Positions 1 through 64,000 of a stretch of 64,000 bases of DNA are shown here, piece by piece (the first letter of the stretch is position 1; every line of letters begins with the position of its first letter). Below the pieces are notes generated by a model. The model was not told the origin of the DNA. It was given only the letters and a program-made list of their open reading frames with translations, and did no database searches. Position numbers and translations under genes: made by a program. The stretch is from Rhizaria sp. SCN 62-66 (lineage: Eukaryota), in NCBI GenBank assembly GCA_001724265.1, contig MEDY01000005.1:62001-126000 (forward strand), written 5' to 3'.

Positions 1-1576
1 CGTCGCGGAAGTCGCCGCTGGCGCCGAAGCTGCTGCCGGACGAGTAGAGCTCGACTGCCGACTCGTCGCGGGCCATGCCATAGCCGCCCGCGGCAACCGT
101 GGCCACAGCGGCCGCGCTGGGCGTCGCGACGTGCGAGCCCGAGCCCTCGGCGTGGTGGGTGTAGGTCCCCACGGTGGAGCCCGTGGCAACGGGGCCGGTT
201 CTACCGTGGCCCCCGTCGGTGTCGGTGTCCGTATCGTAGTTGTTGTTGTCGTCGTACAGCCCAGCGCTCTTGTCGTCGGCATTGCCGCCGTTGGCGACGC
301 GCTGCATGTCGGCCTCGCGCTCGACCTTGAGCGCCTCCTGGCGCTGCAGGGGCGACATCTCGCGGTCAAGCAGGATGCCGCCGTTGGGCTGCGCGTGGCC
401 GCCGATCTTCTCCTGCCAGTAGGTCGCGAAGTAGGTGAACATGCCGACGATCTTGGTCGTCGTGTACAGCGAGCGGCGGCGCAGGTAGCGCGACACGGAC
501 ATGTTGATAAAGTAGAGCAGGATGTAGTGTGCAAACAGCGCGCAGGCTGCGAAGAAGCACACCGCGTAGAAGGTCACACCGCGCTTGCCGTTGTAGACAA
601 TGAACATGAGAGCCACGCCCAGTCCGTGCTCGATGGCGAGCTTGACCTCGATGCCCACGTAGCCCTTCCACCAGTCGAGCACATTGTGCGACGGCGCCCA
701 GGGGAAAGAAAAGAACACTGCATGCAGCGCGACAATGTGCGCGTAGAGAGCCTCGACCTTAGTGAACTGGAGCGGCGTGTCACGGCATAGCACGCGCGAC
801 TGCTTCATGTTGCGCACAACCATGAGAATGCCGGCAAGGTATGACAGCGCGAGCCAGATGTAGATGTAGCCCTGCAGCGAGATCATGAGGAACGCAGCCA
901 GCGTCACGCGCATCGCAGTCGTCAGCAGACCCTTGAACAGCAGGTATGCGTAGGTGCTCTTGCCCACGCGCACGTACTGGTAGTACTGCAGGTAGTTCCA
1001 GGCGCCGGTGAAGGCGGTGAGCACCATGACGACGATCTGCATGGTGGTCATCGTCTCGTCCCGCAGGTACACGTACACCTGGATCAGCAGCGACGGCACG
1101 TCGGGCTGAAAAGTAGAGAAGAGACTGTGGGCGCGGAAGAAAGGGTGCGGCCAGTGGCGACCGCGCATCGCGCGCCAGTCCTGCACGTAGTAGTAGAAGT
1201 CGGCGACTTCGCGCAGCTGCAGCAGGTCGAGGAAGAAGGTGCCGATGGCGCCAGTGCTCGCCCACCGCACGAGGATCTGCGTCAGCGTCTTGGCGGCGTA
1301 GAAGGCGATGAGGGTAAACGCAGCGGCCTTACGCTTGTCGTTGTAGTACTCAACGACGAGGACCGCGGTGAGGATCGTGGTGATGATGTAGATCACGAGG
1401 AGAAACATCGCCACGATGAGCTGTGCGTTGTGGTTGCTGCCCGCCTGGCCGGCCTCGTCATCGACGAAGCCGCCCGCGCCGACAGAGGGATCCTTCTTGC
1501 GGTACGATGACATGTGCGAGAGATCGCTGGGGCGCGTGCCCATGGCGTCGCCGCTTAAAGACGACACGCTGCTCAT
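1..1576 (-). CDS. Multi-pass membrane protein, XK-related (Xkr scramblase-like); 3' end runs off the window
   Basis: Hand translation gives an uninterrupted minus-strand frame from ATG 1576 (MSSVSSLSGDAMGTRPSDLSHMSSYRKK...) to the window edge; it is missing from the ORF track because it has no stop here. About 8-10 hydrophobic helices. RAHSLFSTFQPDVPSLLIQVYVYL resembles the XK-family (F/L)E.aPQL.LQ.Y motif. Confidence 0.55.
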   Translation of the reverse strand, partial: MSSVSSLSGDAMGTRPSDLSHMSSYRKKDPSVGAGGFVDDEAGQAGSNHNAQLIVAMFLLVIYIITTILTAVLVVEYYNDKRKAAAFTLIAFYAAKTLTQILVRWASTGAIGTFFLDLLQLREVADFYYYVQDWRAMRGRHWPHPFFRAHSLFSTFQPDVPSLLIQVYVYLRDETMTTMQIVVMVLTAFTGAWNYLQYYQYVRVGKSTYAYLLFKGLLTTAMRVTLAAFLMISLQGYIYIWLALSYLAGILMVVRNMKQSRVLCRDTPLQFTKVEALYAHIVALHAVFFSFPWAPSHNVLDWWKGYVGIEVKLAIEHGLGVALMFIVYNGKRGVTFYAVCFFAACALFAHYILLYFINMSVSRYLRRRSLYTTTKIVGMFTYFATYWQEKIGGHAQPNGGILLDREMSPLQRQEALKVEREADMQRVANGGNADDKSAGLYDDNNNYDTDTDTDGGHGRTGPVATGSTVGTYTHHAEGSGSHVATPSAAAVATVAAGGYGMARDESAVELYSSGSSFGASGDFRD

Positions 1577-2272
1577 GGTGTGATGACGGATATCAAGCGT
1601 ACAAACAGTAACTGAAACGTGTGAGCCGCTTGTCGTCAAGGATGAGTGACAACAAGGGAGAGCGCGCGACGAATGCGGCTGTGGATGCGCGTAAGTGTAC
1701 GAGGTCGCTATACAGTCGCTGTTCGTGCTCTTGTGTTCCTGTTCAAGGTAGGTGTGACTGAAGGAGCGGTTTGGTAGACGCGGACGGAACGAGAAGGAGG
1801 AAGGAAAAGCGCGGATTTAGCGAGGTCAAGTATCGATTATCGGGGAGCAGTTGTAACATAGAGGTATCACCGCGTGGGTATGCAACAAACACGCAGATGT
1901 GTGCATATCTGTCTAGGTTATAGAGTGTGCAGCTTGGAAGTAAAGGGGGGAGCCCAGCCGAAGCAGAGGGAGAGCATTTGAGTGGCCATCGAGCAGTCCG
2001 GTGGGAGCAATAGACGACTTGCGGTGGTGATTTAAAAGGACTTCCAACTAGAACATAGTGCGAGTAAAATAATATGTGGAGTATATGCCTATCCAACGCT
2101 TGTATGAGTCTTTTCTAAGGGCAGAAAGTCGGACGATAGCATTTGGAGGCCTCCTGCCTGCGGGTTCGCAAAAACACGAAAGTAATTTCGGCCGCGACTG
2201 GCAGTGACTCAGCTTCGGTGGATCTTTCTCAGCCCCGTTGCCTACCTTGTAAAGGTTAGATCCAGATCAATA

Positions 2273-2914
2273 ATGGTACGTCACATTTTCCTGCCTTGAA
2301 ATTTACGCTTCTATTTTCAGACAACTTGTCACGACGCGGTTTCGACCTGTAACCGGGTCCGCGTTTCTGTCTTAGTTCGCAATGGCTCCTCCTTCCTCCC
2401 GCGCCGCATATCTGTCTCGCTGCCGCCTCGCCCTCCCTCACTTGACCCCATTTTCGTGCTCCCATTGTGTCCATCACAGACTGCTAAGGGCTCCATCAAG
2501 CTTCGCAACCAGAAGTTCGCCAACGATGCCATCAAGCACAAGGTACGCTCGCTCGTCTTCGCCCTCATCCTCCTCTTCAAGCAGCCCACTTTCCCAGCTC
2601 GATCCTGTTCTGATATCCCCGCATTATGTTCTGCAGCTACTTTGTTCGTGCATTAAACGCGCTTAAAATGCTATTCGTAGTACTGTTGCTTCAACAACGC
2701 GTGCATGTACTTCCTTTTTTGTCCGTTTCTTTTCTCACATTCTGCTCCTGCTCGTGCTCTTGCTTTGCGTCGACTCCAGGCCGTTGCGCGCCCCGACCGC
2801 GAGTCTTCCTCCGTCGTTGGCCCCATCATGATTGGCTTCCTGCTCTTCATTGTCGTCGGCTCCGCCCTGTTCGAGATCCTCCGTACCGCTACCCGTGGCA
2901 CCTTCTCCGACTAA
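2273..2914 (+). CDS. SERP1: RAMP4/SERP1 stress-associated ER protein
   Basis: Exons 2273-2275 (ATG only), 2480-2542 and 2780-2914, joined by GTACG..CAG introns. Protein MTAKGSIKLRNQKFANDAIKHKAVARPDRESSSVVGPIMIGFLLFIVVGSALFEILR... has the RAMP4 hallmarks N.KF and VGP...F..VGSA.F.I. Confidence 0.88.
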
Positions 2915-3629
2915 GCACTCCAACCGAACTCAACCGAACTCATCACGAACAATAGCGTCGCAGCGGTCTCGATAACCGCGGCGTGAGTTTGCGAGGGAGA
3001 GAGAAGTGATTGTAGTGATTATGTCGGCGATGTATGCGGTGTGCACGTGTGTCGCAACCACTGTGATTGTGTGCTGGTAAAAGCTGTTACTGTATCTGTG
3101 TGACTTAACGGGTGTTCTTGTGGTAACGGTTAATCTGTGGACGAAAGCTTGCTGTACAGAGCACGACTGTACTGTGAACAGCAGTTTTATTGTGTGTCGA
3201 CAGTATGTATCATCATCTCCACAACTCTTAACAGCTACACTTAACAATTCCGCGGACCAAGCCGCTAACAGCGTGAAGCCACATGCTCATATGCCCTGTG
3301 CTTTATTAATACGTTTAAAAAGCGTTACAAAAGAAAGATATATTGAACACAATAACTAAAGAATTACTGTTTGATAACGAAGAAACAATAGATAACTAGA
3401 CTTTTAAGACTTAGTCCCTAATATCGCATAGCCCACTCAAGATCACATCTAGTAATAGTTTTGCTTTGTATTCGGATTGTTACTGTTGTAATTCATGTCA
3501 CACGCATGGCACTGTTTCGTCAACATTCCATACTGGCCTGAACGGGAACTGACTAACATTGGAAGAACAACTCCGGAAAAATGTTCATTGACTGACATGT
3601 ACGGAGCTCAAACGTGAATATCTCTTAGT

Positions 3630-5911
3630 TCATGCCTCGCTAGCCGCCGCAGTCGTCGTCGCTGCCGCAGCGGCAGTAGCGGCGGCCACCGAAGCCGCAA
3701 AAGCCGCCGACTCCGCGTCCTTGGCGCGCATCAGCTCCATTTCTTTTTCAAGTTGCTCGTCCAGCTCGGCCGCCATGCGCGCCTCGGCCTCCTCCTCGGT
3801 CTCGCCCGCCTCGGCCGCAGCGCCGCCACTGTGCGCAGCGCTGCCGGCAGCCCCAGTATCCGTGGCGGCACCCGTGGCGCCCACGGTCACGCCGTCCTCC
3901 TTGCCGAGGTCGTCTAAGCGGAAGCGGCCCTTGGACGCGTCGATGAGGCCCAGCACGGTCATCGCCACCGACAGAGACTGTTGGCTGGACATGAAGCGGC
4001 TCGCGCCAGCAGTATCCGGCACGCTCGCAGTTGCAGACGCCGACGCAGACGCAGGAGAGGCTGAGACAGCGTCAGACGACGCCGCCCTCGCGTTGCCGCT
4101 GGCGCTGTTGCTGCTGTTAGCGGGTTGGAACGAGGGGAGACGCGACTGCCAGTGGTCCGCCAGGCGGCCGGCCTCGGCGGCGGGTGACAGCCGCTGCTGC
4201 CCCTGCTGTCCTTGCTCAGCCTCGCCCTCAGTCTCACCTGCGCTCGCATTGCCGTGGTTACTGTCGGCGTCCGCGCTCGCATTGTTCGCGGCGCTCGTAC
4301 TGTTGACGCTGCGGTCGGTGTTGGTGATGTTGTTGTCAAGAATGCGCCGCATGACGCCCTCACGGCGCCGCAGCTCTGCCTCGAGTCCGTAGCCCTGCCG
4401 CGGGGCAGTGAAACCGAAGACGTAGTCGTCATCGACGTACCTCTCTGGCAGCGCGAAGACTGCCGAGTCGGCGCCGCCGGTCGAGGCGTCGGGCGCCAGC
4501 GGCGGGGAGCGCGCCGGCGAGGCCGGGGACGCTGGCGAGCGCGGGCTCGGCGAGTCCACTTTGTACTCGTTGCCGCTCGCGTCCACGCCCGTCACGCCTG
4601 CGACGGCGCAGGTTACAGCCAAACGTCAATTCAATAGATATATCACAATATTTCTGTTAGCAAAACATACCTAACTTAAAGATATGGATATATAATTGCA
4701 TCATTCAAACTAACGCTTCATTTTACAAAATAATCGCTCGATTGTCAAGATATTATCGTTCATGTAGAGTGTTTAGCGCGTCATCACGATAACAAGATAA
4801 GAGACGTACCGGGCAGCAGCGTAAGTGTGGGTGTGATAAAAGAGTCCGTGACCAGCGACGACGCCTGCGGAAACGACAGCGGTGCCGCGTTGATCAGCTC
4901 CTCCAGCGGGCGGCTTAACTTGACGTTGAAGAACCCATCCTTGCTGTTCGCATCGCCACCGCCGCCGCTGCTCTGGTTGTACAGCACGTTGCGGCTCTGC
5001 TTCAGCTTCGCGCCGGCGCCGAAGTTGCCCTCGGCGCCGACTCCGGCCCCAGCGGCGCCGTCGTCGTCGGCGTCGGAGGCCGCGACGGAGCCCGGCGCCG
5101 TGGCCGTGGCGTCCGCGACGGCCCGCGCGGCCGCCGCCGCCTGCGCCCGGAGCGCAAGCCGGACCAGCCCCGCCGTGGCAGGCTCAGCGCGGGCCGCGCG
5201 CGCCTCGGAGGACGGCAGAAACTGCGCCGGGTCGCGGTACGAGGCAAACAGGGCCGCCTCGCCGCCGCTCTCGCTGCCGCTCGCGACGCTGTCACTGCCC
5301 TTGCTGGAGCCAGCGGTCGCAGTCGCAACAACCGCAGAGCCGGAGAGCTTAGAGCGGGGACCGGCAGCGCTGATGGCGTTCGCGTTGTTGGCGCTCGCGC
5401 CCGTGCTGTGGCTGGAGCTGTTGTTGTTGAGGGCAGCGAGTGCAGCCTGAACGACGGCCTCCTCGTCCGCGGACAGTGCAGAAGCCTCGGCGGCGGCGCG
5501 GACGCGGGCGCGCACGCGGGCGCGGGCCAACGCGCGGGACACCGACGCGGGCAGCGGCGCGGGCGGCGCAGGCCTCACAGCTGCAGCACCAGAGCCAGAG
5601 CTGGAACTCGAGCTGGAGCTTGAGTTCGACGAAGACGAGGCTGCCTTTGTGGAGCGCTGGGCGATTTGGGCGGGCGTAAACTGGATCAGGGCACCGTGCT
5701 TAGCGGCAAGAGCCCAATGGATGCGACAGACGTCCGGAGTGAAAAAGTCGGCGTCAACGAGGCGGGTGACGCGGGGGAACTTATTGGCCAGAACGGCCCG
5801 CTGGAGAGCGGGAGCGATGGTGGCGAAATTGAAGATATGACGGTGGCATAGGAGTTGATAATAACGTTCGATATCAGGCCACGACCCGGGGTAGTGGGAA
5901 CCGAAAGACAT
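3630..5911 (-). CDS. Hypothetical protein with a possible N-terminal SANT/Myb-like domain and Ala/Ser-rich body
   Basis: Exons 5911-4810 and 4597-3630; the intron 4809-4598 (GTACGT..GCAG) joins two track ORFs in frame (LLP-G-VTG). WPDIERYY..HIFNFATIA..FTPDVCRIHW has SANT-like aromatic spacing; the domain call is weak. Confidence 0.6.
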
Positions 5912-6419
5912 AATGCTCCTGACGATCACTATCTTTCGCAACAGACGAAAGAAGTGACCCCCTCATTTGAACTCTTGAACCAAAAACGGCTCTCGGTTTC
6001 GATGCGACTGTGAGCAGACTTTGCAGGAGCAACTTTTAGGACAAGATATGTGCACTAAAAGGTTACAACGAGGTAATAATATTGGCGCATTGAAGTTCTA
6101 TAGCTCTATTTCTACATTTATATTGTGTATTTTCTCCTGAACAACCACATTAACGTTTTCAAACTCAAGGGAAAACTCGAAGACTGTAAGTTATAAGACT
6201 CCTGCATATTGCTTATAAACATATCGAAAGCAACCAGACATAAACAAAACAGCATACTGTAATTAAACGAATAAAACTCGCACAACAATTAAAAAAAATA
6301 CTAACAAATAACAAACCTCGCAGTCCCAACGTTCACTGCTACTGCAACGAATCAACACGACATCGCAGCGATGTTGCTGCAACAGCGACACGAACACTCA
6401 GCTTACACCGTGTGCGTGC

Positions 6420-8156
6420 TTACCGGGGCGCATTCGCGGGGTCGCTAAACTTGACCCTGTTCTCAGCGTCGGTGTCAGCGTCGCCGTCGTAGAACTCGCG
6501 GCGGTCCTCGACGTCACGGTCGCGCGCCATGCGCGACACGCGCACGTCGGCGTCGGCGTTGTCGCGCGCGGCAGCGTCGGCCTCCTCCTGGTCGTGGTGC
6601 ACGCCCTGGTTGACGATGGCCGTGTTGTACGCGATGCTGGGCACGGGGTCGATGTGCGACAGGATGTCGAGCACGTGCATCGTCGTCTCCTCCAGCTCGC
6701 GCCGCGAGTTGTGGTTGTCCATGTTGCTGGGCGTAATGTGCAGCTGGTACTCGGGGCCGTAGTATTCGTAGTACTGGTTGAACGGGATCTCGTCGGGCAG
6801 CCGCGCGCCCAGCGCCACGGCCGTCTCGTACGCCCAGCAGCGCGCCACGTTCTTGATCGTGTAGCCGCCGCCGCCGAGCAGCAGCAGCGGCACACCGAAC
6901 GACGTCATGAACTCAACGCACTGACCGTGGCCCTTGAGCGAGAGGTTGAAGCAGCCGAGGCGGTCGCCGGCAAGCGAGTCGGCGCCGCACTGGAGCACCA
7001 CGGCGCCTGGGCGGTACACCGCCATGACCTTGGTGAGGACCTGCTTGAACACCTCGACGAAAGACACGTCGTCGATGCCGTCCTTGAGCGGGAAGTTGAT
7101 CGAGTGGTGCTTGCCAGCGCCGGCGCCGATGTCCGAGATGGCGCCAGTGCCGGGGAAAAAGTCGCCGTACTTGTGGAAGGAGACGGACATAACGCGGTCC
7201 GTGGTGTAGAAGGCCTCCTCGACGCCGTCGCCGTGGTGGATGTCGATGTCGATGTACAGCACGCGCGCGTGGTACTTGAGCAGCTCCAGAATGCCCAGCA
7301 CAATGTCGTTGACGTAGCAGAAGCCGGACGCCTTGCCCTTCTTGGCGTGGTGGAGCCCGCCGGCCCAGTTGATGGCGACATCGCTGAGCCCGCGGTTGAG
7401 GCGGTGCGCGCCGCCGACGCTGCCGCCCGCCGAGATCTGGCAGTACTGATACAGCCCGTCAAAGACCGGGCAGTCGACGTCGAGGCTGTAGCGCGGGAGC
7501 TCCTTGAGGAACTGCATCTGGTTGTCCGGAGTCACGCGGCGCAGGAAGTCGATGTAGTCATCGGTGTGGAACGCAGTCATCTGCTGCACCGTCGCGCGCG
7601 CGGGGTGCAGCACCTCAAGGTGGCGGTACAGGCCGTAGTTCTCCACCAGCGCGTGGCACAGCGACAGGCGCGCGGGCTTCATCGGGTGGCCCTGTGAGGG
7701 GGTACGCAGAAAAACAAACGGAGAATAGTCAAGTATAGGGATGAGATGAGTGAGATCATATTATCTCATGCGAAAGTAAAACTTGGCATCATGGAAGATA
7801 AAAGAAGGGGCTTGGAGATTAAGAAGGGAAATCGCGCAGTGAAAATCTGCGAATAAGCTTTGATCTTCTGGGACATACCTGGCCATAGTGGTGGGTGCCC
7901 ACTTCCTCTGCGGTGGGATGGCGTAAACGAGGGGGAAGTGATCAAAGAGAACGGAGTCAAGGCGAACAGAGATTGGGGGGGAAAAGTGCTGGAAGTGAGT
8001 AAATAGCAATGAAGAAAGAGACTAAGACGAATTGGAATGTGTTAAAAGCACAGCAAGAAAAAAGAGTTCTTGAAGTGGTGACGGGATAGTCATTGTTTTG
8101 CTTTGCTTGAGTCACGAACCATCATAGAAATATGAGACACGGCGAGTAGACGCCAT
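6420..8156 (-). CDS. RPD3: Class I histone deacetylase (RPD3/HDAC1/2-like)
   Basis: Exons 8156-8120, 7907-7879 and 7691-6420 give [28 protein letters not shown]. Catalytic and metal-binding motifs are intact: GGLHHAKK..ASGFCYVND, DIDIHHGDGVEEAF, QCGADSLAGDRLG, GGGGYT. Confidence 0.96.
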
Positions 8157-10019
8157 TGTAATAGCAGATTAGAGTTGTTGTTGCAACTTAAGGCTGCGAG
8201 GGTTGCGGTGGGCGATAGCTAGTGATGACGACGAAGATGCAGCGAGCTCGGCTTGGGGTGCGAGCTGAGCTACTCTGATGCGACTGCTTCCGCGCAGAAG
8301 GAGACAGAAACTAGCAAGAGACTAGCTTGTGACAACACGTGTGCGTGATGCAGGCACACAGCTGAGGCAGCAGGCGTGGTGTGACCTGTCTGGACCTTAG
8401 TGAGGTGAAGAGACGCAAAAAGCGAAGGCCGAGTGGCGCGGGGGTGCTTAGTGCGAAGAGCTAAAGCAAAGAAGGAGCGTGGTATCGATTGTGACAAGTA
8501 AGCGCATGTTGGATGTGTGAAAAGGGAAGAATCGGGAGCACAGGAGAAGAGCAGACCTGATCGCTTAGTGCGACAGGAAACAGCGGGAAGGAATGACTTC
8601 ACAGTCATGATGCCAACTTCGGGCAATGACTGTAGAGATATCAAATCGCCATTGACGGATGCACCATTTAAAGACCAAGCATAATTCCAAAAATTCCTCC
8701 GTGTCAATGACATAAAATCTCGATCCTTAATCATGGCAAAGCACCTAAATGTTTGCCGTTCGAGGCGGCAAGCAGGAGCTCTCCGACGATCGAACGCCAT
8801 TGCTGCCACCGAGCTGCCCCAATTTTGTGGCCATTTTTTCGCACTCAGCTGCATGTCAGTGCCGTGCTTGACCATAGAAACATAGCCAGCCGCATACTGT
8901 TGAAAATCGGTTCATGAACTTGGTAAATATGGATGTCTGCGTGTATCGCATGCATAGATGTTTGTGATTAACCTGGATTTATATCAAAATGAATGCGTCT
9001 ATGGCGACATATCTTCGATAAATTTTGAGTCTATCTTGTCACTGTCATCCTCACTAAGGATATCAACACATAAACAGCATGAGAACGTTAGGCAAATGAC
9101 TGCACGGACTAAATTGACGTTGATTCTGTAGTATAGGTTCATTCGTTTCTGTATAGGAGTTAATTAAGCGTGCCATCTAGGCTCCTTGAGTCATAATATT
9201 TTTGTGGTGAAGGCGTGATTAGCGTGACAAACCAAGCAATACATCATGAAAGACGAGTGAAAAACATTTGCACACCCGCATTATACAATGTACAATCAGC
9301 ATTGTAGCGGGAAACAATTCGGGATCACGTGAAGAGTGCTGGGAGCGCATAGTTTAGAGTATATGATGGGTCGAAAGACCGACGAGCTGACGTCACAACA
9401 TTTCCGCCCCGCCTACAGAGCACTTGATCTTAACTGATTAATGCATACTTATAATAAAATGCACAATAAGACATGCAGTAGTAGCATGCCAAATCCCATA
9501 CCGAATGGCGCTTTATTCACGGAGTTATGCCTACTTGAAGTGAGTGGTCGAAGCCCACGGTCAAGGTGTGTCTGGCGGCCAAGCGTCTTAAGGTCGGCTC
9601 GGAGCGGCGCATTTGCGTTTGCTTGTTCTGTCCCTGTGGTCCGGGCATAGCGCATGACCTAGCGTGATTGGCCGTGTTTAGTGCGTTTGTCTCTATATCT
9701 GTTTTGAGGATGTCATCAGTGGGCTCTTTTATCTTCATCTCGCACCTGCTACACCTCCCCGATTCGAGAGCAACAAACACGCTCTCTCACTTACCTCCGG
9801 ACCTGATATACTCGTCCTCCGGACCAGTACTGGCACTCTGGCTCTTGCAGGCGGGTTGCCCGCCGTTTGCAGCATCTCTTTATTGCTGCTACTCCCCTAT
9901 CGGTGGTCATATCTTTCTGCAGTCGCTCACCGCTCGCCCCCTTCTCGTCTCTTCTTTCTCTCGTGCTGTGTGCTCTCGGCTCCGTCGCTCTCGCCACCAT
10001 CAACAGATCTCACTGTAAG

Positions 10020-11361
10020 ATGCAGGGTGGCAACAACGCCTTTGATCGCATCTTTAAGGTATGTTGCAGCGTTTCTTAATTCTCCTCATTCTTGCCCTTA
10101 TCGGCATGTCTTAGCAACCTTGCAAACGCATGCTAATTCAATCCATCTATCTCTCAATGTACTTTGTCGTCGCTCTCTCTTGCTTAGATCACCCTCTCGG
10201 GTGACTCTGGTGTCGGCAAGTCTAACGTCATCTCCCGTTTTACGAACAACCGCTACTGCGCGGACCACGCCTCCACTGTCGGCGTCGAGTTCTCCGCCCG
10301 CGTCGTCCCCGTCGCGCAGGTACGTCCCGAGATGTAGCAACAATATGGGCGCTAAATCCAGGATTGAGTTGGCCATGGGATGATTATAGCGCGTTATATC
10401 CGTAGTCTACTTTGAATATCCAAACTTATTCGTTCGATCACGATATGCGCTCCTTTCAACTTCTCTCACACGTGTAATTGCCACCCTTCACTACCTTGCC
10501 TCACTTCGCTCTATTTAGGGTGCTGCCAAGATCAAGGCGCAGCTGTGGGACACGTGCGGCCAGGAGCGCTTCAAGGCCGTGACGAACGTCTACTACCGCG
10601 GCGCGATGGGCGCGTTGCTTGTGTACGACATCATGTCGTACGACTCCTTCGCGGCCGTGCCGCGCTGGCTGCGCGAGATCCGCGACCACGCCAAACGCGA
10701 CATCGTCATCATGCTGCTCGGCAACAAGGCCGACTGCGACGACGAGGCCGCCGCGGCCGCTGAAAAGGCCTCCGCCGCCGCCATCGCCGCCGCCAAGGCC
10801 GAGGGCGCTGGTACGTCAAATCACTCGATACGAGTGCATCGAACAAAAGTGTTTTATTTTGATGAAAAATGTTCAAACGAAAGTGACTCCTCTCATATTC
10901 TTGTTTTTGGGATGTACTCGCATTGTCTTGCTCTCTCCCATCTTTAACCCCTTCACTTCATGCTGCTTTTGTACTTGTTTTTCATCACAGACGAGGAGGC
11001 CGCCGCTGCCGCCGGCGCCGCCGCGTCGGCCGCGACGACGGCGAGCTTCGCGTCTGCGCGCCAGGTGCCGCGCGCGGACGCCGAGGCGCTGGCGAGCGAG
11101 TACGGACTGCTCTTTGCTGAAGTGAGCGCCAAGACGGGCGCGGGCGTCGACGCCGCGGTCAACGGGCTGATCGAGAAGATGTACTCGACGGTCGTGACGC
11201 TGGAGCGCGGACCCGACGCCGCTGCCGCCACGACGGCCAGCACCGCCGCTGCCGCCGCGGGGGGCGCGGGCGACAAGGCCGGCGCGGACAAGAAGGTCAT
11301 CGACGTCGCCGGGGGCGCGGCGGCCGAGACGGCCGAGGGGGAGAAGAAGTGCTGCAAGTAA
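10020..11361 (+). CDS. Rab GTPase, Rab11-like but divergent
   Basis: Exons 10020-10058, 10188-10319, 10519-10810 and 10991-11361. Motifs [52 protein letters not shown], and a C-terminal KKCCK prenylation signal. Confidence 0.92.
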
Positions 11362-12591
11362 GTGCTGTAAGTTTGGCCGGAAGTTAGGCCGGAAGCGAAG
11401 CCGCTCAACCGGCCTGACATTCAGCGAATCTGTCAGGAAATGCTGACGACTATGAATACGACGTGTGACAAACTACATTGGTGAGACAAAGGGTTGGGCT
11501 TAAGGGGGAAAAGTATGAGACTCTTTGTGAAAGAATCACATCGTCGTCGTTAGCGTTCGCTTGGTGGGATAAGTGACAGAATAGTTAGCTCATGCGCATT
11601 TTACGTGTTTGCTCTGCGATGTATTGCACTCGTGAGTGAATGTGTGAGTGCGAATGCTTGTGTATGCCCTTTAAGTGCGACTGGTCTGTCACTGTTTCTG
11701 GTGGGAGAATACGGTACTTATGTTGTACGTATGAATGACTGAACATCACGACACCCCCCTTGGCGTTAGCTTTAACTTATTTTTCGCTGTTTTAGCTATC
11801 TCGTTCACTGCCCAAAATCGATGAATGTTGTCATCCTCTTTCGTCGCCGTTGTTGTCCTTAGTATCTCAACTGTTGTTGTCACTTCAGGTCAGAAGTTTG
11901 TTTACTTGTTGCTTGTTGTTGTTATATATCATCAAACTTAATCTCTAGTTCAGTACAAAGTGTGCTCAAATTGTATTATTGCTGTTGATAGTACTTTACA
12001 GTTTAATCGTTTAAGTCTTTGTCTCTCTTTCTTCATTTTACCTGTTTGTCTGTGTGCGGATGTACGTTAACATTGTACAGCGTGTATGGTGTGCTTCGTG
12101 CTCACACTTAAAGTGAACACAAGCCCACTCGAATTGTATTGTATTTTTTCAATTTGTATTTCTTTTTGACGTGAATAATAAAGAAAACAAAGCTTAAACT
12201 GACTTCCCAAATCGCCGATATCTTGATATCTTGCGGCACACACAATGTGAGAGGAAGTGAATTTTCACACGATAAACACATTATATATCTTGCTTCCCCC
12301 AATAATATTTTGTTTTCTGAATGAACGTGTATAGAAATAATTGAATGCAGCGTTTTATTTGTCCTACCATTCGATTATGTATATTTATTTCTAATAGTCC
12401 CCAATTCTGTAGACAGATTAAGAGGATAAAAGTTATGAGCAGATCGAACACAAAGATAATACGATTCAATAAACGATTGTATTTCGACTCAAAACAAACA
12501 TCCTTCAACACTGGCTGGCCAACATAATTATGGGCAACCTAACAAGTCACTGAAAATCATATTTCTAAGTCACATTCTGACTGACAGCTGC

Positions 12592-15500
12592 TCAGCGCGA
12601 GCCGTAGCCCTGCTTGGGCGCGGGGGGCGGCGCGGGCTTCTTCTTAGGCGCGTTCTGGCTCTCGAGCAGCATCTGCTGGTACACCGTTAGGTGCAGCTGC
12701 ATCGGCTTGGCCTTGACCAGGTGCGGCGGCATGGCGCTGGGCGCGACGCCGCCGCTGGCCGCGGTGGCCGCCACGGCCCAGGCCTGTCCCTGGCGCACGG
12801 CGAGCCCGGCCATGGCCTGCAGCTGCGAGATGTCGACGCGCACGCGCGCGCTCTTGGGGGTCACGCGTTCTAGGTTGAGCGCGACCGTGGTGACGCGCGG
12901 GTGCGTCGTCACCAGCCGAGGGGCCAATACCTCGGCCGCCGCGGACAGGTACGCGCGGGCCTCGTTGTAGCGAGCGAGGCGGTCCAGGCATGCGGCGATA
13001 TTGTTGAGGCTCACGGCGACGTCTGCGTACTCGGCGCTGTTCTCTGGCACGCACAGAAAGCGCACCTGCAGCGCCGCGTGGAAGCAGCTCAGCGCAAGCA
13101 CGAGCTCGCCGAGGTGCGTGCACGCCAGCCCGATGTTGTTGAGGACCATGGCAGCGACGGGGGACGCGCCCGAGAGCGGATCCACGGGCCGCAGCGCGGG
13201 CCGCGAGAGCGGCGACTGGCCGCCCAGCCACGCGATGTAGTCGCTGATGCTGCTCAGCTTGGACCGCGCCAGCGCCGCCGCGGCCAGCGCGCTGCGGCCC
13301 GTGTTGTGCGTCACGGCGGCCGCGGCGGCCGCGGCCGCGCTCGTGCCCGCGCTGACGTTGGCCGCGTTGTTCGGGACGCTTAGTGACAGACCGCCCATCG
13401 AGGCGCCCAGAAAGCCGGCAGCGCCGCCGCCGTTGCCGCCGCCGTTGACTGTGTTCGCGGTGATGGGGGGCAGGTGCACGAGGTCAGCGGCCGCGCCCGG
13501 GCGCAGCGCCAGCAGCCGCGCCTGCGCCTCGGCCGCGGCCGCCGCAGCCGCCGCCGCGGCCTCGTTGTTAGCGGCGAGCCGGAGCCCCGCGACCTTATTG
13601 CGCTGGCCGAGTCCGGCGCCCGCACCGGTGCCGATCGAGGCCGCGCGGTGGGCCTCCAGCCCCAGCTGCATGGAGTAGGCGTCCGAGCTGCCGTTGGTGC
13701 TGTACATCGCAGCCGCGTTGGCCCCGCCTGCGCCCGCTGCAGAGCCGGGACCGAAAAACCCGGCCGCGGCGACGGCGGCCGCGGCGTCGTCGCTGTTGGT
13801 GTTGGTGTTGTAGGTCGTGTGCGGCGCCGCGGCAGCGGCCTGCGCGGCGGCGGCGGCGGAGGCGGCAGCGACTGCGGCGGCGGCGGCGGCCTTCTGCGCC
13901 AGCGTGTGCGCCTGCGCGGTCAGGTGCGGCATCGAGTCGCGCTGCATGGCCGCCGACGCCGCCAGGGCGGGGTTGCGAGGGTCCGAGGGGCAGTCCTCGT
14001 CATCATCGGTCACGTCTACGTCGTCATAATAGTCGTAGCACGGGCTGGCGGCCGCCGCGGAGCCGCCGGACGAGGCCTCGCCGCTCGCGTTCGCGCTCGC
14101 GCTCGCACTGCTGCTGGCGCGGGTGTCGTCAGAGTTGTTGATGTAGGCGATGTCTTCGATGTCCACGATGAGGCCCTGCGCGGCGGCGCCGGCGGAGACG
14201 GCAAAGCGCTGCGGCCGCTGCTGTTGCTGCTTGCCGCCATTGCCGCTGCTGCCGCTGTTCAGGGTGGTGACGCCCCCGAGTGCGCCTAGCGTAGCCGCCG
14301 CGGCCGCAGCAGCTGCGGCCGCGACTGTGCTGCTGTTGCCGCTGCCGCTGCGGCGGCTGGCCGACGAAGATGAGTTCGAGTTCGTTATGATAGGCGTGTT
14401 GTAGTAGCGGCCGGACGGCACGGGCGCGGTCGGCGCAGCGCCTGTCGGTGGGAGATCAACGCAACGAAGAAAGGAATGATGAAACACAAAGTGTGAGATA
14501 GGGATTACATGATATGTGCAAAATAGAACATAGTCTACGAGAAATAAACTAGCGGTTGAATTGTACACATAAATTCAAGAATTGCGTTGCAAGGAGTCGA
14601 CCATGTGCATATATCGCATGTTTTGTAATTTGCTCCTCATGTTAATCCATCTTAGACCATAGACATACCTGGGTAGGCCGAGACGTCGACGGTGGCGAAT
14701 GAGTCCGCGGCCATGGGGCTCAGCGCGCCCGCTGCGCCGATGCTGGCGCCGCCCGCGGCGCTCACGGCGGGGGGGAAGGCGTGGTTAAGCACCGGCGACG
14801 TCACAGACGCCAGCAGCGCAGCATCTCTGCCGCCAGTGTCGCCGTACGCGCCCGCGCTGTGGCCGCCGTAGGGCGTGTTAGCGGCGCTGGCGGCGGTGGC
14901 CGTCGCGAAGGCGGCCATGAGGCTGTGCGCGTACACCTCCGCGGGCTGGCGGACCCCGCGCAACCCGGGGTTCTGCACGGTGAACGCGGCGTAGCGGTCA
15001 CCGACGCAGCGCGCGCGCCAGTGATAGACCAGCGCCGACGCGTAGTCGCCGCGCGAGTGGTAAACCGCGCCCACGGACGAGTACAGGTACACGTAAAACT
15101 CCGTCTCGGCCTCAACCGTGGTCGCGGCGACAGTCGCAGCGAGTGCGACGGCCTGCCGCTCCGACGCGAGCTCCAGGTCGCTGATCTCATGTCCGCTGCC
15201 GTGGGGCGTCGCGGCCGCGCTGCCGGCGCTGCGCGGGGAGGGCGCGGCGCTGTGGCGCGCGCTGCCGTGTCGCGTCGAGTGCAGGTTGGCGCGGCTGCCG
15301 TTGCCGTTGCCATCGCCACCGCTGCCGTTGCCGTCGCCGCTGCCGTCGGCGTTGTTGTTTGCGGCGTCGTCATCATCGTCGTCGGCGTTCATGAGAAAGG
15401 CGAGGTGGCCCATAACGCGCGCCTCCTCCTCCTTCTTCTTGCGCTTGACCTCGGCGGCCTCGAAGTCAAGCCGCGCCTGCTCGCGGCGCGCCGCCTCCTC

Positions 15501-16147
15501 GCGCTGGCGGCGCTGCTCCGCCTCCTGGTCCAGCCGCACGCGGCGCGCGGCCTTGGCACGCACCGCGATGGGGTCCAGCCCCGCGCGGAGAATGGCCCAC
15601 GCGCCCTTGTCCTCCCACACCAGGCGCGCCGAGTTGAGCTTCGACAGCGCGGCCTCGTACTGGCCAGACGAGTGGCAGAGACGGGCCTCGTCTAGCAACA
15701 GGTACACGTCCGCGGGGGCCTGGGGCTCGGCGGGGGGCAGCATCAGGACCTCCTGGAGCAGGGACGTGGGACCAGAGGCGAAAGCGAAAGCGGCATCGCG
15801 GGACTGTGGAGAAGGAGCAAGAGAGCAAGAGAGAAACGTCGGGAGCGTGCGCAAAGAATGGAAAGTGTGGTGTGAGTTGGGTCAAAAGGCGTATAGGGAT
15901 ATAATGAACGATTTCCATGACAAAGCATCAGTAGCACACGTTAAAGGTCTTATTTCGAACACTAACAAAGTGTGGATATCCAGTGAGTCAATGATGTTGG
16001 GGAAACGCTGCGCTTTATGATGTGTCAAGGAGAGGGACGTACTTGGGTGTCAGGGAGCTCGTCGCTCTTGGGAAAGACGGGAAGACCGCGGAGGTTAAAC
16101 AACACGGTACCGGGGTCCGTCTCCCACCCAGAGGACTCGTCAAACAT
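12592..16147 (-). CDS. TPR-repeat protein with long low-complexity linkers
   Basis: Exons 16147-16043, 15803-14669 and 14441-12592 join in frame. TPR-like helices: VLNNIGLAC..GE...AL..FHAAL, VAVSLNNIAACL..L.RY.EA, YSSVGAVYHSRGDY..AL. The start codon is tentative. Confidence 0.75.
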
Positions 16148-16806
16148 GGGGGGTGCGAGAGAGAAATACGCACAGGAACACGCTGGAGAGTCGAATGGAG
16201 CAGCTGCGGGGGAGAGGTTTGGTAGAAAACGGTCTGGGGTGGTGCCGGGGCAAATATACAAGGAAAATCGGCGATTCGAGTATGATAATTAAGAAATCAA
16301 ATAAAGCACAATAGATTAGCTCTGATAATTCAGTGTCATATACACATAACGGTGACTATGGGCTTGTAGAGCGGTTTTTGATTACGACCGTTTCCGTTTT
16401 GCAACGGATGGCTGCCGTCGGTCGCCGTGTGTCACTGTCACCGAAGAGACAGCCGCCCCACAGAGATTCCTTGGGCAAGGCATTATATGCTATAATTACG
16501 TCAAAATGAAATCATATTTGAAGACTAGTGCATCGACGTGTTTTTCCATACTATATCTCTATTATTTGTCTTAATATTGCGGTACTCATCGTCTATGCTC
16601 GCGGACATGCTCACTTCGCCACGGTGACTTGCGCTTCTCCTTAGCTCTCTTGCGCCACTCGCCAACGCAACACATCGACCACCGGTAACACTCTTGCACC
16701 GCCGCCGGGCATGCTTGCTTGCTCACGCACCCTAACCTATCACACCAATCGCACCCGTGCCTATATAGCCAGCTTATCCCGGACTGCCGTCTCAAGCGCC
16801 CGCCTG

Positions 16807-19266
16807 ATGTCATCGATCGCCCCCTCTCACGGCAGCGTCGGCAGCGCTGCAGCGGCTGCGTCTGCGCCCAGCGTGCACCGCGCTATATTTTCCGACCTAG
16901 ACGGCACCATCCTGCCCGCGCGCTCGGTGCTGCCCCCCTTAGCGAATCTGAGGGCCCTGTCGAAGTTAGGCCGCGGCGGCGTCACGCGCGTGCTCGTTAC
17001 GGGGCGCGACGCCAACTCGGCCAGGGGCATCCTGTTGGCCTGGGGGCAGCACGCCATCGACACCGACGACTTTGCTGCGGCTGCGACGCCGCAGGCTCCC
17101 GGCGCGGCGACTGAAAGCGCTGGGGCCGCGGCGGGTAACAATGATCCGCGTGCTGCGAACAAGAGCGGTTGCCACGACCCGCAGGCGGCGTTGGAGGCCG
17201 CCGCAGCGCTGCCGCACTCTGAAGACGCCGTTGCCGCGAAGGAGCGCCTCGCGCTGGCCCGCGCGCCCATCGACTATCTCATATTTTCCTCCGGTGGCGG
17301 CACGCTGAGGGTCGCTGACTGGAGCCTTACGGACGCGCGCACGCTCGGTACGTTAGCGCTCATGTTCATATCGTGTTTGGTGAACTGTATTGATTTCGAC
17401 TGTATATAATTGTTTCTCACGAAAGAATGGTTTGTTTTCGCTACGATATTGCTGCTTCGACCTCACACATGTCTTGACTATTTAATCAATGCTCAATCTC
17501 GCTTGTTTCTTCATTGTGTTTACGCATTTGTTCTGACATCTCTTGCTGATACTCCAGACCCCGCGACGTCGGCGCTCGCGGCGCAGTTCCTGGCAACTAG
17601 CGGGCTGGACTTCTTCATCCATCACCCCGTGCCGAACAACCACCACTACCACTACCACAACACGGCCTACAACAGCAACAGCAGCAGCTCGCCAGTCGAC
17701 GGCGACTCTCATGCAGAGCAAGCTAACTCATTGGAGCAGCAACAGCAACACCAGCAATGTGGCTTACTGCAGCCGTGTCCTATGTTCGCTGGCCCCGAGC
17801 GCAATCCGGACTTCACTCGCCGTCTGACCCGCATCAAGCCGCACGGGAGGCCCTTAGACAAGGACTTCTACTTACACTTGCAGCTGCAGCAACAACAGCA
17901 GCTGCAGCAGCAGCAGCAGCAGCAGTTGCAAATGCAGCAGTTGCAAATGCAGCAGTCTGAGAGTAGCAAGAAGCAGTCTCCCAGGGTCTCCGTCGACTCA
18001 AAGCAACATCCCAGTTTGCTCAGTAGCCACAAACACGCTCTGTTCAATGCCCCCAGTCACGCGCACGGCAATCATCACGCCCATACTTCTAGCCACAGCA
18101 AGCACTCTGCAAACACAGTACGCAGCATGACTACCGACAGCGCGCAGTCCCAATCCCCTCCCTCACAGTCGTCTTCGCCGTTACAGCCACTGCCGCTGTC
18201 GCAGTCCCAGGTCCAGGCCCAGTCTCCGTCGCTGTCTGTGCTGCGTCCCTCGCTGCTGCCGTCGCCGCTGAGAGAGGCCGGCGCCGGCCAACTTATTGCC
18301 ATCGTCCCCAACAGCAGCAGCAGCAACTCTAACGCGGGAAACACCGCGAGTGTGAGTGTCAGTGCGAGTCCGGGTGAGAGTTCAAGTGAGAGTGCACCAC
18401 TGAGTCCGCTGCTGCAGCAGCAGCTGTCCCCGCTATCTGCCGCACTGGCGGAGGCGACATGCCCGCAGTCGCTGGCCAAGGTCTTCGAGACCAAGCTCGG
18501 CGAGTACCTCAGCTCTCACTACAGCAACAGCAGCAGCAACTGCAACAGTGCCACAGAGTCTCCTACTTTTGTCTCTGGCTCTGATGCAGGCTCTGGCTCT
18601 GGTCCGGCCGCAGCCGTCCCCTCAGCCTTCGCCTCAACCCCCGTCGCCGCTGCCCCCGCTTCAGCCCCCGCCTCTGCTGCCCCCTGTGATGCCCCCTCCG
18701 AGGCCCCGTGTCCGTTCTCGCTGGTGTTGGCCACGTCCCCGCTGGACCACTCGTCGCTGTGGCTGGAAATCATGCCGCCCGGCGTCGACAAGGGGCTCGC
18801 CGTGCGGGCATTCGTGCGCCGAACCGCTGGCATCGAGCTCAACAGCAACAGCAACAGAAATGCGGGCAACAACAATAGCAACCTCACAGAGAAGCTTGAT
18901 GATCACAGCGCTGTGATGAGTGACGCGGCTGCTGGCCCTGTGTTGTACGAGTTCGCGGCCATGGGTAACGACTTCAACGACGTGCCACTGCTCACGCTCG
19001 GCCAGGACTACGGCAAGGCCTTCATCGTGGCAGACTCGTCGCCCATGCTCATGCAGCATCTCAAAGTCAAGCCGCCGCCGCCACAGTCTGGCGCTGCGGC
19101 GAGCGCTGCTGCTACGAGCACGGAGGCCAAGTCTGATGATGCCGAAGTCAAGCCGATCGACAGCGAAACTAAGCCGCCGGTGACTGTGGTGAGTGCGTGT
19201 GCCGAGGCCGGCTTTGCTGAAGCATGTGCGCTTGCATTCCCCGATATCTTCACGAACAAAGCATAA
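16807..19266 (+). CDS. HAD-superfamily hydrolase, Cof-like (subclass IIB), with large insertions
   Basis: Exons 16807-17347 and 17558-19266. Motif I IFSDLDGT, motif II VLVTGR, YLIFSSG, motif III LEIMPPGVDKG, motif IV AMGNDFND. Confidence 0.85.
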
Positions 19267-19685
19267 CAAAACAAACTAACTTGTCTGAAGTGATACCTAG
19301 TCTTTAACAGATTCATCAACTTTCCTTCAATAAACTAGAATGTGATTTTTGATTTGTCTTAAATAACGCGCTTGTTGTATTTATGTTCTTGATTCATTTT
19401 GCTTCAAATGTGTCGTGTTTCTCGTCTTGTTTGATCTGTTTCGCTTCTTTTCTTGCTTGCTTGTTTGCAGGTGTTTACTTGTCTATAAATATCGTTCTTG
19501 TTTTGACAATTACAGAAAACAAACTCACAAGAAAAAGAAACAACAAAACTCATCTCCACACAACCTTGCTCCTCGCATCGCATCACTTCAGTCACACTCA
19601 CACACTCCCAGTTGCCACCATGTCGCCACCGAGTCGCCGAGTAAGTCTAGTAGCGCGCGCATGCTTGTGTTGCTCGATCGCCCGC

Positions 19686-20381
19686 TTACTGCTGCTGACC
19701 CTCGGCGCCCTCCTCGTACTGGCCCTCCTCCTGCTCGGCGGCGGGATCAGACACGCCGACCGTGAGACCGAAGCGCTCCTCGAACGACTGCAGGTCGGCC
19801 TCGAGCGCGTTCATGTCGGCGCGGATCGGAACGCCGATGACCGACTTCATGGCGAAGATGTTGTAACCCAGGAAGGGCGCGGACGAGGTGTCGGTGATGA
19901 GGTCGCGCACGGTAACCTTGTGCTTGAGCAGGATCGACGCGAAGGTGGACACGATGGCCGGCTGGTCGGGGCCTTCGACGTCGACGGCGAGCATCTTGCT
20001 GGGCTCGGCGGCCGAGGACGAGGGCGTGGCCGAGGTGAGGCGCGCCTCGACGGTGAAGTCGGGCAGGCTGGCGCGCACGGCGGCCGCCAGCGCGTCGGGG
20101 TTGGTGCTCATGGGCAGCGAGATGAGCGAGCAGACAGAGAAGTCGCCGCCCAGGTTCGTCATGCGCGACTCCTCCAGGTTGCCGCTGTGCTTGGTGATCT
20201 CGTTGGTGATGAGCGAGAGCACGTCCTTGTCGTCGGGGCCCGACGCCAGGAGCACGACGGAGTGCATCAGGGGGGTGCTCTTGCGCGCACGCGCAGGAGC
20301 CTGCTCGGCGGTCGTCGCAAAGGAGCGGCCCGCCACGCGGGGCACGCGCGCCAGGGAGGAAATGATACGACGGGAAAGCAT
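19686..20381 (-). CDS. GcvR-like tandem ACT-domain protein with a predicted mitochondrial transit peptide
   Basis: Intronless. The N-terminus MLSRRIISSLARVPRVAGRSFAT is Arg/Ser-rich and acid-free. ACT1: ASGPDDKDVL..SGNLEESRMTNLGGDFS. ACT2: VEGPDQPAIVS..V.DL.TD.SSAPF.G..IF.M. Both match the bacterial GcvR pattern. Confidence 0.8.
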   Translation of the reverse strand: MLSRRIISSLARVPRVAGRSFATTAEQAPARARKSTPLMHSVVLLASGPDDKDVLSLITNEITKHSGNLEESRMTNLGGDFSVCSLISLPMSTNPDALAAAVRASLPDFTVEARLTSATPSSSAAEPSKMLAVDVEGPDQPAIVSTFASILLKHKVTVRDLITDTSSAPFLGYNIFAMKSVIGVPIRADMNALEADLQSFEERFGLTVGVSDPAAEQEEGQYEEGAEGQQQ

Positions 20382-20680
20382 CGGGGGGTTGGTCTGGAAG
20401 TGGATGAGAGTGGAATGCAGGGCAGAGAAGCGATGGGTGGGTGGGTGTGAGTGCAAGGCGGGGTTAGGGAAATGGGGGCGGTAAAGCGGGAGGGTGTGGG
20501 TGTTCAGAGAAATGAAAAATATATATTTAAATTTAAGCCAGCTTTGTTAGTGGTTTGAGAAAGGAAAACGATGGCTGTCGATGGGAGTCGCTCTAGCTGA
20601 CTTTGCCGTGACGCCAACACATCGAGCCATCTTCTCGAGACTTTCAGCTCCGAACTGACCGGGTTCTCAAAAATTCGATA

Positions 20681-20751
20681 TGGCCGTTGGGCTGCTGCTT
20701 ATCAACAGCAATCGACAGCCTGGCTCTATGTCTAAACAATCGTCATTTGAA
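20681..20751. promoter_or_regulatory. MSA-like Myb site and CHR-like element in the GcvR/coiled-coil divergent promoter
   Basis: The reverse complement of 20681-20691 is CCCAACGGCCA, fitting YCYAACGGYYA; TTTGAA lies at 20746-20751. Confidence 0.35.
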
Positions 20752-20965
20752 CTGTAACTCGGATATGTTATTTAACATTGAGGTTTCAATTGGTTACTGC
20801 ATTTATATTTGAATCAGTGCACTGTGCAGTGCGTTAACCCTGCTCCCGTTTCGTACTCACACACTCGCCTCACGCCTTGCTTATTTTCATCTTCTAGCAC
20901 TCCACAGACAGGCCCAGTGCGCTGCAACCACTGTTATAAACGCATCTACGATTGCGTCACACCAC

Positions 20966-21409
20966 ATGTCACAGTTCCCGCACACTTACAGTGCTTCGGG
21001 GCTCAACGCTGCGGGCACAGCCTTCGGCCCGCTCTCACCTGAGCCACAGCAGCAACAGCAGCGACTGACATCTGCGACGCAAGCCACGCAGGCGAGTCAA
21101 GCCAGCCCCTCTGCGACGCACACTGCGACGACAGCCGTTGGATCGGCGACCCTTGCCGAGCTGCGCGCGCGCTATGCGCCTAAGCCCGTCACCACAGCCT
21201 ACGCTTCACCCCTATCATCATCATCAACGTCTGTATCATCGTCGTCTTTGCTACATTCGTCGTCGTTGCTGCAGTCGTCAGTGCTGCAGTCACAGAGACC
21301 TGAACATGGGCAGGCGTCGCTGTTGTTGTCACCGCAGCTGCTGCTGTCGCCGTCACCACCTCGCGCTGGCGCGCAGCCCGACGCGAACACCGTCGCTCAC
21401 ACAGTCACG

Positions 21410-21465
<56 letters not shown>

Positions 21466-24400
21466 CGCACACACTGCTGCGTTCACGACAGTGACAATGA
21501 CAGCTAGCAGCAGTAGCAGTGCCAGTAGTAGCGACTTGTACAGCAAGCGGCTTAACTTTGGCGAATCTGCTGATATGACTGACAGCGACTCTACCAGAAC
21601 TGCTTCGGTCAAAGCTCATGTTAGCAACGCTGCTGCAGGGGTTGGTACCAGTGCTGCGGCGGCTGCTGCCAGTAACGGCGCCCCGTACACGCCAGTGAAC
21701 CAAATCAAGCAGGGCCACTTCCTTCCTGCTCACGGTCACTCTGCTGCTGCTGTCCACGGTCACAGTCAGTTTGTTGCCCTGGCTCCCGGGCGCTACAACG
21801 CGATGCTGTCACCCTCCCCCGGCGCAAGTTTCAACAGCACGGCCAGCAACAGCGACAACACCCGTGATAACAGCTGCAACATCGACAGCATGGCTGGCAG
21901 CAAGGCGAACACGAACGCGCTCCCGAGCCCGCAAAACGCAGACGCAAACGTGGATGCGAACAATGACATCAACACGAGCAATAACAGCGTGGGCGTGAGC
22001 ACAAATAACAAGAGTCCGAGTCCGAGCTCTACTGCTAACTTCTCCTCGAGTCCGGTCAGTCCCACGACTGTGACCGCGGCTGACGCGCCCGCGCCTGCGA
22101 CCGCGACTCCCGTGCCTGTGTCTGTGCCTGTGTCTGTCCCTGCCTCAACTGCGACGCCCGCGCAACCCGTGGCGGCCACTGCGAGCCCCAACGCGGACAA
22201 GAGCGTCGCGGTTATTGTGCGGGCGCTCGAGGCTGAGCTGGCGGCCAAGGACGCAGAGCTCGAACGCTGCTACGCCGAGGCTGAGGCATGCGCCGCGACG
22301 CTGGCGCAGAAGGACGCCGACATCGCTGAGCTGACCGAAGCCGCCGCCGAGAGGGACGCAGAGCTGGAGCGGCTTGAGGCCGCGGTCGCCGACCGGGAGG
22401 GTGACGCCGAGGTGCTGCGGCAGCGGCTGTGGGAGCGCGACTGCGACCTACGGGACGCCGAGGCCGAGATGAACGCCAAGGACCGACAGCTGGCTGAGAA
22501 GGACCGTGCGCTGGATAGGCTTGCGGCGACTGCGACGGCAACGACGACGACAACAACACCAAACGTGGGGGTGTCGGAGGAAGTGACTGATGAGAGTGTT
22601 AACGAAGATATCTCTCGTCTCAAGGCCGAGTTGGTTGCCGCGACTGCGGCCATCAGTAGCTTGCAAGAACAACTCACCGCTCTTAGTCATAACACCCACA
22701 GTATCAGCAATACCGCTCCTGCTGTTGTTGCTTACACCGGTAACGATAGCAAGATCTCTGCGCTCCTTGAGCAGAAGGACCGAGCCCTCGCCGACAACGA
22801 GCGCAAGCTGGCCGAGACTGACCGCAAGCTCACCGAGAGCGAGCGCAAGCTGGCCGACACGGCGCGCGAGCTCGCCGAGTGCAAGACCACGGCCGGCGCG
22901 GCCGCCGCTGCAGAGCGCGAGCTTCGCGTGGCGCGCAGTGAGCTGGCGGACGCCGTGGCGATGCTGGAGGAGCGCGAGGCTGAGCTGGAGCACCGGGACG
23001 GCGAGCTGGAGACGCTGGGCGGGAAGCTGGCCAAGGCCGAGGAGCGGCTGTGGGAGCGCGACTGCGACCTGCGGGGGAACGCGGCGGAGCTGGCTGCGGC
23101 GGAGAAGGCCGTGGCGGCGCTGCAGGCGAGGCTGGCGCAAGTGCAAGCGGAGAACGCCGAGCTGCAGGCTAAGGTTGAGAAAACCGCAGAGTCAGAGCCG
23201 CAGCCCCAACCTCAACCTCAATTGCAGTCTAAGCCTGAGTCTGATAATGAATACGACTCTGAGTTCTTCGAGTCTGGCGCCGAACAGCCTTCGAACCAGA
23301 TCTCACAAGAGCATGAAAAGTCGCAGCAGCAGGTGCAGCAGCTGCAGGCACAGTTGCAGCAGTGTGAGAATGCGAACCTTCAGCTGTCACAGTGTCTGGA
23401 GCAGAAGGACGAGGAGCTACAACAGCTGAGGAGGGACTGTGGGCAACTCAGGGGCGACTGTGAGCAGGCGAAGAGCGACTGTGGGCAGCGCGTGCTTCTT
23501 TACGAGCGGCAGCTGAGTGACTGTGAGCAGAAGCTGAACGACTATGAACAGCACAAGCACGTCTTGGAACAACAACTGGCGCATTTGCAACACGAGCAGC
23601 AGCAGCAACAAGAGCGGCAGAGTGTTAATGTGGTTTCTGCGGCCACGCACAGTCGCCGCAGCAAGATCTGGGACGACGGCGACAGCGATGATGAAGCCGA
23701 TGATGACAAGAAGAAGGGCAAGGACGAGGAGACGATTGCCGCCTCCAAGCCTGTGTCCAGTCCCAGTCAAATTGAGACTGATGTTGCGGACAACGCTGCT
23801 GCCAAGTACCTGGCAACTGCGTTTGCGGCCAACGACAGTCACGTTGATGGCGCGAACGCTCACGCTGGAGGTGCAGCTGTTGCCAACTCAGCGGCAACGC
23901 CTCTCCACGCGCTGCAGACGCGACTTAACTTCTCGTCTCTGTCGCTGCACTCGCCGACGCTCGTCACACAGTCACCTCCGCAACAGCAGCAGGGACACCA
24001 ACAGCAACAACCTGCCAACTTTGTGTCGCCGTTGCGCTCTCCTTCACTTCTCAGTACGAGCCCTGCATACAATAGCTCTAACGTTCGGAGCAGTCACAAT
24101 GAAAGCGGCAGCGACAATACCAGTAGAGACCCCAGTCCCCGCTCACACGCTCGCGACATTGATGTTGATGCCGACACGGTCGACGCCGCCGCCGTGAGCG
24201 TCGCTCGCGCCCTTGCCGCCGCCACGGCGCGCAACGCCCGCCTCGCTCTGCTGCTCACCACGGCGGACAGCGACCGTGAGCAGCTGCGCGCGACGCTGGC
24301 GTACACGCAGCATGACTGCGAGGCGCGGATTGACTTTCTGCGCAAGGACTGCGAGACGCGGCTTGATTTCGCGAAGCAGGACTGCGAGCGTCGCCTCACT

Positions 24401-27400
24401 GCGGCCGAGGCGCGGCTTGACTTGCTGAAGCGCGAGGGTGAGCTAGACCTCGCGCGCGCCCATGCGGCCTGCGACGAGAGGCTGCAGCTGAAGCAGGCGC
24501 AGCACGAGCGTGACCGCGAGCGCGACTGCGCGCAGCTGCAGGCCGACCGTGCGCAGTTGCAGAGGGACCGTGAGCAGCTACGCGGCGAGCGCGAGCAGCT
24601 CCTCCGCGACTGTGGGCAGTCCGAGGCAGCGTACATTCAGTCGCACGCCGCACGCGTGGCTGCAGAGGCGCAGCAGCAGGTGGCGCGGGCCCAGCGCGAC
24701 GCTGCGCACGCCCAAGAGGCTGCGGCCGCGGCTGCGACGGCAACTGAGGTGGCGGAGGCGGAGACGCACCGCGTGACGCTCGCGCTCGCGAGCAAGGAGC
24801 GCGATATGAGCGCGCTGCAGCGGCGTGTAAGGGCCCTGGAGGGCGATCTAAAGGCCGCAGCGGGTCAGGCCGAGACGGCTGATGAACAAACGCAGATGGC
24901 CAAGGCCGAGGCTGAGACGGAGCGCGAGAAGGCGAGGGTTGCGGTGCGGCTGGAGACCGAAGCCAGGGCCAAGCTGGGTGAACTGGAGGGCAAGATGGCG
25001 CTCGAGGTGCGTTGATGTCGGCAAATGACGCCAATCATCGAATTCTAACATCTTCATATGCATTGATACTCACTTCGACATTCACATTTATTCTTTTACT
25101 TCTCGATATTAGGTGCACAAGCAAGTTGCTGCGCGCACCGATGCCGCCGTCAAACACGCAGTCTCGGTCGAAATCTATCGCCGAGAGCAAGTCGAGGTAT
25201 GTCATTGAGATTCATACGAAAGAACAGACCCGCAACTCGCACGCTTTTAATATCATCTCACCAAAGCACACAAAATCATTTGATCTTTGTTTCGCAGGCC
25301 GAGTTGGCCCATCTGCGGTCCTCTCTGTCGGCCACGACGCTGGCCCTGACTCGCCAGCACGAGCGCGACAGCGCCGCGCTTGCCGCAAAGGTGGCCGTGG
25401 CGAGCACGAGGGCCAAGGCCTCCGCGGTGGCTGCCGTTGCAACTAGCGACGTTCACAGCAACACAAACACTGTGTCTAACTCTAGCTCGAACACGAGCAG
25501 TGTGACGAGCGTGAACACGCAGCTTCCCTTGCCGTCGCACCCACAGAGCCAGTTTTACTCGCAGTCGTACTCGCTGCCGTCCTCGCAGCCACAGTCCATG
25601 CCCCAGTTGCAGCCACAGCCGCACTTGCAACTGCACTCCCAATGCCCTCCCAGCCCGTCACTACTCAGTGTTGCATCGACGTTGAGCAACAACAATATCA
25701 ATGCTTACAGTCGTCAGCTAGCTGGTGGCTCTCAGTTTCACTCGCTTGCCGGCGGTGTGCCTCCCCCAACACAAGGCGGCTTTCCTTCCACACACGACGG
25801 CCTAACTTTTGCGGGCGCCGATATGATGGCGGCTCGCAGTATGTGGGTGCAGGACAGCACGACCCGCCAGCAGCAACACGCACAACAGCTGCTACAGCAG
25901 CAGCAACAACAACTTCTGCACTCGCATCAGCAGCAGCAGCAACAACAACAACAAGCCCACTCTCAACACAGTCGTGGTGGTCCTCTAAGTGCCAGCCCGA
26001 ATCTCCCCAACTAGATCAATAGCAGCAACAATACCACCAGCACTACTGGCGGCACGACTGCGCACTCGGCTTCTGGTGCGAGCGCCGCCGCCTCTGTCAC
26101 CCCAGTCGCTCCCCCGTCCGCGCTGTCCGCCGTCCACGCGCAGTGCCCGTGCCCGACCGTGCCGGTACCGCTGCCGCCGTCCTGCCTGCTGCTTGCGGGC
26201 CCGCCGCTGGCGGAGGACCTGGCGGCTGTGGTTGCACACGGGCGCCGCGGGCCGCTGCAGCGCGCGCAGGACGGCGAGCGCGCGCGGCTGGAAGACTGCG
26301 AGCGGGATGAGGCGTGGGAGAGCGCCCGGGAGCGGGTGGCAAGGGCGGTGTCGCGCTACGCGGTAGCGGCCGTGGGCACCAACGCGGGGAAGGCAGTGCC
26401 GGTGGGCAGAAAGGGTGCGGGCGGTGAAGGGAGTTGCTCTGATAGTGCTGAGCACAGTCATGATCTGAGTGCCGATAGCGCTGATGCAAACGGTGATATC
26501 ACGCAGCAGCCAAAGCACAAGCAAAGTCAGAAGACGCAGCATCAGCGGCACCAGGAGCAGCGGCCAGACGTTCAGGCTGCCGACAAGTATCGTGGCATGT
26601 GCCGCTGTTGCGGCATTATTGCGCCGCCTGCGAGCAGTGGTGTCAACACGCAGTCAACGCAGCAATGCGCGTCATGCCTGAACAACATGAATGGCACGGA
26701 CGCGAGCATGCGCCCGAGTCCTGCTGATGTCTCTCCGACTGCTGATGACTTCGGGGCTGCTTCTGTCGAAACTCACGATTTCAACAACAATAGCAACGAT
26801 ATGTTATCCTCGTCAGTTCTGTCCACATCATCGTCGCTGTCAACGCTGCCATTGACAGCCGGAAACAAGTCCAGTCGCGCATATGCAAGCATGAACGCGA
26901 GCAGTGTTGGAAACACTTCGTTGAGTGCGGTTGGCGTTAGAGGTGTTGTGGGCGCAAGGATGCGGCTTCCCCCTCGAGCACTTGCAACTGACGCCACCAC
27001 AAATTCGAGTCGCACAAGTGTAAATGCGAGCGCTGCAAGGCCGACTTCCATGAACGGCACCACCAGCAGGTCGAGCGTGTCGAATAACCCCACCACGGGC
27101 GCTCACCATCAAAGCAGCACAGTTCACAGCCGTCGTTCCAGCAGTGTTGCTGTTGATGCTGGCGATCACATCAGCAGTCGCCGCAACTCTGCAAGCCTCA
27201 ACACCCCGCTAGAGAGCCTTACAGCAAAGGCTGCTGCGGCGAAGGCCGCCGCTGCTGCCGCCGTTGCTGCGGCGGAGGCTGCTGAGGCCGAGGCCGATGC
27301 TGAAATGAAGGCTCACGCAAGAGGGGCGAAGCACAGAGGCGAGCAAAGCGGCCTCAGCGCCTTCACAGGCTACGCCAACGTGACTTACGGGGGCGGTGCA

Positions 27401-27616
27401 GTTCAAAGCAACAACGGTGGCACGTATGCTCAGGCGAACGCGAGCGCGAATGAGCGGGAGCACGCCGCAGAGAGGGCCAAGATCGCTCGCTACGCCGCGC
27501 TGAATCCTCGCTCGCAGTCGCTCACGCAGGCGTTGCCGTCACTCCACCCGCAACAAGGCGGGTACTTGCACGCGCAGGGCTACAACAACAATGCTAGTGG
27601 CGCTAGCCACCAGTAG
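20966..27616 (+). CDS. Giant coiled-coil protein containing an in-frame TAG at 26012-26014; the end may extend to TAA 27694
   Basis: Exons 20966-25006, 25113-25196 and 25298 onward. Track ORFs 25199-26014 and 26159-27616 are in the same frame and separated only by the one TAG. Long heptad-rich segments; a distal CRCC..CASC motif. Confidence 0.7.
21415..21462 (+). repeat. (CAG)16 microsatellite, read as poly-Ser (AGC)
   Basis: Perfect trinucleotide run inside the coiled-coil CDS. Confidence 0.9.
22422..23070 (+). repeat. 28-bp exact direct repeat (22422-22449 and 23043-23070) marking an internal duplication, RLWERDCDL
   Basis: AGCGGCTGTGGGAGCGCGACTGCGACCT occurs twice in frame, and the flanking peptides are also similar. 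Confidence 0.85.
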
Positions 27617-28248
27617 CATCAGTCGTTTGTGCAGTCAAATAAGGGAGAGACGAGGGCACGGACTCCTTTAGATGAGTTCCTGTATCGAATCTAAGTCTTG
27701 CGTCATGTGCTGTGACGCAAAAGCACATTACGGAAAAGAATGTCGAAGTACGATTACACTTCTCTGTTGAACTCTATTTTATCTAGTCAGTGATTAAAAA
27801 TAATACATGTTTTAGCTCTACACTCCCTTTACGTATGCATGATATAGAGTCGTAGACTGAATTGTAAAGCTTTATTGCAAAGCGTTGATGAAATAAACAG
27901 AGAAATAAAAGGATAATAGAGCTGAAAAAAAGAGTAGTAGAGATACAACTGAAAGTGATGGTAACTCGGCTAAGAAACGACATGCAATATAGTGTTAAAC
28001 AAGTCTATAGAGTGGGTATTCATCGCAGGAAATGCTACCTAAAGCGTCACCTTTGAAACAATGAACCCAGTGCATAAACAACACAACATGGCACTTGAGT
28101 GATAAAGCGCAGTGAAAACAAATCGATAACAGAAAAATAAAAGAGGAATAAGACCTGTACAGACTAACATCGTGAGTCCATGAACTTGGACTCTCTTTAC
28201 TGTTGATGTTGTTGCGGTGTACTTATTATCGCTTCACCAATAAGAAGC

Positions 28249-30693
28249 TTAGAAGAGCTTCTGCTGCTGCTGCGCCACCCAAGCCGCGACGGCCTCGGCG
28301 GCCTCCTTGCCCACAGTAACTGCCTGGTTGCTCATCGCGCTCACGGTCACCTGGCCGCGCACGACGGCCTCGGCGGCCGCAGCGACGGCGTCAGCGTATG
28401 CGACGCCAGCGTCCGCGTACACCGCGGCGGCCTTGGCCGAGAGCTCGGCGACCGAGGGCGCTATGTGCGCGTCGGAGAAGGCGACGGCGGCGTCGGTCCA
28501 CTCGGCGGGGCCAAAGTGGGCGGCGAGCGCGGCGGCGGCGGCCAGCAGGAGCACCACAGCAGCCACAACAAGCATGACGGAGCCGGCCTTGCCGCTGCCG
28601 GCCTTAACGGTCTTCTTGGCGGCGGCAGCGGCCTTCTTGGCCTCGGCCTTGGCCTTGGCGGCGGCGGCCTTGGTCATCTTCTTGCTGCTGGGCGTGCTCT
28701 TGACACTGGCGCTGGCGCCGCCCTCGGTGTTGTGGGCGAGCAACGCGGTCTCCTCGGCCTCGAGCTGGTCGAAGTCGATGATGCTGACGGGCGCGAGTAC
28801 GACACCGTCGATGCCGTGGCTGAGCCCGGCGCCCTCGACCTCGCCGACGATCTGCGCGGCCTTGGTGACCGAGAGCTCGACGTCGACGACGCCGCGCGGG
28901 CGCATCGGGGTCGCCACGGTCAAGTCGGCGACGACCTTGGAGAAGACGCGGCCGGGCGTGTCGCGCGCAGTCGCCGTCGCGGCCACGGCGGCCATGCGGC
29001 GCGGCGTGCCAGTGAGCGCCGAGTACACCGAGTCAACCGCGCCCAGCAGCGCGTTCTTGACCTTCTTGGCGGGGGTGTTGCTGGCGGCGGCGAGCGCGAG
29101 CGTCTGGCCCGCGATGGTCATCTTGAGCGCCTCCTCCCCGGCGGCGGCGGCGGCGGCGGAGTCGTCGCGCACGCGCGAGCTGGAGCGCGAGCGCGAGCGC
29201 GCGATCGCGGCGCGCACGTCGCACTTGTGGTCGTCCATGCGAGCGGAGTCGGCCGCAAAAGATGCGAGCACGGCGGCCACGTCGGCGTCCGACACGCAGA
29301 GGCCGAGCTCGGCCTTGGACGGGTCCGCTTCGGAGCTAGAGCGCGAGCGGGAGCGCGAGCTCTCCATAGTAGAGGGACGGGGCACGGCGGCGGCCTCGGC
29401 CTCCGTCTCGGCGTCGAGCTCGTCCGCAGTGATGGTCTCAGCGTCGGCGCTCGCACTGGCGTTGGCGGACTGAGCAGCCTCAGCCTCGGTGGTGGAGCCG
29501 TTGCTGGCAGGGACGGGGAGGTGACCGTGGAAGCTGAGGCCGCCGCTGACAAGGCTCTTGCGGCGGCTCGCACTCGCCTTTGCAGTAGCCGTGCTTGCGG
29601 TGCCGTTGGTGGCGGCCTCGGCGGCGGCAGCAGCGGCGGGCGCGAGCGCGAAGCCTGCGGCGGGGGCGGGCGCGGGGGCCGAGGCACGCAGCAGCGACGC
29701 GCGGTTCACGCGGGGCTTGATGTCGGGGGAGTTGAGCGCGGCGACGAGAGAGGCGCGACGGCGGCTGCCAGCGCTCTTGGAAGCATCGGCGGCAGCGACG
29801 GGCTCGGCCTCGGTGTCGGCGTGGTCGTCGCCGTTGTCGGTGATGGGGATGTCAGCACAACCACAAACAACGTCAGCCTCAGCCTCCTCCTCTTCCTCCT
29901 CATTGTCGTCGTCGTTGTCCTCATCGTCGGTGGTCTGGTTGTTGTAGTCGGTCACGTCCGTCTCCGTCTGCGGCTCCTCCTTCTCGAACATGCGGATCAT
30001 CGGACTCTTGAAGCTCACCGTGAGACGCTTGGCGCGCTTCTTCTCGGCCTCAGTCTCCTCAGCAGTCGCAGCAACATTGTTTCTAGCAACAGCGCCTCTG
30101 GTGACACGCCCAGTGTTAACAGGCGTTGACAAACTCTTGCGGGCAGCCTTCGCGCTCGCGCTGCTGGAGCTCGCGGGGGCCGGGGCCGCGAAGGCATCAG
30201 TGAAGAAGTCGGAGGGGAGCTCGTTCTCCCAGTTCGAGTTGCTGAACTGGGCCTCGAACGCAGCGTTCTCCTTGTCCACGGCAGCCTCCATCACGCTCTC
30301 GCGCTCCTCCTGTTCCTTGATGGCCGCGGCAGCAGCCTTGGTGACGCGGCGCTTGGGCGCGGCGGCGGCGGCGACGACGGGGGCCGAAACGGCAGCGGCG
30401 AGCGGGCCCGCCTTGGAAGTCGTCATCACCGACTGACGACGCGTCATACGCATGGTGCCCGCGGCAACGGCGGCGGCCTTGGCGGCGTCGACCGTAGCGG
30501 ACGGCGCGTCGACGGCGGCGTTCGCGGAGGCCGAGGACGGCAGGGCCTGGAGCAGCGTGGTGCGGCGGGCGCTGGTGCGAGTGCCGGCAGTCGCGGTCGC
30601 CGTAGAAGCGGCGGGGGCCGCGGAAACGGCGACAGGCTTCAGCGGGGCAGCGGTGCCAGTCGCAAGGGTAGCGCGGCGGGTTCGAGTGAGCAT
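28249..30693 (-). CDS. Uncharacterised Ala-rich protein with a near-C-terminal transmembrane helix
   Basis: 814-aa intronless ORF with host-like codon usage. TM segment VMLVVAAVVLLLAAAAALAAHF; linear motifs DKEN, KRLTVSF, several RRxS/T and S/TP sites. Confidence 0.8.
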   Translation of the reverse strand: MLTRTRRATLATGTAAPLKPVAVSAAPAASTATATAGTRTSARRTTLLQALPSSASANAAVDAPSATVDAAKAAAVAAGTMRMTRRQSVMTTSKAGPLAAAVSAPVVAAAAAPKRRVTKAAAAAIKEQEERESVMEAAVDKENAAFEAQFSNSNWENELPSDFFTDAFAAPAPASSSSASAKAARKSLSTPVNTGRVTRGAVARNNVAATAEETEAEKKRAKRLTVSFKSPMIRMFEKEEPQTETDVTDYNNQTTDDEDNDDDNEEEEEEAEADVVCGCADIPITDNGDDHADTEAEPVAAADASKSAGSRRRASLVAALNSPDIKPRVNRASLLRASAPAPAPAAGFALAPAAAAAAEAATNGTASTATAKASASRRKSLVSGGLSFHGHLPVPASNGSTTEAEAAQSANASASADAETITADELDAETEAEAAAVPRPSTMESSRSRSRSSSEADPSKAELGLCVSDADVAAVLASFAADSARMDDHKCDVRAAIARSRSRSSSRVRDDSAAAAAAGEEALKMTIAGQTLALAAASNTPAKKVKNALLGAVDSVYSALTGTPRRMAAVAATATARDTPGRVFSKVVADLTVATPMRPRGVVDVELSVTKAAQIVGEVEGAGLSHGIDGVVLAPVSIIDFDQLEAEETALLAHNTEGGASASVKSTPSSKKMTKAAAAKAKAEAKKAAAAAKKTVKAGSGKAGSVMLVVAAVVLLLAAAAALAAHFGPAEWTDAAVAFSDAHIAPSVAELSAKAAAVYADAGVAYADAVAAAAEAVVRGQVTVSAMSNQAVTVGKEAAEAVAAWVAQQQQKLF

Positions 30694-30919
30694 GGCGCGC
30701 TAAGGAATAAAGCAGGGGGCAGGACCGGATGGAAGGGCAAAGACGTGGATTAGTAGGATTGTCATGGCGGAAAACGGTTCCGTGAATATACCAACGATAT
30801 AAGAGTGAAAACAAGATATACATCGGTTAAATAATATTTATCATAATAATAAACCTATTGAGTCGTGTTTCATTGTCAAAAACGGAGGGCTTACAACGAA
30901 TTTCTGTATTGCAAAAAGT

Positions 30920-30953
30920 ATGCCGTTGGGCTCTGCTCCTTCTAGCCGTTGGC
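30920..30953 (-). promoter_or_regulatory. Tandem MSA-like (CAACGG) Myb sites upstream of the KEN/RVxF gene
   Basis: Minus strand reads CCCAACGGCAT (30920-30930) and GCCAACGGCTA (30943-30953). Confidence 0.35.
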
Positions 30954-31845
30954 TGCTGCGCGAGGGAGCAAGTGGGAGGCGCGCGGTTCCAGTTCCCAAA
31001 AAATCGAGAGGGGGCAGCTCCGACCACCGATGTTCTGCAGAATGTCGATGCACTCGCTGGTTTGTCGAAGTAATAATGCATGGTTTGGTTATGGTTACCA
31101 CAAACACTATTTGATGATATTTTAAATGCGTGTGCTGCAAATGCCGCTAGAGCAGTCGCGCACTCAGACGTCTTAGTCGGCCATTTGCCCCCTACAGTCG
31201 CAGTCACAACACAACCACCTCGAGGCAGGTTTACATAGCCTTTCTTGCGCTGTATAACAAAATAACCAGTGAGCTGGGACGGGTTAGTGTGTTTTCCATG
31301 CTATGCGCACAGTCGCAGCTTTATACGCACTTGCTATGCTGTGTCTGCACCGGCTGAAGTCAGTCACTTCTAGTTCAGCCCATCTCTGAGATATCCACCT
31401 CTTCGCGCACGGGCTCCTGCTACAGAGCGATCGCTCTATGGAACTCTTCTACTCTTACAGTATATAACAATACTCACTCTTTTTCCAATTTTGTTTTTCT
31501 TCTTCCTGCTCTTATCCTTCCGGAACTGCGACGTCTTTACTCCCTTCTTCTGTGTTCCAACCTAAATCACACTTGCCACACAAAACTCTGTCGCCAACGC
31601 GCGAACACGCGAACCCGTACACGTGGTGTTCCCCACAATAGCGCGTACGTTGTCCCTCTCTGTAGTGACTGCGCCCCGCATTCCTGCAACCCTCACGCCA
31701 GAGCACCGCGCTTTCCCAACTCAACCTCGCTTTGATTTACCCCGATCACTAAGAGCAGGAGCAGCAGCAAGCGCCTCGGTTCTCCGCGCCTCGCTCGCCA
31801 CTCCCCGCCGTCGCCCGCTCGCCCGCCCCGCGCCGCCGAGCCCCG

Positions 31846-34800
31846 ATGGCGTCCACGAACCCGCTAAACAAGGCGCCGCCCGCGCGCGTGGCTGACTACT
31901 TCACCACCATCGGCGCCTCCCCGTCCGCGCTCATCTCCATCCTCACTGCCTATACCTTTAGCGCCAGCTCCGTCGGCCTCGGCGCCGGCGCCGTCGGGGG
32001 CAGCGGCTCCAACGTCGGCGTCGCCGGCGGGGCACCCCTCGCTATTACAGAGTCGGGCTCCGCCGTCTCAGCCGACGGCAACGCGCGCACCGCTAGCGCC
32101 AGCGCCAGTGTCAGCGTCGCGCCCAACGCATCCAGTGCTCCGGGCGCGGCCGGGCGCAACACGGCCTCGCCCTCGGTCGCGTCGGCGTCCAGCTCCACCG
32201 CCACGAACCCCGGCGGCAGCGCGCTGGACCACTCCAACTCCGCCAGCGCCAGCGCCATCGCGGCCGCGGGCGCTGGCGGCAGTGCGACGGCGGCCTTCTC
32301 CCGCGCCGTGTCGTCGCTGCGGCGGCAGTCGCTGGCGTCGACGCCGCTGAAGCCCGCGGTGCTGTCGCGCTTCCCGCCCGTGGACCACGCCGACACGGAG
32401 CACCCGCGTGACCTCCCGCTCTTCGTCTTCCCCGCGGGCTACGCAGTGTCTGAGCGCCCGCAGCGGCCCGAGTGCGCGTCCTTCGTGCTCACAGAGGCCG
32501 ACGGCACGCGCGTCTACGGCGTCTACCTGCGCTTCCACCACGAGCTTCGCGACCTGGTGGACCAGCTTGCCGCCATCCACACACTCACCGCGCCGCCCGG
32601 CACGCCGCTGCCGTTCGATCCCGCCGTGTGCAAGGCCACGATGGGCCAGGCGTGGGTGCCCTTCGTCGTCTGCGTCACCTCGCACTGGGCCTTCCTCACG
32701 CAGCTCAGCTCCATGCTGCGCCAGCTCTTCCACAAGGTCATCCTCGCCAGCCAGGCGCTCAAGCAGAACCATGTACGTGCAGCCGGTAGACTGTCCTGTT
32801 TATAGATGAACTCGTGATATTTTATATCCGTGTGATGCGACTCAAAATACGTTTTCCTCTTGCTATCCTCATATATTCGCTTTCCAATCCCTTTCTTCCG
32901 CTTACTATGTTTTGCACACAACATAGGACCACGCGGCCTTCCTGTCGTCCTCGTCCTCTGTGCCCGGGGTGTCACTGTCCTCGCTGCCAGCCGACTTCGC
33001 CGTGTGGTCCGCGCCGCTGGAGCGCTACTACGCCAACATTATCTACGAGACGCCGCTGCCGCCGCCGGGCCGGCTCGTTGTCGAGTCACGCTCGCTGCCC
33101 ATGCCGCTCATCTTCGCGCGCCCGCCGCCGAACCGGCTGCCGCTGCGCGACTTCGCGCTCACCTCGCTCTTCCGCTGGTTGTCGATCGAGAACGTGATCC
33201 GCCTCTTTGTTGCCGTCACCACCGAGCGCCGCGTCCTCTTTGTCTCGCAGTACCCGGAACGGTACGTGAATGTAGATAGGCTTAATTAAAGCGCAAACTA
33301 GCGTTTGAACACTATTTGTACAAGTGATCGAAAATTTCCTTTTTTCCATCATAACGACACACATCTCACATATATTTACATTCACATTGCTTGTTATTGC
33401 ATTTCTAGTTTGACGATTGCGGCCGAGAGCATCTGCGCGCTCATCTTCCCCCTCTTCTGGCGCCACGTCTACATCCCGCTCATGCCGGCCGCGCTGACCG
33501 ACTTCGTGTGCGCGCCGATGCCCTACATCGTCGGCGTGCTGTCTTCGTACATGCCCGACGAGCTGATGTTGGACCAGGTCGTTGTCGTGCACCTAGACCG
33601 CAACCACCTCGACATGATCAACACGACCCTGCCGCCGCTGCCCGACGCGCGCGCGTCGTCGCTGCTGCGAGGGCTCAAGAAGGCCGTGCCCAGTGCGGAC
33701 CCGGCACAACCGCTGCACAACCCGACCGCCGCGGTCGACGACTTCAACGTCGAGGTCTGCTTCCTCAAGCTCTTCGTCAAGCTGCTGGGCACGTACCGCA
33801 ACTACCTCGAGGCGCCGGCCGAGTACGTGCTAGACAAGATCGACCGCGAGCGGCTGATGGCCGAGCATCCCGAGTCGGGCCCATTCCTGACCGAGTTTCT
33901 CGACACGCAGATGTTCCAGTGCTTCGTCGACGACCGGTACGAGGCCTCAGCGCAGGCCTGGGCCACGGCCGCCGTCGCTGCACACGGGCATCCGGGCCAC
34001 CACCTGCAGCAGCAGCAGCAGCAGCACCTGGACATCCTCTTCTTCGACGAGATGGTTGACAAGAGCAACGGCAAGCCGACGCCTTTTCTGACTGACACGT
34101 CGCAGGACCACGCGCGCCTGCCCGTCGTCGCAGTCAAGGCCAACTCCACTGCGCTGCCCAGCAACTGGCAGGAGCTCACCGGCGCATCGCTTGCCCACAC
34201 GGGCCTGCTCAGTATCAGCCACGACAGCGGCGACGCGGCCGCAGTGCTGGGCGCGGGCGGCAGCGCGAACCCGTACGAGCTGGGATGGCCACTGCTCGCG
34301 CACGCCGACTGGTTTACCCAGGGCGTGCGGCCAGTCACCCCGCTCGTTCCACTCACCAACGCAGCAGGCAGCAACGCCGCCGGCGCGCTCGCCAGTGGCA
34401 GCGCGGGCGCCGGCGGCGCGGCAGGCGGCCTGGCCAGCAGCAGCTCGAGCTCCAGCGCGGGCAGCAACGCCACTGCCACCACCTCCACAGGAGGCGGTAG
34501 TGGCGACCTGGGCCGGCTCAACCTGAAGTTCTTCGCGGACAAGCGGCTGTACACGCAGCACTTCCACGCGCTGCGGCTCAAGTCCTCGAAGCAAGACTCG
34601 CTGTTCAAGGACGTCGTGCGCTACCTGACCAACCAGCAAGCCTGCGACGAAGACATCGCGGCCGGCGTCGACAAGCTCTGCGCGGCCACAGTCAACGCTA
34701 CTCCGCTCGTCACGGCGACGAGCATCGACAAGCCGTGGCAGACGATCCTGACGTCGCTCGAGGCGCACGCGCACCGCGACGCCGTGCTGCTGCAGCAGTC

Positions 34801-36397
34801 GCGCCAGGACGTCTTTGTCCCGCTCGCCACGGCCGTTGTCGAGGCAGAGCAGCGCCTCAGGATCCTCTTCTCAGAGGCCGCGCGCCTCGAGAACCAAGTA
34901 TGTCAAAGCTGTATATTTTATTTGATACGAATCATCATTCATGCAAATCAATTTCTAATTTCTTGTGGTGTGATATCAATGGTCCACTATTCCCCGAATG
35001 TATCTCATCCTTCCTTATGTCATCTTGATCTGTTGTATCTCTTTCTTGTTCAGGCCGGTCAAGCCAAGGCCGTGTCAGAGAAGGCCAAAAAGAAGGCCGA
35101 GTTCACGAAGCAGCGCTACGCCGCGCTGGTCAACAAGCGCGCCGTGTCGAGCAGCAGCGAGAGCATGTTCAACTCCTTCTCCAGTGTCGACTTGCACAAG
35201 GTGCTCGACGCGCACAGTGCCATGGAGGACGCGGGACTTGCACTCGACCAGGTACGTGTCCCTCACAAAACAACTATATCTCGTTGATAGTGCGTTCCCG
35301 TACTCCGCTTAGTTTTATCGCCGAATACTCACATATGCCATCCAATTTTATCTTTTTGTGCAATTTGTTCTATCTCCAGGCCGAGATTGCGTTCCAGATG
35401 GTTCTGCGCGAGTACGACGCGCGCATGCCGCAGATTATCGAGAACATCCGGCAGCTCAACGTGGTGCGCATCGAGCAGTTCAAGCAGCGCATGCAGGTGT
35501 GGGTGCAGCTCAAGCAGCAGAGTCTGCGCGAGCAGCTCGCCGCGCTCGACTCCCTCGCCGGCGACGTCGAGTCGATCAACGTCGACAAGGACGTCAAGAC
35601 GTTCAGCGAGGGCATGAAGGACTTCTGGCTCGCGGCGGCCAGCGGACACGTGTCGACCGCGGCGATCCTCGCCTCCACGGTCGCCAACACCAGCGCGAAC
35701 AGCAGCGGCGGAGGCAGCGCCAAGGAGACCATTCCGGAGTCCGAGGACGAGACTGCTGCCAGCGATAATAATAATAACGACAATCAGGATGGTGAGGACA
35801 ACAAGGCGAGCGACAGCGCTGATGCCAAGACTGGAGCTGCTGCAAACGACGACGAGTCCAAATCCAGCGCTGCCGCCGCCGCCGATGACTCCAAGCCTGC
35901 GGACGCGGACGCTGACGCTGACCCCCGCACCACCGTCGCCGAGAGCAACGCCAAGGACGACGTCGATGTGGTCGACGTCAACACCGACGACGCCAAGCAA
36001 GAACCCGAGCGTCCTGAGCAAGAGTTCAAGCAGGAGCCTGAGCAGGAGGAGGCGACCGTGTGCCCCGGCTTCACGTCGAACATCCTGACTTTCCCCGTGG
36101 CGCTGGGACTCAAGCTGACTGCGTCGCGGCAGCAGCAGCAGTCTCAGCTGCAAAGCCAGCACCAACGCTTCCTGCAGCAGCAGCTGGCGCGGTCCGCGGC
36201 GCTGCGCACGCTGCCCGCCACCACCACGGCCGCCACGGCCTCGGCGCACAGCCAGAGCAACGCGTTCGGCAGCGGCTCCGGCTCCAACTCGAGCAGCGAC
36301 AACGCTGCTGCTGGCACCACTGGCGGCAGCGTTGGCCGGACGCAGTTCCAGTCGCAGACGCTGTCGCAGGTGCAGATCCTGCAGCTGCAGCAGCAGT

Positions 36398-36436
<39 letters not shown>

Positions 36437-39400
36437 GTGGCGACAGCGGCCTGCCCCCGATGCCGCCGCGGCGCGTGAGCGGTGGAAGCAGCGCTAGCCA
36501 CAGCCGCAGCCAGAGTCAGAGCCAGAACTTTAACGCCGCCGCCGCGAACGCTGCCGGAATCGCTCCGCTGACCACGGTGACGGTGACCGCGGCGCAGAGC
36601 GGTGGCAACAACAGCAACAACAGCGCCGCCGACTCGCAGAGCAGCGCGACCGCCGGCAGCGGCCCGTACCGGGGCAGAGATGCGTCCAACACTGTCGTCG
36701 CCGCCGCGGACGCCGCCGCCGCCGCAGTTGCCTTCACGACGGCGTCGGCCGCGCTCGTGCTCGGCGGCCGCTCGCTCCTGTTCCGCCCCGTCGTCGGCCG
36801 CGGCAAGAGCAGCGCGGGCAAGGACGCCAGCGCGGACGGCTTCGTGCTGGATCCCGCGGTACCGACGGCGCTGAGCTCGGTCTTCTCGGCCGCGACGCCC
36901 ACCCCCAGCGCGCCCGCGCCCGCCGTCGCCGTCGTCGCTGTGGTTTTCACGCTGCTCCCTATCACCGCGGCCGAGTCCGCTGACGACTGCGCGAGCGACG
37001 CTGCTGCCGGCGCTGCGGGTGCGGTGGCGGTGACCGTGGCAGTGCTGCCCGAGGCGCTCAAGGTGACTGAGACGGTGGAGACCGTCGGCCGCGCGCTGCT
37101 GGTGCCCGCCACGACGACTGTGGCGACGGCCGTGAGCGCGAGTGCGGCCGCCGCCTCGAGCGCCGCCGGCCGCCTGTTGCTGCCCTACCTTGCCAGCGCG
37201 GGCGCGGGCGCCAGCGGCGGCGGCGCGGCCGGCAGAGACACGCTGCGGTTCGTTGGTGCGAATCAGCTGACGGTGGACCTGTCTTCGCTGCAGGCGCTGG
37301 ACGATGCCGCGGGCGGCATCCTCTCGAACGCGACCAGCGCGGCCGGCAACAACAGCTCGGCCACCGCGGCCTCCACGGCCGCCGCCGCCGCGGCCACCAA
37401 GGGCTTCGTGTCCGCGACGCGCTCCACCGCCAGCTCCAGCGCCAGCGCCAGCGCCAACGGCTCCGGCGCCGGTGCGGGCCCGAGCTCCAGCGCGGTGCCG
37501 CCGCGCACGACCGTGGTCAACACGCAGATCCGGTTCCCGACGATGCTGTGGGGCGCGGCGGGGTTCGACCTCGCGCTGTCTAACTGTCAAACCACCAAGG
37601 ACAGCACCAAGGAGTTCATGCTTCTGCTCGACAGCTGGGCCCAGGCCGAAGACGCCAGGTATGTCTCATATCACTAAAACAAACATCTGAAACCGTTATA
37701 TCATCTAATGCTGGCAAAACTAATTGAATTCAATCGTTCACTTCTGCTCTTGTTTTGCTGTATGTCTTGTTTTGTTCTCGCATTAGGGCTAAGCGCCTTG
37801 CCGCTGCGATCAAGCCCTCTTCGCTGCCTCCGCCGCCGGCAACTGCGTTCGGGCCGACGCAGCGCGCGCTGTGGGAGCAGCTGCGCGAGTCGATCCGCTT
37901 TACTGCGCAGGGCCACAACGACCTCTCATGTCTGCTGTACAAGGTCGCGTTCGCGATGCGCATCGTCAAGGGCGAGCTGAAGCAGGCCAAGCGGCGCTAC
38001 CAGGACCACAAGGTGCGGCTTGAGCGCGAGCTCCAAGCGGCGCAGGATGTTGTCTCGCGCGCCGCCGACAAGAGCGCGCGCGCGCGCGCCGCGTGGCTGC
38101 TGGTGGAGCAGCGCGGCGGCGGCGTCTCGGGCCAGTCGGCGCTGTCGGCGCGCGACTACGAGACGACAGCACGCACGCTGGACCGAGTCGGCGGCGAGTA
38201 CAAGGAGGCAGAGCACCTGCTGCTGCTCGCGCAGCGCGACTGCGAGGCCACGCGCCGCAAGCACGACATCTGCGTCGGCCGGCTCTGTGCGCTGCTCGAG
38301 CGCAAGGAGAAGAAGACCAGTCTGGAGCTGCAGCGTGCCTTCTGGGTGCTGTGCGATTGGGTTAACAGCCGCACCGTCGACGTCTCGCTCTACGTCGACA
38401 AGGTGCTGCTCACGCCCGGCGTCGACGGCCTCAACGCCGACGCCGAGATCCGCGACGTCATCGCGAAGCTGGCCCCCGAGATGGAAGTGTCTCTGAGCGT
38501 CGTCTCCCGTGAGCTCAGCTCCCCCGTGCTGCTCGCGCACGCCTCGAACCCCAACACCATCGCCGTCGCCGCCGCCAAGAACGGCGGCGCCGCGGTAAGC
38601 GCCGCGGGGGGGGTCGGCGTGAGCGTGAGCACGAAGGGCAACGCCACCGTCAGCGTCAGCCGCAGCAACAACAACGCGACGGACAACACGGTCTCGTACA
38701 GCGACAACCACGCCACCCACAACGACGACAGCACCGTCGTCTCGACCACGCCCACGGTCGCGAGCAATGCCCACACCGGCGCCGCCGGCGCTGCTGGCGC
38801 CGTTGTGACTGCCGGCGCAGTCGAGACGCTCGAGGTCGAGTACATCTGCAAGCTGGCCTCGCATATGGACTCCGTCTTCGCCACCGCGGGTTCCGTCGCC
38901 GACTACCTCAAGCACATTTGCACGCTGCTCGACGAGGTCGCCAACACCGAGGAGGTAACCGCCAAGACGCTCCGCAAGCTCCAGCTCACAGTCAAGGCTA
39001 AGTACGTTTAATTATTCGTTATGTTTCAATGCTTATTATGCCTAACTCAACTCAAATTCACTCAATGTTATTTTTTTAACTGAATTCATCTCACTTCATG
39101 TTTTCTATCTTTCTCGTCATACTTCCCCCAGGACCGCGCACCCGAGTCTGCAGTCGTGCTTCGTGGCGCTGGGCCAGCTGCTGGAGACGGTGGCGGCGCG
39201 CTCCGAATGTGAAACGCGTCTTCTGCGCGACACGGCCAAGCACATGTCGTCCTTCCGCACGCGCTTCCGCGACAGCACCAAGTCGCGCGAGAAGCGCTTC
39301 AGCGATCTGCGCAAGGTGTACGAGTCTGCCGTGACGGAGCGCGATCGCGCGCGGCGCGACCACGAGGCTGCCGCCGAGGCGTTGTTGACGCTGAACCCGA

Positions 39401-41415
39401 AGCTGGCGGCGCTGGAGAGCGACGAGGCGGCCAAGAAGGGCAGCTTCTTCAGCAAGTCGCCTTACGACATCGCTAAGGGCAAGGTCGAGGCGGCGCAGAA
39501 GGACCTGGAGCGCGCGCAGCGCAGCCTCGTCAAGAAAGAGGAGACGCTCCTGGCCGCCACGGACGCGCTGCGCAGCGAGACGAGTGTGCTGCTGCGCGCG
39601 TGCTACAGCGACGAGCGGCACCGGTGCGAGTACCTCTCGACGGCCTTCTCGACTGTCGTGGGCTCGCGGCGGCCCGCGCTGGCGTCGCTGCAGGCCGCTG
39701 TGGCCGCGCTCGACGCCACCACCAGCACCGTCAACAGCGAGACGGACCTGGGGCTCATTCTCTCCTCCCTCAGCACCGCAGGCGGCGCCGTTGGCTACAC
39801 CGTGAACGCGAGCTTGAGTCAACACCCCAAGGCCGCCGGCGGCGTCGGCGCCAGCACCAGCGCCATCAGCCTGCTCGGCAGCAACGCCGCCGCGGGCGCT
39901 GGCGCTGCTGCTGCTGGCGCCGGCTCGCGCGCTGCCGCGGCGGGCCCCGTGGTGAGCCTGGTGGGCGGCGAGCCCGTGCCCGAGGTCGTGCTGACGGACG
40001 TGGAGCTGATGCTCACGGCGGAGCGCGAGGAGGTGGCCGAGATGCTCGATACGTGCACCGCCGTCGCCGCCGACCGCGCCGCTGAGGAGCAGGTCAAGCT
40101 GCACTACGCAGCGGCCGCGCGCATGCAGCAGCACATGCAGCCGGGCAACAGCACCAACGCCAGCACCAACGCCAGCAACTACAACATGTACGGCGGCGGC
40201 GCGGGCACCGGCGTGTTCGCCACCGTCGGCAACCCGCAGCAACAGCAGCAGCAGCAGTTCGCGGCCGGCGGCGTCCGCTCCGGCGCCGGCGCGCTGTCGC
40301 CCGTGAGCACCGTAAGCACCGTGAGCGGCGTCGTCGGCGCCACGGGCGTGCTCTCGCTGGCCGCGCTCGGCGGCTCCACGCAGAACCTACTCTCGGGCAC
40401 CAGCAACGGCATCGCGGGCGGCGCGAACCTCAGCGCGAACGCCGGCGGGGCGAACACTGGCGCCAACGCGGCCGTGTTCATGTCTGCGCCGCCCACCCGC
40501 CGCGCGGCGCACAGCAACCCCGCCAGGTCGTCGGCCAACGGCAACGGCAACGGCAACGGCAACTCGAGCGGCGACAGCAACAGCCTGGCCACCGAGAGTG
40601 ATGGCGCGAGCGCCAACGCGGCCGTCACGCCGTCCGCCTCCGTCGCGATCGCGGTCAACGCCAACGCCAACCCTGCCGTGAGCGCGAACGGTAACGCGAA
40701 CACTGCCACGGTCGGTCTCGGCGGCCCGTCGCCGGTGCCGGTGCCCATCCCCCCGCGGGCCTCGGTGGCGCCGCACCGGACCAGCGTCTACGTGGGTTCG
40801 GCCCCCGCCAGCACCAGCAGCGTCTTCAGCTCCAGCGCGATCGGCAGCGTTGCTGCTCCTGGGGCGTCTGGCTCTGCTGCGCCTGCGCCTGCGACTGGAA
40901 CTGCTGGCTCCGGCGTCAGCGCGATTATCAGCAGCCCCAACGGCACTCACGCCCCGCACAAGCCCGTCCGGCCCTCGACCTGCACCCCTGCGCACGCGCC
41001 GTCGGCCCCCGCTGCCAACACCGGCAGCGCCGCCGCTGCTGGCAACGCCGCGAACCCGTCTCCGCCGGCGACGCCGCGCCAGCGCCCTGCTTCTCTCAAC
41101 CCCAGCGCGGCCAGCGCCAGCGCGGGCGCCGGTGGCAATCGCGTGAGCGCCAGTGGCGCCGCGAGCGGACATGCCGCGCCGTCGCTGCCCCAGCGCCCGT
41201 CGCCGCAGCAGCCCCACCACACTGGCGCTGGCGCTAGCAGCAATACGGGCAGCCCGGGCGTGACTGCGAAGGCGGGCGCGAGCGCGACTCCGAACCCAGG
41301 GGTGACTGGCTCGGGCTCAGGGGCTGCGGTTGCCGATGCGACTGCTGCGGCGAGGCCTGCAGCTGGCTCTGTGGCCGCGGCTGCCGCTCTGTTCGGCGGC
41401 AGAGTGAAGCCTTAA
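31846..41415 (+). CDS. DENN-domain protein (putative Rab GEF) followed by three F-BAR-like coiled-coil modules
   Basis: Exons 31846-32772, 32927-33261, 33409-34897, 35054-35251, 35380-37658, 37787-39001 and 39132-41415; all junction phases are consistent. uDENN: ADYF, SRFP..DH, LFVFP.G, FVLT.ADG.R.YG. cDENN: ERRVLFVS, LIFPLFWRHVYIPLMP..L.DFVCAPMPYIVGV. dDENN: FL.EFLDTQMF..F. Confidence 0.88.
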
Positions 41416-42295
41416 AGATGCAAATTCTACACACTCAGATCGTGTGTTTACTTTAAGAAGAGTTCGTATACTAGCATATGTTTTTCAGCATTAATAATAT
41501 GATTGACAATACCAATCCGTAGTTTGATATTAACAACAAGCTCTCTCTCTCTATCTCGTGTATGATAGTTTTTAATTAAGAAGAGAAAGAGAGGTGTGTG
41601 ATTCTGTGTCTGTGATTGTCGTCTCGTATGACCATATGTTGATCAACTCTAGCCTAAATACAAAGTGGATCCTTAACTAACTCTGATATGATTCATCTTT
41701 TGGCCTTGTAATGAAAACTGCGCATCGCACTCCGACGCAACTAATTAAGCTTTATAATCGATTGCAGGAGTCGCTACCATCACGCGCTCCGTGCCAGCTG
41801 TACGTGCTCCGCTGTCTAGGCTGCTTCGAACAGCAGTAAACGCAACAGTAGCAGCAGTATAAACAACTCTAGCTGCTGCAAGTTTTGTACTTTAACTTCA
41901 AGTGTGGTTCATTTAAATCATGGTCTTTTTTCATCTCTTGTCTTGCGTTTTATATATGCTGAACGAAGGATTGAGACATTCAGCAGTGACAGACGCTTGT
42001 GGTGGCGGGCTGGGTGTGGCCGCTCTGGCGAGCGATCGGCTTGAACGACGTGGAGCGGTTTTGCGCAAGACTTATCTCAGCGATTCAGTCGATTGTTTGT
42101 GGCTTTCTTTCGCATATCCGCACACATCCTTCTATATTTTATCCAAACACTTTTTTTTTTACTTTGTCATACTACGGCTGACTTTTGTACCAGTTCTCGT
42201 TATGATCAGCTCGTTGTGTAAAACCACTCCACCATCCTCATCGGCTCACGTCTTCTCTAAAATTCGCCCTGTCGCAGCGCCTGGCTTGTACGACA

Positions 42296-43306
42296 ATGTA
42301 CAAGAGTGGCAGCTACCCGCAGTACGCGGATTACACTCACACGCAGCACGTGTTCGACCAGGAATACCCCTTGAGCTCCGTCATCTCCTTCCGCCCGCCG
42401 CCGACCTTTTACCCGCAGTCGCCCTCGCGCCTGCGCGCGCTCTTCGTGTTCTACTTCGTGGCCATCATTGCGTTGCTGGCCTTCTTCCTGGGCTACAACC
42501 TGTTCCGCCGCATTGACGGCCCGCCGCTGGTGGAGACGGGCAAGTACCCCGTCTTCGGCTGGCACTACCTCATGCTCTCGCAGTGGACCGCCACCCTTAA
42601 CGTGCTTTTCTTCGTCTTTGCCATCGTCGACCTGTGCCTGCGCCACTCCCCGCGCTCCGAGGCCGTGCACGCGCACAAGGACCGCTTCTTCACGCTCGTG
42701 TTCACGCTGACCACCTTCGTCGCCGTCGCATACTGGCCCATCGTGTTCGTGCCCCGTCTCGACTCCCTCACGCCGACCCCGCGCCTCTTCGGCGAGGATC
42801 TGGCCACGAACCTGCTGCCGTCGCTACTCATCATCCTCGAGGCTCTCTTCGCCTCGCACCGCTACCCCACGCACGCCTGCCACGTGCTCCGCGACCTGCT
42901 CCTCCCGCTCTCGGTCTACGGCGGCTGGGTCGGCTTCTCCTTCTGGGCCCACTCGCGCAACGGCGACTGGCCGTTGAAGTTCCAGTCCACATACGCGGGC
43001 GACGCGACGGCCACGGCACTGCTCTACTGCGCGGGCGCCGTTGCTATTGCGGCCATCTTCCTGGTCGGCCGCGCCGTCGCGCACTGCCTCTGGCCCGAGC
43101 GGCCCCTCTCGGCCGAGCACGACGACGACGCGCTCTTCGGCTTCATCGACGGCGCCTCCGCCCCGGCCCCCGGCTCGCGCGCGCCCGGCTTCGTCACCGA
43201 GGTGCCGTACGAGGCCTTCCCCGACGCGTTCGGGGACTCGCCCGCCGTCTCCCCGCCCCGCCATAGTAACACCGTCACGCCCGCGGGCAAGGGGCGCTAC
43301 TATTGA
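42296..43306 (+). CDS. FAR-17a/AIG1/ADTRP-like multi-pass membrane protein
   Basis: About six TM helices. YLMLSQW...LN, FVAVAYWPI, NLLPSLLIILE and Y..W......NGDWP.KF parallel the AIG1-family motifs. Confidence 0.6.
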   Translation: MYKSGSYPQYADYTHTQHVFDQEYPLSSVISFRPPPTFYPQSPSRLRALFVFYFVAIIALLAFFLGYNLFRRIDGPPLVETGKYPVFGWHYLMLSQWTATLNVLFFVFAIVDLCLRHSPRSEAVHAHKDRFFTLVFTLTTFVAVAYWPIVFVPRLDSLTPTPRLFGEDLATNLLPSLLIILEALFASHRYPTHACHVLRDLLLPLSVYGGWVGFSFWAHSRNGDWPLKFQSTYAGDATATALLYCAGAVAIAAIFLVGRAVAHCLWPERPLSAEHDDDALFGFIDGASAPAPGSRAPGFVTEVPYEAFPDAFGDSPAVSPPRHSNTVTPAGKGRYY

Positions 43307-43762
43307 GGCGATTGGGAGGCAAGACAAGCATTCCGTCAGGGAGTCAATGAGCTTTCGATTAAAGCTTAAAAAGTGGAGTCGATGTACATGTCACGGAATG
43401 ACATCTCTATGTTTATGGCTTTTGTCTGTAAGTTTGATGTGTGGTTTGTATGAGGTTCTCTTTGTTTCAGATTCTTTTGGTGTTGTTTTTCACATTACTT
43501 CTAACGCGTCCAGCTCTTGCTATTGATGAGTCCTTCTTTTCTCTGCATTTGCTTCAGTGTAATAACTTGATTTTTCCGCGCAAAAAGGGCCCCCCTACAA
43601 AGCTTAAGAATACACATTTCTTTTTTCACATCTTAGCGTGACAGCAATTCTTCTTATGAACACGCTGTTAGATGCGGACGTAAATCACTATGAAACACGG
43701 TGTATTGGGAAAATCAGAAACAAAGCCGTCCCAGCGGGCGGGGCCAAGACTCAGTCGCCCAC

Positions 43763-44855
43763 TTAGAGCGTGGTCTTGAGCCCCTCTGCGTTAAGCACGA
43801 CGAGCGGCGCGGCGGCGGGGCCGAGGTAGGTCATCGCGGCCGACGCGCCGAGGACGAGCCCGACGCAGCAGAGCACGGCGCCCGTGCCGCGCATAATGCG
43901 CGTAATCAGCCACGGCGGCAGCCGCTCGCGGTAATGGTTCACCACCGCCAGCACGCCCGTGTAGCTGGGGAGGGCGGGGTGATCAAGCAGGGTAAGGACG
44001 GACGGTGATGAAGTGAGAAAAGTTCCGAAATACACATGATATATAATACTTGAATAATTAAAACAATTGAATTTGGTCGAATGGGTTTGGTCTAATGTGA
44101 TTGATACAAAATGAGTGAGCGCGTACCAGGTCTGGATGCCGAGGAAGACGCCGAGCGCAAAGGCCGCGGGGGGCGACTGCTCGAAGCTGAGCGCGCCGGC
44201 CGACACGACGGACGTGGCCAGACCGGCCCAGGACGCGATCAACGCCGGGTTCAGCGCCGCCAGAGACATGCCAGTAAGGAGCGGCTTAAGCGTGAGCTGC
44301 TTGGACCAAGGCGCGTCGGGCTTGCGGCCGTTGTCGTCGGCTGCGCCGGCGCCCTTGGCCTTGGTAGGGTCCTGCAGGTGCAAAAGCAACAAAGCGTGTG
44401 TAAATCACGACACAAAGCACGAATAGTTAGAAATGTAATAAATCGATATATTTCATTATCTGAAACAGTGGAGTTGCTCAACCTAGACACGAAAATCAAA
44501 GACTGAAGCGCAGATATCTTCGATAAATTCGTTCGTTTGAAAGGCGTACCTCGTAGACGTAGCGGACGAGCGGGATACCAAGCGCGAGGCAGATGACGAG
44601 TCCGACGGCCTTGGCGGCGGGCATAACCACGTCCATGTACTGCGCGAGGACCGAGGACGCGCCCCAGAAGGCGACGCCGGCGTAGAGGCACTCGACGAGC
44701 CCCGAGCCGAGGGCGATGAGGCGGCCGGCGCGGATGTTGCCCTGGATGCCGTTGGTGAAGATGACCACGCTGGTCGGGCCGAACAGCGGAAGCGAGGTCG
44801 CAATGCCGAGCGCCCAGGCGACGGCAACCGTCTGCAGGACGATAAGCGCGCTCAT
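43763..44855 (-). CDS. LysE/RhtB-family amino-acid exporter-like membrane protein
   Basis: Exons 44855-44550, 44371-44127 and 43964-43763. Motifs LP.FGPTSV....NG..G..RAG...ALG....E..YA and G..LAALNP..I..W, FALGVFLG, RIMRGTG.VL...G are typical of LysE-type translocators. Confidence 0.8.
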
Positions 44856-45377
44856 GCGGGAGCGAAAGCGCGGTCTGCGTAGCGCGCAAGGTGAGGGCGA
44901 GAGGGAGATCGGGTGGACGGAAAATGACAGGTGAGAGAGCGTGTGGTGGATATTTGAAATGATATGTGCCACACGTAGAGCGAGCGAGTGGGTGTATAAT
45001 TAATAGAAACTGGTTGAAATTAAAGTTTCTACTTTGGAGTTTAACGGCACTCGCGCAGACGGAAAGCTACTAGTAGATCTTAGACTTCTGTTACTGCGTT
45101 CGGACGCTTCAGCGGGCCAAACCGCGGCGCACTTGTCCCACCCAGCACCACTCCCTGCAGTCTACAGCATCACATATCTGTGATTTAGAAACCTAACCCG
45201 GATGAATGCATACAAGGTGCTATTTTACCTCTTTCATTTGATTTTCTCTCTCATTTATTTTGACATTGCTCTAGGTTTCCTACCTTTTCTTGCGCCAGGG
45301 GCCCTCTCAGCTGCCTCTCGCGCCACCACTAGTCCGCGTTCTTCCGAGTCCCCGCGCGCGCCGCTGCCTTGCCCGCG

Positions 45378-48300
45378 ATGAATGTGGCCCCCGAAGTGGC
45401 CGCCGTGGTTGGCTTTGACCTCGCTCCGGCCCCGCTTTTCTCCTTCACAGACACCGTTCTGGATGGCACTTCACAGCTCTACGTTGCGGAAGGTACGCAA
45501 CTCCCCACCATATGTCTTACCGCAACAAAGATCTCTCGGCGTACAGCATGTTGCTATGCATTAGAACGACTCTCTAATTTTGCGGCATCCTCTCTGCTGC
45601 CTGCTTCCTAAATAATGTCGCTCTAAACTCCCAATATTCCGTATCGCCCGCGCTCACTCTCGCCCACTCTGCTCATCTTGACATCTCACAACACCCGCGT
45701 AGACAACGTCGCCGTGTCTTTGACCCCCAGTGCGCTGACCTTCTACGACTTGGAGGCGCCCTCGGCCGCGCAGTCGGGCTTCCTCGCGGGCCCTGCGCCC
45801 GCGGTGCACCTGCCGCCGCTGTGGGCGCAGACGCACTCACTCGCCCACATCGAGCCCGCCGACGAGTCGCTGCACCCGGACCTGCTCTTCGTCGCCAACA
45901 ACAACAACAGCTGCGTTGATGCCAACACGAACGCTAGCAGCAGCTCTAACACCAGCAACAGCGCTGATGACAACACGAACAAGCCGACCGCTGCTGCTAC
46001 TGAGATGGCGAATTATTCGGGTGCGAATGTGGTCGCGCTGCCGGCCGAGAAGCTGCTTAAGGCCGCGGTCAGGAGGCGGCTCCTGGCGGCACACGCGCGC
46101 CTGCAGCGGGAAATGAAGCGGGAGCATGCGAGCCCTCCCAGCGCCAGTGCAGCCTCGACTGCGGCCTCAACTTCCACTGACGGCAACCCGGCGACCGCGG
46201 CCGCGACTGCGGCCGCGACTGCAGCTGCTGCTGCTGGCCCCGCGGTGGCTGGCCCGAAGAAGCGCCTGGGCGTTGTGATCGCGAGCAGCGATGCCTCGGC
46301 GGCGCCCGTTGCCGAGTCGTCGTATCTCGTTGTCACCATGCGCAACCGCCTCCGCGCGATGCCGCTCTTCCTCGAGCTCAACAGCAATAGTAGCAGTACC
46401 AGCAGCAGCAGCAGCAGCAGTAGCAGCAAAGCCAACGCTAGCGCTAAAGCTATTGCCGACAACAGTGCGAATAGCGCCGCCGAGCTCTCTGAGGCGCAGT
46501 TGCAACTGCAGTCCCTGGCGCAACAACAGCAGCAGCAGCAGCCGCAGCCGAGTCAGCTCGGCCTCCACTCGTCCACTTTCCCATGCCTCAGCACCTCCGG
46601 CGGGCCCCGTGCCTCCGCGCCTGTGGTGCCGCCGTCGCAGCACTGGCTGCTGCGCTCGTGGTGGGCCGCGCCCCCGCTGGCGACCCACAACATCCTCTCG
46701 GCGGATCGTAGCCCGCCCGCGCGGACCTTCGCGCTCGCCGCCTCGGCCGCCGCGGGAACCGCGCCGCACAGCCGCTGCGCCGTCGCAGTCGCCACCTCCG
46801 GCGGCGCCGCCGTGCTCGCCTGGCCGGCCGGCGCCGCGGCGGGCGCGGGGACGGCCGCCGCCATTGTGGAGGGGCGGGGGATCCGGCCCGTCGCGAACCT
46901 GCGGCTGATGCTCATGCGCGCCGTGCAGAGCGACTACGCCAGGGTGCTAAGGCGCGCGCTCAGGCTCAGGGCCGCGGTTGCGCAGGCTGCCGCCAGGGCG
47001 CTGGCTAGTCCCAGCACATCAGCCGCTGCCGCTGCCGCTGCGACGGCTACGGTTGCGGCGGCGGCGGCGGCGGCGGCGACGGAGAACGCTTGGGACTATA
47101 ACAAGTGTAACGCCAGCGACGAGGACAGTGCTAAGCAGCAACTGCAGCAGCAACAGCATCAAAAGGCGTATAGTGACATGCTCAGTGCCGTATCGAGCGT
47201 CAACGCGAGCTTTATCCTCGCAGCGCCCTCGCTGGCAACTGCCATGAGCACGGTCACTGCAGTGTCCTTCTCCCCGCCGATCACGCTTGCCGTACCGCGG
47301 CTCAGTACCCCCTTAGACGCCGCGCTCCAGTTCACGCAGCACCGCGTGGCGGTCATGGCCGTGGGCTCCCGGGCAGGCACCGTCGCGTTGTATCTCGTGC
47401 CCGCGCACTGGGCCGAGAGCGGCCGCCACACCGTAGACGCCGCAGTCTCTCCACTCCCAGTCGCTGGAGCCGCATCGCAGGCCGCGGCTGGCTCCGCGAC
47501 GGGGCGCTACGTCATGCCGAGCAACTTGCACGTGTTGCCGCTGGTCCAGGGCGGCGACGCCGCCGACGGTAAGGCCGCGCACGCTGCGTCCAAGTGGGGG
47601 GTCGACGCGCTGCCACTGTCAATGTGTCCCGCGGAGCCTCTGGCTAGGGCGCTCGCGCTCGCGGCCCTTAGCCCAGGTCTAAGTGCCCCCTCGGACGGCA
47701 GCTGGGCGCTGAGCCACCCGTCGCACTCTCACCTGGCGCCGTTCCCAGTCTGCATCGGCAGCGTCGTCCTGGACCAGGCGGGTTCTCACGGCGGTGGCGC
47801 CACGACAGTGAGCCACGGCAGCGCGCTGTTGGCTCTGCACGAGATGTACATCAAGCAAGCCGAGTGCAGTGCAATGAGTCACGACTCGACTGCTCGGTCA
47901 CAGCCGCAGTCTGCGCTGCCGTCGGCGTTTGCGCTCGGCGCAAGGCCAGCGGTCGCTGCAGTCAAGTTTGCCTCAGACTGGCTTGCCGCCACCTGCGACG
48001 CGGACGCCGTCAGCGTGAGCACTGCCAGCGCGCAGTCGCGGAGCGGCGGCGAGCTGAGTGTCGGCCTGGGCAAACGCGTGCTGCTCACGGTCACCCTTAC
48101 GTCGGGCCACACGGTGCCTCTCACGCTCGCGTTGCCCAAGCTCCTCGCATTCACGCCCGCACACGCGGCAACAGCTGCGAAAGCGGCCACTGCTGCAACT
48201 GCCCCTGCCGTTGTTGGCACTGCGAGTGGCCGTGAGCAGAATTCTCCAGCGGCGGCGACACGGCTGCGGTCGGCGCAGTGGTTTGCCGCGGCGCCCAGCT

Positions 48301-51300
48301 CCCAGCCGCCGCTGCTGGCCGCGGTCGCCGCCCTGCCTACCAGCACGGCGGCCGTGACCGCGAACCCCGCAGGTACCACGGGTACCGGCGTGACTGCGAT
48401 GCCGCCGGGCCTGTGTCCGCTGCAGGACTGGGCCCGCGTCGCCATCCGCGTTGCCACTGCCGCAGCCACTGCCTCTGCTTCTGCGACTGTTAGTGTCACT
48501 GCGGCTGCAACTGGGGCCGATACTGCGAGTGCGAGAGCTGGTGGGAGGGTGAAGAAAGAACGCATGACGGACACAGACACCAATGAGTCCGCTTCTTCTC
48601 GCGCTCCTGTCGATGTCACAGTCGCCAGTCTTGGTACCCTGCGCGTGTCGCACTTGCACTACGGCGCAGACGGCTCCGCGCTTCACTGCTCGCTCTTGAC
48701 CTCCTTAGACCGCAGCGCCAGTGCCCCCTTAGCCAGTCTAAGTGCCCCGCCGCTGCCGCACGGACTCCCGTCGGCCCCGCTCAGCCTCAGTTTCCTGCCC
48801 CACCGCCTGTGTCTCGAGATGACTGCCGGCGCGACGGCCGCGGAGGCGGCTATGGACGCCGAAACCAACACCGCCAGCAACGTGAATGCCAACTCAAACG
48901 AGAGCACTCTGAACGCTGATGTTGCATGTGGCCGGCTTAGCTTTGATGCGCAGACGCGGCTTATCTTCCGCGCCCGCCGCCCCGTGCCGCTGGGCACCGT
49001 GGTGGCGACCGGCACCGACGGCGGCGTCGTGTTCGCCTCGCTCTGGCACCTGCCCGCCCCGCGCCTGCTGCCGGCCCCAGCCTCGCTACTACTGGGCAGC
49101 GACGCGACGGAGCCCGCAGCAGCGGCTGCGACCTCTGTACGGAGCAGCAGCGCGGGCCGGCTGGTGTGGGGCGCGGTGCTGCGGTCCGACCGGACCAGCG
49201 GCGCCGCTCTGCCCGTGGCGCTGCCGCCCTATGTGGACCCGCAGGCGCTGGCCGAGATGGCGGGCGAGGCGGTCAGCGCTCTGGCGCGGAGCAACAGCGC
49301 CGCCAGTGTGCGCGGTGGTGCGGACAGTAGCGCCGAGAGTGACGGCTGTCCCGCGAATGTTGTCGTTGTGAGCACGCCGCTAGAGGCTGAGAACAAGAAC
49401 GTCAAGAGTGTCTCCAAGAAGACGGAACTTAGTGCCTTTGATGCGAGTTCTATTCTTTACAGCAGCGCCAATGTCGGCGCTGTCAGTAAGAAGACTGTGG
49501 CCGTTTTCGTCGACGCCTCCGCCCTCAACCTCTCGCTGCTGCCCCAGCTGCAGCTCGACGCCCCCCGCGCGCCGCTGCACCTGTCGCACTTCCCGCTGCA
49601 CCTGCTCATCGCGCCCTCGCGCGACGGGCTCTCCCTGCTCTCGCAGCTGCTGCTGCTGCCTGGCCCCGGAGCCGGCCCCGGCCGCCTGCCCGCCCACAGC
49701 GTGCACTCGCTGGCCTCGCTCCCGGCCAACGCTGTCGCCACTACTGCCACGGCCGGCGGCGGCGGCAGCGCGCGCGCCCGCTACAGCGAGCTCGTCGGGC
49801 TCCCGTCCGCCGTGGCCGCCGAGGCCGTCGCGGGCGCGGTCGCCACGCGCGTCTCCCCGCACGGCAGCGGCGTTGGCGTTGACGGCGGCAGTCGCAACGG
49901 ACTGGAGGGCGCGTGCTTCCTGTCTAACGCGCTGTCGGTGCGCTCTCCGTGGCACGACCCGCGGTACATCGACCCCTCGCTGCTCACGGTCGCTCACAGC
50001 GCCGTCTCGGTCACCATGGGCAACGTCACACCCTCGCTGCCGACCCCGCTCAACGCCTACAGCCTGACGCAGCTCGCCTCCGCCGGCCTGTCCGCCGACG
50101 CCGCCGCATCCCACGGTCACTCGGCTGCCCAGGGTCACTACCTGGGGCTGGACCCGTGGTCGGACTGGTACCGGCGGCTGTTCGCGCGGCAGCAGAGCGA
50201 GCGCGCGCGCCTCAGCGCGGGGCTGGGCAGCGAGTCGCACATCGAGGCGCTGCAGGCGAAATACGCCGCCGAGGACGCGGAGGCCAAGCGGTGCAACGAG
50301 ATGCACAAGAAGAAGCACAACAACAAGAAGAGCAAGAAGGGCAAGGCCGCTATCGACGTCGACCTGGGCGGTAACACCGTCGCCGACGACAGTCAAGACG
50401 ACGACGGCGACGACGGCGACGACGACGACGCTGGTGATGGTGACGGCGGTGACGCGTCGCGTGGCAGCGCTGTGAAGGATGGAGAGGAAGAGAAGGACGA
50501 CAGCCCGCCGTCGTACCTGCCCCCCGTGTCGGCGCCCAGCGACGCGACGGGCACGCAGATCAAGCGCATCCTGGCCGCACCCACGCTGTCAGCCGCGCTG
50601 GACGCACTCATCATGGGGCAGCAGTCGGCGCGCGTGACCGTGAGCGCCGAACCCGTGGCGGGCACTGCGGTCGGCGAGTGGCTGGGGTACCACAACGACA
50701 ACGACGACGACGACGATGATGATGACGATGACGATGACGAGAATGACACTTACTGTGACGCAGACGCTGTGAATGAGTTTGAGCAGCAAAGCGGTGATTG
50801 TGATGTTGTTAGTCTGATTTTCGGTGCCGAGCGCAGCTCTGGCACTAGCAGCTCTCGCCCCTCTGCTATGGGTGAAGACAGCGACGATCGCATCGACATC
50901 AGCACCACTGCGCAAACCAGCAAGCACCGCCGCAGTCGCAATCGCTTTCCGTCGACGCCCGCGCAGCCCCCCTCGTGCCTCAGCCCGGACCTGCTGCTGC
51001 TCTACGCGTCGTACCAGGCCCTCGTCTCGGGCGCGGTCCGGGGCGCGCGCGCAGCCGCCACGGCCGCGCTCCGCAAGGATGACTACCACACGCACACTCA
51101 CGCGTCCGCCTCTAATTGTTCCGACGCTGGGTCTAAGGGTTGCACCGCGACGGCGGCCCCGTCTCTGGTCGGTCTGTCGTGGAACCGCGTGCGCGGCAGC
51201 GTCAACTACATCATGCACGCCCAGGCCGCGGCCTACAGCGCCTTTCTCGTTCGTGCCGCCAAGCACCAGAGCGTCGCCGGCGTTACACACAGCAGCCTCG

Positions 51301-54300
51301 GCAACGCCAGCAAGGCGAACGACGGCAACAGCTCAAGCTCCAGCTCTAACACTGCATCCGCCAGTGCGGTCGCCAGCTCTGCCTCTGCCTCTGCTGCTGC
51401 TGCTGCCGCTGGCGCGAGCGCGAGCGTAGAGACTGGCGACGCTGCGACGGAGGGCTCGCACTGGTGCAGGTACGCGCCCTCCTCGGCGGCGCGCGCGTTC
51501 CTGTCGCTCTCGCCCGCGGCGCTGTGCCGCGTCGGGCTGACGGACCCGCTGCCGGCGACGGTCATGGCCGCGCTCGCGGCTGGGCAGAGCACCACGTACG
51601 CCGCAGCGAGCACACCCGACGTGTACGACGTCAGCACCGACGGCGCGGCGGGCAACGCGAGCAGCAGCAGCAGCGGCAGCGCCGATGGCAAACAGGCGCA
51701 GAGTGGCGGTGTCGGCAAGGTGTGGTTCTCGCTTCCCTTGGATCCCGCGATCTCTGCCGCGCTTACCGCAATCAACGCCAACAAGAGCAAGTCTATTTCG
51801 GTCGTTAACGCGCGCGGCTCGGACCAGCAGCAACAGCAGCAGCAGCAGCGAGACGGGTCTGCCCCTGCTGCTTTCTCGGAGCGCGTGCAGGCGCTCGACG
51901 CGCTGCTGCGCTCGCTGCTCGCGGTCCCCACGGCCACGGCCTCGGCCACGCTGCTGCCCGTTGGCCCCGCGATCGCGCTCACTTTCGCGCTGGCCGCGCT
52001 GCAGTGCCCCACGGTGGCCGGCGTCACCAACGGCGCCGGTGTGCTGTTTGGGCAGAGCCTCGGCGGCGTAAGTGCCCCCTTAGACGGCGCGGGGAGCAAG
52101 GAGGCGCTGTACTGGTACCACAAGACGCGCAAGCAGCAGCAGAGCGTGCACCTGCGCGTGTCGAAGCAACTTGCAATTTCTCAGTCGCAAGTGGCACAGC
52201 GTTCGCCCTCCCAGTCGCTCTCGCCGTCCTCGTTGCAATCGCTGTCGCAGTCTGAGCTCGCGTTTGCGCTGTCGTGGTCGCGTGTGGCGCTTTTTTCGGT
52301 CCGCCACCTGGCGCGCGCGGCGCTGGAGATCACCGCTGCGATCGCGGCCTCGGCCGCGGCCGCTGAGGAGGCGCGCACGCTCGCCTTTGCGATGTCGCGC
52401 CGCAACGCCTTCTCGCAGCAGAACGCGAGCGGCGGCGCCGGCGGGGCGAGCGGCGGGCGCGGCGAGGGCGACTGGTGGGACCGGGGGCTCGCAGCGGCCG
52501 CAAAGTCGCGGGCGCGGGTTCGCGACAACAGCAACCTCGCTCACGGTCGCAGTCGTAGCCACGGGAACGCTAAGAGTAGCGGCGTGGCCGAGCAGCGTGC
52601 GCCGTATCACCAGTACTACAACGGCGACAACAGCAGCACTGGCGCTAGCGACGACGATGACGACATCGACAAGCTGTACAAGTCCGCATTCTCCGATGGT
52701 AACGACGACGATGCTGACTCAAATGCGGATAACAAGGACGGCAACGCGAAGACTACGCGCAACAGCAACAGCAGCGGCCGGAGGAACAAGCGCTCCCGCT
52801 TCGGTCCCGACGCAGAGCAGGATGACAGCGGCGCGAGCGACCGTGAGCGCGACGGCGACGGCGACGACGCCGACAAAGACGTCAACGACATTATGGTGCT
52901 GACCGCGAGCGACCTGGCCGCGTCCGTGGTCCGCCTCGCCCACCGCAAGCCCAAGGCAAACTTCTGGAACACGGTGGCGCTGCGCCGCTGGGTCAAGTCC
53001 GTGGCGCTGCTGTCGGCCGCCAGGGCCGCGGTGACCGAAGCCGTCAGCGCCGCCAAGGCCGTCTACGGCGCGAGCGCCAGTGCCAGCGTCAGTGCCAGCG
53101 CTGACGGGGCTGATATGGCTGACGGCGGCTACCTAGACTTGATCGACCGCGACCGCGTGATTGCCCGCGCACTGGTTCTCGCGAAACAAGCCAACAACCA
53201 CCTCCCGTTTGACGACGAGCACGACAAAAGCAACGACGACGCTCCCGACGTTGATCCGGGCTGCATGGGCACCCCGGCCTACAACGCGGCGCAGGAGCGT
53301 CTGTACGCGCGCGGCGACCCGGCCGCCGTGGTCGCCATGGTTGACGCTACGCTCGCCGTCACGCGCGCGCGCCTGCCGGGCGCCGGCGAGGCGGACAAGC
53401 AGGTCGCAGCCGCGGCGGTGGCGGCCGCGGAGGTCGAGGCCGCGCGGCTGTACAAACAGCCTCCTCGCAACCCCAAGGGCAAGGGAGACAGCAACAGCAA
53501 CGGCGGCGACGCGAGCAGCACCGCGCTTGTGGTGGCTGACGCCAAGGCGACGCCGAAGACCAAGAGGGTCAAGGTCAAGACCGAGGCTCAGGGCGCGCGC
53601 GGTGGGAGGAGCGGCAAGGCCCCGGTCGAGAGCGAGAGCGAGACGACGAGCGAGAGCGAGGACAACAGCGCCCGGGACAAGACTTCGAGGGCCGTGGCGG
53701 CGCGGGCGACGAAGAAGACGACGGCGACGGCGATGACAGATGTGGCGACGGCGGCGACGGCGGCACCGAAGAAGACGTGGTCGCGCCGTCCTAAGGGTGA
53801 GGTGAGTCGCAAAGAAGCGCAAGAGCAGCACGAGGCGGCGGGCGCGGCGGCGATGGCCAAAGCGACTGCGATCGCTGAGAGCATGGGCGCGGTCCCCTCC
53901 GAGGCGGTGGTGCGCGGCCTGACTTGCAACACCGACAGCGAAGACTCGGACTCGGACTCGGCGCTCGACGCCGGCGTCGGCGGCAACGACGACGGCGACG
54001 ACTACAACGAGGACAAGGACAGCGACGGGGACGGGAGCGAGAGCTACAACAGCGACGCCTCCGACAACGACGACGACGATGACGGCGACGCCCCGAGCCG
54101 CGGCAAGGGCCAGCGCAGCCGCGTGCGCGCTGGGTCCAAGAAGGTCCTGAGCGCCTCGGCGCGCGCGCGCGCCCGCGATCGTGCCCGCGCGCGCGCACGC
54201 TTTAGCAAGCTGCTGACGACGGACCTGCCCAGCTCGTACGACTTCGCGGTGGCGAGCCAGCTCATCCGGCGCAGCGCGCACAGCACGACGACGACGGCCG

Positions 54301-57300
54301 TAGTCAACACATACGCCGCCGCCGTGGCCGGCCTGCAGCGCCGCCGCCGCAAGGCGCTGCTCAAGGCGCAGAAGGGCATGGCGCTGCTGCGGACCGCGCA
54401 CGGCGGGCCGGGCGGCGCCGACGCCGACGCGGGCGGCCGCGGGCTCCAGCTCGACGGCGGCGCGCTGTGGGGCTACGGCGGCGTTCTGAGCGAGCTCGAC
54501 AGCGTGCGCAGGTGGGAGGAGGAGGCGCGCCGCCGGGGCGAGGCCGCGGTTGCGATCGCCGACTGGGTCAAGGCCGAGTGGAAGCGGGAGAAGGATCGCC
54601 GCAAGCGCGCAAAGGCCAAGGCGCTCGCAAAGGCTGAGGCCAAGGCCAAGGCGGCTGACGCTGCGGCGAGCGCGGCCGACGCGAGTGCGAGTGCGAGTGC
54701 GCGCGTCGGCTCCGCGAGTGACCGCCTCGACGAGAGTGACAGCGAGAGCGAGAGCGAGTCTGAGCAGGACGGCTTTTCGTGGCTGTGGGAGGGCGAGAGC
54801 GGCAGCGACGACGACAGCGGCAAGAGCGACAATGATGGCGTTAGCGCGAGTGCTGGGAAGAAGACGAAGGGCAAGAAGCGGCAGCAGGAGCAGCGGCAGC
54901 AGCAGCAGGCTGATGACGCCGACGACGACGACGACTACTCCATGCTGCTATCGTCGCTCTCTGCACTTGCGCTCTCCGGCAACAACGGCCAGAGCACGAA
55001 CAAGAGTGGGGACAACGGCGCGAGCAACAGCTCGAGCGCCAGTGCCAGTGCAAATACCCCATTAGACAAGCTGTTGCGGATCAAGAAGGCTGACCGTGTC
55101 GGTGGCATCGACCTCTTCGGAAACACTCTCGCTTTTGCACTCGCTTCTGCCGCTGCGGCCGCAGCCTCCGCCTCCGCCACCGCTGGCGCCACTGCAACTG
55201 GGGCTTCGAACCCCTCGTCCTCGTCGTCGGATCCTGCTTTGTCGTCTATGTACCCTTTGGACCGCTGCAACTTTGCGCGCTTACCCCGCAACTCGCTGCT
55301 TCTGTTCCCGCCGCTGCCCGCCACCACGCTGACGCCCTCCGTCGCGGCCGCAGTGGTCACGACAGCCGCGCACGTTGACACTGACCCCGGCTCTGGCGCT
55401 GGCGCGACAGCGACTGCGCGCGCGAGTGCGGGGGGCGGCGCCATGCACCTCGCGAGCGTCATCCCCGGCCTCAACTGGGGCGTGCTAGCGGCCAGTAGCA
55501 GCGGCGGCCGCGGGATCGTCGCGGCGGCGGACGCCGCGCGGGCCGCAGGGCGGGAGGCGCCCGCGGTGCCGCTGCCGCTGCTGGCGCTTGCGCAGGGCGC
55601 GCTGATGGCCGTCGAGGTGACCGTGGGCAACGTCACGGCAGCGATCGCCGCTGCGACGGCCGTGCTTGCGACGGCGACCACGTACACTGTTGCGGTTGCG
55701 GGCCATAGCTCTCGGGAGTTGAGTCGCTACGACCGCAAGCTGAGCCGTGTTGAAATGCTGTCTGCGCTCATGGGCAGCGATCACTTTACGATGGCGCTTG
55801 CTCAGACTGCCAAAAATGCTCTGGGGTCGCTCTCGAACAGTCGCAATGGTCCTAGCAACAACGCACCTGCCATTACGAACGCTGTCGCTGGGAACGAGTC
55901 AAGTCGCGACATTGCTGACTCGATAACTGTTCCCGTGGCTCCGTCTAAGCATTCCCTCAGTGCATACTCGCAGCAACAGCGGCAGTGGCTGTCGGCAGTC
56001 CTCGCAGGCGTAGCCGCGCCCTGGCGCGTACTCACGGTCACCCGAACCGACGCCAACAGCAAGACGAGTGCCAAGGGCAAGACCACTGACTCGAACTCAA
56101 GCGCGTGCGCGAGTGCGAGCTCGAGCTCGAGCAATGTTCCCACTGCAGCGGCCACCGTCACTGCCACCGCGGCTCTGCTCCTGTCGCCGCCGACCCTGCT
56201 CTCGCTGGCGCTCTTTCCCGCGGCCTGCGCAGCCCGCGAAACGCTGTACACGCGCTCTCTCGCGCTCGCACTTGCGCAGAGCGGGGCGCTGGAGGACGTG
56301 TACTCGGCATGGCAGGCGGCTGTTGAGCGGGTGAGCGGCCCCTTAGACGGTGTAAGTGGCGACGTGGACGGCGGTTTCGCGTGTGATATGGGTGACTTCC
56401 TGATGAAGCCCATCATCAGCTACGCCGAGAGCAATAGCAGTGCTAGTCGCGCTCTCATGAGTGACTCCGATGTTATTGTTGCGAACAACACTCGCACTCC
56501 ATCTCGCGCGAGCGCCTCTGTGCCGCTGCTGCCGCTGTCCCCGCTGCCGCTTATCCTCAGCCGCCTTGCTGCGCTGGCCGCCGCGCGCCAGTGCCCGGTC
56601 CTCCTCTCCGCTCACCGCAACCGCTCTGCGGCGGCCACTGCTGCGGCCCCCGTGCCGCGGCCGCTGGCGCCGGCGCACTTGTTTGCGCTCAGCGACCCCC
56701 GCTTCACGCGGGAGCGCGCTGCAATCGCGGCCGCCATGACTGCCTTCGCTGCTCTCAACAACGTGAGCGCTCAGAACACTAGCAGTAAGGCTGTCAGCGC
56801 GTTGATGTCGCAACTGTCGCTTGGCCCGACCGTCACTGCGCGCGAGTGGTCCGTGCGGCCGAGCTTAAAGCTTTGCCGCCACAGCGACGGCGCGGTTAGT
56901 CACAACGACTGCAATAGCAGCGCTCTTTTTGCTCACAACTCTGTTGCGGGCAGCCACGTGTTCTCGTGGGATACGGAAGCGTTAGCGCCGCGCCACTGGC
57001 AGCGCGGCATTGCAACCGCGGCCGCCCAGCTTACCATCACCACGACCGCAGCCAACGCAGCCACGGAAGCTTCTTCTGCAACTGGCGCCGTCCTTAGTGT
57101 GCAGAGCGAAGGCTTGCCGCTGCTGTCTGCGCCCACCGCCGCCGCTGCGGCCGCGCTCGCCCTCGCTCGTCCAAGCAACGGCATTGACGCAAATGCCAGC
57201 TCAAGCTCACATGCGAGTGCGAATGCGAATGTGAAGGTGCTGTCGCAGAGGGTGGGTCTGGCCCCGCTGCTGCGCTGCTCAGTCACGGGCGCCTCCGCGG

Positions 57301-57899
57301 CGCTCTGGGGCGAAGGCGGCACGGGCACCGCCGTCCCCGCTCCGATCCTCTTCCGCGGCGGCGCTGCGACCGCGAGCGACGGCGCATCGGCGCTGCTGGC
57401 GGACCTGGCGTCGCTCGAGTGGTCGCGGCAGGTCCGCGGCGCCGTGCGCCACGCAGTGCGCGGCGCCGTCTCCGAGTGCGTGTGCTGCCGCCAGCCGCTC
57501 TGGGGGCTCTTGCTGTCGGCTCCCGCGGCCGCCACGGCACCCGCGGCCTTCAGCAGCAGCCGCGTCGCCGCGCCCGGCGGCGTCAGGGTGCACGTGCGCG
57601 GGCACACGGTGCCTGACGCGGCTGCGGGGCCCGGTGCGGCCGCGCATGCCGCAGAGGGGCTGCTTACCGCGGGCAAGGGTGAAGAGAGTGTGAGTGGGGT
57701 GCTGTCGAAGTACAGCCCTGAGACGATCGCCGCTGCAGTGGCCACGGTCGCGAATAACAACGGTAGGATCGCGGTGGACAACAACTCCACGACTACCGAT
57801 GGAAGCTCTGGTCCGGAGCACAATAACCTTACGGGCGCTCTTGAAACTGCTCTGGCTATGGCTCTGAGGTGCGCTCTCTGTGGCGCTGTCGCACGGTAA
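45378..57899 (+). CDS. ~4,100-aa protein, tentatively TFIIIC subunit 4 (GTF3C4/tau60)-like and massively inflated
   Basis: Exon 45378-45492 plus a 12.2-kb exon 45703-57899 (intron GTACGC..TAG, phase 1). Dispersed beta-propeller-like strands (RCAVAVATS, AVSFSP, MAVGSRAGTVALY) and a C-terminal Cys pattern HVF..RCSVTG..CVCC..CALCG. The CDS is secure; the product call is tentative. Confidence 0.5.
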
Positions 57900-58693
57900 T
57901 CGATTAAGCTTTAACAACGACTGTGGTATGGATATCTAGCTATCTCTTGACGTATTATGGTCGTCCTTTATCACAAAGCCGAACAATTATTTAATAATAA
58001 AACTTGGAATCTAGTCACGAACGTACCCAACTTGTTACGTCGCGGCGCTTCAGTGTGCCTGTCAAGCAAAGAATAAATAAATGGAGCAAATAGATTTGAC
58101 AGAATATGTGCACAATCTATCGAAGTTAAACCGAAAAATGTTTCCTTGTTACTAGTATCGCATTGTTCAAGTTGCCAAAGTTTGATGGGTCACTGTCGAG
58201 TCTCACAAAACAAACTATAGACACAGCTTGAAAATCAGAACAATCAGAGACATTATCTACTCGTGCCGCGCAACGCATGTCATCGATAGCGTCTTCTATT
58301 TCAATACGAGTACTGTATCTTTCAATGGCTCCGTCATCTTTCGTTCCGTAATCATCTAACGTGCACTAAGGAGTTGTATTAACGTACGAACTACAGTCTT
58401 TGTCGCAACAGCGTCGGCATAAGTGGGAAATACTATTTAAAAAATGAGCCAACAACAGTGGCAGCGACAATAAAAGCCAGAATGAAAATAAGAAAACCCT
58501 CAAGAAATGGCTACTGAGATAGTATCAATAACTGTGTGCTTGCCAATGAGGCTGCTTGACACTAGTCACTGTGGCAAAGCAACATGCAAAAAAAGAATTT
58601 CTAGATAACGCAACTAAATATGCAGGGGGAGCGCGGAGCCGCGTCGAGACCAGCTGCGAAACGCAGACCAATGTGTCTGCTTCGCCGCTCGAC

Positions 58694-59242
58694 TCACGCG
58701 GTGGTCTTGGTGAGCGTGTCTGCGAGCCAGTCGAGCGCGTCAGTGAGCCCGGCGCCCGTGGTGGCGGACGTGGGCTGAATGCGGTACGCGCGGTCCGTAA
58801 CGCTGGTGAGCTCGAGCATGCGCGCGATGTCGTCGACGGCGAGCGCGCCATGGGCGTCCTGCTTGTTGGCGAGGATGAGCAGCGGTGTGCGGTGCAGCGC
58901 CTCCTTGAGCAGCACGCGCTGCAGCTCCGCCTTGACCAGCGGCAGCCGCGTAACGTCGGTGCTGTCGATGACGAAGATGACGGCGGCCGAGTTGACGAAG
59001 TACATGTCCCAGATCTGCCGCAGCGCAGTCTGACCGCCCACGTCCCACACCTGCAGCTCCAGGTTGCGGTGCTTCACAGATTCGACGTTGCTCCCGATCG
59101 TCGGCTGCGTCTCCACAACCTCGCCCAAGCCCCAACGGTAGAGAATCGTGGTCTTGCCCGCGTTGTCGAGCCCGAGCATGCAGAGCTTGTACCGCGTCGA
59201 ACCGAAGAAGCGGTTCCACACGCGAGAGACGACCAAACCCAT
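58694..59242 (-). CDS. ARL5: Arf-like small GTPase ARL5
   Basis: MG myristoylation start, GLDNAGKTT, PTIGSNVE (typical of ARL5), WDVGGQ, ANKQD, SATTG. Confidence 0.88.
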   Translation of the reverse strand: MGLVVSRVWNRFFGSTRYKLCMLGLDNAGKTTILYRWGLGEVVETQPTIGSNVESVKHRNLELQVWDVGGQTALRQIWDMYFVNSAAVIFVIDSTDVTRLPLVKAELQRVLLKEALHRTPLLILANKQDAHGALAVDDIARMLELTSVTDRAYRIQPTSATTGAGLTDALDWLADTLTKTTA

Positions 59243-61565
59243 CGAGGACAGTGAGGCGATACCGCTTGGATTAGTTTGTGGTCTCGGCCTATCATGAGAA
59301 AATAATGTAGAAATAGGCCGGGGAGAAATCAAGTGTGAGAAGGTGAGTGGCAATTGATAAACGAACATCGTAAACTGTTCCAAGAGTAAGGGCGGTGACG
59401 CTGGGCGCGGACGCGGACACAGCAGCGTCATTGATACTTCAGCAATCAGGAGTGCACAGCGGCGTGGGCAAACTCGCGGGTGACGCTATGAAAGCGCAGA
59501 ACAAGAGCCAAGACCAAGGCCATGACCAGAACCAGGCCTTAATTATTGCATGTGCTGACGCAGCTGCCGCTACTGAGGCCGGTGCGATAGAGCCCGCGAT
59601 ACCGTTGAAATATCGGGCGACTGCGGTTGGTAATGTTGCGGCTAACGCTATTAACCACTGCTGCCATGTATAGGCAGTCATCAGACATTGAAAGTACTTT
59701 GGTGATGAACGCGGGTCGCTTGTTTGCGATGATGGTCGCAGATCCTGCCCCATCTGTGGTCTCGGAGAACGGTGCGGCTGTAGAGTCCGAATCAGCTCTT
59801 GGTCGCATGCTATAGAATGAACATAAAGATCTGGATGACAAAATCACGTGCATTACTTTATAGCTACATCCGACGACTCTTTATCGTGCAATGCTTCTAG
59901 CTCCTGCTCGAGCGAGATAGCCGTTCGTCTCAGCCAAACATCAAGTTCCGAAAAATTAGCACTGGTGAATGTACACATCTTGGAGTTTAATGACTCGGTT
60001 GAAATGGGAAGTTCAAGATGTGGCAATAAATTTGTGGTCAATTATTGTATTTTCATAGAACTTAAATCGACTTAAAATGACGTAACATATGGCTCAAGCT
60101 ATCGCGTCGCTGCTGGTCTGCCATCTAACTTGAATGACCATAAGTACTTACTTTAAGCCAACCATCTAATGTCATCGGCATATGTGTGTTCAGACGACCG
60201 CAATGATAAAACACGTATTGTGTATGTGCGCTCGCGAATGGCGATGTCTCGTGAAATTTTGCCGGAGTTGTGGAAGATAGCTCTTCGTCTGTGAAAAAGA
60301 ACTTAAAGTAACCTAAGTGGCATGGGACCAAAGATTGGTGACTGCTTTGAATATATAATTGACGTTGCTGAAACAAACGATTGACATAACCTAGGACACT
60401 GCGTTGGGAAATGAATATACAACAGGAATCAGTCGAAAAGAGGTTGGGCTTCAGTCGATGAGGTGGCCCTACTTACATCGACAGCTGAGGTGTTTACACC
60501 GTGCAAGTCCCTCGCTGGAAGCGTAAGAGGCGTGACCCTGACCGCTGAGTGTAGCATTGTGAATGTAAGTGTTGTTGCGTGTTGGTGTGTGACAATGATG
60601 TCAACAAACTCGAACACAGACGCCTCCGCAGATCCGCAGGCCCACTCGCATCCACATGGACACACAGAACCCTTCATAAATCGTTACATCACAGTCAACA
60701 ACAACGACAAGAACACAATGCAACACGCGTGCGTACAACGCACGAGTCTTGAAGCACGGTGCTTGCTTGTTTGTGGTATTGAGAATGTTCGAACGATAAT
60801 AAATGAATCGTCACATCGACAACAATAAACATAAAACAAAAAAAAAACTAAAGGATACAACACTTTGTAGAACACTACGTAACAGTAGATAGGCAAGAAG
60901 CGTGAAAATACACGCCAGCCATCATCAGCATACAGCAGCAAAACGTTCAAGCTCGTCAAGAACACAAGTAACCGCACTTGGAACAAGTGTAACTATACTG
61001 CTGTGAAATACAAGAACGAACAAGGACGAATATGCTGCGTGTCAGTGGCTGATACAAAACAAAACAATGACGATTGACTTTAAAAAACATAATTAAGACG
61101 GGTAAAAACATACAAATAAGTGAGAAGGACAAACACAAGAAAATACAGAGAGCAATGATTGGGATGCTGATGTAAATACCGTCTTGTCGCTGATAATGAC
61201 AGTAAGCGTAAGATATTACACAAGACTGAGTTGCAATACGACTAGAAGGTGATTCTAGAGATATGATATCACGAGTGGCATGTGAGGATATTTACATTAT
61301 TTACAAGAGGATGACAGTCAAATTCAATATGGCTGCGTTACAAAGTGTGTTGTGTTGTGAAATGAACAAGAATTCCGAAACAGAAATGAAGATTGGCGCT
61401 ATAAAAGCTTATCATGAGATGATATGGAAGTTGAATCAAACATATTGTGGTGGGTGCACACAAGTGCACATATCAAAGTCGACGAGAAAACCAAACATCG
61501 CGTGGTTGACGGGCACGAGCGTGTTCGCTATATGCACGCATGGCTGTCTGTCGCACGAGTTAATT

Positions 61566-64000
61566 TCAATAGTTGACAGTAAAAGCCGCGGTGATCGCGG
61601 TGTGGTCGCTGGGCACCTCCGCGGAGGGGAATGGGCCCTGCAGAGCCGGGTGGCCAGAGTCCGTGGCCCTACGAGCAGCACAAAAGAGGGAGAACACAAA
61701 AATGATTGAGTGAGAATCAAGGATAATATAAACGGGATATATTCTTCTGAAACTAGAGCAATAAATTCACAATTAGTTTTCAATATAATCATCTCCATAA
61801 TAGTCAAGTCGCGTACCTAGCGCCGAGCCCGAGGCCGAGCGAGGCCGCGACGCGCACGGCCGCAGCGTCCGCGCTGAGCGCCAGCGGCTTGCCTCCCGCG
61901 CCCAGCACAACGGCTGCGGCGGCAGAGGCAGGCGCAGCGTCGGCGGCCGTGTTGTTCTCAGCGGCCGTGGCCGTGGCGGTGATCGAGCCGTCGCGATCGG
62001 CGGGCGTGCTGACGCGCTTGGGCGCCGTGAGAGGCGCGATGGTCCACGCCGCGATGCAACGCACACCGCTATTCGAGGCACCACTCGCGGTCGCAGGCGC
62101 GCCGCTGTGGAGGATATAGTCGAGACAGCCGCGGAAGAGGTGCGTGAGGTTCGTGTACTCCGGCTCGCCCTGCGCCTGCGACAGCAACACCGGCAGTAGC
62201 TCGGACTGCGGTGTGGGGGCCGCCGCGGGCACGAGCGCGGGCGCGGGGGTGATTACCGTCGCGGGCGCAGGCGAGTCGCGTGCGACAAGAGCGTGAGTGG
62301 TTGAAACGGCGTTCGTGTTACCCATGCACTGGGTGTGATCGTTGTTGTTGACTGCGAAAACAGAGCTGAGGCCGAGAGAGTGGGTCAGCTCATCGTCGCA
62401 CAAAACACCGCTGCCATCGCCACTGCCGCTGCTAGGGCCACGGGGCAGCCAGAGCGCGTGTTGCCAGCTGGGCTTGCTCAGTCTACGCACCGTGTCGGAG
62501 ACACAAGAGAAGCTCGTGTTCGGAGTCGCTTCGTCGCTCGGGCTGATACTGTTGTTCAGAGTTGGGATCGGCAGAGGCAAATGCAGCACCGACAACAGAG
62601 CGCGGGGATTCACGATGACCATAGACTCGGAGACAGCTCTGGGCTCAGCGTTCGACTCGTCCGCCTCGGTGTCCACCCCTGAGGTAGAGTCGGCGTCAGA
62701 CTCAGAGTCCGACTCGGTGTCGGAGAAGACTTCGCCGCCGTAACCCACGAGCACGACGCGCTTCCTCCTGGTCTTGTCCGTGGCGTCCGCACTGTCACCG
62801 CCGCTCGCGGTGCTGCCTCCATCACAAGCACTGGTGGGCTTGGCAGCTGGGACAGGCATCGTAACGAACAGCGGCGGCAGCGGCAGCAGCGCCGACAACG
62901 GGGTCACCTGCGTTTGCGACAGCGACTGCCACTGTGTAGCGTGCGACTGCGCGGTGTGCGACAGAGACTGCGTGTGCGCGTAGGAGCAGTGCGGCAGCGG
63001 GAGTGGGAGCGCGATGGGCGCGAAGGACGGCGGCAGCGAGCTGGCCGTGGGCAGCGTCGGTGGCAGGCGCGGGTGCTGCAGGAGTCCGTTGGCGACCGCG
63101 TGCGGTGACGCCACATCCGCCGCCACAGAGGCCGGCACCGCGATCGTCGCCGCGGGGGCCAGCGCGGCAGCCGCGGCGCCGGCGCCGGCTGCCACGGGGG
63201 CCGGCGTGGCGGCAGGCGCGGCGCTGGCAGCAGCGGCAGCAGAAGGAGCGTTGACAGCGGCGCTCTTCGCGCTCTGTGTGTGGTAGCACAGCAGGGCGTT
63301 GACGCCGCTGGTGTTGCCGGCCGGAGTGGCGCCGAAACTCGCAGGGCTGCTGACCGCGTTGCCGTTGCTGCAGCAGCTGGGACTCAGCGTGAACGACGAC
63401 GACCGCGGCGGCAGCCCCTTGCGGGCCGCACCGGCGCCAGCGCTGGTCGGCGAGAGGGTAACGCCGTTGGCAGAGGTCAAGCCGGAAATGGGCTGAAGCG
63501 TGACGGTGAGTCTAGCGGAGAGTGGGCCGTGGCCGTGAACAAGCGCTTGACCGGCACCGTGACTGGGCTCAGCGCCAATCAGGCCGATGGGACTCAAATG
63601 AGTGTGGCCGTGCACAGACGCTGCGAGGGCTCTAACTCTAGCGCCCACGCTCGCAATCGACTCGGCCGCGAACGCGGACGCAGCGGCGGCGCCGCCCGCG
63701 GCCCCGACCGGGCTGCCGTTGCCGCTCTTGCCCTTGGCCGCCCCCACACTAATGACGCCAACGCCAGCGCCACTGCCGCCCCCGCTGACGCCGTTGACTG
63801 CGATGGCGAGGCCGGTCAGCCCGCTGACGCCGACGGCGACGCTGCGGCTGTTGCTGTTGCTGCGCGGCGGCAGCGGCGGCGACAGCGACGGGGACTGCGA
63901 CGGCGAGGGCGACGGAGACGGTGACGGCGACGGGGACGGCCGCGGGGACGGGGCGGGCGTCGCCGCGCCCGCGCTAAGGCCCGCGACGAGAGGCAGGTTG
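61566..64000 (-). CDS. C-terminal part of a CCR4/nocturnin/PDE12-family EEP nuclease; 5' end lies outside the window
   Basis: The frame is open from the window edge to 61817, then intron 61816-61669 and last exon 61668-61566. Motifs LTHSLGLSSVF, EPEYTNLTHLFRGCLDYI, FPSAEVPSDH.AI.A.F. Confidence 0.82.

Follow-up and report, generated by a model that had tools for sequence, protein, structure and literature searches.

An in-frame TAG in a long coiled-coil gene of an uncultured wastewater eukaryote looks like a premature stop, or possibly a site of read-through, rather than a changed genetic code

In the Drosophila gene kelch, a single stop codon separates two long in-frame open reading frames, and the second of these has no nearby start codon of its own; the kelch report gives 77 kDa for the product of ORF1 and 160 kDa for that of ORF1-ORF2, and describes the stop as a UGA followed by a stem-loop enhancer (bioRxiv 10.1101/2020.06.22.165522). 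UAG alone has become a sense codon in Iotanema spirale, where it is read as Gln, and in the rhizarian exLh, where it is read as Leu, while UAA and UGA stay stops in both. In the study of these codes, the known reassigned cases contain 204 in-frame UAGs in 126 genes and 384 in 71 genes, which corresponds to 1.6–5.4 per gene, and the UAG share reported for Iotanema spirale is roughly 8% (PMC5304391). The locus described here, which is known from sequence alone, shares with kelch the single stop between two long in-frame ORFs and the lack of a nearby start in the second one; here, however, UAG takes the place of UGA, and folding showed no significant structure downstream of it. It lies in a window (the whole stretch of 64,000 nt that was analysed) of nuclear DNA from an uncultured eukaryote found in wastewater and bioreactor samples. 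Sequence of this organism turns up repeatedly in public metagenomes of wastewater and in polyA metatranscriptomes, and includes a contig of 142,830 nt.

The gene upstream of the TAG (ORF1) is a three-exon coiled-coil gene on the forward strand, with its ATG at 20966 and 1,613 codons before the TAG. Exon 1 (20966–25006; 1,347 codons), present in the ORF lists, begins at the first ATG of the open frame 20813–25012, has a coding score of 378 bits over 1,214 codons (0.31 per codon), and ends at the donor GAG|GTGCGT, whose intron side starts at 25007. Both introns are predicted from splice signals and reading frames, and no spliced RNA was seen for either. Intron 1 (25007–25112; 106 nt, GC 0.37, GTGCGT...TAG) holds the in-frame TGA at which the unspliced ORF stops, and intron 2 (25197–25297; 101 nt, GC 0.40, GTATGT...CAG) follows the 28 codons of exon 2 (25113–25196), where the switch of frame agrees with the codon-score profile. 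Exon 3 (25298–26011; 238 codons; 49.9 bits over 194 codons, or 0.26 per codon) encodes the end of the coiled coil and then a disordered tail rich in Ser, Asn, Thr and Gln, including a CAG/CAA (poly-Gln) repeat at 25881–25965, just 5' of the TAG, which is masked in read mapping and through which the contigs run. The sole Pfam match of ORF1 was a weak one to TMF_DNA_bd (E 0.004), under the curated cut-off, and a word-index search of shorter proteins with exon 1 returned nothing useful.

Reading the sequence directly (CTC CCC AAC TAG ATC AAT AGC AGC AAC) placed the TAG at 26012–26014 on the forward strand. Confirmation of this base had been recommended in the original prediction of a TAG inside a long coding frame, and the assemblies agreed with the sequence. 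Contigs from the DNA runs X2 and X3 span 25646–27036 and carry the TAG with no differences, although the two contig sets are identical and the two runs are probably a single data set. In run X4, a contig spans 25396–26211, again with the TAG and no differences; this run differs from the window at one position in 4.3 kb. The TAG was also seen directly in a JGI metagenome contig with no differences, and the exact ORF 25199–26011, which ends at the TAG, is recorded on four contigs. A polyA RNA library contributed one contig (approximately 25899–26371), which is colinear with the DNA and has the TAG unchanged, with no other letters; its depth is low and DNA carry-over is possible. TAG is the sole allele seen at this position in the assemblies, which span several samples and years, although contigs as such could miss a minor spliced form or another allele in which the codon is a sense codon. 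These observations establish that the TAG is real and that it is present in RNA-library sequence. A sequencing or assembly error was rejected because the same TAG occurs in contigs of several runs and in the JGI contig, and a chimeric join at the CAG repeat was rejected because the X2/X3 and X4 contigs traverse 25881–25965. RNA editing of the TAG was unsupported by the single low-depth RNA-library contig. The RNA run X6, part of an activated-sludge study, gave no contigs over the introns or the intergenic stretch; at such depth this was uninformative and was not used as evidence.

Downstream of the TAG, the same frame (codon position 1 where the coordinate modulo 3 equals 2) stays open on the forward strand for 533 codons (ORF2, 26015–27613). 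From the local base composition, an open frame of this length would arise by chance with a probability of about 2e-7, and the other two forward frames across the stretch contain 13 and 23 stops. The first in-frame ATG of ORF2 is at 26597–26599, 194 codons past the TAG, and would give a product of 339 aa; this shorter ORF is recorded on one contig. The coding score of ORF2 is 78 bits, with the whole frame as the best-scoring segment, and its GC3 is 0.67, similar to the 0.60 of the frame that the TAG closes. A minus-strand frame under 25988–26653 was rejected as a gene, being shorter and lower in score than the forward frame; it is the kind of codon-aligned antisense frame that GC-rich genes typically show. 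ORF2 belongs to no known family. It had no match in Pfam, and phmmer against 1.84 billion representatives returned only a self fragment and one weak match (E 8.5e-4). Neither a word-index search nor the ESM Atlas gave homologues beyond self fragments, a scan of JGI metagenomes found only an identical 1,446-nt contig, and an exact 40-nt pattern had no matches in prokaryotic genome contigs. Since the searches run yielded no protein relatives of either half of the gene, they also yielded no relative with a sense codon at 26012.

The frame that flanks the TAG looks coding on both sides. In windows covering 25960–26139 the codon log-odds were +0.36 to +0.53 per codon, the frame through the TAG was the best of six throughout, and the amino-acid composition was alike on the two sides. 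The first 25 triplets after the TAG scored +0.72 bits per codon with a GC3 of 0.68, compared with −0.90 to +0.39 bits per codon and GC3 of 0.32–0.60 after 11 other gene ends, and the 150 nt that follow the TAG have a GC content of 0.69, compared with 0.31–0.55 after the same 11 ends. The original prediction of continuous coding sequence over the TAG, with no AT-rich spacer, about 530 further open codons and no in-frame ATG for about 190 of them, therefore agrees with these measurements, and the helical block and the Cys motifs that it described are both in the translation of ORF2 (LQRAQDGERARLEDCERDEAW and CRCC ... CASC). Because the coding signal is unbroken, the two sides appear to have been one reading frame until recently. 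The same continuity, together with the lack of a spacer, makes it unlikely that ORF2 is an old, independent gene, and to that extent supports the earlier view that a separate gene is improbable.

ORF2 itself ends on a second TAG (27614–27616), a point that had passed unremarked in the original prediction. The surroundings of this codon look like those of a terminator. The triplets that follow it had a codon log-odds of −0.20 and a GC3 of 0.52, inside the range of the 11 other gene ends; the next in-frame stop comes after 25 codons (3–30 at the other ends); and the GC content of the following 150 nt is 0.45, again within 0.31–0.55. The 25 further triplets and the TAA that closes them (27617–27694) would be coding only if this TAG were also read. 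The second TAG therefore looks like a working terminator. The 13 gene ends tallied outside this gene, a small sample, use TAA (8) or TGA (5). The absence of TAG had been reported correctly; the earlier count was nine TAA and five TGA among 14 ends. If TAG ended a fifth of genes, its absence from 13 ends would be only weakly unusual (0.8^13 = 0.055).

The most likely reading, to which we give about an even chance, is that the first TAG works as a normal stop and has only recently cut short, within its disordered tail, a frame of approximately 2,150 codons that was once continuous. Ribosomes would treat the codon as an ordinary stop, in which case the product is a coiled-coil protein of 1,613 residues (20966–25006, 25113–25196 and 25298–26011). 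The 533 codons of ORF2 would be the former C-terminal tail of the coiled-coil gene, severed when one nonsense mutation arose, recently in evolutionary terms, in a region that is disordered and low in complexity; the populations sampled to date, which are nearly clonal, would all have this mutation in common. The former tail would now serve as a long 3' untranslated region, with at most background read-through or re-initiation. We infer both the stop in translation and the young age of the break. A young break is feasible: 123 of the 4,797 possible single changes in ORF2 create a stop, so the frame would be expected to remain unbroken for no more than about 0.07 neutral substitutions per site, and the sampled populations are almost identical, as the single difference in run X4 illustrates, so that one recent mutation could be common to all of them. 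The locus resembles an ordinary nonsense variant or a young unitary truncation in having one stop in an otherwise intact frame, a downstream frame that is open with its codon style unchanged, and a TAG that appears to act as a terminator elsewhere in the frame (27614). It differs in that TAG is the only allele seen, with no orthologue or second allele found among the contigs and in the searches run. Several observations stand against an ordinary stop. Selection for translation of ORF2 would equally leave 533 codons unbroken. Moreover, a stop at this TAG would imply a 3' untranslated region of at least about 1.6 kb of GC-rich sequence, such as follows no other gene end in the window, and TAG terminates none of the 13 other genes.

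That the UAG is instead decoded, either to give a kelch-like extension of 533 residues or because UAG has been cleared from terminators and is becoming a rare sense codon, seems unlikely to us. [quoted passage not shown] The positive coding score of ORF2 from its first codon to its last, the long stretch without an ATG or a spacer after the stop, and the one transcript-library contig that is colinear over the TAG are what such a mechanism would leave, and kelch is a precedent for a very long ORF2 past one stop (bioRxiv 10.1101/2020.06.22.165522). On the other hand, folding of 26012–26160 showed no structure that would promote read-through (z −0.85 relative to shuffles, with 34 of 200 shuffles folding as well). 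Known leaky stop contexts include UAG-CAR-YYA and a C at position +4, and the context found here, AAC-UAG-AUC, judged by these motifs, is unlike them. The score of ORF2 per codon (0.146) is below those of exon 3, exon 1 and even the best antisense decoy (0.20), and conservation was not seen, the word-index, phmmer and JGI searches having yielded no relatives. Full use of UAG as a rare sense codon, whether as a UAG-only reassignment uncoupled from UAA or as an early stage of one, would extend the gene to the TAA at 27692 and is very improbable. It would agree with the absence of TAG from the other 13 gene ends, although, if TAG ended 20% of genes, chance alone would give such an absence in about 5% of samples of this size, and it would cover with one hypothesis both coding-frame TAGs of the window, which lie in the same gene; Iotanema spirale and exLh, where TAA and TGA are likewise clear stops, are precedents (PMC5304391). 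However, those organisms are reported to carry many in-frame UAGs in conserved genes, whereas in-frame TAG occurs in none of the 14,326 other codons of the window (579 of them Gln codons), counted over about 14 other genes and the coiled-coil gene up to the first TAG. At Iotanema-like usage about 50 would be expected, and the count of zero puts the frequency of TAG below about 2e-4 per codon (upper 95% bound). The TAG-free set includes a conserved class I HDAC gene (Pfam E 1e-84) and the largest frame, of 4,090 open codons, in line with the caveat attached to the original prediction. Coding signal, GC3 and GC content also drop to the levels of untranslated regions exactly at the TAG that closes ORF2. 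The proposal that UAG is a sense codon is therefore unsupported. No tRNA genes and no Rfam matches were found within the window, and pyrrolysine was set aside, as the locus is eukaryotic and no tRNA for it was found there. An apparent in-frame TAA between 16645–17406 and 17410–19263 is explained by a normal AT-rich intron (17348–17557). An Atlas search with the HDAC yielded nothing of taxonomic use. In a separate protein search, the nearest relative of the HDAC had 83% identity and the best named match was to Balamuthia (67%), which we regard as a lead only.

Two further explanations keep the TAG as a stop in at least some transcripts. Gene fission, in which the TAG ends an upstream gene and ORF2 gives a separate product from the same or an internal transcript, with a start at the ATG at 26597 (339 aa) or at a non-AUG codon, is quite improbable. 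An ORF from that ATG to a TAG does exist, and the terminator-like TAG that closes it is followed by sequence resembling an untranslated region; yet no AT-rich intergenic or promoter stretch separates the halves, the coding signal begins directly past the first TAG, 194 codons ahead of the ATG, and the composition in amino acids is equal on either side. Alternative splicing, which would remove the TAG in some transcripts with an atypical intron at 25839–26105 and join exon 3 in frame to ORF2, we place slightly below fission. This candidate (forward strand, 267 nt, a multiple of three, GTATGT...CCCCAG) alone has a donor hexamer of the window type among the 40 frame-preserving GT-AG pairs of 40–400 nt that span the TAG. 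Of the 15 introns read by eye, 4 have GTATGT as their donor, and in other exon sequence (39,548 nt) this hexamer is found just once; the acceptor has a pyrimidine tract of 0.8, and the length is near the 101–227 nt of observed introns. A spliceosomal intron of this genome would be expected to have a GTAYGT-type donor, a YAG acceptor, a length of 100–230 nt and AT- and T-rich sequence; the candidate has the donor hexamer, but it is atypical in composition and flanking bases. Its GC content is 0.58 and its T content 0.14, compared with 0.32–0.45 and 0.28–0.45 in all 12 measured introns; it has an A at donor position −1, where 13 of 15 introns have G, and a T at acceptor position +1, where none of 12 does. 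Inspection by eye gave no branch motif of the CTNAC type at a suitable distance, and the segment scores as coding in frame. No spliced joint over the TAG was found among the contigs, and the sole RNA-library contig, of low depth and with possible DNA carry-over, is unspliced over the acceptor. The candidate resembles an exitron-like intron in its canonical GTATGT donor, its length divisible by three and its exon-like sequence, but it includes a stop and no spliced form of it was seen.

Overall, the TAG looks like a premature stop that affects a single gene, or possibly a site of read-through, and not like a sign of a changed code. If the ordinary reading as a young premature stop is right, one in-frame stop in a fast-evolving, low-complexity gene does not amount to a changed code, however cleanly the frame continues beyond it. 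If the UAG is decoded, the gene would be a rare non-animal case of a very long read-through extension or, at the outside, would represent an early stage of UAG-only reassignment.

The TAG at 26012-26014 (context ...CCC AAC TAG ATC AAT AGC...) lies in the frame of the third predicted exon of a coiled-coil gene on the forward strand. The plain ATG ORF of 1,349 codons at 20966-25015 is closed by a TGA that is not its true end, because this TGA falls inside a predicted intron at 25007-25112 (GAG/GTGCGT at 25007, TAG/ at 25112). Exon 2, with 28 codons (25113-25196), and a second intron at 25197-25297 (GTATGT at 25197, CAG/ at 25297) lead to exon 3, which starts at 25298; both introns are predictions from splice signals and reading frames, with no spliced RNA seen. 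As far as the TAG, the gene comprises 1,613 codons. In its first exon, at 23414-23552 and 24524-24620 (+), units of 21 nt (7 codons) of the GACTGTGAGCAG... type stand in tandem; these repeats are heptad-like, and a Cys codon recurs in them.

Downstream of 26014 the same frame remains open for 533 codons, up to 27613 (hereafter ORF2), in keeping with the original prediction of about 530. The chance probability of such an opening, given the local base composition, is ~2e-7, and the remaining two forward frames contain 13 and 23 stops over the same stretch. The predicted lack of an in-frame ATG for about 190 codons was also confirmed, the first being at 26597, 194 codons in. A codon log-odds model trained on 11,956 codons from the other long ORFs of the window ranked the TAG frame best of six nearly throughout 25300-27700, and windows straddling the TAG (25960-26139) scored +0.36 to +0.53 per codon. 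Within ORF2 the highest-scoring segment took in every codon of the frame (78 bits). At 0.146 per codon, ORF2 ranks below exon 3 (0.26) as well as exon 1 (0.31) and does not exceed the window's best antisense decoy (0.20); therefore, the score alone is not proof of coding. The GC3 values match across the TAG (0.60 before, 0.67 after). Taken with the score and the open length, this gives the two parts the appearance of a single frame that is still continuous or was so until a short time ago. No Pfam family matches ORF2, and in a phmmer search of 1.84 billion representatives the only matches were a 103-aa self fragment and a weak one at E 8.5e-4; a word-index protein search and the ESM Atlas gave zero matches.

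The base itself is reproducible. DNA contigs from sequencing runs X2 and X3, whose contig sets are identical and thus probably one data set, span 25646-27036 with zero differences from the window. A contig from X4, a separate study, spans 25396-26211, also with zero differences; X4 behaves as DNA, because it also covers introns. Over 4.3 kb, X4 shows a single mismatch (28114 G>A), which implies a slightly different strain that retains the TAG. The TAG is directly visible in a JGI metagenome contig (L001, 1,446 nt), and the exact 271-aa ORF terminating at it is recorded on 4 contigs. Transcript evidence over 25.8-26.2 kb, on which the original prediction would also turn, was obtained in part: a 473-nt contig from a polyA metatranscriptome (X6) is colinear with ~25899-26371, with no other letters, gap or joint. 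The TAG is therefore present, unedited and unspliced in this library, as judged from one contig of depth 2.7, in which minor forms would be hidden and DNA carry-over is possible. Identical DNA occurs in bioreactor, wastewater and activated-sludge metagenomes with filing dates of 2015-2025; across these data sets the organism recurs with almost no sequence change in 24000-28300, the X4 mismatch being the one difference.

We compared the two TAGs, at 26012 and at 27614-27616 (closing ORF2), with 11 other gene ends in the window (TAA 7, TGA 4). The number of codons to the next in-frame stop is 3-30 at the other ends, 533 after TAG 26012 and 25 after TAG 27614. In the same order, the GC content of the following 150 nt is 0.31-0.55, 0.69 and 0.45, so that the predicted absence of an AT-rich spacer after TAG 26012 holds; the codon log-odds of the following 25 triplets are -0.90 to +0.39, +0.72 and -0.20, and their GC3 values 0.32-0.60, 0.68 and 0.52. 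TAG 26012 is thus an outlier on all four measures, whereas TAG 27614 is within range on all four. The simplest reading is that translation terminates at TAG 27614, and TAG would therefore be a stop codon in this organism. Reassignment of UAG to sense, as originally proposed, is extremely unlikely. The complete absence of TAG from the 11 ends and two more that were resolved (TAA 8, TGA 5) agrees with the proposal and is suggestive but weak, as 0/13 would arise ~5.5% of the time if TAG ended one fifth of genes. Against it, and in line with the caveat attached to the proposal, the other coding frames, together with the coiled-coil gene up to the TAG, contain zero in-frame TAGs in 14,326 codons (upper 95% bound ~2e-4 per codon), 579 of which encode Gln. 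In-frame UAG is frequent in two known UAG-only nuclear codes, in contrast to these frames: rhizarian exLh has 384 in 71 genes, and Iotanema spirale, where UAG makes up ~8% of Gln codons, has 204 in 126 genes (PMC5304391). At the Iotanema share so reported, ~50 TAGs would be expected here. Searches for tRNA genes and Rfam families found none within the window.

The window is eukaryotic nuclear DNA, in which GC-rich coding stretches (GC3 0.7-0.9) alternate with AT-rich spacers and short AT-rich introns. Its Pfam domains are DENN/dDENN, TPR and a class I histone deacetylase (6423-7730, -; E 1e-84). The nearest relative of the deacetylase in the protein collection (83% identity) is on metagenome contigs, and thus a related uncultured species is represented in public data; the best named match, Balamuthia mandrillaris (67% over 84% of the query), is a taxonomy lead only. 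An apparent single very long gene at 31846-41412 (+), with at least 5 introns with GTACGT or GTATGT donors and a TAA end at 41413, includes a DENN domain end plus dDENN (33482-35284). At 45627-57896 (+), 4,090 codons form one uninterrupted open frame (3,964 codons if counted from its first ATG), which scores strongly as coding (1,711 bits) and has no Pfam match at E <= 0.01. Two same-frame ORFs at 16711-19266 (+), split by an in-frame TAA, resemble the TAG case and are one gene: the TAA is explained by a normal AT-rich intron at 17348-17557 (GTACGT...CCAG, 210 nt, GC 0.39). Intron architecture is very uniform window-wide, and the donor hexamers are scarce in exons (21 in 39,548 nt). The 15 donors read by eye were GTACGT (8), GTATGT (4), GTACGC (2) and GTGCGT (1), with G at -1 in 13; the 12 complete introns measured were 101-227 nt long, with GC 0.32-0.45, T 0.28-0.45 and G after the acceptor in 10.

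Alternative splicing could bypass TAG 26012. Among 40 GT-AG pairs that span it at lengths of 40-400 nt, preserve the frame and create no stop, only one has a donor hexamer of real introns (GTATGT at 25839 to CCCCAG at 26105, 267 nt). This match is not trivial, as other exon sequence contains a single GTATGT in 39,548 nt. However, the composition of this candidate is GC 0.58 and T 0.14, its flanking bases are A (-1) and T (+1), and inspection by eye showed no CTNAC-like branch motif at a suitable distance; the segment itself scores as coding, and the X6 contig is unspliced across its acceptor. We therefore regard this route as very unlikely. Programmed read-through is also unlikely, if less so. 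It fits the layout of ORF1, one stop and a long ORF2 lacking its own start on one transcript, a layout shared with Drosophila kelch, which has a 77 kDa ORF1 and a 160 kDa read-through product (bioRxiv 10.1101/2020.06.22.165522). Against this, folding of the 149 nt starting at the TAG was no stronger than that of shuffled sequences (z -0.85; 34 of 200 shuffles folded equally well). The stop context AAC-UAG-AUC also appears to differ from leaky contexts such as UAG-CAR-YYA and C at +4.

Most likely, TAG 26012 works as a normal stop and has recently interrupted a continuous frame of ~2,150 codons; the interruption would lie within a disordered Ser/Asn/Thr/Gln-rich tail. A recent truncation implies a long GC-rich 3' UTR, and TAG is the sole allele seen so far, both of which count against it. 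In a variant of the truncation account, which we consider improbable, ORF2 is now expressed separately from the ATG at 26597. Of 4,797 possible single changes in ORF2, 123 create a stop, and the frame is expected to stay open only to ~0.07 neutral substitutions per site. Either the break must be young, then, or selection must still act on ORF2. The sampled populations are nearly identical, which makes a young break plausible, such that any recent mutation would be common to all.
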